A stretch of 64,000 nucleotides of DNA, taken from Catajapyx aquilonaris (Eukaryota). Of the stretch, positions 1 through 64,000 are shown piece after piece (position 1 is the stretch's first letter; each line of letters begins with the position of its first letter). The stretch covers positions 62,001-126,000 of the forward strand of contig KZ537971.1 in the NCBI GenBank assembly GCA_000934665.2. Direction: 5' to 3'. Below the pieces are notes generated by a model. The model saw nothing but the letters and a program-made list of their open reading frames with translations, did not search any database and was not told the origin of the DNA. The position numbers and the translations under genes are program-made.

Positions 1-349
1 ACTTTGACATGGGAGTCGACTCAAGAAGGGGGGAAAAGAAGCTGACTTTTGACATGGACTGACTTTGAAACTGCATACGGAGTGTAAACCAAGCACAAAA
101 AATAAAGCAATGTTTTTTTCAACAAATTTTACAGCACAGGTTAGCAAGATAATATCAACACTTTCAGGTAATGGAAATATGTTGAAAAAGTCTGCAGGAA
201 AAAATCTAGAGGAAGTACACCCTTTATCAGATTTCTAATTACACATAAGATTGGAAACAAGCACTAAATTATGCTCTGATCGCTCTGATCCTAATTATTG
301 TTAAGAAAAATAAAATAATTTATAAATAACTACCCTGGTTAGTCGACTA

Positions 350-739
<390 letters not shown>

Positions 740-1085
740 TCAAAGAACATAACTGTTAATATCTCAACCCATATTCACACACTACATCTTGTAATAAATA
801 TATGGTATGAAGCTGGTTGCCATCCTCTACCAAGATTACAAAATTAAACACCGCTTAATAACATCCTGTTGTAGGAAAACATTAGTTGCAATGGCTAAGA
901 AGCATGCAAGTAATTTTTTTGTAAGATTTGGACTGAGATTCGCTGCCTCTCTTCCTCAAACTTCCACAATATCTGCATAGAGCAGGCCTCTAACATAAAT
1001 TTACATATGCCATTGCTAGTGTTGTCTCCTGTTTTGGTGCAAGACATTGAATGGAAGTCACCAATATTTGCATCAAGGCACTAAC

Positions 1086-1096
1086 GAGTCAGACAT
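1086..1096 (-). CDS. FoxK: Possible alternative first coding segment of FoxK (ATG TCT GAC TC, giving MSDS-CQESD...)
   Basis: ATGTCTGACTC|GTTAGT, also phase 2. Possible acceptor cctgcag| at 1114/1113. Confidence 0.3.
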
Positions 1097-1326
1097 CACA
1101 GGCCAACTGATGTCTGCAGGCAACATTGGGTGGTCCATACAATGTATGTAACTTGTGTATATGAAGCAGTGCCAAGCCACATGAACAGTGCAGGTGTGAA
1201 CCATTCAAAATTCCGACGGTCTTGCTTCCCAGGCAGGCAATGTTTACTTTTGCAACTTAGCTCTCCCCCACCCGCCCCCCTCCACCTGCCACCCTGCCCT
1301 CCCACCGTCTCCAAAACACCACTGAC

Positions 1327-1337
1327 CTTTCAGACAT
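1327..1337 (-). CDS. FoxK: Probable first coding segment of FoxK (ATG TCT GAA AG, giving MSER-CQESD...)
   Basis: ATGTCTGAAAG|GTCAGT has a good donor and is phase 2, matching the phase-2 acceptor at 728. It ends a GC-rich, 5'UTR-like stretch (~1340-1550). Confidence 0.6.
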
Positions 1338-1855
1338 GTCTCCTTGGTCCTCCTCCTCCTCCGTCCGGCCGGGTGTCTTCTTCCTGTGCGTGTGTGTGTG
1401 GGTCCTCCTGCACTCCTTTATCCTCCCCCGCTGCAAGAGAGAGAGCGTGTCGGTGCCGTGTGGCAGTCCTTCCCCCTGCGCTCGCAGCCCGCTGTCCCCT
1501 TGCCCTTGCCCGACCTGCCCTGGTTACCAGCGGCCACAGCACCTCCTACTCCCTAGGCCTACCATGAGGCCTCAGACACAACACAAACCCACTGAGCCCC
1601 TCCCCTCACCCCNACTTCGGATTCCGTTCGGACCCCCCTACTCCTCACCTCCCCCCACCTTACCCAACTCCCCCCCACTAGTGCACATCAACAAGACGAC
1701 TGGAAGGAAGGGGTCGACTGGGGGACTGAGGGGTGGGGATTTATAAACACAGCAATATACAGGAAAAATACAAACAGGAGGCAGGCAGGCAGGGGGTCGG
1801 ACAAACAGGGGGTGGGAAATACGGTGGATAATAATAATAAAAAAGAAAAAATAAC

Positions 1856-2023
1856 CTGCGGTCTACGCCATTTCCAGGGAGCAACCGAAAGAGGGCTGCG
1901 TGACGTCACTGGACAGTTACATCACGCACGAGGGTACGGTCATGGGGGGAGACATCTTTCATCTAGTAATATCACTATGAGTATCGATATCACATCTCAT
2001 GGACCCTCGCACGGATATCGATA
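1856..2023 (-). promoter_or_regulatory. Putative FoxK core promoter and first non-coding exon (two DRE, one CRE, one YY1-like motif)
   Basis: TATCGATA (DRE/DREF site) at 1982-1989 and 2016-2023; TGACGTCA at 1901-1908; AAATGGCG on the minus strand at ~1866-1873; candidate donor CAG|GTTATT at 1856/1855. Confidence 0.55.
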
Positions 2024-2166
2024 TTCCATACACATACAACCTACTACAGTACTGTAGATCGGGAAATAAATAGCGCTCTATTGTGGCTACATGCTATTAA
2101 ATATTCAAAAATTACGGGGGGAAACCCCACTGATGCGCCAATCATTTTTCTCAATAATTTAAGTAG

Positions 2167-2577
2167 GGGGCCGTCCATAATCCGCGCGGACAGATTTTGT
2201 CACTTTTTTACCTCCCCCCCTCCCCTTTGCGGACAGAAGCGGACAATTTCTTACCTCCCCCCCTAAAAATTGCGCGGACATGGCCTCCTTGACCCCCCCC
2301 CCCCTGCCCCCACTTCGCCACACTGAAAGTGTTATTTTCAATATATTGGTATTTTTTATTTTTTGATATCTACACACAAATTCCTTTTTTCAGAGGCATT
2401 ACGGTATATTTGAGAGGTCTGACTAAAAAAAACGGCCGAGTCCTTAATATTCATTTGACGTTTATTGTCCGCGCGTACAACTGACTTCTACCCCCACCCC
2501 CCTATACGGACAAAAGCGGACAAAGTGCAACCCCCCTCCCCCCCCCTCACTTGTCCGCGCGGATTATGGACGGCCCC
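2167..2577. mobile_element. Non-autonomous PIF/Harbinger-like (Tourist-type) MITE
   Basis: Perfect 26-bp TIRs GGGGCCGTCCATAATCCGCGCGGACA (2167-2192 and 2552-2577), 3-bp TAG target-site duplication (2164-2166, 2578-2580), internal GCGGACA repeats, no ORF. Confidence 0.85.
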
Positions 2578-5500
2578 TAGACTATACTGTGTATGCCATG
2601 AGCAAGGACGTGGTGGTAAGCTGTGTAGGCCTACCGGTTGTGTAGTATGCAGTTCAACGAGTTAAAAAAACCGATAACTGAAGCATAACTCATGTTACGA
2701 TCTACAAACTGCGCTGTAATATTTTCAATCAAGGATGTGTTGAATCTCTCGCACGCAGTTGGCCTTTCAGAAGCTAGATGGCGGGATGGGCCACAAAATC
2801 TGCGCCTCACCAGCCCGTATCTTGCAATACGGTATCGCCACCGTACACCGTTCTTCCAAACAAGACAATGCAATGCAGCATTTCACATTGCTATTTTGCA
2901 GCACACCGCACCCGCCACTATCTTCCTGCACCGAAATTTTCCCCCGAATTTCCCTTCCCCTGGGTCCTAAAGGGAAATTCCGCTTTGAAGTATAGGCCTA
3001 CCCCTAAATTCCCCGAGTGACTTTTTCCCCCCACTTTTGGCCCGTGGCTAGCTCGCGGTTATTCTAAGCCTATTTGCAGTGGTCACGAGTTTGTAAATCG
3101 TTCCGGATTCCAACCCGGAATGTACATCCCGGTCCATCCCAGGCTTTTTCCACCCATGATGTCATTACTCCTGCGTACTATTCTTTCATTTGCATAACCG
3201 CACTAATGAGCTGACGCGCCTGCTACTGAATGGATTGATTAACGCCCGGGTTTGCTCCCAAGCGCTCTGTTTACTTGTTATTATACAAGGGTGCTAAAGC
3301 AGTAATGGTCCTCTATATTATATTCACGCCTGCTTAAAAAAGCGAGAATAAATCCACCAGTCACGTACACAATCTCCGAATTTCATCGGCCCAGAGATGG
3401 AACTTGTGAACGAAAAGAACGGATTACGTATAAAATTCCGATAGGTTCTGGGGACCTGTTTTCCATAAACATTTACAGACCGGTACGACTTCCAGCTCCG
3501 ACTTTGCCTTTTTTCCGCACTACCGAAGCGCTTATAAATAATTCTTCTATGGGGGACAGATGCACCCTTTTTTCCAATAAATATTAATGCGCGTGGGAGG
3601 AAGACACGGACCGACTCTAGAGTGAATAAATTTTTGGTGGGTCCCTCCGTTTTCGTTTCTAACAGTAAACTACTTTGGAGGTTTAATATGCGGACTCGGG
3701 AGATAATCAATGGGTCCCGGGCTTCCAAAATCCCAGGCCTTGCCTTAAAACTTTATTTTTCACGTTCTATTTCTGTTTGCGAATTGATTCAATCGCTGCC
3801 GCTAGCTAGAGTACTTTTTTTTCCATTTTGCTAAAAAAAAAAAAAAAACTTGGAAGTTTTCTGCTCAAAAGGGCAACACCGCTCCCTTGTTAGCATGCCT
3901 GAATGGTTGGATCAATTTGCACTTTGAAAATAAACTTTCTGGACTCTGCACTCGTAAATCAATGAGTGCACTAGAATTCCTTTATGCCGACTCGGGCTAA
4001 TTACATCGGGTGAAAAACTAACAAGATTGCAGTGCTGGTCGCATTGGCCAATAGCGTAAATGATTTAAGCATATGACCGCTGCTAAATCAATGAGTGCTC
4101 TTAATAGGGGTTGCTTGTATGGCTGTCGATTGGCTGTTGTGTACCTTAAATCAGCAATAAGGTGAAGTTGTCAGACTGTGATTGAAAGTGCTCCCGGTAT
4201 CAAACTAACCCTGGGAGCAAGTCCACACCTCAACCATCCCTATACCTTCACTTTGCTTTTCATCCAGGCTTTTAATTAACGCCCAGAGATTACCTTTTAG
4301 CCGGATCTGCTGGCGGCGCCTGCAAGCTGCCAATCTCCATGCAATTCATCCATCCAGGCAAAACTACCGCAGCTCCAGAACCGATCCAAGTGCTCCTGGA
4401 TGGCCTATATATACCCAACTCCTCCACTCTGCTCATTAGCGACTGAACACAGTTTCATCATCAGGGAGATGGGTGGAAAAAAAAAATTGTAGCGTTGGCT
4501 GGATGCGGTTTGGCTGGCAGATTGCAAATTAATGTCACACATTTTCGCCAATGCAGGGTTGGCACCCTGGCATCATCGGTTGGACGCTACAAAAGACAGG
4601 GCCCGTTTGGAGACATTCAAATCCTCTTAAGCGCTGGTACTTGTCATTTTAGTGTTCATTCCGCGTCCCTGTTTGGAAGCCTACACCCGCACGTGCCTGC
4701 AAAACCGCAGGCCCGTGAAATCAATGAAAGGCGTGAATTTGGTTGGTGACAAAACCCAACCCGTAGCACTCATTTGCTCCTCTGCAGTTGAAAGGAGGTC
4801 TCTTGGGGCCCACAATGACTGGGGGGTGCTTGGACCAACTTGTGTTGGCCGATGGTTATATGACGACGGACTGGCAGCAGGGACCTATTGTGTCTGTATC
4901 TCTTCCTGCCAGGTGAGATATAAAGGGCCATATACCTGCAAGCTTCTATCGAGTCCATCTCTACTGGGTATTCAAACTCGTGGGAACACTTATTTTTTGG
5001 TAGCGCATTTAAGATCCGATAGCATGCTGTACACCGTGCTCTTTTCCTAATGTACTTGAGTGCGTTGCCTTCCGGCGCCTCAGTAATTGCCCTGCCATCT
5101 GACGCAAGTACATAAAATGGACAATTCTGTTGGCTAGGGGTGGGTGGGGCGGGTGAGTTTAAAACAGGCCAGCGAAGAACATCATCCCGGCAGCCAGCTC
5201 TTCTCCGGGCCATTTTTTTATGCGAAACAAATCCGAGGAAAGAGCCGTAAAAAGCCCAATCCCCACCGCCATATTCCCAAAACCACATTTGCTTTTATTC
5301 TCTTTGGCGTCTCCTCCTCCACCCCCTTCAAGGCATCCCCCCTTTTTCCTTTTTCTTAGTACCCCCCACCACGTTCCCCGCACCCTTCCTTCGTAATGAA
5401 GAAACTTTACCAACAACCATTCCCTCCGCACCAGAAGCCTCCACCACCTCCATCTCAGAGCATGAATAACACCCATAAATAGGGGGGCTTAATGTAAGCA

Positions 5501-8500
5501 AAGTATACACGTAGAATCTCACCACCATGCCCTCCTTTTCCCTAATCCTTATTCCTTTTTTTTTTTTTACTTCGACCAACGCAATGGTCTCTTATTAATT
5601 ACCCCTTCCCCCCACCATCTTGCCTCCTCCCCAAACCTTCCCACAACAACGTCCTAGTTTAGAATTTAGTGAAGTGCTTGCTTGGTTATCAAAGTTATGA
5701 AGTTGTAAAATCTTTAATGACGCTGCTTTTGGGAATAGAGGAGAAAGAAGATGAGGGGGGTGGTTGGAAGGTGGGGGAAAATTCTTGTTGTGCATAATGG
5801 GTAGATATAGAGTGAGTTATTGTGGTCCGGGTCACTCTTATTTATGTACTTTTGCAGGTCTCCTTCGAGAGTCTTAAAAGGTGTTATCTAGGACGCTAAG
5901 TGGAACGCGAACGTTAATTTCTCCGATAGGCCATGTGGAGTCTACAGAGAAGAATCCAGCTGTGTTAAAGCCTGGCCGGCAGGGGTTGCTGGCATACCCA
6001 ACTTTTATTGCCATGTTGACCGTCGGAATCCGATCTCTCGCCGCGACATTAAACAGCGACAAAAGGACGCGAGTTCCCAATTGGGACGACTGATTTTTTT
6101 CTCTCCTTTTTTTTAGCCTACAAGAGGGGAGTGAAAACATTCCAATCTCGGTTGAAAAGGGTTTTGCACGGTGCTGCCGGCCCTTTTCCTTCCTGATTGG
6201 ATTGGTAGAATGTGCTTCCGACGTTGGGATTTCCCCTAGCCAGTAGCCAGACCTTAGGACTCACCCTATACGTCTCGGGGTGTATCCCCCATAGTGTAGT
6301 GGCGGGAGTGGCCTTTCGACCCCAATTGGCCTTGTTGTGAAGTTTCCGATTCCTTTTCCTCCGGTTTCTACTGCTTCCAATTTGCTCAAATAATGCGCTT
6401 CCTCTGCCGAACCTTATAGACACAATTTAAGGTCACGAGGCGGTCGATGTCGTCACGAGAGATGGTAACAGCAAAGGAAAAAAATGGAACCAGTCTGGAA
6501 TTGAAAGGGAAAAAAAACATTCGGCAGGACAAATATTTTAAATATTATGCAAATTTTTATGCAGGTATTACGACGTACTCGGCCTCATTTCCATTAAGTT
6601 CGTAGTAGGGCAAAAAAAATCATTGTTATCTCACGCGAGAAAGGATTTTCACATTTTAAAAAAGAGCGGCAGTGGTAAGCCTACTCGTGGTGAACCAGTA
6701 CGTTAGTTTTCACTGAATATTAGGAAACATGTAATTTGTGCAGTGGAAGTAGCCGAAATATTGCAGGCCTACGAGCTTTCTAAACCTGCAAGTTATGGAC
6801 TCAGACTGATTCTATTCTCTTATTTACTGTATATCAAAATGTTGATGTTACTATTACAAAAAAGTTCATCTAAAACTCCTCATTACTGATCTGTACAGTA
6901 CAGTGCAAATGTTAAAACCGATTTGTGGTTTTAAAAAGAAATGCAGTAAACTCACTTGTCACAAATGCGTGTAATGCATCGGGGTGTAACATACGTAGGC
7001 TACTGCAAATCGTAAATTCGTTGCTGCTCTACAGCCTGTAAATATATTTGGTTGAACATGCACTGATACGCTCATTACACCTAATAAATTGAGATGTCAC
7101 GAAGGTGTCAGTGACGTCACAATAGAACATTGTATTTCAATTACCCTCATTGCCCCATCAAATTCCGCTGTAATTATATGCAAATCACATCCTCACCTGT
7201 TGTATATACATAAGAGAATTCACAAGTTTCAAACTTTAAAACATCGTTTCAATATTATACTGTAAAAACTTTAAACTTTGATGAGTTATGCACAATTAAA
7301 ACAGAAATACGGGTGGCTGGAAAAGCAAACAGAACTGGAAGAGTTACGTTGGCAGCGCATGAAGCCATTTTTAACGTTAAATGGAAATATATGTAAAATT
7401 AATATAATGACACGAGGTCACATAACAAGGGCAAAATAATGTGTCATTATTAATATTGGTGCTTGTTAATGCGTCGGAACTGTTTGATGCCAATTAATAA
7501 ATGGACCATCATTTATAGGTACCTATTTACTTATTTTGTTGTTCAACCTCCAGCTTTGCGAAATGGCAGACCAGAAAATATGAATATACCCATCCCAAAA
7601 AAATGCGATCATCATCACAACGAAAATACCGATTGGAAACAAATTGAGCGAAAGGCTGTAAATCCCAGGCATCAAGAGACCGTACAAAATGCATGCGTTG
7701 AGAGGCTAAAAAATCGAGCTGCCAATAAGTTATCGACTGACATTGGCAGCTAATCCGCAACAAAAGCCACATCGGCCGGGAAGGTCTTGGAAGAATCACA
7801 AATAAATCCCCGCCCCTTTCACACAAGGATGACTCCAGAGGATAAATCTTATCCGGCGAGGGCTGTTGGGCCTTCTCATCCGTGCCAAAAACCCACCCTA
7901 GGGACCACCAACCAAACCTATTTTTTGAGGGAGGAAGAAGAGGGGAGATTGGTGGTGGGGAGTGCGGATTGCTGCCATCCCCCAATTTCTAACAACAAGT
8001 CATAAAAGAGGAGGCAAGAATGGGATTTATAACGATTGGCCATTTCCTGGGACGATTCCCTTTCCGCTCCATCGAACCTTCCTTCTGCCATTTGTTTTAA
8101 AGCCATCTTCTCTATGCCGTCCGTACAATGCGGCAAAGATGACGGTAACAACCAGATGGTCTCTGCCGGCCAGTCACGTCTGTAAAAACGGGGCTTTTCA
8201 ATTATTATGTCCGGCTTGGAAGCGCAGCAGCCACCGGGGGTCATCTAGACGTCTGGTTCTCTTATTGGCTCCATTGCAGCCTTTGGCGCAATACTGGCCA
8301 ACGAACTGCTGTGTAACTGTCACTTGCCAGCTTGTCCTATTGCATCGGCTGATGCAGCAGACGTGTCAATAAGTCGCTGTGTCAGCACGGAGATATTTAC
8401 GGGGCAGAGAGAGCTACCTGCTGAAAGAGTTATGGATGCTGTAAAATAACATTGGTTGGAATAACATGCCTGACAGGTGTGGTCCAGCGGAGACTTGGGC

Positions 8501-11421
8501 TGGCCCAGAATGGGACATCGGTCGTAATATGCTACTGATGGACAAGCAAACTCAGAACGGAACTTCTGGAAACAAACGCCATTTTGTGCAGTTTTATTAA
8601 AAACAACTGAAATCTCGTGTTGCCATTACCGTTGTATAACCAGCTGTCTTCCTACCCAGCATGCAATGTAAAGCACTGTACAAACAATGCGCTGTTTAAA
8701 ATAAAAAACTGTTTAGAAGTCAACATAAAAACAAGGACAAAAATGAATAACTGAAATAACGAGCGCCTCATCTTCCATTTTAAGAGTCCCAATCTTCGTA
8801 ACACTATTATTGCTTCTCAGGTCGTATTCGTATATAAACAACAGTTTTTTTTGATACAATTTCTTCTTTCAAATTTTGGATACACGACAGGGAGACCAAC
8901 AATGCCTGATCACTTCGTTCACTCAATCGTTTCTTTATTTGTTTACTTATTTATTTATTTATTCTTAAAACATCCTTCCACCTTCACACTATAGTAGCAA
9001 TCTGAAAGTGGGGGCAACAGTTTGATTGCATTCCCTATCAATCTATCAATTGAGCCATCGGGCCACTGCCGAAAAGGGTAGAAAGGGAGGGGAAACAAAA
9101 ACATCTCCCCTTCCTTGCCCTCCATGGAGATTACAATTATCATAATGCAACAACAAGGTCCTCCCGAGGAACAAAACTCCTGACACTTCCTCCTGGTCGG
9201 ATGTTTTTTTCTCTTCAAAAAAGTTCCATCCTCGCACCACGATTTTATACACACTATAATAGTAGTAATAGTTAGTATTAATAGTAATAACATACCATGT
9301 ATCTGCCTCGGTTCTGAACGTGTGTGAGAAACTATACAGGGCGATGTGCTTCTTAAAAGTGCATACAAACAGCCAACCACGTGTGATAGAATGATAGTCA
9401 GGAAAATATAAGTCAAAACTAGAGATGCCAATCTGGCGCTTTCGAAAAATCTCAACTTTTTTTTCTCTTTCAAATGGAGTCGGATTAAGGAGTACTGTCA
9501 GATATAAAAAGTTTCTAGCCAGCAATTTTTGAGCCCGTAGTTTGTAACCAATTATGACAGTCTTATCGAAAGGCCTGAGATACATAAGCGAACGCACTTG
9601 CGTTCATTGCCAGCATTTTTCCAAGAGCGTAAAAGTCGACGGTTGGAAATCCAAAAGAAAAGTATGGATTGGCATCCCACGTGAAAACAATTTTTCGGCA
9701 CAGCTACGGGGTGGTACTCACTCTAAAAAAGCTTTTGCAATGCCCGGAAAAGCAGGCGAGAATCCCTTGGGCATTGAAATTCACGTTGTTCCTCAGTGAA
9801 AACAAGGGTGGGAAAAGAGTATAGGAAACAAAAACTGGGTGAAATCATACGAGTATCGCTTAATCTGTTTAAAAGGGTGCAGTGCGTGTGTGTATTTTTG
9901 CTCGAATGACGCGCGACCCTTGACTCTCATTGCGGGAGGTGATCTTTTTGTGTGTTTTTCAAAGGGCCTACTGTAGTATACGGACTGCCACACAGAATAA
10001 CACACGCACACATACACACTGGTCCCACATGATGGGGCTCGGAAAAGTGCCTGTCATAAGCGGATGATCCATAATGGCCTGCGGTTGGTGATACGTGTAA
10101 TGAATATTCGTCGACCAGGTTTACTAGTAGTGATCACCCTGTAAGTGTCATGACAGCGTCAACAGCTGAACCAAAATAGTTTTTTTTTGTTAGAAAACAG
10201 AGTAGAAGCGTCAGCACAAATACGGTACTCTCTTCATCGCACTACTATCGTTATCAATGTATCAAAAGTACCCATGATTGCTGGCAGTACGTTTCAGGTG
10301 TAGGAATGAAAGTGTTCGGTCTTACAAAAGAACATCCAGTGAGATCTCTCTTTTTTTTGATTGTTGAGTCTTGCTTGGCTTACATTCTACAAGTAGCGCC
10401 CATTCTACTCTGCGCGCCCATTTTTTGTTTTCACTTTTATCTAAGTTTTCTATTTTGTTAAAAAAATGGAAAAGGGGGCAGGGTGCAAATCGGCGCCCGC
10501 CCCATTTTCTTTTGTGGAGGATGGTAATAAGCTCCTTGTGAGCTGAAGTGATTTACGTTCATCTCTGAAATAGAGAGTGAGAGAGATAGATAGAAAAAAA
10601 AGAGGATAGGTTGGGTCAAAATGGAGCAAGCTTATATGCCATCCTCCGATAACATTTTTTTGGCAAGTAATGAATGATTGCTTTGGCTTCAGTCCTGGAG
10701 AGAGCCAGAGAGTGAGACAGGTTGCACGGACGACAAACAACAGTCCCCCCACCCCCCCTTTTTCCCCCTCACATGAGTTCGACCTGCGGGATAATTGAAT
10801 TTTTTTTCTCCGAACATTTTGATTGTGGTCAACTCTCCTTTTGATCTTCTCTCCTGCGACCGCACTCGAAACGAGATGAAGGCAAAATGCGGGAGAACGG
10901 AAATCCCGTGCAACACAGTTCACTTCCATCTCCCCAGGAAAACCGACCAAAAAGGTGGGTGGGTGGGGTAGGTGGATGACGGGGAAAAAGGGGGGGTTAG
11001 TGGTTCCACCCCACTCACTCATGGGGGTCAACACTGTCCGCTTCATTTCGTCCAAAACGACCCTTTGGGGGTTCCCAACCATCAATCCGGAGTAAAGCTG
11101 ATGCGGGTTCCAAATGGTAGCGGTAAAACGGGGAATTTTGGGCACGAGTTCGCCACTTTCTGACATCATGGCAACCTCCTCCTGTGTGTTCTTTCAACAT
11201 CCCTCAGGTGTGTTTACTTGAAGAAGAAAAAAAACAAGGCCTGAGACACATTCCGCGCACACACGCACTCCAACCCGCACATATTTCATGTTTGTGTGCA
11301 AGTGCACCCCGCAGTATACCAGCGATGTGCCCAATCAACAGTACATTTGAGCTGCCGCCTTGACGCCATCACCGCAAGAGTCCTCTCCCTCCTGCCAGAA
11401 TGGCGGCGGCCACTTGTGCCA

Positions 11422-11475
11422 TCAAACGGTGGTCTCCCTGTCCACCTGGATGTACTCGACGGAGTGTGCGTTGTG
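11422..11475 (-). CDS. Candidate stop-codon readthrough extension HNAHSVEYIQVDRETTV*
   Basis: In frame after UGA-C; 15 of 17 codons end in G/C; ends in class I PDZ ligand ETTV; second UGA at 11424-11422. Confidence 0.6.
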   Translation of the reverse strand, partial: HNAHSVEYIQVDRETTV

Positions 11476-11714
11476 TCAGGAGATGGCCTCTTTGGGGTCG
11501 ATCAGCAGCTCTTCGGTGGGTACCCGTCGCTCCGCTTTTCCGATGCGCCCACGCCCGATCCCGCCGCTGTCCGCGCGGCGTCGCCTCCGACGGCGCCGAC
11601 ATGCCGCGGCTCCCAGGCACACCACCGCCAGAAGACCCGCGCCCGCCCCACCCACATACACGTAGAACAGGGGCAGGAAGAAGCGCGCGCAGTTCGTCTC
11701 TGCCTCGTCGAAAC
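11476..11714 (-). CDS. CUB/LDLa membrane protein, coding exon 8 (end of LDLa, TM helix, polybasic stop-transfer, tail; first stop UGA 11478-11476)
   Basis: Acceptor acgacag|GT at 11715/11714, phase 1. Translation GFDEAETNCARFFLPLFYVYVGGAGAGLLAVVCLGAAAC-RRRRRRRR-ADSGG...LLIDPKEAIS*. Confidence 0.88.
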
Positions 11715-13190
11715 CTGTCGTGGTCGGGGAAAAGGTCAAATGCCATCCATTATCTTTCACACACGCTTGCATGCTTTGCTTTTCCCCATAGACCAAAACC
11801 ATTCGTGACCCACGCCAATACACTTTCATTAACTAGACTAGAATATGACTTACAACTTCATATCTCCTTAAAAATTTAACAACAAAGGCTGTCCTATATC
11901 CACGAAATTCTGCACACTTCTACCAAACCCGGAATTCAAACCTGTCACGGTGGGTTGGAAATCCTCCGCACATGAACGGATTCAGAAGCCATACAGGGCT
12001 TTGTAAGTTATATACTGGTTCTGGAAGCGGCATTTCCGGACCGATTGTGCACATAAAAGCCTTTTCTACTAAGCGCTGCCTGCTATATCCCGCTAGCACT
12101 CTATACCCCCGCTTTCTGCACGCCAATTCTGATAACTTAATTTCGCTAAGCAGTCTTATTGGGTCGGCAGATTTTCAACGTAAACTTCTGGTGGCTTCCA
12201 GCATTATGTTACACATCGCTTCAAATCTCGTGTCGTAAGAAAATCCTATATTACGGCTCATATACCATGCTAGGAAACACGAGAAAATGAATTTTGTGCG
12301 CCACGATACAACTTATGTTGGCAACGCTTAGGTTCTCTTTATCGATCACTGTCCATGTAGGCTACACTGTATGCCGCTAATATAATATTTCAAATAGTCA
12401 GTCCGTCCCATTTACATGCTCCTGGGCAGTATACCGTGGTGTTCGACCTGGCATATTTCCCCGGCAGCTCACACGCTGAGCAGTTGCGGTACAAAATTTT
12501 TGAAACAGAGGTTCAATTTTAGAAATTAAAATGGGCGAAGCCACTCATGCATTAGTGAGCGAGAAACGATTCGGCTCGTATAACATCACACTCGCTCAAT
12601 GGTCCACTTCATATAACCAGTACCACATTAACTCGCTGCACAATGTACCTGCCGTACTAGTACCGAGTCTAATGAATTTACTTTAATTAACTGCTATTTT
12701 GGAAGCTGCCAACATGTCACATTCGCTTACATTTCCTAGAGTGTGTGTATATATAGCCCTCTGAGCTGGATAAAATTATTGTTGTTCCCCCACGCTGCCA
12801 AGTGCAGTGGCTGACACGTTACGGAACATGTGGACTTTCATTATTTTTTCGCTGTCATCACGGTATCCACACAAACATGTTAGTGAACAAAGCGGAATCA
12901 GGGCACCGCGGATCGTAATATCCTTTCGGAATCCTGGGAAACGCGATCTCACTACTATACGCAAAGTCTGACCTCATTTGGAACCTTACGACTGCTATAC
13001 ACTACAGCCTATACGTGCGGCGCAAATCAGGCGTGTCCCAGGAATCTGCAAGGCGGCATGTAATGCACTTTGGGGGTACCCTGATACCGCACCTTAATAA
13101 ACAATAGGGTCGTGTAGATATGGTTTAAAGAGCACACTCATCCAAGTCACTTCTCATAGAGATAACCTGAATGAGAGAGTGTATATTTAC

Positions 13191-14285
13191 CTGAGGGACA
13201 GTGTGGGTGACCATCGCACCAAAGCGCAGAACTAATGCAAGCGTTGAGCTCCGGACAAGCGTAGGGACAATCGAGGGTGATCCCAACCATGCCCGCACTC
13301 ACGTTCCCGGCCATCACTCCAATGTCCTCCGCACTGGACACCGATACCGACCCGGGGCCAGTACCGGTCAGGCCCCGGCTTACTTCCAGCCATCGCACCA
13401 CGTACCGACCGGGCTCCCGTGCGACAAACTCCAGTAGCATACTCGGAGGCCTGCTGCCGATGCTGCTGGACGTGCTCACGATCGGAGTGTACCAGTCGTC
13501 CGAGAAGAGTTCCACCCCGGACACGGCCCCGGGGCCGCTCCCTTCCGGCACGGGCAGAACGGGACACACCAGCCGGAGAAGCGTGTACGGCCTGGTTCCG
13601 GAATACACTAACAGGCGATTCTTGGTCGGGCATCGCATCCCCGCACTCTCGGTGGGTGAAGGGGTCAACCACGTCTCCGTACCGAACAGCCCACCGCCTA
13701 TGGGCGACATCTCCACCCCTGGCAGCCGAAGAAACAGGCTCCTGTTCTGTCTGGCCTCTATCAGCCATGGGAACTTGTCGCAATTGACGTCACTCCCAGG
13801 ACTACGCAGCACGACGTCGCCTCCGTATCCGCGTAGCCGCTGCCGCATGGAACACTCTGGTATCTTGAGAAACTCGTATGTCCCGCGGAAATAAAAGTGG
13901 CTAAAGTCGTCCGAAATGTTCATCCGCAGAACAGTGAATCGTACATGGATGGTCTTGGAGAAGGAGACGAACACAAACCCGGAGGCGTTGGAGCAGAGGC
14001 AGTGCGAGGGGAAGGCCACGTCCCTCCAGGGCATCTCCGTGATCTCCATCCTAGCCTCCAAACCCGGGCTGACCCCGAGGCGAACCTGGCACGTGGGTCG
14101 TCCCGAGTGGGGGTCAGTTTCCGTGGAGCAGGGTCGTCCCCCGAAGGAGACGTTAGCCAGCTGCAGGCGAACGCGCTCGTGGATAGAGGCCTCGAACCGG
14201 TACTCGCAGGTCAGGTTGGGGCTGCCCCCGCGACCGAACAGGAACACGTTTTGCGGGGACCAGAACTCACCACCGCGGCCTCCAC
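13191..14285 (-). CDS. CUB/LDLa membrane protein, coding exon 7 (CUB-like domains and start of juxtamembrane LDLa)
   Basis: 1095 nt, phase 1/1, tttcag|GT and G|gtaaat. Contains GEFWSPQN...CEYRF, and CPYACPELNACISSALWCDGHPHCPSG, which continues as FDE..NC in the next exon. Confidence 0.9.
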
Positions 14286-15252
14286 CTGAAACATGGCAAA
14301 ACAAAAAGCACATTCAATTTTCCGGTATAGCCAGGTGCTTAGTGTATAAGAGAGAACAGTATCTTCCCATGCATGCAAAAACTATTAATATTGTACGCTG
14401 CTGCAGGGTTACTAATTATAGCTTGGTCTATAAGTAAAGCTCATTTTTATAATTTATGCCACCTCCCTGGCTTTTCAAGCAAGGCGATGTTATTCAGAAC
14501 TCCTCCCTCTCCTCTTAAATTGAGCAAAGCTGGCCTTAACGACCACCTCCGGCATATACTCATTAATTTTGGGTTCAGTTCTGCCCATGTCGCACTGTCA
14601 CTTTGACTTACAGGGTAATGACGGTGACAAGGAGACCCGTCCTATCAGCGTGTTCGTATGCTGTATACAGGGCGAGCTTAAACGTGGAGCACTTCCTCTG
14701 GAACTGAGGTTACTTGAGACATTTTAAAACGATATTGTTCCAGTTGATTTTGAAGATTTCTGTTTTATTACAGAAAACCACGTGTACTGTACGTTGAATT
14801 TTTGTCTTAGGCAAGAAGCGCACCGTACGCCTCAGAGGAATGCTAACCTTTAGGAACATCCTGCATGGTGTACTATACACTTACACTGTATCAGTACAAT
14901 CTGGTACAATGCAAAGCAAATGGTATACTCTGCAGTCTATTGTGCACAGTGTGTGCCATGCATACAAAGCAGTAGATTGTTACCAACGCGGGCAAAAGGC
15001 GGGTAAATAGGGCACTTGTATGCTGGCATTGTGTCTAGAAAGAGCCCTTTAATGGTGAACCCTGCTCATAATATAATTACAAGTAACACGCTCAAATTTG
15101 TGTGTCCTTCTCTGAAATGTAAATAGTCCTATAATGTTGCCCAAAATAACGATCAATCGGGTTTTTCACTTATGCATGTATTATTTATCTGTGTCTGATA
15201 TTTCGCATCTTTTGGGTTAGGGATATGATGAGAGTCTTCAAGGAAGAAATTA

Positions 15253-15610
15253 CAGGTAGTCCCCGGTCTACGAACGGGGTTACGTTCCTGAAAATATCCA
15301 TAAGTCGGATTGTACGTAACTCGGATCCCTGAGGAACAGCGCATACAGTATATACAGTCTGCATCGTAAAGATGCTGTTTCAACGAACAACTAACGTCAC
15401 GTGTGTCTGTTTACATGCACGAAGAATGTATTTCCCAATTATTTATTAATTATACAATATTTATGTCGAACTTTGTGTCGTTCAATGTACGCAGAAGTGA
15501 TTAAAAGTGGAGGAATAATTATAAATTTTCCTTCTATGGAGCCTTGGGAGCCCGTTCGTAAGTACGGATCGCCGTAAAGCGGGTTGTTCGTAAACTGGGG
15601 ACTACACCTG
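15253..15610. mobile_element. Tc1/mariner-pogo (Tigger-like) MITE
   Basis: Imperfect TIRs CAGGTAGTCCCCGGTCTACGAAC vs reverse complement CAGGTGTAGTCCCCAGTTTACGAAC, with TA on both sides (15251-15252, 15611-15612). Confidence 0.75.
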
Positions 15611-15694
15611 TAATGGGAGCAACATGGTCATCATTTTGTGTTTTATACCGGTGGTACCCAGTTCATATCCCAGTTCTTGGGGGGGGGGGGGGGG

Positions 15695-15852
15695 NNNNNN
15701 NNNNNNNNNNNNNNNNNNNNNNNNNNNNNNNNNNNNNNNNNNNNNNNNNNNNNNNNNNNNNNNNNNNNNNNNNNNNNNNNNNNNNNNNNNNNNNNNNNNN
15801 NNNNNNNNNNNNNNNNNNNNNNNNNNNNNNNNNNNNNNNNNNNNNNNNNNNN
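15695..15852. other. Assembly gap (158 N) flanked on both sides by poly-G
   Basis: N run directly visible; G homopolymers at both edges. Confidence 0.98.
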
Positions 15853-15911
15853 GGGGGGGGGGGGAGTTTGTTTTGGCTGGAACTCTTTGCTTTCATTTTA
15901 CTGCGCTCTTT

Positions 15912-16098
15912 GGGATGGGATAGGGACGGAAGGAAGCGGCTGTGGACTATTAATTACGGAAGCAACTCCGGAATTTCCCTGGAAGGACCGTGGGAAACCA
16001 CAGAAAACCTCGGTCAGAGTTGCCGGCCCCGGGATTCGAACCCAGGACCTCCCGATTAACAGTCGGACGCCTTATCCACTATGCCAACCTGCTTCGGT
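15912..16098 (-). mobile_element. tRNA-derived SINE resembling insect Lm1/Talua-type SINEs
   Basis: Minus strand: A box TGGCATAGTGG (16086-16076), anticodon-like arm TCCGA-CTGTTAA-TCGGG, B box GGTTCGAATCC (16042-16032), then body GAGGTTTTCTGTGGTTTCCC...CCAGGGAAATTCCGG...CAGCCGCTTCCTTCC, similar from memory to the conserved body of these SINEs. Confidence 0.8.
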
Positions 16099-16991
16099 AC
16101 ATAATAGTATTATTCAGTATATCACCAACTCCCCAGTGCTGAGTGATAACACAATTCCTTGCAGCACATAGGCAAATTATAACAAATAACACTGTCTACA
16201 CTACTTCAGGAATGAATGGGTACGAAATAGGATATAAAGCACCAGATAATAGCCTCATAGTCTTCGAAATTTGATGAAAACGGCATTCTTCTTAATTTAG
16301 GTACTACACCAAACTTATTATAAAAAAGAGCACAGGTGTGCAGACGACTGTTGAAGGGTGATTCGAGATCAAATAATATTTCTGGCAGAGTGACGTAAGC
16401 AATGATAATATAGCCAAGTGTATATCAGATGATGGTTTATTTGTCATTATTGTTTTTGTTATTAACATTATAGCCTGTATACCGGTATGTATCACAAACG
16501 TACCGTATTGCACCAACGGTAAACGCATATCTATTTGATAGTGTCCGGCTGGAAGCTCCATTGGATGTTGTTTATCAGCAATAATATTATTGTGGTGTGC
16601 TAATAAAATTATCTACAGTGTATTTTCCTGAGATTTTATAAAAGTCTGCCGGTAATGTTGACTATGTTGGTCACATACAGAATGCAGAGTCAGGCGCCAT
16701 GTTAAATATTTATACTGTAAAAACAGACCTTATTCCGCGAAAGTTGGTAAATAATATAATTACACAATAAGTATAAATATCTCCCAGTGTAACCAAATTT
16801 TCTCGAGAAAATGAGCATTTACTTAATTGGTTATTTTTTGAGGCAACTTCTGTGAAAATTGGAGTGTCATCAACAACCTAACGGAGCTCAGGTATTGACG
16901 TTCACTTTCTCTTTATTCAGCATGTGACATTCCACCTTATACATTATACACAGCAGATTCCATTTAATTAGAAGAAACATTGAGTACTCAC

Positions 16992-17508
16992 CAGGGGTGG
17001 AAGCAGCAGCGTGGTCCTTGACGTCACGACTCCGGAACAATCTGTAGCAAGAGCCGGTGGTTCCGGGCATAGGCCTGCCCCAAAGGCGCGTATCTACAAA
17101 CTCATATCGTAGTTCGAAATGCAGTGGGTTGAGAGCCGTTCCGGTCAGAAGCTGCTGCTCCATGGCCAGCTGTGGACCAGTGGACACGTAGCTCTCGGTG
17201 TTTGTGTCGCAAGGTCTGGTGGCACGGGTGGAGTTGTTCAGCAAGGCGTGGTCGCACAGGCGGGGGTATTCGTGGTTGCAGTAGTCTCCGAGAAGGGAAG
17301 CGTCCGAGGGCGGCCCCGGTGTGGACCCACCGGGTGAGGCCTCGGGAGGCCACGTTGTGGACGTTGTGGCGGAAGACAACTCCAGGGACTGGTCCCAAAG
17401 CCGCAACCGAGCAGTGCAATTGCCCTCTGCGGCACCACCTCTCGCGTCGCGTATCACCTCGCGGCTGTAGTACAGGAAGTACACCCACACGATCTCATGG
17501 GGGTGTCC
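16992..17508 (-). CDS. CUB/LDLa membrane protein, coding exon 6
   Basis: 517 nt, phase 0/1, ttctag|GGA and G|gtgagt. GHPHEIVWVYFLYY...LLGDYC...ESYVSTGPQL...FELRYEFVD (CUB-like). Confidence 0.9.
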
Positions 17509-17577
17509 CTAGAAGCATTTCAGAAGAAACACCCAAAATGTAGAACCAGCTGCTGGTCAGACTCCAAGAGAACTCAC

Positions 17578-18027
17578 CTGAAAGAAGTATCGGCAGGTGA
17601 CGTTGGGCGGCACGGTGTGCTGCAGGTTCCGAACCACTCCAGTGCGCGAGTCCTTGGTTCGGATGTGGAAGAGGCAGTGTCGATTGGAAGCGTAGTCTGG
17701 TGTCTCTGAGTCGACTAGCAGGATCTCGACGTTGAGCTCGAAGCCCTTGAGCGGATGCGGGTGGGCCGGGTGCAGCGGGTTCCCGTACGGGGAGGAGTGG
17801 AAGGCCACCAAGATCTCTGCCCCGCTGGAGGTCACCCTGGGGAACCTCGAGCCTCCGCACACTTTGAGCAGCACTGCGTCATCAGTCGTCACTCCGTCGT
17901 ATATGATCACATGGTCCCTTCGTCCCGTGCACTCCTCCCACGCCCTCAGTCCTCCCCCTTCCTCCTCCTGCCCCGAAGAAGAAGGCCCAGCACGTGGACC
18001 CCCCACCAGGCTGCGTTTCAACTGCAC
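17578..18027 (-). CDS. CUB/LDLa membrane protein, coding exon 5
   Basis: 450 nt, phase 0/0, tttcag|GTG and CAG|gtgagt; followed by a 69-nt intron. ECTGRRDHVIIYDG...KVCGG...VTSSGAEILVAFHS...KGFEL is a typical CUB C-terminal half. Confidence 0.92.
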
Positions 18028-19613
18028 CTGAAACAATACGCCAAACCCCCCCGGATATTGCATTTGCGATCTCGCCTTGTGTACTACAATGCATACCATG
18101 CCATATGAATATAATACATCACTTGTTATTATCCCATCAGCTTACCCATCAGGCACCCCGGAGCCTTCCCTATAAATCCAGTGATCCCTACTCGACCAAC
18201 ACGCTTTTTGGGGAAAGGACATTTGGAGAACACATAAAAGCAGCATTAATTACCGCTTCTAACTCCGCCGAATAGTGATTGTCGAGTTTATTGTGGGCTC
18301 GCGGACAGTCGTGGGAAGTGATTCCCACCTGCAGCTGACCACACTGGGTATATTAGGCCCACGATTTTTCCTACTTTCAATATCAACAACGCTACATTCA
18401 CTTAACCTGCTCTCCCGCTTGGGCCCAAAATGCCATCATGTACCGAGATAGAAGGGAAAAGAAAATACAGAGCCGACGATGGCTTCAAGTGGCAAGACAG
18501 TGGTGGGAGGATGAGGAATGGGCTTTCAAAGTCTGAGAAGCCGTCTTCGATCGGACGAAATGTCATCACAGCCCGATGCTTTCGGGCATGTGTTTCTGAA
18601 GTGGGTGGAGCGAGAAAATAAACGCTTCTAGGTTTTATATATATATTTTTTTCTCTCTCGAAAAATGGAAAGAGAGCAAAACCACAGAATTTGCATGGCT
18701 TCCAAAAATGTCAAAGCCAAGCCCAGCAGCGTAAGCATGAATATTTCAAACGTTATGGTGTGTTTCAGGAGAGGTACATTCCTTTGAGGGCTTACGCTAA
18801 GCCTCAGAGCATCCTTTATTCATCTGCAGGCTGAGGGTGGAATTTTGCACGCGCAAAATTCATTACCCATGCTGTAATCAAGCTCGTGCCAGGACTGGAA
18901 TTACAGAAATCACGACCTCCTTTTTTTGCACCGCATAAACGACAAACTGCATTCCAATCGGCCAATTAGCTACCTATAGCACAGGACGAGCGAGCACAGG
19001 CGCCTCCATTGTGTTGTTTTGTGTCCGGTTTGTTACCACAGCATAAACTTGCTAGTTTACTGGGTAATAAAATGAATACAAGCCCGGGGTCAAATGATTG
19101 GTGGACAGACAACACTGAGTGAGACCGCACAGCACGGGCTGCAAGCCTCCACTGCAAACATTCGCAAAAACCTGATAACTGACTGCGCAGTCCATCAGAA
19201 AAGCGTACCTTTGTGCATCCACGTGCGCCGCGACTGATAAAAATAAAATAAACGAGATTTCCCACCCGAGCTTATCAACCGTGTTTGGACAATGTCAACT
19301 ATTAGAGAAGCGCAATAATAAAAATTAGCGGACGGGATAAGGTTAAAAAAAAGGGGGAGGGCTGGAATGAGTGGTGGCGGTGGGGGCAGAGAAAACAAAG
19401 AGTTGAGGCTTCCGGGCCTGAAATTACAACGCGCAACGACGCAACTTGGATAATTCATCATTCCGGCGGCAACTCATTTAATATAAAGCCGGCAATCAAG
19501 CGCAATGAGTTTAATTAGGCCTTTTATAGCCGCAGCCGTCGCCTCCAACACCGTATTTTCCTGGCTGACGGGGCTATCCAACTCGCATTTAGTGGGTACT
19601 GGATGGGACTGAC

Positions 19614-19836
19614 CTTGTGCTCCTGTTCCTGAACGACGGTGACCAAGGCGTGCTTGCAGGCTGGCACGTCCCTTTGCCTGACTGTATAGTAGCACGTCGC
19701 ATTTCGAGGGTACAGTCCAGGATAGTTGGGTGACTGGAGACGGCAGCGTCTCCGGTGACATCCGTCCAGAACTCGGCTGCAATATGTCCCAGGAACCAAC
19801 TCGCCTCTCTCGGTGGGATTCCCTGCCAGACCGTAC
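19614..19836 (-). CDS. CUB/LDLa membrane protein, coding exon 4
   Basis: 223 nt, phase 2/0, cttcag|G and AAG|gtcagt. Contains the CUB signature LQSPNYPGLYPRNATCYY. Confidence 0.92.
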
Positions 19837-22800
19837 CTGAAGAGACAGGTACACGTACAGGTTATACGATGTAGAATTCTTTTTTTAAGGGGGCTGGTTG
19901 GCCCCTGGGACGCGGACAAGGGAGCCCGGGCAGTAAGGGCTGGAAGGAAATTAAAAGAAAACAAGGGCGGACTGGCCCCAGCTGCCTGATTGTTTATTCT
20001 GGAGGATCATTTTCTCTGCCAGCAGGGATCAAAGACTAGAAGGAAATTGCTGTGCCTATCGACTTATATCTGCTACGGGTTAAAGAAATTGCGTCGATTG
20101 AGATGCGCTCTGGCGGACGGCCCATTATGGATGACTGATGATGCACAATGGGGCATGCAAGTTTGGTAGGTGGCTTGATTACGTGTATTTCTCAACAATA
20201 ATTAAGCGATGGATTATGCATAAAGCCCTTAATGAGGGATCAATTGCGTAATTATTCAAAGTTGCGTACTTAGCATGATACTAATGAGTTTTTTGTTATT
20301 TTTCTGAAGTCAAACCATGACAGACTTCATAGGTTGCTTCGCACCATCAAAGAAGCCGCATGTGGTATAGCAGACTTTGAAAATTGCTAAGTCTAATGTC
20401 GGATTTTCAGCGGATAGGGAACCAGAGCCCTGAACCGGGATTATCCTTTTAAAAATTTATCAACATGCAAAAAATCTCACGAGTGTATAAAATGGCATTT
20501 AAACATCCTTCTGTCTGCCTGGATTGTTTTAAAAATACACACGCCCCCAGGTAATACATAAACGGGGCTTACTTCAACAGGCAAAGTTGCTGTTTGCCGG
20601 GCACATATTTTATGAGATTCACCCCGGCTTGACTATCACGGCTGTGACAGACTAGATAGGCGTTCCAGTGAGAACAGTTCTGTGACATTCTGTCACTTTT
20701 GCAATTTACTCCTGCATAAATAGCATGCACCGCATAGCAACAGTCTGATATCTTCTAAGTGATTCCGTGAACTTCGTGACAAGCGAATTTAAATAAATCA
20801 TTAATAGAGGCGCAACTATTATTATTTTTATTTGCCTGAAATCTGAGGTGCTTCCCTTATTGAGGAAGAACTTCAAAAACTTTAAAACATGCGACCTATT
20901 TCATTTAGGTGGAGAAATTAAAGCTATTCAATTATATAGGCAGCATTGCTATTTTGGATGCACAAAAATCTGATACTGTACAGTATATTGCATTACATTC
21001 ATTTGGCGTTCTGTCATACCCGTTTGATATTTGCAGGTGTTTGAACGTATATTTTTAGTTCCATTATTATTAATAACGTAATGCAGTCATAGTTACTTTG
21101 TTACATTACATAGCTCCAACCACAAATAATGCACTGCAAAATAACATTAGATTGACATGGTTTCATTTCAATTAATGTCTTGAAAGTAAACAATTAGTTC
21201 TACATAATAAAGCGACTCGAATTATTATTTTGATTGGTCAGTTTCATTTTAACTCAGATTGTTCATTGCCATCGAAATTGAATAAAGAAGAACTAGTTAA
21301 CTCAACAACCATAATAATTATCATGTTGACGTTGTGCCGGTAAGAACATCAAAGCATCTTGTTGCATAATAATACCCTTAATTAGCAGAGTTTTGACCAC
21401 TAATTTGTGGCGATGTGACCTACTTTGCCTCCACCCGCTCCACTGCGTATGACACTGGTTATTACCCATCGCGCAAGGCCGCAACGGAACAAACTCTGCC
21501 TGTATTGTCGAGTAATAAATTACAACTTTCGATTAGGCTTTCAGTAAAAGAAAACAACTACACTCTACCGTGGCATCCCAAACTTTCCCATCTATAGATA
21601 TTAGGGGGCGACTCTTTCAAGGGAACAATATAATGAATTCCCCCAACGTCATTAGTACTCACTATACAAGTAACCTAATACTTTTAACAGTACTCTTTTA
21701 TTTCAGACCCTGAACCTCAGGCAACAGGAATTCGCACTCGTTCTAGTGTTATTCCAGTGAAATTATACTGTACGCGTCACTCCTCCATTATTACAATTTG
21801 TGCAGGATACGATTCCGTCTCTATGGACCACTTAGAATTATCTCCAGGGACGGATCCAACCGGCGGGCATCCCCTGATTAGCGTAACATCCCGTATTACA
21901 CTGCGGGATCGCCTCGATGCACAGAATTATCCTGACTGTTCAGAGCCACCCTGCGTGTCTCTTTTGTGCACCGGTATCGTCTAACTCGCAGGATACTCCT
22001 CTTTGCAGGGATGATATTGATGCGTACTGGATTTTTCATGAGTGATGTAGCCCGGCAGGAGAGCAACCAGCAGCTCCCAGTGTGTGGGAGCCCGGAAAAT
22101 GAGGTACATGGGAAGTGGGATGGAATACACTGTATGCACAGGAGTGGGTGGGATGTGCTGGGGAGAGGTTAAAGGAAAGAGAATTGCTGCTGGCATGGGA
22201 AAACTATATGAAGAGACTCTCTCGGCTCAGGGCTTGCATACAATTACGCAATACCGGGCGAGTGATTTCCTTTCAATGCCAGGTCTGACACTGTAATATG
22301 TGGAAATATTCTCAACCACTGCAATGTATTGTATGGCATGCAGTTCTAAACCAATAAAGACGGACGTGTGCTGCTGTCGAATTGTTTGTCGGTAATCACC
22401 TTGAGTAGCCTTTCTTTGTCCTCTAAAGTGCTTTCGGGGTCTATGCTCAAATGAATGTGTCTGTAAAATTTCCTGCACACAATGCAAGCCTCCTTCCAGT
22501 TACATTATCACAATAATAAGCAGCGTAATGAAATGTACTGCAGCTGAAGTGCTGTTTTTAATTTGCTTATTAGTATCCCTCCCTTTGCGAATCATGTGAC
22601 AGAGAAAAGAGGTCAATGGCAAAGAGAAGGAAAATATAAGAGTTTAGATTCTTCCATGAAGAAACTTGCCGCTAACTGTAATAGGCCGGCCTTACGCGAC
22701 CCAAGACTAAATGCGACGGCAAAATTGAAAAAGTTATACTTTATGTTTCAGATGTCGATCCATTGCTCACGGGTACCTCCATTTTTGCCTTTGTATTTGA

Positions 22801-23293
22801 CTCTCGACATAAAATATTTTAAATATGCCTGGTCGGGTTAATTTTTCCATGGCAAAATAGTGAATAGGTGCGGCAGAAACTAATATTCTTCTACCTATTC
22901 TTTCAAGCAACTGAACATATGAATCACAATTCCATGACGTGATGGACGATCCTGTTTCACACTCATTGCCAGTCGTCCTTTCGCATCACCTAACAAGCCT
23001 TCAAGGAATCTGGTTCAATGAACGTAACTCAATATTCCGCCAAAATATGGCTGACAGAACCTTCCGGTAGTTCATCAAAAATGTTAATTTGGCCATATTT
23101 CTTCTCAAACTTGGAAATATCCCACAAATATGGCGAACAGCTGGCGACTCCCCCAGTTTCTAGTATGAAACGGGGGTCCACCAGGCAAACTAATGTACAA
23201 CACGGTGATATAGCCCTGAAGGGAGTCGAACAGGAAAAGGGCAAGAGTCGCGGTGAGCGGGAGCCATTGATCGCAGTGCTTGGTTGCACTAAC

Positions 23294-23565
23294 CTGGCCA
23301 CAGCGTCTCCTTTAGCCACAAACTTGTACCGCAGGCGAAACTCGAAGGCGTTGGCAGGGACTCCTTCGGGAGGCCATCTGAATACCTTCAGGGTGACGGT
23401 GACTGTGGATGTCTCGCTGTAATAGACAGCGTATCCCGAGGCCACCCCGCACCAGAAGCCCCCAGTAACTGGCCGGTTGATCTCCGACAGGGTCATGTAC
23501 CCGTCAGGACAGCCGTCCAGGATGGACGACACGTACCGGCCCACACTGAACGCGTCGAACATCAG
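23294..23565 (-). CDS. CUB/LDLa membrane protein, coding exon 3
   Basis: 272 nt, phase 0/2, ccccag|CTG and AG|gttagt. LMFDAFSVG...GCPDGYMTLSE...GFWCG...YYSETSTVTV...FEFRLRYKF (CUB-like). Confidence 0.92.
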
Positions 23566-26245
23566 CTGGGGAAGAGAAAGAGAGGACCGCAGGTAAGAAT
23601 TCATTCCCTTGGCATTTTCATTTCACGACGCAGATGGAAGATATGTCAAAAACACTGGGCTGTTGGATGCAGGCAGGAAGAAGATTTAAATATGTCTGCA
23701 TCAGTGTCCTCCGTTCGGAAGAAGGATGAGAGGCAAATCCTGCGCATAATGAACATGTCTGCAAATGCCCTGGCAGATGCGCACGGGATATATGCTGTAC
23801 CTCCGTATATACGATAGGCGGTGTAGGCCGTATAGCTGGGACCAGGCAAAATAGACGAAGGCTATCTTTCTCGGAGGGATGGATCCGCAGACGAGATACC
23901 TACTTGCGGCCAAAGGCGACTTAAAACCGCGAGGCTTCGCCCTTCTTTTTTTTTTTTTACGGCGCTGTCTTTATTATAAGCCTGCAGGGTTGGAACTCTA
24001 AAAACCCGCTGAAGGACGGAGTTTTTCTTCCTTCGCAAAGAGATCAGAAATATACGCGCTATGGCCAAGGATCTCATTCCATCTCGGCCCTTTTCCTCCG
24101 CTTCTGCATGCCTGGTCTCGTTTGCCCTACTGACACTTCAAGTACACTCGTGTCCATTGACCACATTACAGTCGGTCCTTGAATATAGCCTACTCTATCC
24201 AGCTTCCTTTTCGGACTTATACGGTATCAAATAAGCTGCATGTAGTCTGATGTGACTAACACGTCTGTGGGTGAGACGTCCAAGGTAGCTTGCAAGGTTT
24301 TCCAAACTCATCGGGGTACTAGCCCCAAGCGAAATGACGGCATGGATTTCAAGAAGGGGCAGATGAAGAAAGTTAAAAGAAAAAACCATTACAAACTATG
24401 CTGTTAACTAAGGCAAGTCCATTTGTTGAATTTAAATATTTTTACGACAATTCTAGAGGCGTGAAAAGTCTTAAATGAAGTTTGAAATTGCATTTTTATA
24501 TCGCAATTAATATTCACGATGGCGTTTGGAATCTTTCCGGTGTTGGTGAAGCACAGTATATGACATTTCGATGGAAAGTGGATATGTAACCCACCATCTA
24601 CTTGCCACATAATTATCCTGCAATATGATCTTTTAGAATTGACAATGCGTGTTATTCCATGCAGCAATAAGCGCTCCCTGGCAAATCAAAACAACGCAAC
24701 ACATTACTATGTTCATTTATGCCAAATTTAACAAAACACTCATTTATAGCTGAACGAATTACTATAAACGGTATTACTAGGTACTAGCCTAGCAGTACAC
24801 AGACTCCTTCATGAGATAGATTGGGGTTTTAATGCTATTTTTCACTGGGCCATTTTCCCGGATATGAGAAAAATAGATCGACATTTTAATTAATTAGGCT
24901 TCTCCAGGACACGCGATATATTGTGCGCACGATAGATGGGACTTTCATTTCAATTGATGAGGCTTATTTGCACATATCATAGTTACGAATGTGCGTAACC
25001 CGACATACCTAATGAATCATGCAACAGTCTAAACTATAGCCAAATGAGGGGATCTCGCTCTGCGCTGCTATAGCTCGTGGCTTCAAGTTTTAGATATTAC
25101 TGCTAGTTTTGTTGTCAATAACCAGGGTAATTTCTCCTCAGTTCGAAATAACATAATTGTAATATTTCATGTTCGGCAGGTATCTCCATTTTATTCGTAA
25201 TTTCAGATAAGGTTTAAGTAAGAACTTGGAATGCTTAATGTGCTAGACATGGATAAATAACCGGCGACTGGAGTACGGCCCACCTCCTGATTCACGAGTC
25301 GCCAAGTTTTGTGATTCTTCCTCCCAAAATTAATGCAGAAACTAAAAGTTCAGAAAATACATAAAATCCGATCTGCGCGGCATTGTGAGTTTAATGCCCA
25401 CCAAGTTAAGCCCGAATACAAAAGATTCTGGCCGCATAAAAAAATATTAACGATCAGTAGGCCCTTTTTATCCCAGCACATCATGATGTTGACGGGTGAT
25501 CAACTTAGGGCCTATAATCTCCTTGCCTAAACACACTATCCGTCAAACAAGCCTAGAAAAGACGTTAATGCGAGTCAAATGTAGGCTCGGGGGCGGAAAA
25601 AGCGATCCCGTGAAATTGTGGCGCCTAACTTAACAAGTGAAGTGACAAATCCCAGCATGACACTCAAGCCCCGCGGAAAGGGATTAGAAACACGACAAGG
25701 TTTGTCGCAATGCAAAAATCGATAGAGCAGAATTTCTTCCTCCTAGTAGTCAAGCTACTTGCTCCCCTTCACCACTCAACCCCCACCCACTCAAAGCCCC
25801 CACCCCACCCACTCTACCCACATTCTGGCTTGATTCTCAATGGGGGCAAACTTTCCATCAAGTCCCCGCCCTATCTCTGCTAAGTACATAAATGATCCCG
25901 CCTTCACTAAGTTGCTAGCAAGTTCCTGCACGGAAAGAGTCGGTGCAAGACGACTCCAGACCGAACCTGTACCGCCTGCTCTCACGGTTAATCCTTCTCC
26001 AGATTCGCAGCCATCAACCCTCTTTCGGTACCCCCCTCTTCCTCCAACTAGCTCTCCGCTAAACACTCCCGGCAAACAACCCCACTTTGCCACTAATTCT
26101 GCCCCCCCCATTTTTTTCCCACGGACCGACGCACTGTCGTAAAGCTACAAGAAGCATTATTAGCAACGAGAGAGAACTTTGCGGTCGCCTACCGCCACCT
26201 CCAGCACGCTTCCAATGTGGACATGCTCGTATTCTGTCGTCCCAA

Positions 26246-26387
26246 GGAGAAACACCCTAACTGCAAAACTAGTAAGGGTGAAAATCGCATGCATGATCTG
26301 CACTAATCCCACCTGATCAGTGGGGATTAGTTCAGGGTATGCACGCGACTTTCACCCTTACTAGTTTTGCAGTTAGGGTGTTTCTCC
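26246..26387. repeat. 142-bp near-perfect palindrome (foldback/MITE-like)
   Basis: GGAGAAACACCCTAACTGCAAAACTAGTAAGGGTGAAA and its exact reverse complement as outer arms; centre TGATCA at 26314-26319. Confidence 0.9.
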
Positions 26388-28683
26388 ATGGTACGGCAGT
26401 ATTGGTCACTGGAAGTGCCATCTACAACCCCACCAGCATGAAAAACTGGTTTCATCCTGAAAGTCCGCTAACCTATGTGCCTCTCTTGCCACACTTATTG
26501 CCGTCATCTCAGGGGATATCCTTGCCTTCAATATTACCAGCTCCCTCAACATGGGTAGGCTGATTATTTGGCTTGGGTGGGGATTTGGACCCCTAGCAAA
26601 ACGGGTAAGGGATATGGTGCGAGGGATATGACGGCCTTATCCTGATACCTTCCCCACAACAAATAACCCAGGGTAAGAAAATTCGGTGCGGAAAGGCCAT
26701 CCTTTGGGCCGCTATCTCGCACTCAGCCCGAGCCGCACTTTATTTTAGGCCGGAATGGGAGGAATCCCGAGCAGGCGGCTGGAAATGTAGATGAAAGGAG
26801 AAAAGCCCTCTTGGGGGAAGGCGGATGGAAAGGGGAGAGAGAGGGGGGTTTGTAGATAAGGGGTGAAATGTTAGGAGGTGGAAATGGGCCTACTTGGTCT
26901 AAAGTTTTCCCAGTAATAAAGCCGCGCCTAAAGGTTGTTTCCACCCAGTTTCTGGGCACAGTTTTGGTGTGGGCGGATGGGTGGGGCAGGTCGGTGGTAA
27001 AAACCCCGGTTCTCCCACGGTTATTACGCTAACTATGGCTTCCCATCCGACGGGAAAGGGCGGAAAAGGCCGTGGAAATCTTTCCCTGCCGCGTGGAATT
27101 GTTTCCGCCATCGTTTGGCAACCAATTTCCTAGTCACGCTGACAGTCGATTGTCGCTCAGCTGCGATTGCCTTCACCGAATTAGCACCCTCTACCTTTTG
27201 AACCCCTTGTACACGGACCCCGTCAAAAAATACTCATTACTAGGAGACTTCAGGAAGGAAAACGGGGTAGCCAGCCACCCGATTACTATTTCATGAAATT
27301 AACCTTTCTAAAGAGAGACCGGGACGTTATAGTCGAGTAAAAGAGCGTTGAATTATACAAGAGGAATCGAGCTTTTACTTTGCTGAAAGCCTTTTGTCCT
27401 CTCCCTCCATCCTTCCCGTTCTACCCTCTCCCTCCTTCCTACCCTCTCCCCCCCCTTTGCCTCACTCACATCCTCCAAAGAGCGTCGTCGCTTCTTTTTG
27501 TTTGCTTCCCTTCCAATTCCAGAAAGGTCCATTTACACAAGGCCGTAAGGAAAAATACTTCTAGCAAGAAGGAAGGTGGGAAGGGACACAGGATCCGCAT
27601 GGGAAAAGACTACTATTGGGAATGAAATTAAAATTTCATTCTCAGTTCATTCTCGGGAGGAGCTTCGACGCGATTCAATTCCAGAAATACAAGAAGTGCC
27701 TGATGAAAGGAGCGGATTCACAGGTCTTCAAATCTGCTCATTTTCTACCGGTACATTCATTCTCACGTGTATCCTTGCTTCACAAAAACCTTTGTTCAAA
27801 TCTCTTTGGAATACCTTATCCTGCAGAAAAAGAATGCTGAATCAACTTAAGATCTGAAATGCAGAACGATAGGGGGCCACATTTTGGTCGAAATTGAACT
27901 GGTCATTGTGTAATATGTTCCATGATACTTTATGGTGGACAGGTCGGCGCGGAGTTCGTCTAGAAAAATTACTGTCGTCTACAAAAATGTTAAAGGAATA
28001 ATGAACACTTTACAACCTAAGAAAGTGTTATCAGAGGTAACTTTGATGTCGGAAGTACACTATAAACAGAAAATCAGCTTAACCGCAAATAGATCATCCT
28101 TGCCTATAGTACCCCAAAGCTGCCTCAAAGCTATCCACCAGGGGCAGGAGATAAAGTCACATCCGACAGTACTTCACAGAATATTAATGTTGTTCTGCAC
28201 GATATAGAGCAAGACGAAAGATTTCGCGTACATTGTAAAATTATGCAGAGGCAACAGAATTCCTAAAAGCATGTTATGGTGATCAGATATCCTCCCAAAT
28301 CCAGGCATTACCAGTGGCTGAAATATGTAGCACTGTCCTTGTCACATTAATTACTTAAAGTAGACCTACGTGAAATATGCTCCCAGACCACATAATGACT
28401 GGGAGCTTAAAACCAGTTCAAAGACTAATTTATTTAGAAGCTGCTGTAATTTTGCACCCTTTAAAAGAGGGAAATTCACGGGCTCTTTGTGGGTGGCAAC
28501 CATGTGATCAATGTAGGTCTCCAATGTGAATGTGCAATAAAAATGTCTCGCTTTCCCTGCCAAACTCCCGCTTGAATTGGCTTTGATTCTACCAGGCGCT
28601 TTTGACACCATACAATGCGCCTCTGTAAACCTCGTTTAACCCTTGAACACTAGCGAAAGCAAAAAAAAGGGTGTTTCATTTAC

Positions 28684-28820
28684 CTGCACGAGGTCACCAA
28701 AGGCATCCCCTCCGGCCATGAAGGTGAGGTGACACACAAAAGGCAGGTGGTCATCTCTGGGCCTCTGCACCTCCAATTGGTAGGTCCTCTCCGCCTCCCC
28801 GTAGTATGTCCGGTTGCAGG
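28684..28820 (-). CDS. CUB/LDLa membrane protein, coding exon 2
   Basis: 137 nt, phase 1/0, ggcag|CC and CAG|gtaaat. ACNRTYYGEAERTYQLEVQRPRDDHLPFVCHLTFMAGGDAFGDLVQ starts the first CUB-like domain. Confidence 0.88.
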
Positions 28821-31329
28821 CTGCCGGCAAATGAGGCGAAACGGATGAGGGAACATGATAATTATTCCGAGGCTGCCTTTGACCCTCTCTCCCCATCTCT
28901 CCCATGCCCCAGCCTCCCATCCCACTTAGTGGGGCCCAACTCCCCGATGGTCCAACGCTCCGGCGCCTTTTGCCCCGACATAATGTAGCAGTGGGGCGCC
29001 AATTAGAGGCCTGGCTGAGTTTTAATTTATCGGGGGCCGCGTCCAACCTCATTCGCCCCCATCATTTTCCTTCTCTTTCCACCCAAGCCCCATGCACGCA
29101 CCATGGACATCCTCTGGCTCACACAAAAAATGGCCTAGGGCCTCACTCTCCACCTGACTTCTTCCCATGCTTGTGGCTTCCATTCTACTCTCTGGCCGCC
29201 AGCTTGCCTCTCACTCACTAATGAAAACTTTCATTTCAGGATGCACGTCAATTAGTTTGGCCCGCCAACAAAAATGTACACCTCCCTGCTTTTTTTTTGG
29301 GGGGGGGGGGCGACTGTACATATGGCAAAGGTCTCTACTGTTGCTAACCTAGCTCGAAGCCACAAAACCGGAAAGGAGGATTCATGATTATTGTGGAAAC
29401 CATATTATGCAGCATAAAAGCTCGTGCCAGGGAAAGAAGCTGTACATGTTCATAAACCAAGATGAGTTCGAGAAATTGAGAGTTACATTACACTGAAATG
29501 CCACCAAAAGAGCACTCGACAGTAGCAGATGATATCCAATGGCAATGCACATTATAGGTGGCTATACTGTAGCTGGTACACAGACTGGAGTTGACATATT
29601 GAAGATTGGTTCTGCCAATATATGCTGGTGCTAATTATACGCTAAAACACCAAAATCCACATTTTGTATCATTGCTGGATTCTGAAATCAGATTATGTTG
29701 TAATGAATTTCTAAAAGTAATGAAAAAATTCTTAGCCAAAAGGTTATTGGACGTCATTCCAAAAACGAGCAGTACATGTCTAATAAGGTTTTATAATATG
29801 ACTTCAATATACTAACGTGTAATTGGTTACGATGAGGGCAACAGTGATGGGGATTATTATTACTACCACTACTATTATTAATATTATTAACAACATTATT
29901 ACTGCCGTTATTAATAATATTATTACTACTGTAATTCATTATTATCATTATTCCAGAAGCGTAAGTGGATTCTATAATTAAATTTACATTGCCTGCATCT
30001 ACATACCAGGCACACTGTAATTAGAGTACATCACTGGTTGCCATGAAAATGTGCAATTATGTACAGTTGCAGGACGAACTACAGGCCTGCCACAATTACT
30101 GAACTTCCAACTCACCATGCAGCTACTGCAATGCATAAAGCAAGATATGCAAATGCGAGAAATTATTAAAATTTCTGGCTGAAAAGCCATTCTGCAATAA
30201 TGACCTTCCTCCGATATTGGTGCTCAGATGTTTAAATCTGGATACCGGTGTTCCAAGAGGCAGTAAAGTTAAGACTCGCGAGATAATTAGCGCGTTGGCC
30301 CCCATTCGCAGCAGGCACAAGTATGCAGGCCATGGGGAGGTGAAGATATTTCCGGACACTAGTTTTCAGAAAGAGCTTTCCCAAGTGGTTCTTTTTGTAG
30401 ACTGGTACTCGAGACTTTAAAGAGTCGAGTGATTACATGCTTAGAAGGCTGAAGCCAAGAGGAGCCCAAAGTTGGGCTAAAACCGTTCCCATAGGACCTG
30501 TCTCAAGCTTCCAAAGCTACGTTCCAGCCTCCCATTGATCCCAGCCGCAAAATGCTGTAGTAAACAAGACCCAGTTATATAGTAAACAGCTCCGGAAAAT
30601 ATTTACTACCTCCACACGGGCTTCTTTTATTCCCCATTTAACCCCCCAGATGAAAGAAGCACAGGCTCACGGCCACCGCCATATAAAAAAAGCACTCATT
30701 TTCTCCCAACTTTGTGGAAACCGGGAGCGGTTCTGCCTCTTGGAGATAGGAAGATGTAAGATGGATCACGCCACCAAGAATGGCTCAGCTTTAGAGTTCA
30801 TAAACGATCATCCGTCTCAAAAGAGCAAAGCACAATTTTCTGCTTCTCGCATATTTACGCCCATACCGCTTCCAGGATGATTACGACCTGGTGAAGCCAA
30901 TCAGTTCGCAGTCGACTCTGATGTCGACAGCACTATTAAATGGAAGTTCAAAATGTAATAAAAGGTATAAACTGTGGATCTGTCATCCGAACAATACCCG
31001 ATCACACGAGTCCAATTTTTAAAACGGTTTACACGCACTAATATAGTTTCTGCACATTAATACTGTTATAACACGCATGTACGTGGGAGAAGATTAAAAT
31101 CAATACCAGCTGCAGAATGGCCTTTAAAATAGCCAGAAACAACCCATCCGTACTTGTTAAATTGCCTGGTATAGGTTTTTTTTTGCCTAATAATATTTTC
31201 CTCTGCGGAATCGTATACCTGCATCAAGTGTCTCGTAACAGGAATGCCAATCAAATCTGACGCTTTTCTGAACTTTGGTGTGCTGTACGTATGGATTCTC
31301 ACCTCAATTGTACTGTGTATTACCACGTA

Positions 31330-31457
31330 TTACAGTGTACTGTATACTGCATACAGTATACAGTATACTGCATACAGTATACAGTATACTGCATACAGTA
31401 TACAGTATACTGCATACAGTATACAGTATACAGTATACTGCATACAGTATACAGTAT
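31330..31457. repeat. Minisatellite of 7-mers (TACAGTA/TACTGCA) arranged in a 21-bp higher-order unit
   Basis: TACTGCA-TACAGTA-TACAGTA repeated about 5 times. Confidence 0.9.
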
Positions 31458-31719
31458 GTAGTGTTGTAAAGGACCCAAAGGGACCTAAAAAAACGATCAC
31501 AAATTTTTTGGGCCTTTTTGGAAAACCTGCATTTAAAGTTTAACCAACGACAAAAAGTCACTCGTATTTGTTTTCATTCATAACATTTCATTGGGAACTG
31601 CATTATTAGTATGTTCCAGGTCAAATTACTATAATTAGTTTTGTACTCTGAAGCAGGTATAATAACAATGAGCCTTTCATATTCAACAATTTTTATCCAA
31701 ATCCTCAAATGATTACTAC

Positions 31720-31868
31720 TGTATCAACAGTGCAAAAAGAACTGTCCCAGTCATCCTGACGTGTGGGCTGGCCGCTCGACACACACCATGTAAGTTACAT
31801 GGTGTGTGTCGAGCGGGCAGCACACACATCAGGATGACTGGGACAATTCTTTTTTAACTGATGATACA
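31720..31868. repeat. ~149-bp near-perfect palindrome with a 1-nt centre
   Basis: ...TGTCCCAGTCATCCTGA...CCGCTCGACACACACCATGTAA-G-TTACATGGTGTGTGTCGAGCGG...TCAGGATGACTGGGACA...; centre at 31794. Confidence 0.9.
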
Positions 31869-32906
31869 ATATTTGCCTGATCCAATCATTGAATGAATTA
31901 CTGCAAAAATCAGCAGTTGAAATTATTGGGTTTTTAAATATACCTACAGGTCCTTCGAGGCTTTAAGAGGTCCTACTTGTGCGTAACAAAACATGAGAAT
32001 GAAGCAACACTCGACTAACACAACATAGCTAATCCCCTACGGTGCATAACACAGCAAAAGACATACTACATTGTCCTAAAGAGTCTACATGACTTTTTTT
32101 TAAAAAAAAGGAACAATATTCATTCCAGTGTAATATAAAAGTGCGGATTAAGTTTCACTCGAAGCTTTATAGATTCGCTTTGAAGTGCCCCTATCCTTGA
32201 AATGAGAGACTAGTCTAAGATGATGATTATGTGCAGAGAGGATTAGCCTTTAGGAAGATGAGGCAAAAATTGATTAGTGTGACGGAAGTGGCGTTGCAGC
32301 GCCGTGGAATTCTCTCCCATCCCAGGATTTCATTTGGGTTTAATTAAGGCCCCGATAAGTCAGGAAAGGCCGCTCGCCGGTGTCACTTTGCCCCGCTCGC
32401 GTTTTGTCACCCAATCCCCGCCCTTTATAATGAATAATAATAAAAATTATTAAGCGCAAAAGGTGTTGAGGCCAGGGAGCCTTTTCCTTTTATTATTCTA
32501 CTGGAGGAGAAGCCGCCGGCTGTCCGATTCCAGTTAGCCCAATCAGACCCTGTAGGTGGGAAAAAGAGCACGTGGGAAATTGGCCCCCAGCCCGAAATTA
32601 AAACCAGGCAGGCTAACTGAAAGACAAAACCTCGCCGGAACTCAAAGGAAATTCATCAGTGCCTGGAGGGGAAAAGAAGAAGGACCGGGAAACGGATAAT
32701 TGTATGTGGAAGTTCCTTTTAAAGAATGTGCAGCCAGGTTTGGAGAATGCGCCCACAATTTGTGGGCACTCGGTTCCAATGAGAGAGTGTATATGTAGGT
32801 GGAGTAAGCCTATATGTGCAGATCAATTATTCTGGGTGGGTGCTAACATGGAGTTCAGCAAAGGTGGCTTCCCTATATGTACAGGGGACCACCAGGCAGA
32901 ACGTAA

Positions 32907-32971
32907 TTTCAAATGTTTCAAAATCCATGGCGTCACGTGCTGTGACGCCATGGATTTTGAAACATTTGAAA
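32907..32971. repeat. Perfect 30-bp inverted repeat with 5-nt spacer
   Basis: TTTCAAATGTTTCAAAATCCATGGCGTCAC-GTGCT-GTGACGCCATGGATTTTGAAACATTTGAAA. Confidence 0.92.
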
Positions 32972-33253
32972 CACTCATGCAAAATAGGCCATATACTGTG
33001 TGAGTTGCTGGCGGGACATACACCAAATTCAGGGAAAATTCTAGAAACCAATTTAAATCGCTACGCCACTGCAGGATGCAGAATATACACTATTAAAAAC
33101 TAGAATTCCATTACGAAAACTTTGTCATAATTTGAATACACTCCAGGAAAATATACAGTATAAAAGTTGTACACTCCTACAGTACTATATACACACTGCT
33201 CAATAGTAAAAGTATATTGGAGATTTGAACGAGAGAAGCAGAGAGGAACTAAC

Positions 33254-33464
33254 CAGTGCAGTGCCTTGGCTCGTCGGAGGCGTCCCCGCAGTCGTCGTGG
33301 GCGTCGCAAAACTGGTCGGCTCTTATGCAGTGGCCGTTTCGACATGGGTACTCTGAGATCCGGCAGGCCAGACCCCATGCCCCTGGACACAGGTAGCCCA
33401 GAAGTGCAACCAGCACAGCCAGCACCACCACCACCCGCACCCTCGCCCAAGCCGCTCCCAACAT
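33254..33464 (-). CDS. CUB/LDLa membrane protein, coding exon 1 (signal peptide and N-terminal LDLa); exon acceptor at 33477
   Basis: MLGAAWARVRVVVVLAVLVALLGYLCPGAWGLA (signal-peptide-like) then CRISEYPCRNGHCIRADQFCDAHDDCGDASDEPRHC (six-Cys LDLa with DCxDxSDE). Donor G|gttagt is phase 1 and matches exon 2. The joined CDS is 3144 nt, 1047 aa plus stop. Confidence 0.88.
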
Positions 33465-36400
33465 GCTACACCACCATCTGCAAATAAACAAGCACAAAAA
33501 ATGGTCATAATCAGCAAAAAATAATAATTGTATGCTCATTTGACGCCGTACATCCAGCACGGTGGGCAGACCCTGTCCGCGCCTCCATACACATACTAAT
33601 CGTGTAAACTTCATGAGGGACTTTATTAAACACGGCGCCGCAAATGACAATTATGTGCCTCACATAGTCTTTCCACCCCTCGCAGCATGTAAAACGAGTC
33701 GCCCACGCTAAATGTTTCATGTCGCCCACAATGCTGCAATTACACCGCCGCCATTTTTTTTGCGGATGGTCCCACGAATTTATCGTCGGTGGACGGGGGC
33801 CACTGAGCCCAGTTTCAAAACCGCTCATAATTTGATAAAGTGAAGAGCTGGGGGTATACGCACAGATTATTATTTTGAGCTGTTTTCCTAGATGTCCTGC
33901 AGGCATGGGGTGAGTCAAGAGAATATTCGCACTCATCTGCCTGTTTGTGCTCTCAGGGCACATTATTATGCACAATAATTTAGGTAGTGCTTTCCCACGC
34001 TGAAACCATGTATTTTGAAAAAAAAAAAGTCCACCAGTCCGGGCAGAGGTGACACAAATAACAGGGGCATGCAGGTAAGTAATTTATTCGTACGTCAGTA
34101 AAGGATTGACATAGCAAATTACACTTTGAAAATGAAAAATGACATACTGATGGTGTTGTGGTCGCAATTTGAGTTGGCTACACACCGATGACTCGCCATA
34201 CTCGGGTCACGTTCGGGCAAAATGTGAGTTGCAGTTTCAGAATTTTGGACGGGTTCACATGTTGCACACACCCTGGCGTCTCTACCCCCACACCAAAATT
34301 GCGACTAATCCGAAAGTAGCGGCCAACAAAAGTCGTCCCGGGCCGGCACCAAAAGTAGGGAAAACTTTGACGGCGAATTTGAGTCTTGGAGCGAAGCCAT
34401 TTTTCAAACTCAGAGTGGCCTCCTTTATTTTTTCTCCCCTCCATCTTTCTCTGCCCCCACTTCCTACTGAGTCTTTAAGCTTTTTGGCGCTGCAAAGTAC
34501 TCGGCGAGACTTTCCCTCAACGACGCCCGCTGCATTATGGCCCACTAGAGAGACGAAGAAAGACGGCTTACTATTCCAGTTTTCGCTTCCAAGTGATCAT
34601 TGATTTTTTGGTGCACCGATGCAGCTCTCTTCTCCACCCCCCCCCCTTATACTTCTCCCTACGTCTTCCTACCTCACATTCCCCAAAGGGACCTTCCATT
34701 TTCACAAGCTGCTCTTAGAAATTCTGAGAAAGTGATAGAAATCCTTCCAACCCTCAAAGTTAACTCTCAATCCTCCCTTCCCTCCCATTTCCGAAAAAAA
34801 AAAAACGATTTCAAATCTTATATAAATATTCAAAGCTCGGAGTCAGGAAGCCATCTTAACAAAGTTTGCCTTGTACGACTGGCTTTCCTAATAAATAATC
34901 CCATAAAACGACGACAGCTCTTCAACGCCTAATCTCTTCTTCGGAATTCTGTCAACCGAAGCTGCAACTTGCAAAATGGCATACTTCCACTCAGTCCCAA
35001 ATCAAACCAGACATATATGAGGAGCTTATCTCCAAAACCTCCTAATCATGTTTCATCACTTCTCAGGAGCAGAGGTAAACTTAAAGTAGTCAGGCTTAAA
35101 TATCACCATGAGGGAAATCATTTTGAAATATACTGCACGTGACCTAAAAAAATGGCATGAATAAACTCTCGGTGGGCTTAGTACGATTTTGAAAAAAGTA
35201 GATTTAGTAGGCTTTGCACATAAGCTATTTGAATTACGCCTGTATAGAGGACTCTCCTTTGGAAAAAAAAAACTGGGAATACCTCCAGGCATTCCCTTCA
35301 TGAAATCGGCTAAGTACGTGAAAGCGGGAAATGACGTTAAAGGAGTCCTATCATTCAGTCGCCTATCTGGCTTCCTTCATACCCTACTTCCTCTCATCCA
35401 TCCACAAAAGAAACTAAACCTCGTAAAGTTGGAGGCAGGTGAAAAATGTGGGGCTCAAATGAGCGAAGAGAAAGCAGTTGCGGCAGCAAAGGCATTGATG
35501 ATCGATAGTTCGATGGTCGGATGGGATAAGATGGAAGGCTTTCTCTATACACTTTCTTCACCAAAGCAAGAAAAAAAATAGGGAAGAACGAGATGGAGGG
35601 GAAAAGAAGGCCCATTTTTCCCCATCTAGGTAGCGTGCCTGCACATTGGTGCGGAGGATTCCGCGGATTGATTCCAGCAAATATTTCCGGAAAGCTCTCG
35701 GAAAAAAAAATGACTGAGATATACAGTATGCGGTTGTCCTAGGCATCCGGGTGCACAAAGTGAAACGCTTGTCCTCGCCTCACTGTCAAAGGGAAGAGAG
35801 TTGCCCAAGCGGGTAATCCCCTCGGAGAATGCGACATGTGTGGGTGTTGCTGAAACGTGTCTCTAACCATCAAAGTTCTTCTCACCAGCAGGATAGTTCT
35901 GCCTGCAAGCACACATATTGGATACTTTCTTCCAAGCAGATTTATTCACAAGCACAACCACATTTGTTTCCAATAGCATTCTATAGTGGCTCCCTACATA
36001 TGATCGATACGCTGCAGTGCAGTTTTTTTTTACATTCTAAGTGCATGAGCAGTGCCAAAAATAAATGCTGTCACGGTGAGATATCCCGGATATATGTACA
36101 ATGGCTGGATAAATTCTGATGCAAGGAGAATTTATCACCTGAGACCAAGGGTTCCAAGAGCCGAGACCACTTCTGCCATTACTCAACTCCGGTTAGTGAG
36201 GCCTGTTGGGAAAGTTTATAACCAATTTTTGTGCCATGTACCAGGTATACGGGTGTTCGAGTGGGGATGAGGAATGTGGCAGGCCCAAGAGGTTCGTGTC
36301 AAACTCCGCCTAAAAATAGGTTACAGCTGTTAACATATCTCCATGGACTTGTCCAAATTAGGGTGTGTAATAAAAGATCTTTTATCACGGTAATGCAATT

Positions 36401-39400
36401 ATGCTGCACGCCACCTCTCTTTGACATGGCTCATGTATCTCCAAATTCGATAATTACCTTACAGTTGACCCGACCCAACAAAAAAAATTCTTTCTCATTA
36501 TAGACTGGTGTCAAGTTTGTAAAACAGTCAGTTTGCATAAAATCCCACAGCTTACATTTAGATCGATTTCCGCTACTCTTTCACAGGCGATTGCAATTCA
36601 CTGGCTGGAATGCAAATGAATAAAAAAAAACTGACCACTTTTAAACTTTCAGTAGAATTGACATACTGCATGTTATACATGCCTGTAGTATTCTCCAGGT
36701 ATGTTTGTACCCAGCTCATACCCTCAAAAAAATAATTTTCTCAAATAAATACAAAAGTTTGGTGCAAGCTACCAATAAAAACACGCACAACATCTGTCCC
36801 CTCCCTTCTTTATACTCTCCCCCCAATTTTGGGATTGTGAGAAAAGATTTATCGCTGCAGTCTTCTCCGAGTAAAAAAGTTGAGATAAATATTTCCCCGG
36901 ATAGGTCGCATTCGAAAGGGCGTTTCATGGGAAAAAAGGGGGGAGGGCCAACCAAAAGAAATTTTTTTTTTGTCCTCCTAAGGAGACCTCCCGGTGACAA
37001 TTATTTTTTTTTCCAGAGAGAGGCAGAGTAATTTCTGAGCGTGGCGTGGCCTGAATGAGAGAGGAGCGTAGTAAAGGCGTTCCCGGGCGAGGTGTGTTTC
37101 GATTGGGCGCCAACAAAAGCTCAGATCGATACTTTGCAGCCGGAACCGCTCCTGGTTGTGGCCCACAAGGTGGCGCAAAGGTGCTTGGTCCACGTTGCCA
37201 AATTTCACCCTGCCTCACCTTAAACTATTACTAGCCCTGCAGTATAGGGCGTGTCGACCCCCTTGATTAACACACATTCCTCACCATTTCCAAATTACTA
37301 TTCATAATTACTATCCGCATTAATCTATTCCATATTGAGTCTATAATGCATGACAAGTAGCGTGCTGTACATCCCCCCAAAAAATGTACGGTAATTTATC
37401 CCGGAAAACAATCAACATTATGAATTGATTATCCTTCGTGGCTTTTGTTCGAAAAGACCGTCTCGAACAAATTAAGTTCGATTTTCCAGACTCTCATAAT
37501 TGTATTTTCGATAGAATTAGCGGTGAAAGAAAACTTGGGTGAAAATTACAAGTTCCGCTTTCTCTTCACTTGCAGGTCTCCAGGGAAGTCTCTCGTGATT
37601 TATGAATCCCTCCAGAAGAAGGCAAAAAAGTATGAGGACAAACCCGATTTATTCCTAGAAAAGAAAAAAAAAAGACTATCGAATGCGACTTTTATTAAAA
37701 TACAAAAAAAGATGCAAAATGCAATTTTCTGCAATTTATACCAAGCATCGTAAGTAAACAAAAATTAAGTAATAATGTCTGGATTAGCAGTTATATAAGT
37801 ACTATTGGTGCTGCAAAAAAATCGACTATAAAACTGCAATATTGGACTTTTTTTTCTCTTTCTAACACTTTTACTTACTCTGGACCCTGCGGGTGTCACT
37901 TAGCGCCTGAAAAGTTCAAGACTGGCACCGACACCGTCCGACATTGCTTTATAAATGGCCCCTCAGAATGTGCCAGAGAGGGACCAGAGTTTAGAGGTTA
38001 TGCTGTGCATGAAATTGAGTTTCCATGTAGGCCTAGCCGTGATGTTAGCTCATAAAGTGTCACAATATCATTATGTTCAGTTTGAATGCAAAATAATTTG
38101 AAAGTATGAACAGCGTTAATGTCATTTATTCGTAGGCATACACACCATGCAATCTTTCACTAATTGCGACATCATTCAACCCGACTGAACCAGGTTTATA
38201 GTTTTAATCGGCAACATTCCGTAATGAGGACTGGCGAAGGTAAACCGCAATTGTGCAATTAAATACCAGGTAATTTAAACACAACGCAACAGTGTTTCTC
38301 GGTTGCCAGTCAGCCCCCTATACGCCCCAACGCCTATTACTTTATAATAGAATTTTGTAAATTACGCCTCCATGTAAATTCTAGTGTCCACCAGTACATT
38401 CGCACTGTTCAGTATTTCAGCCCCCCCGTTATCTCCGAGTTCAAACCCACTACACGTAAAACACCTTCCGGTGAGGCGATAGAAAAACAACCGCCAATCC
38501 CATCCTAATCGGATTTCGCGCCCCCAACAAGATATCATCCCTAGCGACCAACCAACCCAACCCACACCGACTACGGGGCGGAAAAACCGGCCACAAAAAA
38601 GAAAATAATAACCCGAGGAAAAAATATTATCTGCCGGACGCGGCAAGCAGGCAGCCAGCCGACAAAAGAGATAAGTAATTACCGGGATGTGCTCGGTTGG
38701 GCAACGGTTGTGTCACGTGTCGCCGCCAATGATAAGTGTCGTCTCTTCTCGTCACAGGTGCTCATGCGCGTTTTGCTCTAGGGGGAACATAGATCTGCAG
38801 ATACGATTTGCGACGAAATGAGCTGCCTTTTTTGTGTAGAAAACTGGTGGTTTGACATTTTTGTGTAGTGGAAGTGCGATATACTTGTATGAAATTTCTA
38901 ATTAATTTTCTAAGCCTGTGCATGATTGGTAATTGCCTAGATTTCCTGTTTTTCAAAGCGATTATGGGTTGGGTACGACGTCGTCAGCTATTTCCAAAGG
39001 TTTAATTACCTCTTAATCAACTCTCTAATTCGCAGAACGCGATCCCGTCAATAACTTGGGCGGGGATGAAGGCATTCAATCAGGCCAAAGTCGCAAAACG
39101 CAGTGTGAGGTACTGTACCCTCAGTACACCTGAACTTGTGGTCCTGAAAGTGTGACTGCAGTAGATATTGCAACCTTGCACCCCCTGGGCGGTTGTTTGT
39201 TTGTCATACCCCCCCAATGTCCATTAAATCGCACATAGAGTTAGTGATAGAGCAAACAGATCTAAACCCAGCTCAATTTCCTTCCCGATGTGCTAATTAG
39301 AGTTCTCCCAAGTCCAAGAGGAACCCTGTAGCCAGAAATTGGAAATAGAGTTTGTGCACGTGAGTCGGTCGGACAAAATCTATCCTTCAGACGAAGAACA

Positions 39401-42400
39401 TCGCCTGGTTGTGCTTGCTACCTTTCTAAGTAATGATTCCCTTTTGCTCCTGGGCTTCCTTCCTCGCTTTGCCATCCAGCCTAGTTCATTTGGCTGAAAA
39501 CTTTGTCCCAATTGAGCGGCATCCATTAACAAGGGCCCGGTGTAATTTTCCTTGCTTGCCTGCGAAGTGGGATTGGAGTCTCCACATCATGAAAGCGTCT
39601 GCAGCAGATAGAAAGAATTCTACTACACCTCGATCTCCATGTATACTGCAGCTTTTCTCTATACACGAAGCCTGCTTTACTTTGCGTTTCCTTTTCGCTA
39701 ATGAATTCTCTCTCCCTATTCTTTTCCTCGCTTCTGCACAATAAATTACTCGCCCTTCCGATGCGTCAAGTGGATCAACTTAATTTACATGCTTCTTCTT
39801 CCAGGAGCAAGCGATTTATTCGTAGTCTACTAGCTTCCAATTCGTTAAGTGCGTGCTTCTTTCATTTTCCAAAAAAAAATATTTTTCTCGATTCCGTCAG
39901 AAGCAGCTGGTGGTGTGGGCATGGCTATATAGTTTTCCCAACTGTTATTCTGCCCAGAGTTTTTACTTGTCACTTTCCAGATGTTTCATTCGTTTTTAAG
40001 CCTCACTCGAGTGCTATTTTCGGCATCATACGAAAATTTCATTACACTGTTCAGACCACGAACGTGCGGGGCCTATACTGAATGGGCTCAGGAAAAATAC
40101 GCGTCATGTGGAGTTGAGGCCAGCTGAACCTGTGTGGGTTTTAACAAAAACTTTAGTTAAGTTATGTTTTTGAAATGTGGCATAAGCTATACGGAACCCA
40201 GCACAGATAGCACTTAAGAAACTTGCATCGAAATGAGTTTCCGATCGAAAGGATATGCAAACGAAATCACAAGTATCCTATAACTATAATAAAACGTGTC
40301 CTGCATCCCCTCTTTGAAACATGTCGATCCCCCAAGTGCACTGAACCTAAATGTACTTATTGGAAAATTACAAAAAACCGAACTTGCATAAAACATTGCC
40401 GTAGTACCGGTATATGACATAAAAATGCGGCTCAAAGTTCTATTCCAAAGGATCACTCGTATAGGGATATGATGTTAGCTTATGAAAATATGTAATCCTG
40501 CAAACCCGAGTTTTAATAGCCTGGTAATAATTCTCCCCATGTTTTCCCAATATTATCTGCTTAATCTCTTTCAAAAAAAAACTGGGCTTGGGAGGGGGAA
40601 GGGAGCTTGAGGAAGATATATTCTGGGTGGGAATTAATATATCCTCTCCATCTCTCTGTAAGCAGGCAAAGGACTTATTTCCCTTCCTCCATGTCAAGAA
40701 CGCAATGATTCACCGTCAAAGGGCGCGGCTTTTTTGATGGGGGAATTTTTTTTCTCCCTCACTCTACTCTTCCCTCCACCACCTCCTCCATCCCCCTGCC
40801 ACACCCCCCTTCAACTCCCAACGCTTCAACACAGGAAGCTTCATTGAGAAAGACTTAATTGGCGCCGGAACCAGCTCGCCTTTTACTGCTTTGATCTTTT
40901 CACGGCCTCCAACCAAAAGGATTTGCAGATACGGATTAAGAGAAGGGGAGGAGGAGCAGCTAATGCACATGAATATCGTACAAAATAATCATTACGGGCT
41001 TTCCCCAGCTCCCTTATTTCTTGTCAGTTGTGTCTCATCTCTTAAGATAATTCATTGTGGAATAGACCTCATTTCAAAGAGGGTCCTATTACTCGACGGT
41101 AGAAAATGAGCTGCTGATGACTTCAGAATGACATCTACCTATCATCTATCCTGCGAAGGCGGAATGACATATTTGCAGCAAGCTGCTTGAAATATACGCT
41201 TCATATAATTTTTTGACAAACCATCGTGAACAAAAAAAATATGGTCGTTTGATTGGTATTCGTATTGGCGGATCTGATGAGAAACAGAAAAGGCCACGAG
41301 ATATAACTGGCATATGTAACGTTGGTTTCTGTAGAGTAACGTATACAAGTACGCGAAAGTTGTCACCATATTTTGACTCGCCATAATGACTTTCCTAGAA
41401 CGGTACGGTATACGTAAGGTTTATATAGAGTGTACGTGCAGTACAACTCAATTGTACTCGCAATTGGCTCATTGCTGCAAAGTATAGCCAATAGCGTGCC
41501 GAGTTTGTACGCATGCATAAGTTATACCTTTGTGGTTGAAAGCTGGAAAGGTTCTATTATCTTGTTACAAAGTGACGAATTTGACAGGCGTAAACGAACA
41601 AAAACCACAACAGAGGCCTACTACTTTATTTACACAAATGCCTCTAACGGCCCTCCGCTGTACATATTTTCTCTCCCAACCCTTGCAAAACGCTGCAGCA
41701 TTATTATGCGCCTTTTAATGGATGATAATCACAGTAGGTGTGTGAAAACAGGTCGGAAGCTTACAACACTATGTGTAATGTGCCATGCACAAATGTAATT
41801 TTGCTTTGGTCTACATCACCTTTTTTGCGGCTTTTTCCCCCTCTCCCTGCAAATTTGAATCAGTTTGCAAGCTTTGAACGTGAGCCGGACAGTTGATGTA
41901 ACTCTGTGGCCTTCGCATCTGTCGATGCTGCGCTTACATACGGATGATACGGCAGAAAAAGAGAAAGAATAATCCGGAACAAATTCATTTATTCTGGACT
42001 TTGGCCCTGCGGCGGAGTGCAGAAAAATACGGCTGTAGCAAAATGCTTGGAATATTGCTTCATTTTCCAAGAGATTGAATAAGCAATGCAGTCGAATTTA
42101 AATCTATGAAATCATATTACTGTAATTCCAATACATATTTCACGCACTGTACTTTAAAATGTTGGATGTATATCACTGAATAGCACACGTGCAATCCAAT
42201 GCATTTTAAAATGAACCCTTCTGCAGATGTTTATCTCCAGATTTAAGAAATTGATGCAAGTACTGGCCATAATTTTTTTTGCGATCAAAATCCCACTTGA
42301 GTGCCTGCTTAAGCTTGGTAAGCCCAAACCCACCTTGGTTGGAGAAGGCCCCCTCCTATTCTCCCTCAGGCTCACAGAAAGGATAATGAAGAGGAAAAGA

Positions 42401-45400
42401 ATTCCTCCCCAGTAGCTTCTCTCTCATAACCATCCTCGATTTCATTAAAAACAGAGCCCAACTTCCACCCCCACCCACTCATTCTCCTTCCCATCCCTGT
42501 TCCATTCCTTTTGCCCTCGAGGGAATCCTTATTATTCGTAATGAATAAAAATGAAGGAAGAAAAATAATGGAACCTTATATGTATCATTCCATTCTTCAC
42601 CCTATCATACTTGATGCAAAATGTTACATCATTGTCTCACATGCCTACGCTAATTAGGTCAATTTGCAGATGTGTTTTATTATGTTATTAAAATTTATTA
42701 ATTGCATAATGAAATTAATATACCGTATGTTCCATTATTTCACAGGTGAGTTGGATGTAAAGCACGGTTGCATTTATGAATATGATATACATGTGGCCAA
42801 ATTAAATTTACGGAATATTGCGTAACATCAACAAATGATTTATTACAGCCAGAGAATGATTGTTACTTTTATTGCCAATATTATGTAATTATTTGATGTT
42901 ACAAATTTTCTGAACAAGTGTGTGTTTCTAATTTTTAATTTTCGGCCCTCTCTCAATATAACGACCATGAATAATTTTATCGATCATCTGTCAGAAGAAG
43001 AGGGTAAAAGAGGCACCATTTAATCAACACATATATGCTAGGAAATAATGAAGCGCCCTAATGTTTTGTCAGCAAAGCACCCGTTGTAATTACACTGAAA
43101 GGCATAGTTTCAAGAAAAATAATTCTACTTGTAATTTGGGATTTTACCACTGATAAAAGTTGTAAAATGACAAAATATCTTCAGAGCGGATGCTGAATGC
43201 AAGGTCAACTCTTGTTCCTTGACATGTTACGCGTATTATTGCAGAGAAAAACCCGCGATATGGTTCATCCTACCCCGTCCTACCCTAATAAGTTGCTCGG
43301 TGCCATCAACCATGATGAGGCCGTATTGCAAGTGATGGATTGCCCCTTTATGTCCCGCTCCATTGTTGATGGTGTCAACTTAAGAAGAACCGTATTATGT
43401 ACAGTACCACCCTGCATCCTGAATAAGACTTTCCAACTTCAGGGGCATAATTGTTCAACCCATTACTTAACTTGCAGTTTATGCCAGGAGAGAAGTTCTA
43501 GCACATCTGCAGTAAAATCTACAAAGAAAACTATAGTGAACCTCTCAAACTGGCACCCTGCATTATTCATTAGTAAAAAATTTCCATGCACATCACAATG
43601 TACTGTACAATATATGCAACTTCACTTATTATACGACTGCAGTTCAATAAAGTTACCTTCAACGCATTGTTGGGCACTGCAGCAGAAAAGAGGCAGAGTA
43701 ATGACCGAGCCACTTAAAGTGTCAATTGTTCTAGTCTGCGCCAAGCAATATTTTGATCTCTCCCAGGGACAGTTTACTGCTCGTATATTCCATCCTCGTC
43801 CAGCAGTCCCAACCCGAAGGGCTTCATTTCAACAAGCAATAAGCAAAGAGAACTTTAGTGCTCTTCATTTAGTTTTATTAGTCAACTTCTGCAAACTCCC
43901 ACCGGCTGCTGTGCATACACTTCCATCTTTGCTCGCCTTGTGATTGGACGCAGCAAAGGTGAGTCCGAAGTTTGCTTTTTTTTTAAATCCTCTCATTCCC
44001 GTATTCCTGTTTTCCTCCCTCAGCTTCCTTTTTCTCCCTGCTGGATTCTGGTATAGGGGCGGAAAAATTAGCCTGAGGAGTAATTAACCGCAGGGGCACG
44101 AGTCTGGAAATCTAAAAAAATGAGACTGCTGGATGCTAATGAGTTAGCTGGAGCGGCTTGTTTATCTCTCCTCAACTTTCCGGGTAATTTTTCCTCTCGC
44201 ATTTGGCCTAGTTGACTCCTCACTCCTTGCCCCGAATTTTTTTCTTCTTCTTCTTTTTCTTCTATTCTTAACTTTACAAGAGCTATTTTAAGTGAATGCT
44301 GCCAGCTTATGTCAGCCGTGAAATTTAAAAAGTAATCTCAGTTTAACAGCAGTGGGTTGAAGATATTTCGGTCCATGGATTTCAAAAGGACGCTAGGAAA
44401 AAGGTCACGTGCGGTGAGCATTTAAGCAAAAGGTTAGATGTCACGGTCATTGTTGGTGGAAAATTAAAATTCCTTTCAACATTTCAACATTCATTGATTG
44501 ACCGCCGGGGTATTTTTCCTACCCCTGTCCTGTCAGTCATCAACAAAATTTTTTTTCGCCCATTATTTCCACGAGTACAGGACCACGCGTTTAGAAGTAC
44601 ACGATACCAATAATTAAATTTCGACCAACTCATATCCGTCTTGTGCAAAAACCAATTTTTGACCCACTGCTCCTGGAACCACCAAAAAAAACACGGATGG
44701 TCACACCTCATCAACCCACATGATGAATCCTCATTACCTCATTTTCAACAATTGATAGATGATCAACCTTGTGCTCAGGTGTTCCACATGCAATCTAAGG
44801 CCCAAATTAAAACACGATATGTTATAGTGCAATCTACACTTTTCCTATCGCCAGAGTATCGGTTGAAGGTCGTAGGTTATACGATTTAAAATCGATCGTC
44901 CCACATGCTGATTGGATTGACTTCCGGTTGCACACACATCCAGAGACCAGAGAGAGAGAGGTAGGGGAAAGTGGGGGAGGGGAGTTGAAACGGGGTCGGG
45001 GAGGAGTTGGCAGGTGAGTGCAGGCGATATTCCCAGAGCGGGGTACATTTGCAGCCAAATCGGGCCTTCAATCCTCAGCTCGGGGACTCTCTTTTTGCAC
45101 AAGGGCTCGTCATTTCCATCCAAAAGAGCCCCAAGGAGAAAGAAAGACCCTCAACTCCATTATGTGGCTGCTGGGCTACCTACTAGGGATAAGGGCTAGA
45201 GGCGAGAAAATGCATGCCCCCCCCCCCCCCAAAAAAAAACTGGCATTTTTTCATCTTTACTACGAGAGTCACATGACCATTGAAAGATGACACCAAATGA
45301 CATCTACCAAGTAATCGCGACAAGTTTGACACTTGTGATTTACCTGAATAACTTTAAAGACCCGTTCTTTGGCATTTTGATTCGAGTCGGGTTGTTTGGT

Positions 45401-48243
45401 TGGAGTTAGGGTGGGTTCAGAGGCATTTTTCCTCCTACTTTTTCCTTTCCGGCATTTTTTCTACCGTGTCTGGCAACTGTATCTATATATTATTATCTGG
45501 AAACTAAGAGCCGTCATCTTCAGAGCGGGATAAATCAGGGCAGTTTCATTGTCCCTAGGTTTTTTTTTCGTGCAAGGAGCAAAAACGGCGTTAAATCATG
45601 TTAGCAATATCGCTGATTAAGGAACTGGCCCGGATTCCAAAGCGGCCCCGAGGAGCCATGCAATCTTATTAACCCCGCCAAATTCTACTTCGAGAGAAAC
45701 GAAAAGAAAGATATAGCGGAAAAAAAATTGGCAAGCTCTGTGAAGCAAAGCCGCACAAATATCGTAACTATCTGCTCGGTATGCAGAAACAAGATGACAA
45801 ACGTCGCATGAATAGTTGTACCACACTCGGATCACGTGAAAGTTTTCTCTCCATTTTTTATAACAGGAAAGGTCGCCATTTTGCGTTTGGAACTTGACAA
45901 ATTCCATTACACGATTCGGCGCGCAATTATTTTAACTTCTTTGACTTAGTTCTCCACAAACCAAGACGGCGCTGCAGAAAAGAAAGTTTCTCAATACTTG
46001 GTTCCTGTTTGTTGAGTACTCTTGGAAAAGTAACTCCAAAAAAATATTACAATATTGGAGCTGCAAGCACAAATGAAGCTCTTCATTAAAACCGATTTCC
46101 AGACGCTATTCTGCACCCATAAAAAGTAAAAAAGTTCCTAAAATAATCCGAACATTTGCCCTTTATACAGCAGGTCATTGGCAACAAAATCTAATCACAA
46201 TCGTTCTTAATTCACACAGGCTACTGACAGTGTGGAGCTTGATAAACATACTGGTTGATGTTATTCAAATAAATATGCAGACCTGTCATTTTTATGCATT
46301 ATGTTTTCAGCTAATATATATAGCATCACTTTTACGTATTCACAAATTAAATTTTGGGCCATTAAACCACTAACAACACTGCAAAAGATCCGACACTGCA
46401 GTAGTCATCACACAACACACGAATGCCCCTAAGCATTGCAAAAAAAAGACTAAAATTGTGCCCGAGTGTCTATATATCTAAACCGTGCGAAACACTTTGT
46501 ACCCACTTAGCATGACTTAATTTGCACCTTTGCATGCAGTGTAGAGCGAACCCGACAATGTCAACACCGTGCGTAAAGGGGCCCGGAGCATTAAAAAGGC
46601 CGAGCCAGACAGCTCTGGGAAGAGGCGCCTAAGCTGCACTCTCCCGCAAATGCCCAGGACTCTTCTCCCAGCCCCTCTTTTGCAATAATTAGCCAATTTG
46701 CTTGGGTCAGAGTTGCGGCAATATTGGCGCAAAAAAAAAATCGATGGTGGTTGCTGTGCAAAAGTTAAAGGTGAGGACAAAGTGAGTGGCGGAAGGTTAA
46801 TGCCGGGTTCCACCTTCCCGCATCCCTGAAACAGTCCAGTATGTCCGGAAAAAGCGATGGAAGTTTCAGCTATAGGACTGGTAGGGTAAAAAAAACTTCA
46901 ATCATCCCTTTGCTAATTAAACTCCGAAGGGTGGTTTTACTACCCGTCATTTCGGTGCAGGAGTGAAAACGACATGAAGGATTTTTGGCCCTCCCCTATA
47001 CCACCCCTACCCTTTTTGGAGGGTAACACGTCGTAGAAGCACGGACGAGGAAGCATTCTCATCTGCTAAGTGGACCGAGAGATGCAGCCCACTAGACCTT
47101 CTCACCTCATCATGCATCATGGCCTCTTAGTACCAGCTCTCATGGCATTATTATGTATCTCCTGCAGCAGCCGCCCAACATTGCTCATTCGGGTTGGTAT
47201 GTGTCAGACTGGTTCAGGGAATGGAGTGAAATAATAGACCGACTAAGGACTCCCGATTTTGGCAATGGGTTCACCACTCGCCTAGGCGGCATAGCCAGAG
47301 GGGTCGGTGTGTGTATATATACTCTGAGGCCGTTTGTATTAAAACATGATTAATTAATATTCCGCACTCTGCCTCATGGGCACGCTGGTATACCTGCACC
47401 CGAGTGCATTGACCCACTCGCATATATCTTGCATCTCACCCACCCCTGCCTCATTATTAGGCCAATTTGGCAATAAACGGCAAAGTTGTGCTTGCAATTA
47501 TTGCCCTGGTCTCTCTGTCTACAGTGCGTAATGTTTTGGTATTTTTGACAGTTAGCATGGGCGACAGGAGGCGAAATATGGCACTTTATCCTCTGCGCGC
47601 CAACAATATTGCGGCCAGAAATACAGTGAGGGACGTAATCATCAATATGGACTCAGCTTCCCAAAGGGGCCTATTCTGTGAGGTGAATTTAAGGGCACCG
47701 TGCTAATTTGAAATAAAGTAATGTCTCAACTTGATGCGAGGCACATGTTAAGCTAATGGTAAAGTTAATAATTATCAATATATCTGCGCACAATGCTGAG
47801 GTGGTTTTTCCAACTGACCAATTCAACGATACGGAAATGAGGTGTAATTTTCCATCTCTTCATGATAAAACATAAGAGCGAATATGTAGAAGTAACATTC
47901 AAAGGCCAATGGTAAACGGTCCTTTCTTGCATTTATTTTTGTACATCTCTGCGGGATAAAAATATGAGTCCGATGGCCATTTCGAAAGATAATGGCGGAC
48001 ACACTCCTCTGACATAATATCCTCGATATTGCTCTATCTCCCTTTTCCCCAATAAATTAAAGCTTAAATGGGGGAGATCCGTTCCTTCTCTGGCATGAAG
48101 CCAGGAACAGATCGGTAGCGGTTGACCCTCAACATAATCTAATAACGAGCCACATCATTAATGCACTTATTCCTCAACTTCTAGACCGCAATAGTACCAC
48201 ACAAGCTATGCACCAGTCAACACAACATTGAAATGCTACTCAC

Positions 48244-48456
48244 CACCTAGGGCTCCGACGCATCCTCCGGGCAGAGCGGTCCTCTTGTCACCAGCGACGG
48301 AGACTTGTCCTTTATCACCACCCCCTGACCTCGAACTCCCCCGACCCTTCCCCCCTCTCCCCTCCTTCTCCCCCCACCCTGTAGCAATCCTCAGCTGCAG
48401 GCAGCCCCAGCAGGACTCACCGAGGCACCAACTTCGTCACCGTCCATCTGTCCAAC
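48244..48456 (-). other. Candidate upstream 5'UTR exon of the CUB/LDLa gene, with two possible donors
   Basis: GC-rich island with acceptor gtgcag| at 48457/48456 and GTGAGT donors after 48421 and after 48244. There is no transcript evidence. Confidence 0.3.
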
Positions 48457-51400
48457 CTGCACGAATCACCAAACACAAAACGTCACATGGGAACCAACAC
48501 ACACTGGAGGGGGCAATATATAATGATGGCAATAATCACGCAAGCATAATTCATGCAAATTGGAACGTCAACAATAACAAGGGGTTGTGAGTGCGTTGGA
48601 TATAATATATTGTGTGTACACTATATCTCTCTGGCTCTTTCCCAGTTTCCATAACAGCATTTTGAGATTAAAGGTGTTGGCTGACACGAAGCAAATGGCA
48701 GGACACATCCAGTCCAATAAAACCTGTCTCTTGTTGTCGGGAGCGATTGAAATGTACTCTAGGGGCTTTTATTTCGCTGCCTTGGAATCGATTTCACGAC
48801 ACTTGATGGAAAAGGAAGACTAACTTACGGTTCCACCCGCGGGGGAATATGGGGGACTCGGGATGTGGGAAGAAAAGCAGACAGGAAGGAAGGGAAGGGA
48901 TTAATACACCCCAATGCCACTTGCCCACCTCATCCCTTCCCTATCCCACCTCCCTTACTTCCACTGCTCTTCCCTCCTACGTAATTACGGCCACGCCAAT
49001 TATGTTCAAAGTGGTTCTGTCAGTCAATTGCGGCGGGAAGAATTGGAGTATGGAGGCCTATAGGGAGACTGGGGTTTGGGTGATTATCCAGTGACTAATC
49101 CGACGCCTAATCCACTTCTATTGGCTACCACAACCAAACATGAATAGAGGGAGGGGTGGGGGGGGGGGATCAATAGTGTATCAGTGCATCCAATCTAGGT
49201 GTGAAGAATGGAGCATTTAAGCAAGATCAGCAGATTTTTACCAGGGCTTTATAACTACAGTCTATAAAATTCAGAATGTAAACATTGACGGTATGGAGTA
49301 ATATTTGGGAGCAACTGTTGTGCAGTCACTCGAACAAAATTTTGGAATATGTTTGTTCCTCTGCGTTGCTAGAATTTTCAGTGTTACAAAACAAATAGGT
49401 TCAATAATGTAAACATTGTTATTGCTTCCAAATATGAATACTTTAAAACGCAGTTCTACGTACAGTATAATTATGAAACTGGAACCAACAACCAGTTGGA
49501 GGCAAAATGGCACGTGCACAACCAATTTATCTGCGCAAACACAACATTTCGTCCTCGATATTTGTACACGTCGTTATACATAATTGGCCTTAAAATTTGT
49601 GCTCTGTTTATATTCCATTATTCCATAATTATTTGCTGCTGTTCGAGTATACTTTATACTTCATTTTTTGTGGCAAATTAATTTTAGGCAGGAGAGAGGA
49701 TTCAGATGATTAGGAAAACTGTTTTATAATGACTCGGATAGCGAGGCATGGTTTCATCATTTCCTCTCTCAAATTGTTACTCGTTTGCCAATAATCCTCT
49801 CAATCCTTATACCAACACGAGGCGCAAAGAGAGTACTCGCACTCGCAGCACACTTGTAGATGCCTATCTATTCAAGCGGATTTCGACACGAGAGGTGCGC
49901 GTGTATATCAGACAGTACGCCAGCTCATAATATCAGTTGGGGGAAACCCTCAGGCAAAAAAAAGATACTTCTAATGATGGTCATCAATCATTATTCGGTG
50001 ACATCAGTCTGAAAGAGCGTCCCGAAAAGGCGTGAAAAAATTCTGGCCTAAACCACTCGAGGAACAAATAAAATCTAATACACATTCATGCACTATCGAT
50101 CGCACGGAACTGTTAGTTAACTTTGGGTATTTTCAGAGGCCGCGAGCAATGTTCTGCTGCGGAAGTGTGTTCGTGTTACAATGAAATGGTTTTACTAAGG
50201 TTATAATGTAAATCAATTTATCTGATCGATATCCTTTAAACACGTACTCTAATTTCTATCCAACTTATAAATGTAATAGTAGGCTATGGTTCAGGTTTCG
50301 CTCTTTACTAGCAAAATAGCCAACATGCAGAAAACAGGACTGAAGGTCACTTCATTAAGTATTTAATTGGGTGGGCTAGAGTTACCTTGGAGATGAGATC
50401 AAATTTGCATGACCTGGCAGTGAATGTGTATTCAGGTACTCTACGTGTGACCGACGCACTTACCTATTAACCATATTCATATTGTAGAATGTACACGCAG
50501 TAGTAGTTTGCATAATTTAAAATTATGCAACAAACTATCTCATCACAAGCAGTCGCAAGCATGAAAACGGAAAATTCAAGAGTCAGGAACAAGTGCAGAA
50601 GACTTCCTGGTTAGGTGCATTTTGAGATGTGAAACTCATGTTCAAAATGCTGACACTTGCTGACTTGCATACCTTACACGCATTGAGGTGCTGGACGATG
50701 CCATACGGCATACACAACATAGAGTATAGGCCTATGCAACTTTTAAAAGTCTTATTTTTAGACTTCGGACCACTGGAGTGCTTATGACTTTTTAATTATT
50801 GATATTCTTTCCCATGTAGTGTGTCAGAAATAATCCTTGTCATTCATAAATATTCCTTACATGATCTTATTTTACTGCTAATCGGTCAAAGGTCAAGAAG
50901 ATGCACATTTTATATTGAACGACATGTTGATAGTCATCACTCATCAGAATATATGATGATGATTTGTGCACCAAAATAGTTCTGAACATTGAGTCATTGC
51001 TTATTGACCTGGAAATGTAAGTAAACAAACCTGAATATGATCTCCGAGTACCAGTGTGACCGCCGAAGGCGGCGACAGAAACAACGTGGGTGACTTGTAA
51101 GATATCAGTTTATTTACGTCAACAATAAGACAATCGTGGAAGTTACGACAGAGGAGGGAGGTGTGCGGAAAGAGGAGTGGACCCCCGACGTGTCCGGTAC
51201 GGACACGCCGAAAGGACCTCGAGGAAGACCCTAACCAACAATATATAGTCGGGAAAACTCGAGGGCCGATGGGAATAAAGGCCAGTGATAACAAGGGCAC
51301 CCAAAGGGATGATGGGAAAAAACCCTTGGTGGGACCACAAGTCAAATGCGTCAACTAGCATGTTCACACCAGTATGGTACATGAATGGAATGAAGGAAAT

Positions 51401-52509
51401 AAAGGAGTAAAAGCCTCCGGAGAGGTTTCATCTAATAATGTTAAAATAATGTTGATTTCCGAAGAAGAAGAAAACAAACAGTGCACTTCTCTAGTAGCTC
51501 CCTCATAAGATATCATTGTCACGAGAACATTCATAAAAATGTGACAATCTCCTTACCAATGTCATTACTCTTTCAATTTTCACTTCAAGAGGATTGCTAT
51601 GCATTTAGAGGTAGTGAGCTGTATTTTACAAGCATACAGTATATATGCCAAAAATTAAAACCATTTTATATCCCCCTTCAACAAATGAGCGCACTTTGGC
51701 GTGCTATTGCGGTATGTGATATTGTGATAATATAAAGTGACGTGCTGCGTACTATGTGTCCTGCGTGTGACCTATACACTAGCTTGGATCTGTTTATCCT
51801 ACACATCCGTGGCAACCAGCGTGTACGTGTTATTTTAGGGTGGCTGTACAAAAAAAAATTAATCAGCTCTGAGACCCGTTCAGACCTGATCTGGCAGCAG
51901 AATCTTCTCATTGTGATACTTCATGTAGAAAGTTGAATGACGAATTTAATCTATTTATACCTGAACAAAGGGGTTCCGGTAGTGCATTGACAACTTCGGA
52001 ACACACCAATGCATATTCAGATATTGCAGTAAAGAAAATTGTTTTCGGTAGCGTAGGATCGCTACACGCTCACAAACTGAAATTATTCACGCGGAATAAT
52101 ATGCCTCATATACTGCAGTATATAACTCAACATAAAAGCCTTCGGGAATTTGGCCCATAATTTTCAGGTAAACTTTGTCGTACATATCACGCCTGAACTG
52201 CGGAGAAAATATTTTTCCAACTTACGCTCATTAATAATACGACGTACTTACGCATCAAAAACCTCTAATAGTCTACTCTTACACAAAAAGTAACTAAGTG
52301 CAAATATTACAATATGAATTTTGCTTTTAAGCCCAACTGCTTCATTCCGAGGATCAATATTGGCAGATCAGCCATGCACAATATTGCTTTGTCAAATTGT
52401 TTTACTTCCGCTGAATGAAAGTTTAATTCACTATAAAATTTAAATAAACTAACTGAACAGGCTACTCTCGCAATATATTCTGCTACGTCCCACTCATACT
52501 CAATTATGG

Positions 52510-52511
<2 letters not shown>

Positions 52512-52561
<50 letters not shown>
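52512..52561. repeat. (CT)n microsatellite, ~25 units
   Basis: Directly visible. Confidence 0.97.
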
Positions 52562-52564
<3 letters not shown>

Positions 52565-55500
52565 ACCACTACAATCTCATGCAGGTTTATGCAGTGATAA
52601 TTTTAGCAGTTCTGCATAGGATTAGCAAAAGTGGCCCCGTCCCCTACGAACAATCCCTGTCAAATGCTTTTAAGTTCATTAAAAACTGACGTACATTGGG
52701 GACAAGCTATTGTTAGCCTCCGCAGCCATTCCATGCATTCACGTAGGCCTCACATCGTGCGCCCACATTTATTTCTGGTGCAGGACCTGAAAATCGTGCC
52801 CACCGTTAAGCGACACGCACAAAACGACACGATAAACGCAAGCACGTATATATATTTTTCGCTCTCCGTCCGTGCAGATACGGATCATGCCTTTTCGCTG
52901 ACACTCGCCTTTCCGGGCAGTGTAATAAACCGCCAACCGAACCCCTTCCTTCCATCACCCGAACCCAGCAGGACCCAACCCCCGTCGTACTGGGATCCCC
53001 TGGAAATATTTCACCCACGAAAATCTTCCCCTTCCTTCCTACCAAATCTAATTTGTGCCCATTGGAGCCTGATTGCCCCCAACACGTGAGTTCCCCTCCT
53101 CTTCATACCTATCCTCCAAACTGGAAACGAATATAAATGAGGCGGTGCGAATTAAAATGTTGTTTTCATGCGCTAAACAACGCTCCTGCGGACTTCTAGT
53201 GACGTTTAATGGCGCGTCTGCACACTGCGATTTGCCCACGCCAATTTCATGGGCTTCAGCTCTGGACTGGGGCCTGGAACTTTCCAATTCTTTCCAGGGC
53301 ACCATCATTAACTCGTGATTACCGGAACATGATTCGTCGAGTCTTCGTCTCTATTCATGGTGTATGGGCCCGTTACTATACATGTCAATCCGTCCCACAG
53401 CACTAGATTCGCATACGCATGAATTTTCAGTGGCGACTGCATTATGCAGTCAACCTGTTTGTTTGCAGTAGGCGAGTTATGCAATTATGACAGTAAACAT
53501 GTCGCTAACTAGGTGCGTTGAAAAGAATGTGACTGTCGCCTATGCGTTGAATAATTTTGCTGATATGGGATGGGAAAGTTGCCTAACATTGTTAATTAAA
53601 CTATCTCTGGTAGGATTCAACTCGTGTGTTTTCCAGTATGAAAAACGATCCGTTGTTTCTCACTGCATTAATTCGCTGCACATATTTTTTTTAAAAAAAG
53701 TTGTAAAAATTCAGGATACCTGAGGCTATCCATGACACCATGACTTTACGTACATATTTCATGAGCCATGGTAGGGTACGCAGGATGGTGCACTGAACTT
53801 CAACAATTCTATAGAGGGGGATATATAGGAATAAAAATGATTTGAGTTGCTTCCCTTTAAATTGGTTACTGGGGTAAACAATTTGGAACAAGCGGGATTT
53901 GGGAAATGGTCCATCCTGCATGTCATATACGTATTGTAATATAAGCGAACCGCTTCAAACCTCGACTGTGTTGTCTCACATCATCCTTTATGTAACATTT
54001 TTGCATGGAGATTCCACACGAAAAGACGCCCGGTGCTTAACCCTTGAGGGGGATGTCTCGACTGCTGGGGAAAGTAATTTGAGAACCTGTCAATATCGCT
54101 ATTCGGCTCTCAGAATCGGCCTCAGGGAAGAAAAATACAAATTGACTGATCCCAAAAGTCGATCTCGGTCTATACTGCGTATAATGCCAGGTCATCCAGC
54201 AGAAATTACATATTCCACACAACCAACAAAATTACCGTAATATTCGGACTAGTAAGCAAGGACGTATTTGATCGATTCACTTTGATAACAAGGACACAAC
54301 CTATATGTTAGGCAAAAAATAACCCCGAAGTTTAGGTAAAAGTAGTACAATCTGTATTCACCCGGCACGCGGTGCCGAACAATAGGCTATAATTTATTAC
54401 CCGCCGCAGTGGTATTACGCCAAACTACAGTATACACAAGGCCGTTAGCAATATTGTAATGGAACATATCCTTACGCGCAAGTTGAGTTGGATTTGACTA
54501 GTGGAACAACCGGTTCTAGAGGCACATGTGTGAGTCCGCATCCGCACCAGCATCCGCATCTGTGACGTCAAGTTACGTCACACGACCGCCGGATTCATGT
54601 CCACACCACACGCTTGGAGCATCACACGCGTATACGGTACGCACCCAGCACACTCACTGTCCAGCCACACCGGACATGACCCACGGTACATCCATACACA
54701 CGTCACACTTATGATAATCCCGCTGACTCCTATTGGCATGTGCGCGAATAGGGAAGAAGGGCGGTCAAGAGGAGATTGAGCCGAATAACAGGGCGCCTGC
54801 AGCACCATGGCCTACCATCGATCCAAGCATGCGCTTTCGATGTCGTGCAGCACGGCCACACCAGAAAAATAGGAAGAAAAAAAGAAAAAAAAAATACATA
54901 TCCACCCGACCCCGACTCTACCACCCACTGAATCCTCCCACTTTTTCGGTTTGTTTTGCGCTCTGCTTCATCTTGCCACTTTTATAAGGATCCTACATTT
55001 GTTTAATATCGAATCTTGGCAAATGTCAGGGGGTTCAAGGCGGTCACCCCACTGCGTATACAAATTCATGCTCAAGTTGTCCCGGGGTATTATATAGCTT
55101 TTGAGGACTGCAAATGCGCAAACGTCGCTGCGTCCGACATGCGGATGCCGGGAAGGGATTTTTCAAACCCTAAATGCGAGACCGGGAATGCAGTGATGGA
55201 ACTACACGGACCTTACGATGAGGATGCATGAGTGCAGCAACGGAATGAACTGTGACGTATAGGGTGTCCAAGGAGGTCAACACCACGCTATTAACTCGCA
55301 CGCAGTGTCCATTAACTTATGTGCAACGCTGATTTGAAATGCATTTAGGTGAAATCGGGATTTCTTAATTCACGTAACAGGTACTTGCAGGTGTTGAGTG
55401 GGATTGAAGGAGGCCGTTTACAATCATTAATGTCCGGTTTTTCCAACCTTTCCACTGACCGTTAATAGCAAACTGCAGTTATGGTTTGTTAAGAGAGCAC

Positions 55501-58500
55501 TTAAACCACCGCTACTCGTAACTGCTACTTAAAGGGGTGAAGAAATAGCGGATATGTCGTGTAAACATAAATTAATCCATCCTCTGCATCCATTTACTGA
55601 ATATTTAAGCGTATTATGTAAAAACGGCCTGTGAGTCTGATAATAATTGTTCAGGAGTTTAAGAGACATCGCACAATTAGAAACATCTCTAATTCCACCT
55701 CTTGCTCATATTGCTCAAGCAGTGCCAAGATAATTACGTATATAGAGGACGTTGAATGCCTTCTGGAGATCCCTGAAACCTATCATCACACCAGTGTACA
55801 GGTGTTGACCACTCCGGCATCAAGTGCCATACATCCCTTTCTGGCGAGTATAGAGGATTACATTGGCTTAATCGGCTGTGTGCGGTCAAGGAGGCTGTTT
55901 GAGGAGATATTTACGCAGTATAGAGTGAGATGTGGCCTGCAAGGAGTCAATTCGCGGTATTGAAGCAAAACTACCTAACATCAGTAACCTATACTCCTAC
56001 AACAGCACAACTCCCTGTTAAAGTCATGTAAAATTATGTGGTTCATGCTCTCAGCGAAGTCGAAGCAGTACCTGTATATTCATGCTGCGTGTATTTGTGT
56101 GTTCGGCAGAGAGAAGGAGGCTTCTCATCCATAGTGAATGCGGGCAGCTCCAGGCGCTCCACGATGTACTGTGGTGTTAGCCAGGGTCAAAGACCTCTTC
56201 GTCTGTAGTACCAAAACGTCTAGCTCGATTTCTGACCACCCTGCTTAGCACTCGAGCACACTAATGCAAAGTACACACTTAGTTATTCCATCCCTGCACT
56301 TCACTATTTCAAGCTCGGAATCCAGAGGCGCGAAACAGATTTGTTTAGACACACAGCAGAGTGCAAAATATGTAGCCCGGTGCCAAAAGAAAAACCTCAA
56401 CTGGAATTCGCATAAAATAAAATAACCTCTGTATAATTAGGCAAGCATGGGGAGGAGACATGCGCATTTTCCAGCATACTCAAGTTGAAAGAATGAGTGA
56501 CACCCACCAACGGTATGACAGGTGACTGAGTCGTCGGAGACTTTGCCTCGAGCATCATCATGTGTTGACTCAGAAATATTGGATTACTGCGTTCGTGTGC
56601 GTAAGGATTATCAGGCCTATTTTGTTGCCTGAGCTAACATTTACAGTGCTGATTACGCTCATGGAAGGGTTCCAGAATAGCAGCTTGGATAGGTTGCTCT
56701 GCACTTCAAAAATACACCCTGTGAAAATAACAGGCTGAGATCATCATCTCTCCAGGAGTCACTTTGAGTCGAGCAGCTTATACTGTACGGTGTACAGGGG
56801 AAATCGAAGTGAGGAGGGAGACTGCAGTAGTAGAGAGAGGGAGGCGTGATTCCTAATTCCTCAGGGTTCCTCATATATTGCGGCGCTAATCCCATTTAAA
56901 AAGCAGCGCCGTATGTGTGCTGGTAGTTAATCGAGTTACCTTTGTCAAGGGAACTGTCACTAATTTCATTTCGCACCTTCGCTACATATGGATTTTGTCA
57001 CGTGATCTATAGAGTCGGAATTAGATTCGTCCTGCATAAGTTTTAAAAAGTCAGAATTCGGAACACGTTATAATCAGGTGTGTGTGTGCATGGGAATGAA
57101 ATTGCGTCCTGGCGCACCATTGGGGAAAACACCGCAATAAAATATTTCGTCCACTATTATGCGGTATGGGACTCTACTAGGGAGTGCACTGGGTATAATC
57201 ACCTGCAAATACAGTACCACTATCGTGAGGAATGCCAATTGAATAGCCACTATGTCATTAATGGGACAGTTAATCGCGGATTCTGGTGGAGGCGAATAAT
57301 TTTGAACAAATTTCCACAGACAATGAATTTCAATTACCTCTTAAATGACATTTTCTGCATTAATTCCATTCGAAAATGACGAAATACCAGATGGATTTTT
57401 TTCTGGCTACTGCACCCAGGATCGTATCACAAACGATAGGATTTTCACGGCAGATCACGCATTATTCGGCTAATATTCCCCTAATAATGGCAGTTGAAAA
57501 ACCAGGCACCTGTTCCATTAGCCACTATCTAGAGGGTGACGCAACCCCCTAATGTGATCCGATTACATTTTGTATGCGTGTTGGGACATGCAAAAATACA
57601 AAAAAAAAAAAAACCTTCGAACGTGTCTGGTCTGTATGTTTACCAGGCCTGCTGCTTAATATCACGCAACCTCAGGGAATATCTCTTACATCTTCGGGCT
57701 TCCGTATGCTCAAGCTACAGCTCAAACAATGGCTCCACCAAATTTTCTCCAGCTTCTTTACTCTATCTCATTTTCTGTAGCAACAACTCCGGAAATTGTG
57801 CAGCTACTGTACATCCCTCTCATTACAGCATTTCCTCTTCAAATGTTGAGAGAGCCAGGCTTCAGTGCTCATTGTTTATACTAAACATATATACCGCATT
57901 TGTGCTAAGGTATAACGTATATCTCCGAGTAGTGCTAATTTTTTAAGCATGTTTAATAACTTAACTGGTACAGGATAGATGTGGTCGACTTTAGTGGTGG
58001 AATAAAATATTCGGCTGCCTACTACGTGGGCAGCAGAAAATTAAAAACCGGAGCGGCATCTCTTCCATCGATTTGCCCAACTGCTCTTAAAACAGGGCTG
58101 GAAATAAACCCAGTAGCAATCGTCCAGATAAATTTCTAATGGGAAGTGGGGGGAAAAAAACGGGAGAAAGATAAATACAGGCAGTGTCCAGCAGCTGAGC
58201 CTGTGAGAGTCATGTCAGTAATTTTTTTCCGCCTTTTTCTAGGGGTAAAAAAAATCCTCGAGGGATAAAAAGTTTCCCCATACGTTGCTAGCTAGCTGTC
58301 CCCAAAGACACTTTGCAGCAAAAGACTTTAGGGGAAGCAGCAAGAAAACGGAATTCCAAATTGGCTTTTTGGGGCGAGGGCAAACTTTTCGGACGACCAA
58401 CTGGGAATATCCACAAGATCAAAGCGAATCGGCAGATACATGCCGGAAGTGGGACCCAGACTCACAACTTTACCGGCTTCTTTTCCACTTTTTTTTAAAT

Positions 58501-59794
58501 GGGGAGTATGGGGATGCACATGATAGGGGATCTAGGGATGGGGGGGGGGGGGAGCCAAAAANGGGAGCCAAAAAATTAATTATTCTCCAAAGTGCCTCCT
58601 GGATGAGGGCCTTCAAATATTCACGAAGCACCACTTTTACTTCCTCTCGTGTTAAATGGCCTGAACGTGCACACTGGAGAACCCGGAGATTTTTTTGGGT
58701 GGCCGGTACAACTACTATGTACTCAGCAACTTTTTGGGGGTCTACGTGACTGCAGCAGGTAGCGATATGAATTTTTTGAGAAATTACACACGTTAATATC
58801 AGGAGTCAAAATTATGAACTTGTACTTCGGTATGCACACCCACATAAATACTTGTATAACTGGATTAATATTCAGGTCAGTACAAATGCTTATTTCGAAC
58901 CTCTAGCAAATTAAAAAAAATTGTGCTCAACTGTATGCAACTGTAACTTTGGCGAGCAGCTGGCAATGCCCAGGATTTGTATTTATATACCGTCGGGACA
59001 GAGTAAACCCTTTTCCAGCACCCAAAATCATCAACGTTAACAGTAAAAGGGCGCCCCAAGGTACTGTGTGCTACATGCAACCAGTATAAACGCTCAATCC
59101 CTCACAAAACTTGATGTGACCAGTCTGGCAAAGTAAATTGAGAAGGTTCTTCTAGGAATGAAGTTGCACTCATTCGGCGTAATGGCATCGATGTGATGTC
59201 CTCAACCCGGATATACAATAGTCACACAACAAAACCGCATATACTCGTGTGCATTACCACATCCGCATACTGGCACGCCTGTGGAAATGTTGCGTGATTG
59301 TGATGGAGAGTGTTATTAATCTGAGCGAAGAGGTTAAGGCTGGAGCAATGTACAGTTCTGTACATTTCAGTTGTACACACTTGTCATATGTAAATCCTAA
59401 CGTTTCATATGCAGTGTACTGTATAAGATGACACTGGTTTACCTCGTACTTAAAAATAGAGCCGTCTGAAATTGACCCAATAAATGTCGTTAGTTTGATC
59501 ACATCCTTAGCATCAGTTACTGTCGCTGCCATTAATGGACAAAATACGTGTTGCAAGGTACCGAAGAACAATGACACGCTACTGTTGCATGTAATGTCAA
59601 TTTTCGCATATCAATTCCACTGCAGTCCTATAAACAGTCGAGCTGTTATTAAATATGTCTCATTCGACGTAGGCTTATCACATCATCATACACACCGATA
59701 CTGTAACGGCCTGCCACGTAACATACAGTTCCATGTTCATCATCGCCACCACAAAACCAATTTATCATTGTTATTCTCCCCGAAAATACATAGT

Positions 59795-59796
<2 letters not shown>

Positions 59797-59865
<69 letters not shown>
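59797..59865. repeat. (AAT)n microsatellite, ~23 units
   Basis: Directly visible. Confidence 0.97.
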
Positions 59866-59866
<1 letters not shown>

Positions 59867-62800
59867 TCCTCTCATTTTGTATAATTAATTATTATACCAC
59901 ATCATTTCGAGGTAAAAGGTAGCCAAGCAACAGTCTGTCTAAAAAGGACCCACTTTTTACTTGCCTGAAAAAGAAAGTTACACTTCTTGTATTGAACTGA
60001 GGCACGGAAAAGTGGGTCATACCGTAAATACGTATGCTAATAATTAATGTAAATGTCTTTGAGAGTAACTCTCGGAGTCAGATACTTTATGTGCCTCTCT
60101 TGTATAACCTGCTTGTCGTTCAAAAGAAATCTTTGACCCTTACTGTACTCAAAAGCATCTGGCCGTTGTTGTTTTGCTTAATTACAGTGCCCCTGCCAAG
60201 TCTATCCGAGAATAGAAGGAGAACGTGAATGAAGATCGGGTGTTTTCAACAAAGACCATGGAAGAGTTACTCCAAGCATAATTCCTATTCAACAAAGCCG
60301 CAGGTAAGCTACTGCATAATTACTGTATATAAGTTACATACAATCCTAGCAGCTGTTCCCAACATTTTTGATGTTCTAGATAGAGGAGCATGCATAGGAT
60401 ATCCACACAGGTTCAATATACTCACATTGTAGTAGTGCCATTATTTTTCAATGGTTTGGAAAAAAAAATGCGAAGTCAATTTGCTCTTACTTATATGCAG
60501 TGCATTCATGAGCACAGGTCACTGCGTGCATAATCTCCGTGTCTCACAGCAGAAGCATGTGCATCCACGTATATAGTTCTGCTTGTTTATGAAGCAACCA
60601 ACCAGCCAACCATTGGATCCCTCTTCCACATCCAGCCTGAGGACACAAGCAAGAGAGCTTCATCCAGATCCCCACCGACCCGACGCACATTTTTGCGGCA
60701 AATTGTCGATAGCTCAGTGACATTTTGCGAACCCTTTTCCTGCCGCAGCTGGCCCCAGTGATGATGCAAAGTGGCCACCTCTCTCGACTCAAAGAATTGG
60801 TATCACGTATCTAAACCATCAACTTCCCTGTCGTATATATGTAGGTGGAAAGTGAGGAGGGAAAAAAGCAGGAGAAAATCAGGATCCATGGAGAAAAGGT
60901 ACGCCATGATTTATACTGTAAGTTCTCTCATGGCTGCAACATGGAAAAGACAGACTTTAAGTTCAGCTTTTGAAATATGGATTGTCAATTTTGGTGACAG
61001 AATATACAATCGAAAATAATGCAATCACCTACACAAAAAAATATAATGACGGTTGGAATTTTAAAATGCAAGAGCGATATATTTTTCCCCAGTTGTAATA
61101 TTCTCATGTGACAAATCTAACACGACAGTAAAATTATCAGCTCAATAACGTAAAATTCAGTTGAATTTTCTTCACGTTCCGCAACTGGCCCGTTTTTGCC
61201 CCCAGCTGAATGATCCGCACTTAGGTTCTGGTGGAATTCTGACACAATATTTCCACGGTGATAATTTCCTGCACGAGCAATCTCTGATGGTGCAGACACG
61301 TCGTTAAGCGGGGGCAGGATACATTCAGCATGGACCCCCCAACCCTCACCCCCAGAGTGCATTGGCGCTTCGGCACATTTAACAAAATAATGTTTCAGGA
61401 TCCTCAAGGCGCCGTTGAGGCACTGACGGGAAATTGCCACTCTTCGTCTTGTCGCCCAATGAAAGGCCGACGTGTTTATTATGCAGTCCCCCCCCCCCCC
61501 ACTATCTTTGTATACATGTGTATGGGTTCAAATACTTTTGCACTATCAATTTTATTTTTATCTTTAATGGAGAAAATTATTGCATGATTTCTGCCGAATT
61601 GCATTAAAAATAACAGATGTACTCCATAAATCTGCTGCCACTGCAATATCGTTTGACTCTAAACACAAGGTTCGAATATGGGAAACTCTGAAAGTCTCTT
61701 GGAACATGTGAACGACAACCCGGTTGCAATCAAGCGATCTGGTCGTGAGCGAAACCAATCAGAACTTGTTGGTTAATTTTTTATCAGCTCCCAACTCAAT
61801 CTAGATTGGAAAATCCCAACTGGCTAAATGTCATCAGCAATAGTCACTTTACTGTTTCATTCGCTGGCAACCGTACCACCATTTTCATTCGGCCTCAATT
61901 TGCTTGATTAAGTATGTACTTGCAGACTGGGAAGCTCATGGGGTACATGAGAGATTTATTAATTTTTTTTTCGCTACCATAGTTCCCACGCAGGGTGTTG
62001 GGCGATAATTTACTAGCTGGGTTTCATCACTGCGGAAAACCGCCCTAGGAAGATAGGCAGCTGATAACTGACTAGTAAGCTGCAGGTAAGGAGGACACAA
62101 AAAATTAGCAATAGGTATAATATGGGCCTTCAGCCAAAAATCATGTGTGAGATAACCTTGGTGATTTTTTCAGATTAATTATTTGTGTCGCTTCTTCTTA
62201 ACCTTCCTGTGTCATGTGGCTTCAGGATGCACCTGGGATGTAATTTACACCTTCAAAGAATGCTGAGGGTTCTGATATCTTCACGCTCTTCTCCCGCTTT
62301 TTCATCACCCTTCGTAAAAGATAGATGAAGTCTCTCCCCTGACAGCTTATGGACACAATTTTCATCAATCCATCAACGAAAAATTGTGCAAAACAGACTC
62401 AAGGCGCTCCATACACTTTCCCTATCAAGAAACCACGAAACAAAAAAACGGCACGTGCTGAGGTGAATAAGAGAAGGCAAGTTTTACAAGCAAAGTACGT
62501 CTCAATTACAAGTGTAAATCACTCTCGACTCAACACCCTTGATGGAATTTAACAACGGCAAAATATTCATGGCAGGATGTCATGTGCTTTGACATTTTAT
62601 AAAACCAAATGCTAAAAAATATTTAACCTCTTCCGACCGAACACAAATGAAAATGTACCATCCGAAATTGCCTATTTACTTCTGCAACACACATTAACAT
62701 GTCCATACGTTGCGCATTCAAAAGGCCCACATCCTGTCACAAATTGCACACATGCAGTAAAATATGGCCGTTTGTGCAAACGTATAACCTCGAACTTCAA

Positions 62801-64000
62801 ACATTGAAATGAAATCGCGTTTAAATACTAATACTCATGCAATCTAACCAGTATAGGCCTAAAAACAAGGTATCGGGCATGCCAGGTCAACACTAATTAA
62901 TCACAGTGCGGAAAGGCTTCGTCACGGCGGAAAACACCAGTTGTCATGGGAATCGCAAGCAGCAACAATAGATCAGGCCGCAGGCAAATTAACCGGGCAT
63001 TTATGAGCAATTTTCACGCTGCTGACAAAAAGCGGGGCCCGGTAAAAATGTATTGCCCAATTGCGGCGTTTTGCCGCTTTATTGATTTCGACGCGCATTG
63101 TGTAAATACTCCTGCAGATAATAACTAATCGTAAATTAGGATTGCCAGCCATGGGAGTTTGACTATACAGGGTGGGGGGGTGACCCACGCAAGGGTTCAA
63201 ACTAATGCACCTCACGTTTCTGTACTCTGGTGCGGTATACACTCTGGGCTGCAATACTTCATAGCACTCCATAAGGAAAAGGGCAAGTGGTGGATGAGAT
63301 GTGCCAGCATAGCAATTAGTCTTGTGAGAGGCTCAAGTGTATAGGGTGGTGAGAAGTTGAGAGGGCAGATGAATAATGTGGTTGGTGGCAGTGGGATTAT
63401 GCGTGTAGTGGTAGGTGGTTGGGGGTGCAGAAGCAGTGTTCAAATGGGTGTGGACAGCTGCGGTGGACTCCAAAGGGACTTAATCCAAATAAGGAGTAGT
63501 CGAGGCCCGAGACTCACTCTTGTTTTGCTTGCTGCTGCCTAAATAAACCCAGTAGGTGTTGACCTTTCGGGCTTTGTGCGGGACTTGCTCCCACCCAAAA
63601 CCTAAAACCCTCACCAACTTTAAATCTGGCCAAGTAATGCGGCAGTGTGTCCACAGTTTCTGCTTCCATGTTGCGAAATAATGAACAAGCCCATGGGCGC
63701 ATCCGGATAGGGGAGCCCTATTCTCTACTGAGTTTACTAACTAACGCCCAAAACATATGCCAAAATGTTTAAAACGAATTTTGGCACACCCAACTTTCAG
63801 TCAAGATTTTTTTTTCCCACATGTGTTTTAGCTGGGTAGGATGCCCTTTTAATCATAAGAAGTATGCTGCGGGACGGACCGTCGCACTTTATTTATTGCA
63901 TTTTTTGGCCGCATTTTAGAAAGGTGGCTAGCCAGACAAAAATCTCGAAAATTAACTGGTGGCGCCTTGGTCTCAAACTTTCTGGCTACGCTGGCCATAT

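Follow-up and report, generated by a model that had tools for sequence, protein, structure and literature searches.

Surveys of insect genomes have recognized stop codon readthrough by a protein-coding signature that continues past a conserved stop codon, with TGA and a C at position +4 enriched among the candidates (PMC5100048, PMC3840789). For the candidates classed as 'ancient', TGA accounts for 74–76% and +4 C for 55–63% (PMC5100048). The insect genes predicted to undergo readthrough number in the hundreds, and very few of the extensions have an evident function. A short UGA context is known whose readthrough exposes peroxisomal targeting signals (PMC4207609).

One of the published candidates is AGAP006444 of Anopheles gambiae, the orthologue of Drosophila CG32432 (Jungreis et al. 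2016; PMC5100048, Supplemental Data S1). It is listed there as 'Comparison', with Stop Orthologous = No, i.e., it was not counted as ancient. The word PDZ is absent from the main text and from one searchable supplementary file of that paper, AGAP006444 is unmentioned in the main texts of the searchable literature, and neither PDZ nor CG32432 is mentioned in the main text of a 2026 preprint on Drosophila readthrough (PMC13278127). The CG32432/DUF7805 family is almost unstudied in the literature, the name DUF7805 being absent from searchable papers; a preprint links CG32432 with hygrosensory neurons and with SOL-1, an auxiliary protein of receptors.

Concerning PDZ ligands, Neto1, a CUB-CUB-LDLa-TM protein of about 533 aa with two CUB and one LDLa domains, has TRV at its C-terminus, a class I ligand that binds PSD-95 (PMC2652390). 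The C-terminal ETTV of GPR125/ADGRA3 binds Dlg1, and its deletion abolishes both the co-precipitation of Dlg1 and basolateral localization (PMC9539791). Judged by their titles, none of the papers found that mention readthrough, a stop codon and a PDZ-binding motif together deals with a PDZ ligand made by readthrough. Here, a minus-strand gene of Catajapyx aquilonaris, located in a 64-kb window (the whole stretch of DNA analyzed), is compared with those systems.

Gene structure and protein family

The exons of the gene, all on the minus strand, were located by tblastn with orthologous proteins. An upstream exon (33255..33368), found with queries P0002, P0012, P0003 and P0024, matches the N-terminal LDLa module of the orthologues, and Pfam places Ldl_recept_a at the corresponding residues of P0012 and P0002. 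Another upstream coding exon (28666..28845) was matched by four of the five orthologue queries, and two exons of the CUB region (23290..23589, with 52–62% identity, and 19545..19901) were matched by all five. A coding block at 17032..18030, supported by tblastn HSPs, comprises two ORFs in the same frame (17557–18141 and 16888–17508); the in-frame stop between them probably corresponds to a short intron, with approximate boundaries. The penultimate exon (13191..14277; Pfam and tblastn) contains DUF7805 (PF25090, E = 5.1e-34 on ORF 13147–14313) and the first part of a juxtamembrane LDLa-like module. Its donor site reads TCA G/gtaaat, and the junction to the last exon is translated as CPSGFDEA.

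The canonical coding part of the last exon (11479..11714), delimited by the acceptor cgacag/GT and by the translation of the junction, contains the end of the LDLa-like module, a putative transmembrane helix (11682–11599), an R8 stop-transfer run (11598–11575) and a presumably cytoplasmic tail ending in ...RRVPTEELLIDPKEAIS, which aligns with orthologue tails ...RRVPTEELLLDP..SS. The hydrophobic stretch of 28 residues, followed by eight Arg, fits a type I topology according to the positive-inside rule, as read by eye.

The gene is colinear with its relatives, as 6–7 ordered tblastn HSPs span residues 8–936 of P0012, and in a quick tree it falls in clade A (13 rows) with an SH-aLRT of 99. It is identified by these comparisons as a member of the CUB/DUF7805/LDLa family of Drosophila CG32432 (CG32432/AGAP006444 family). 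The predicted product would be a type I protein with an N-terminal LDLa, CUB domains, DUF7805, the juxtamembrane LDLa-like module, one transmembrane helix and a short cytoplasmic tail. The family orthologues have about 950–1050 aa, with the N-terminal LDLa and DUF7805. The protein clusters found in a protein atlas contained only arthropod CUB/DUF7805 proteins, with no link outside; a word search of short proteins, with the last exon read through as the query, gave 0 matches, and a Pfam scan of nine other long ORFs of the 64-kb window gave none.

The stop codon and the extension

The minus-strand last exon ends with ...GAG GCC ATC TCC TGA, so the protein would end in ...KEAIS. The two bases after this first, putatively leaky TGA (11476..11478) are C (11475) and A (11474). 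The frame then continues from CAC AAC GCA to GAG ACC ACC GTT, through a predicted readthrough extension of 17 codons (11425..11475) encoding HNAHSVEYIQVDRETTV, marked out by codon statistics, conservation and pN/pS. It is closed by a second TGA (11422..11424, with T at +4), apparently the true terminator, right after which conservation ends. Both stops and the 17-codon frame between them are exactly as given in the preliminary description of the locus. The conserved core of the extension is SVE[YF]I.VDRETTV, and the terminal ETTV, directly before the TGA, agrees with the class I PDZ-ligand pattern (x-[S/T]-x-hydrophobic-COOH).

The base call was compared with contig sets from DNA runs. Sets X1, X2 and X4 showed 0 differences from the window over 10900–12000 (set X5 covers 10900–11044 only), and no sense codon appeared at 11476–11478. 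Since X1, X2 and X4 probably come from the same sample as the source of the assembly, their agreement rules out a consensus error only.

A frame without function could arise downstream of a stop by chance in a GC-rich 3′ UTR, or could be left over from a recent nonsense mutation or from a sequencing error. The proximal 3′ UTR is indeed GC-rich, and the open frame alone is unremarkable, as 65% of 971 51-nt windows of the downstream 1 kb are stop-free. The composition of the frame is another matter. G or C occupies the third position in 15 of the 17 extension codons (GC by codon position 0.59/0.29/0.88), which had earlier been described as exon-like, and none of the 971 downstream windows reaches that value. 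When scored with the gene's own codon table, the extension exceeds 83% of 934 genuine coding windows, and its score is matched by 0.05% of 1,988 non-coding windows (stop-free, GC of at least 0.52) and by 2 of 20,000 stop-free shuffles (p = 1e-4). The codon usage of the extension is as good as that of real exons.

Conservation across related loci

The comparison set consisted of 46 related loci from metagenome contigs, whose taxa can be judged only by the named proteins closest to them. Near-duplicates are frequent, and the 46 loci reduce to 24 distinct sequences. An unbiased six-frame motif scan found the family tail, followed by TGA-C and by an in-frame extension ending in ETTV, VTTV or ESTV, in 42 of the 46 loci; the terminal pattern has only five other matches in the six frames of 249,349 nt. 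It can be excluded that the related loci are artefacts of one contaminating sequence, given the 24 distinct sequences and their synonymous differences.

Considering 25 distinct family sequences, the first stop is TGA in 25/25, position +4 is C in 25/25 and position +5 is A in 23/25. The second stop varies (TGA in 17, TAA in 6, TAG in 2), and the extension, in frame every time, ranges from 10 to 84 codons. Twenty-four sequences end in T-T-V and one in S-T-V, so all 25 have S or T at −2 and a terminal V (position 0), and the fourth residue from the end is E in 18 and V in 7. The terminal Thr is spelled ACA, ACC, ACG or ACT and the terminal Val GTC, GTG or GTT. This synonymous spelling of T-T-V indicates selection on the peptide rather than on the RNA.

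The constancy of the first stop bears on the possibility that alternative splicing bypasses it, so that the extension would be reached with no recoding. Alternative 3′ ends do occur in the family, as Drosophila isoforms end either in ...DEKEVIC or in ...DEKEKKPVVETKI. However, stop and extension are contiguous, there is no usably placed GT donor between the transmembrane helix and the stop, and an intron excising the stop alone would be far below the minimal intron size. Splicing would also leave unexplained why the stop is TGA in every sequence and never TAA or TAG. A spliced origin of the extension is thus considered extremely unlikely.

The substitution pattern differs on the two sides of the second stop. 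In three close sets of sequences, all 8 substitutions within the extension are at third positions and synonymous, with 0 gap columns; past the second stop, the same sets show 26–34 substitutions and 6–87 gap columns in 153–183 columns. Over the last 13 extension codons, comparison of the window with its nearest group-A loci, L001 and L004, gave a pS of 0.89 and 0.78, respectively, with a pN of 0.07 in both cases. The resulting pN/pS in the extension is 0.08–0.09, and that of a control stretch after the second stop is 0.96.

Annotated orthologues stop at the matching place, with ends ...RRVPTEELLLDPSGSTGSS, ...PTEETLLGAAS and ...LLDPGLNS to be compared with ...RRVPTEELLIDPKEAIS of the window. 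This common end point indicates that the first stop is ancestral. The annotated members of the family also include decapod proteins ending in ...EKDSW, a Strigamia protein ending in ...GKESEC, spider proteins ending in ...DSPHVK, and Daphnia. Of 10 proteins matched by a read-through query, nine are gene calls on contigs in which the conserved extension is flanked by W in place of each stop. No frameshift and no sense codon at the stop was seen in orthologues. The preliminary description had looked to a conserved UGA-C, to a synonymous bias between the stops and to a conserved terminal T-x-V for support, and the three features are borne out by the values given above.

The reading of the extension as a functionless frame is refuted by these comparative data: orthologues stop at the same site, TGA-C and extension are under purifying selection in 42 of the 46 loci, and, concerning a sequencing error, the base call is also that of three contig sets built from reads. 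It deserves practically no credit.

The four loci without the signature are L013 and L045, which are short contigs, L024, which has TGA-G and no TTV, its nearest named proteins being from a pseudoscorpion and a spider at 32–34%, and L044, which ends in TAA. L024 hints that the signature may be missing from chelicerates. The loci with the signature are nearest to Hymenoptera, Diptera, Blattodea, Ephemeroptera and Collembola, and the signature is common to several paralogue clades. In several paralogue clades, the TGA-C is strictly conserved and the extension that follows it shows the evolution of a protein-coding sequence.

Decoding of the conserved TGA

Selenoprotein genes show the same signature, an in-frame TGA conserved together with the coding sequence that follows it; here, UGA would then encode selenocysteine and the long form would be a selenoprotein rather than a readthrough product. 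Two paralogue groups have Cys just before the TGA (...DSLC, ...EVIC), an arrangement that resembles a Cys-Sec pair; the group of the window has Ser there. No SECIS-like element was found at E ≤ 10 in positions 9000–12000 of the window. No Rfam family reached its gathering score in 20 representative loci (115,594 nt), some contigs of which may lack the full 3′ UTR, and the window itself gave only three sub-threshold, unrelated Rfam matches. In addition, the signature is kept in L001 and L033, which are 92–99% identical to ant proteins, and Hymenoptera are reported to have lost selenoproteins. Taken together, a selenoprotein seems very unlikely.

The conserved TGA and coding extension would be equally explained by A-to-I editing of UGA to UGG (Trp), which would remove the stop, the extension being then translated from edited transcripts only. 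In favour of editing, the published entry of AGAP006444 carries an 'RNA Structure' flag (PMC5100048). This flag was not reproduced family-wide: RNAalifold predicted 0 pairs around the stop in 10 diverse family sequences, and the fold of the window's own RNA is not unusual (z = −1.29). The adenosine to be edited would come after G, the least favoured 5′ neighbour for ADAR, and the strong conservation of C at +4 and A at +5 is better fitted by selection on termination context. Editing is accordingly regarded as an improbable explanation.

For the window gene, we infer ribosomal readthrough as the mechanism. Given the conservation of the extension as coding sequence across very distant relatives, the longer form of the protein is very probably made. 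Most ribosomes would terminate at the UGA in 11478–11476, giving the protein ending in ...KEAIS, and a fraction would decode this UGA by a near-cognate tRNA, aided by the UGA-CA context. These ribosomes would add 17 codons and stop at the second UGA, giving a second isoform with ETTV at its extreme C-terminus. As no conserved stimulatory RNA structure was found, the rate of readthrough could be low.

The terminal tetrapeptide as a predicted PDZ ligand

The reading that best accounts for the locus is that UGA readthrough of the conserved stop probably provides a second isoform whose ETTV C-terminus is a predicted class I PDZ ligand. From its match to the motif, ETTV may bind a PDZ scaffold in this protein. 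If so, it is likely that a fixed fraction of the protein would be tethered to, or trafficked by, a scaffold of the Dlg/PSD-95 type, and the rest would not.

The comparison with Neto1 had been drawn in the preliminary description, and the binding of PSD-95 by its C-terminal TRV ligand agrees with the literature (PMC2652390). Like Neto1, the long form would be a single-pass CUB/LDLa membrane protein with a class I PDZ ligand at the extreme C-terminus; the ligand of Neto1 serves to tether it to a synaptic scaffold. However, the ligand of Neto1 is constitutive, with no stop codon in front, and a protein of about 533 aa contrasts with one of about 1000 aa that has an N-terminal LDLa, CUB domains and DUF7805; the likeness seen is one of shared domain types. 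Neto1 stands as a precedent for a C-terminal class I ligand, and not for the kind of protein, which belongs to the larger CG32432/DUF7805 family. Membership of the Neto group (CUB-CUB-LDLa-TM auxiliary subunits of glutamate receptors) was rejected in view of the size of the orthologues, their N-terminal LDLa and their DUF7805. The assignment of E-T/S-x-V to the class I ligands of Dlg is in line with GPR125, where ETTV is the Dlg1-binding class I motif (PMC9539791). That terminal tetrapeptide is identical to the one of the window, although GPR125 is an unrelated, seven-pass vertebrate receptor with no recoding.

Readthrough could be real and [EV]TTV could nevertheless be another C-terminal signal, such as a terminal-valine signal for ER export or sorting, or a degron. 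The case for PDZ binding is one of pattern matching, and the strictly conserved part is the terminal T-T-V, preceded by either E or V. C-terminal valine export signals do occur in type I membrane proteins. On the other hand, [ST]-x-V-COOH with E at −3 is the preferred class I ligand of Dlg/PSD-95, and the identical tetrapeptide not only binds Dlg1 but is needed for the basolateral targeting of GPR125 (PMC9539791). A signal other than a PDZ ligand is rather unlikely, though to be taken seriously, and both functions can coexist.

Comparison with known readthrough and implications

The closest relative among published candidates, AGAP006444, belongs to the same CUB/DUF7805/LDLa/TM family and has TGA-C, an extension of 18 codons and TGA as second stop (PMC5100048). 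The dipteran-like locus L042 matches this pattern, with ...EKEVIC, stop, QNDNSVRYVEIDRVTTV, stop. The difference is that AGAP006444 is from another paralogue group, with a tail ending in ...KEVIC as compared to ...LLIDPKEAIS in the window. Likewise, the coding signature after a conserved stop that marks the candidates of the insect surveys, with TGA and +4 C enriched, is also present in the family of the window gene. However, 'ancient' in PMC5100048 refers to Drosophila plus Anopheles, whereas here the signature extends over several paralogue clades and over loci nearest to five hexapod groups. There is also a likeness to the readthrough that exposes peroxisomal signals of the PTS1 type, where a leaky UGA adds a short targeting motif to the C-terminus and the two isoforms differ in location; PTS1 is found on soluble metabolic enzymes (PMC4207609), while the predicted PDZ-type ligand is on a membrane protein.

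Judged from its sequence, the window gene joins a known kind, the conserved readthrough of insects, in a form much older and wider than published. The candidate AGAP006444 was published as clade-specific, and its signature is actually common to paralogues and across hexapods. That standard annotation would miss the extension, as anticipated in the preliminary description, is true of the family proteins, since the first TGA is the annotated end in all 73 + 120 listed; it is not true of the published lists, where AGAP006444 was already a candidate.

The part that would bear the function consists of four residues at the very end, which are invariant, behind a linker that is free to vary, and the leaky context is invariant too. 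An invariant end, an invariant leaky context and a variable linker make clean genetic tests possible. As a tentative proposal, which could well prove wrong, the UGA-CA stop and the terminal [EV]TTV may form a single ancient recoding module that would predate the split of the paralogues and would have persisted over several hundred million years in all the clades sampled (A, B, C, springtail-like and deep D), while its linker drifted from 10 to 84 codons. By acting at the ribosome, such a module would hold constant the proportion of scaffold-bound and free copies of an auxiliary subunit with CUB domains, serving ionotropic receptors of either the glutamate type or the IR type. If this were true, few known cases of cellular readthrough would be as old or as cleanly interpretable.

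The stop codon, the extension and the last exons

The preliminary description had proposed that readthrough of a UGA-C stop codon adds the PDZ ligand ETTV to a membrane protein ending canonically in ...KEAIS. The minus strand agreed with this proposal in both sequence and coordinates: the first stop TGA (11478-11476), preceded by ...GAG GCC ATC TCC and followed by C, leads into the 17 sense codons of the extension, HNAHSVEYIQVDRETTV (11475-11425), and these into a second TGA (11424-11422). On the same strand, the penultimate exon ends at 13191 (donor TCA G/gtaaat) and the last exon starts at 11714 (acceptor cgacag/GT); translation across the 13191/11714 junction gives CPSGFDEA, completing an LDLa-like module. 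A hydrophobic helix of 28 residues (11682-11599) is followed by eight arginines and by a C-terminal tail of 33 residues with the end RRVPTEELLIDPKEAIS. From 10900 to 12000 the window showed zero differences from three DNA-run contig sets, an agreement that excludes only consensus error, because the sets probably come from the assembly's own sample.

The open frame by itself is no more than chance, as 65% of the 971 51-nt windows in the 1 kb downstream were stop-free. The composition of the extension exceeds chance: its GC at the three codon positions was 0.59/0.29/0.88, and none of the 971 downstream UTR windows reached its GC3 (15/17) or its GC3-GC2 gap. Scored with a codon table built from 1,070 codons of the gene's own exons, the extension gave -64.2 in frame, the other frames giving -71.7 and -73.8. 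This score was higher than that of 83% of 934 true coding windows, and was matched by 0.05% of 1,988 stop-free non-coding windows (GC at least 0.52) and by 2 of 20,000 stop-free shuffles. The in-frame advantage was matched by 2.0% of the same non-coding windows versus 13.4% of the coding ones.

Gene identity and other features of the window

DUF7805 (PF25090, E = 5.1e-34) was recognized in a 388-aa ORF at 13147-14313, and tblastn with five orthologues placed the minus-strand exons in order from 33368 down to 11494. In a search for longer proteins, 73 members of the family were recovered, arthropod in every case, with the top match in Anabrus simplex (45% identity); protein-atlas clusters of this type were likewise arthropod only. 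Neto identity was rejected for the product of the gene, since Neto1 is a 533-aa protein with the order CUB-CUB-LDLa-TM (PMC2652390), while in the present family the named members combine CUB and DUF7805 with an LDLa at the N-terminus. Among the dipteran proteins is the orthologue group of Anopheles AGAP006444, a gene paired with D. melanogaster CG32432 in the supplementary data of Jungreis et al. 2016 (PMC5100048).

No second gene was recognized within the 64-kb window, and no Pfam match was obtained for 10450-11193 (minus strand), an open frame of 247 aa within the 3' UTR region, or for eight other ORFs of at least 160 aa. An in-frame stop at 17509-17559 separates two same-frame coding ORFs covered by a single tblastn HSP; it most likely marks a short intron, from ...TTC CAG/GTG AGC. 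Introns of the gene hold a run of N (assembly gap, approximately 15690-15880), seen as X runs in ORFs and as a GC dip, and a tandem repeat of 7/21-nt period (31331-31457; TACAGTA, about 18 copies).

The signature in related DNA

With a 30-sequence family alignment as the pattern, a scan of metagenome contigs yielded 46 loci encoding relatives, 42 of which carried the signature, that is, a first stop TGA-C and an in-frame extension ending in T-T-V or S-T-V. When all 249,349 nt were searched in six frames, without bias, for T[TS]V or STV immediately before a stop, 47 occurrences came up, 42 directly behind the family C-terminal tail and five in the background. The four loci lacking the signature were L013 (a short contig, from the gene also represented by the signature-bearing L014), L045 (a contig of 1.3 kb), L044 (ending in TAA) and L024, a divergent member that ends in ...NSLDSY, TGA-G and only three more codons. 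For L024 the nearest named proteins belong to a pseudoscorpion and a spider (32-34% identity), and the readthrough module may, on this sequence, be absent from chelicerates.

Collapsing duplicates left 25 distinct tail-plus-extension sequences, window included. The first stop was TGA and the +4 base C in all 25, and the +5 base was A in 23; the first extension codon was CAA (11), CAG (5), CAC (4), CAT (3), CGA (1) or CCG (1). Extensions were 10 to 84 codons long, in frame without exception, and ran to a second stop that was TGA in 17, TAA in 6 and TAG in 2. The final residues were T-T-V in 24 and S-T-V in one, with E (18) or V (7) at -4; all four Thr codons occurred at the two Thr positions, and Val was encoded by GTC, GTG or GTT. 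The window's HNAHSVEYIQVDRETTV aligned with QPAQSVEFIHVDRETTV of L004-L008, QQPPGFVEYIHVDRETTV of L001, HRLHSMELIEIDRETTV of L002 and QNDQRRAQSVEYIRVEHETTV of L010.

When the read-through last exon (TGA=W) was the query, an exhaustive HMMER search returned 10 library proteins, eight of them aligned to its last residue. Nine (P0074-P0078, P0080-P0083) had W at both stop positions around the conserved extension, as in ...KEVIC-W-HSDNSVRYVEVDRVTTV-W-..., and their translation extended on into the 3' UTR. Genes on eukaryotic contigs seem in these cases to have been called with TGA read as Trp, so that the proteins would be further cases of TGA ... TTV TGA. Such calls would form a library artefact class, useful here since the sequence behind TGA stops is preserved.

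Selection on the extension

Three sets of closely related loci, belonging to paralogue groups A (which includes the window), C and B, were aligned with MAFFT. In group A (5 loci), 2 of 51 extension sites were substituted, versus 26 substitutions and 6 gap columns in 153 positions past stop 2; the corresponding values were 5/51 versus 31 and 22 in 158 for group C (7 loci), and 1/30 versus 34 and 87 in 183 for group B (7 loci). All eight extension substitutions were third-position and synonymous, there were no gaps, and both stops were invariant inside each set.

The deeper comparison covered the last 13 extension codons of 12 representatives (66 pairs), with mean pS 0.72 and pN 0.31; the window gave pS 0.89 and pN 0.07 against L001, and 0.78 and 0.07 against L004. 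Both same-length controls look neutral. The first 13 codons past stop 2 (15 stop-free pairs) had pN/pS 0.96, and the last 13 canonical-ORF codons, ungapped, had 0.97, a value that shows only that conservation is stronger at the extension end than at the canonical tail end, because paralogues were mixed without alignment. A chance open frame is excluded by the conservation in orthologous DNA, the selection pattern and the independent library proteins.

Ancestry and age of the first stop

Orthologues of the window's group have annotated ends matching the first stop: ...PRRVPTEELLLDPSGSTGSS in Bacillus rossius, ...PRRVPTEELLLDPGSTTSS in Schistocerca, ...PRRAPTEETLLGAAS in Hymenoptera and ...LLTGPRLLDPGLNS in Coleoptera. 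A recent nonsense mutation therefore does not account for the TGA. Other family groups are annotated as ending in ...DGKDSLC or ...GKEVIC, and no annotated family protein was found to run on into the ETTV tail. Among insects, ...GKDSLC and ...GKEVIC hardly vary as canonical ends. The residue before the leaky stop is conserved, being Ser in clades A and D and Cys in B and C (last sense codon TCC 13, TGC 6, TGT 4, TCT 1, AGC 1); this may reflect a C-terminal function of the short isoform or an effect of the -1 codon on readthrough.

By nearest named protein, the signature-bearing loci matched Acromyrmex (L001, 99% identity), Anastrepha (L042, 94%), Cataglyphis (L033, 92%), Zootermopsis/Cryptotermes (L025, 89%), Blattella (L023, 84%), Cloeon (L043, 81%), Ephemera (L003, 66%) and Orchesella (L015 and L017, about 50%). 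A quick maximum-likelihood tree was built from 49 rows, excluding near-duplicate loci and L014 and L024 (HSPs below 120 aa). Signature-bearing rows fell in clade A (13 rows, SH-aLRT 99; window, L001, L002, L004, L010, L016), clade B (99; L003, L018), a springtail clade (100; L015, L017) and the deep clade D (100; L009, L011, L012, L020, L046), which lies outside all other rows at the midpoint root. Clade C rows were named proteins only, and clade C loci bear the signature by their tails. Copies of A, B and C coexist in one species, e.g. Copidosoma (P0023, P0053, P0176). The simplest reading of this midpoint-rooted tree is that the recoding would be older than both the split into paralogues and the radiation of the hexapods.

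Clade D extensions (L009, L011, L012, L020-L022, L046) are long (24-84 codons), low-complexity, and acidic or proline-rich. Close relatives differ by in-frame indels (81, 82 and 84 codons), yet every extension of the clade ends in D-L-E-T-T-V: these six final residues are constant, and it is the linker that drifts.

Mechanism

Ribosomal readthrough at UGA-CA appears to be the best mechanism, because selenocysteine, editing, splicing and chance each have evidence against them. The residues usually inserted at a read-through UGA are Trp, Cys and Arg. A conserved UGA could also be a selenocysteine codon, but no SECIS was found at 9000-12000 of the window (E up to 10) or, at gathering score, in 20 loci, and the signature is kept in ant-like loci, Hymenoptera being reported to lack the selenoprotein machinery; we consider this highly improbable. 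Removal of the stop by A-to-I editing is very unlikely, as no shared RNA structure was found around the stop in 10 family sequences and the 5' neighbour of the edited A would be G, which is unfavourable for such editing. Splicing into the extension is hardly credible, given that stop and extension are contiguous, that a usable donor is absent and that the invariant TGA would be left without explanation. Readthrough also agrees with the enrichment of conserved insect readthrough genes in TGA and +4 C (PMC5100048).

Relation to published work and C-terminal function

Insect stop-codon readthrough is already well known. AGAP006444 is listed as a readthrough candidate of 18 codons with TGA-C and an RNAz structure flag in the supplement of Jungreis et al. 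2016 (PMC5100048), in the 'Comparison' group and with Stop Orthologous = No; it belongs to the same family, whereas the gene of the window is a different paralogue with 17 codons. As far as the literature was searched, we found in print neither the window's paralogue, nor the family- and hexapod-wide conservation, nor the PDZ-ligand reading of the extension; the supplements of Dunn 2013 and of a 2026 preprint might list CG32432. Judged from the sequence comparisons, the readthrough feature appears real, unusually old and clean.

CG32432-group orthologues have two alternative C-termini (P0084-P0098 versus P0099-P0102; L042:381-440): ...DEKEVIC, at the leaky stop, and, by alternative splicing, ...VVETKI or ...VETKA, which also fits [ST]-x-hydrophobic. 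In flies, both splicing and readthrough may thus lead to a PDZ-type end, and the two C-termini may explain why the published table lacks a stop-orthologous Drosophila transcript. CG32432 has been described in a preprint as enriched in hygrosensory neurons and as the orthologue of the C. elegans receptor auxiliary protein SOL-1 (10.1101/2025.03.17.643622).

The conserved part of the extension is its extreme C-terminus, which fits the class I PDZ pattern [S/T]-x-V-COOH with E at -3, while the canonical end ...EAIS does not. The main functional alternative is that the terminal valine acts as an export signal. Concerning the PDZ reading, GPR125 has the same C-terminal ETTV as the window's long form, and for GPR125 this has been demonstrated to be a Dlg1-binding motif, both Dlg1 binding and basolateral targeting being lost on its deletion (PMC9539791). 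Given readthrough, it is somewhat probable that the long isoform would be bound or trafficked by a scaffold of the Dlg/PSD-95 type.
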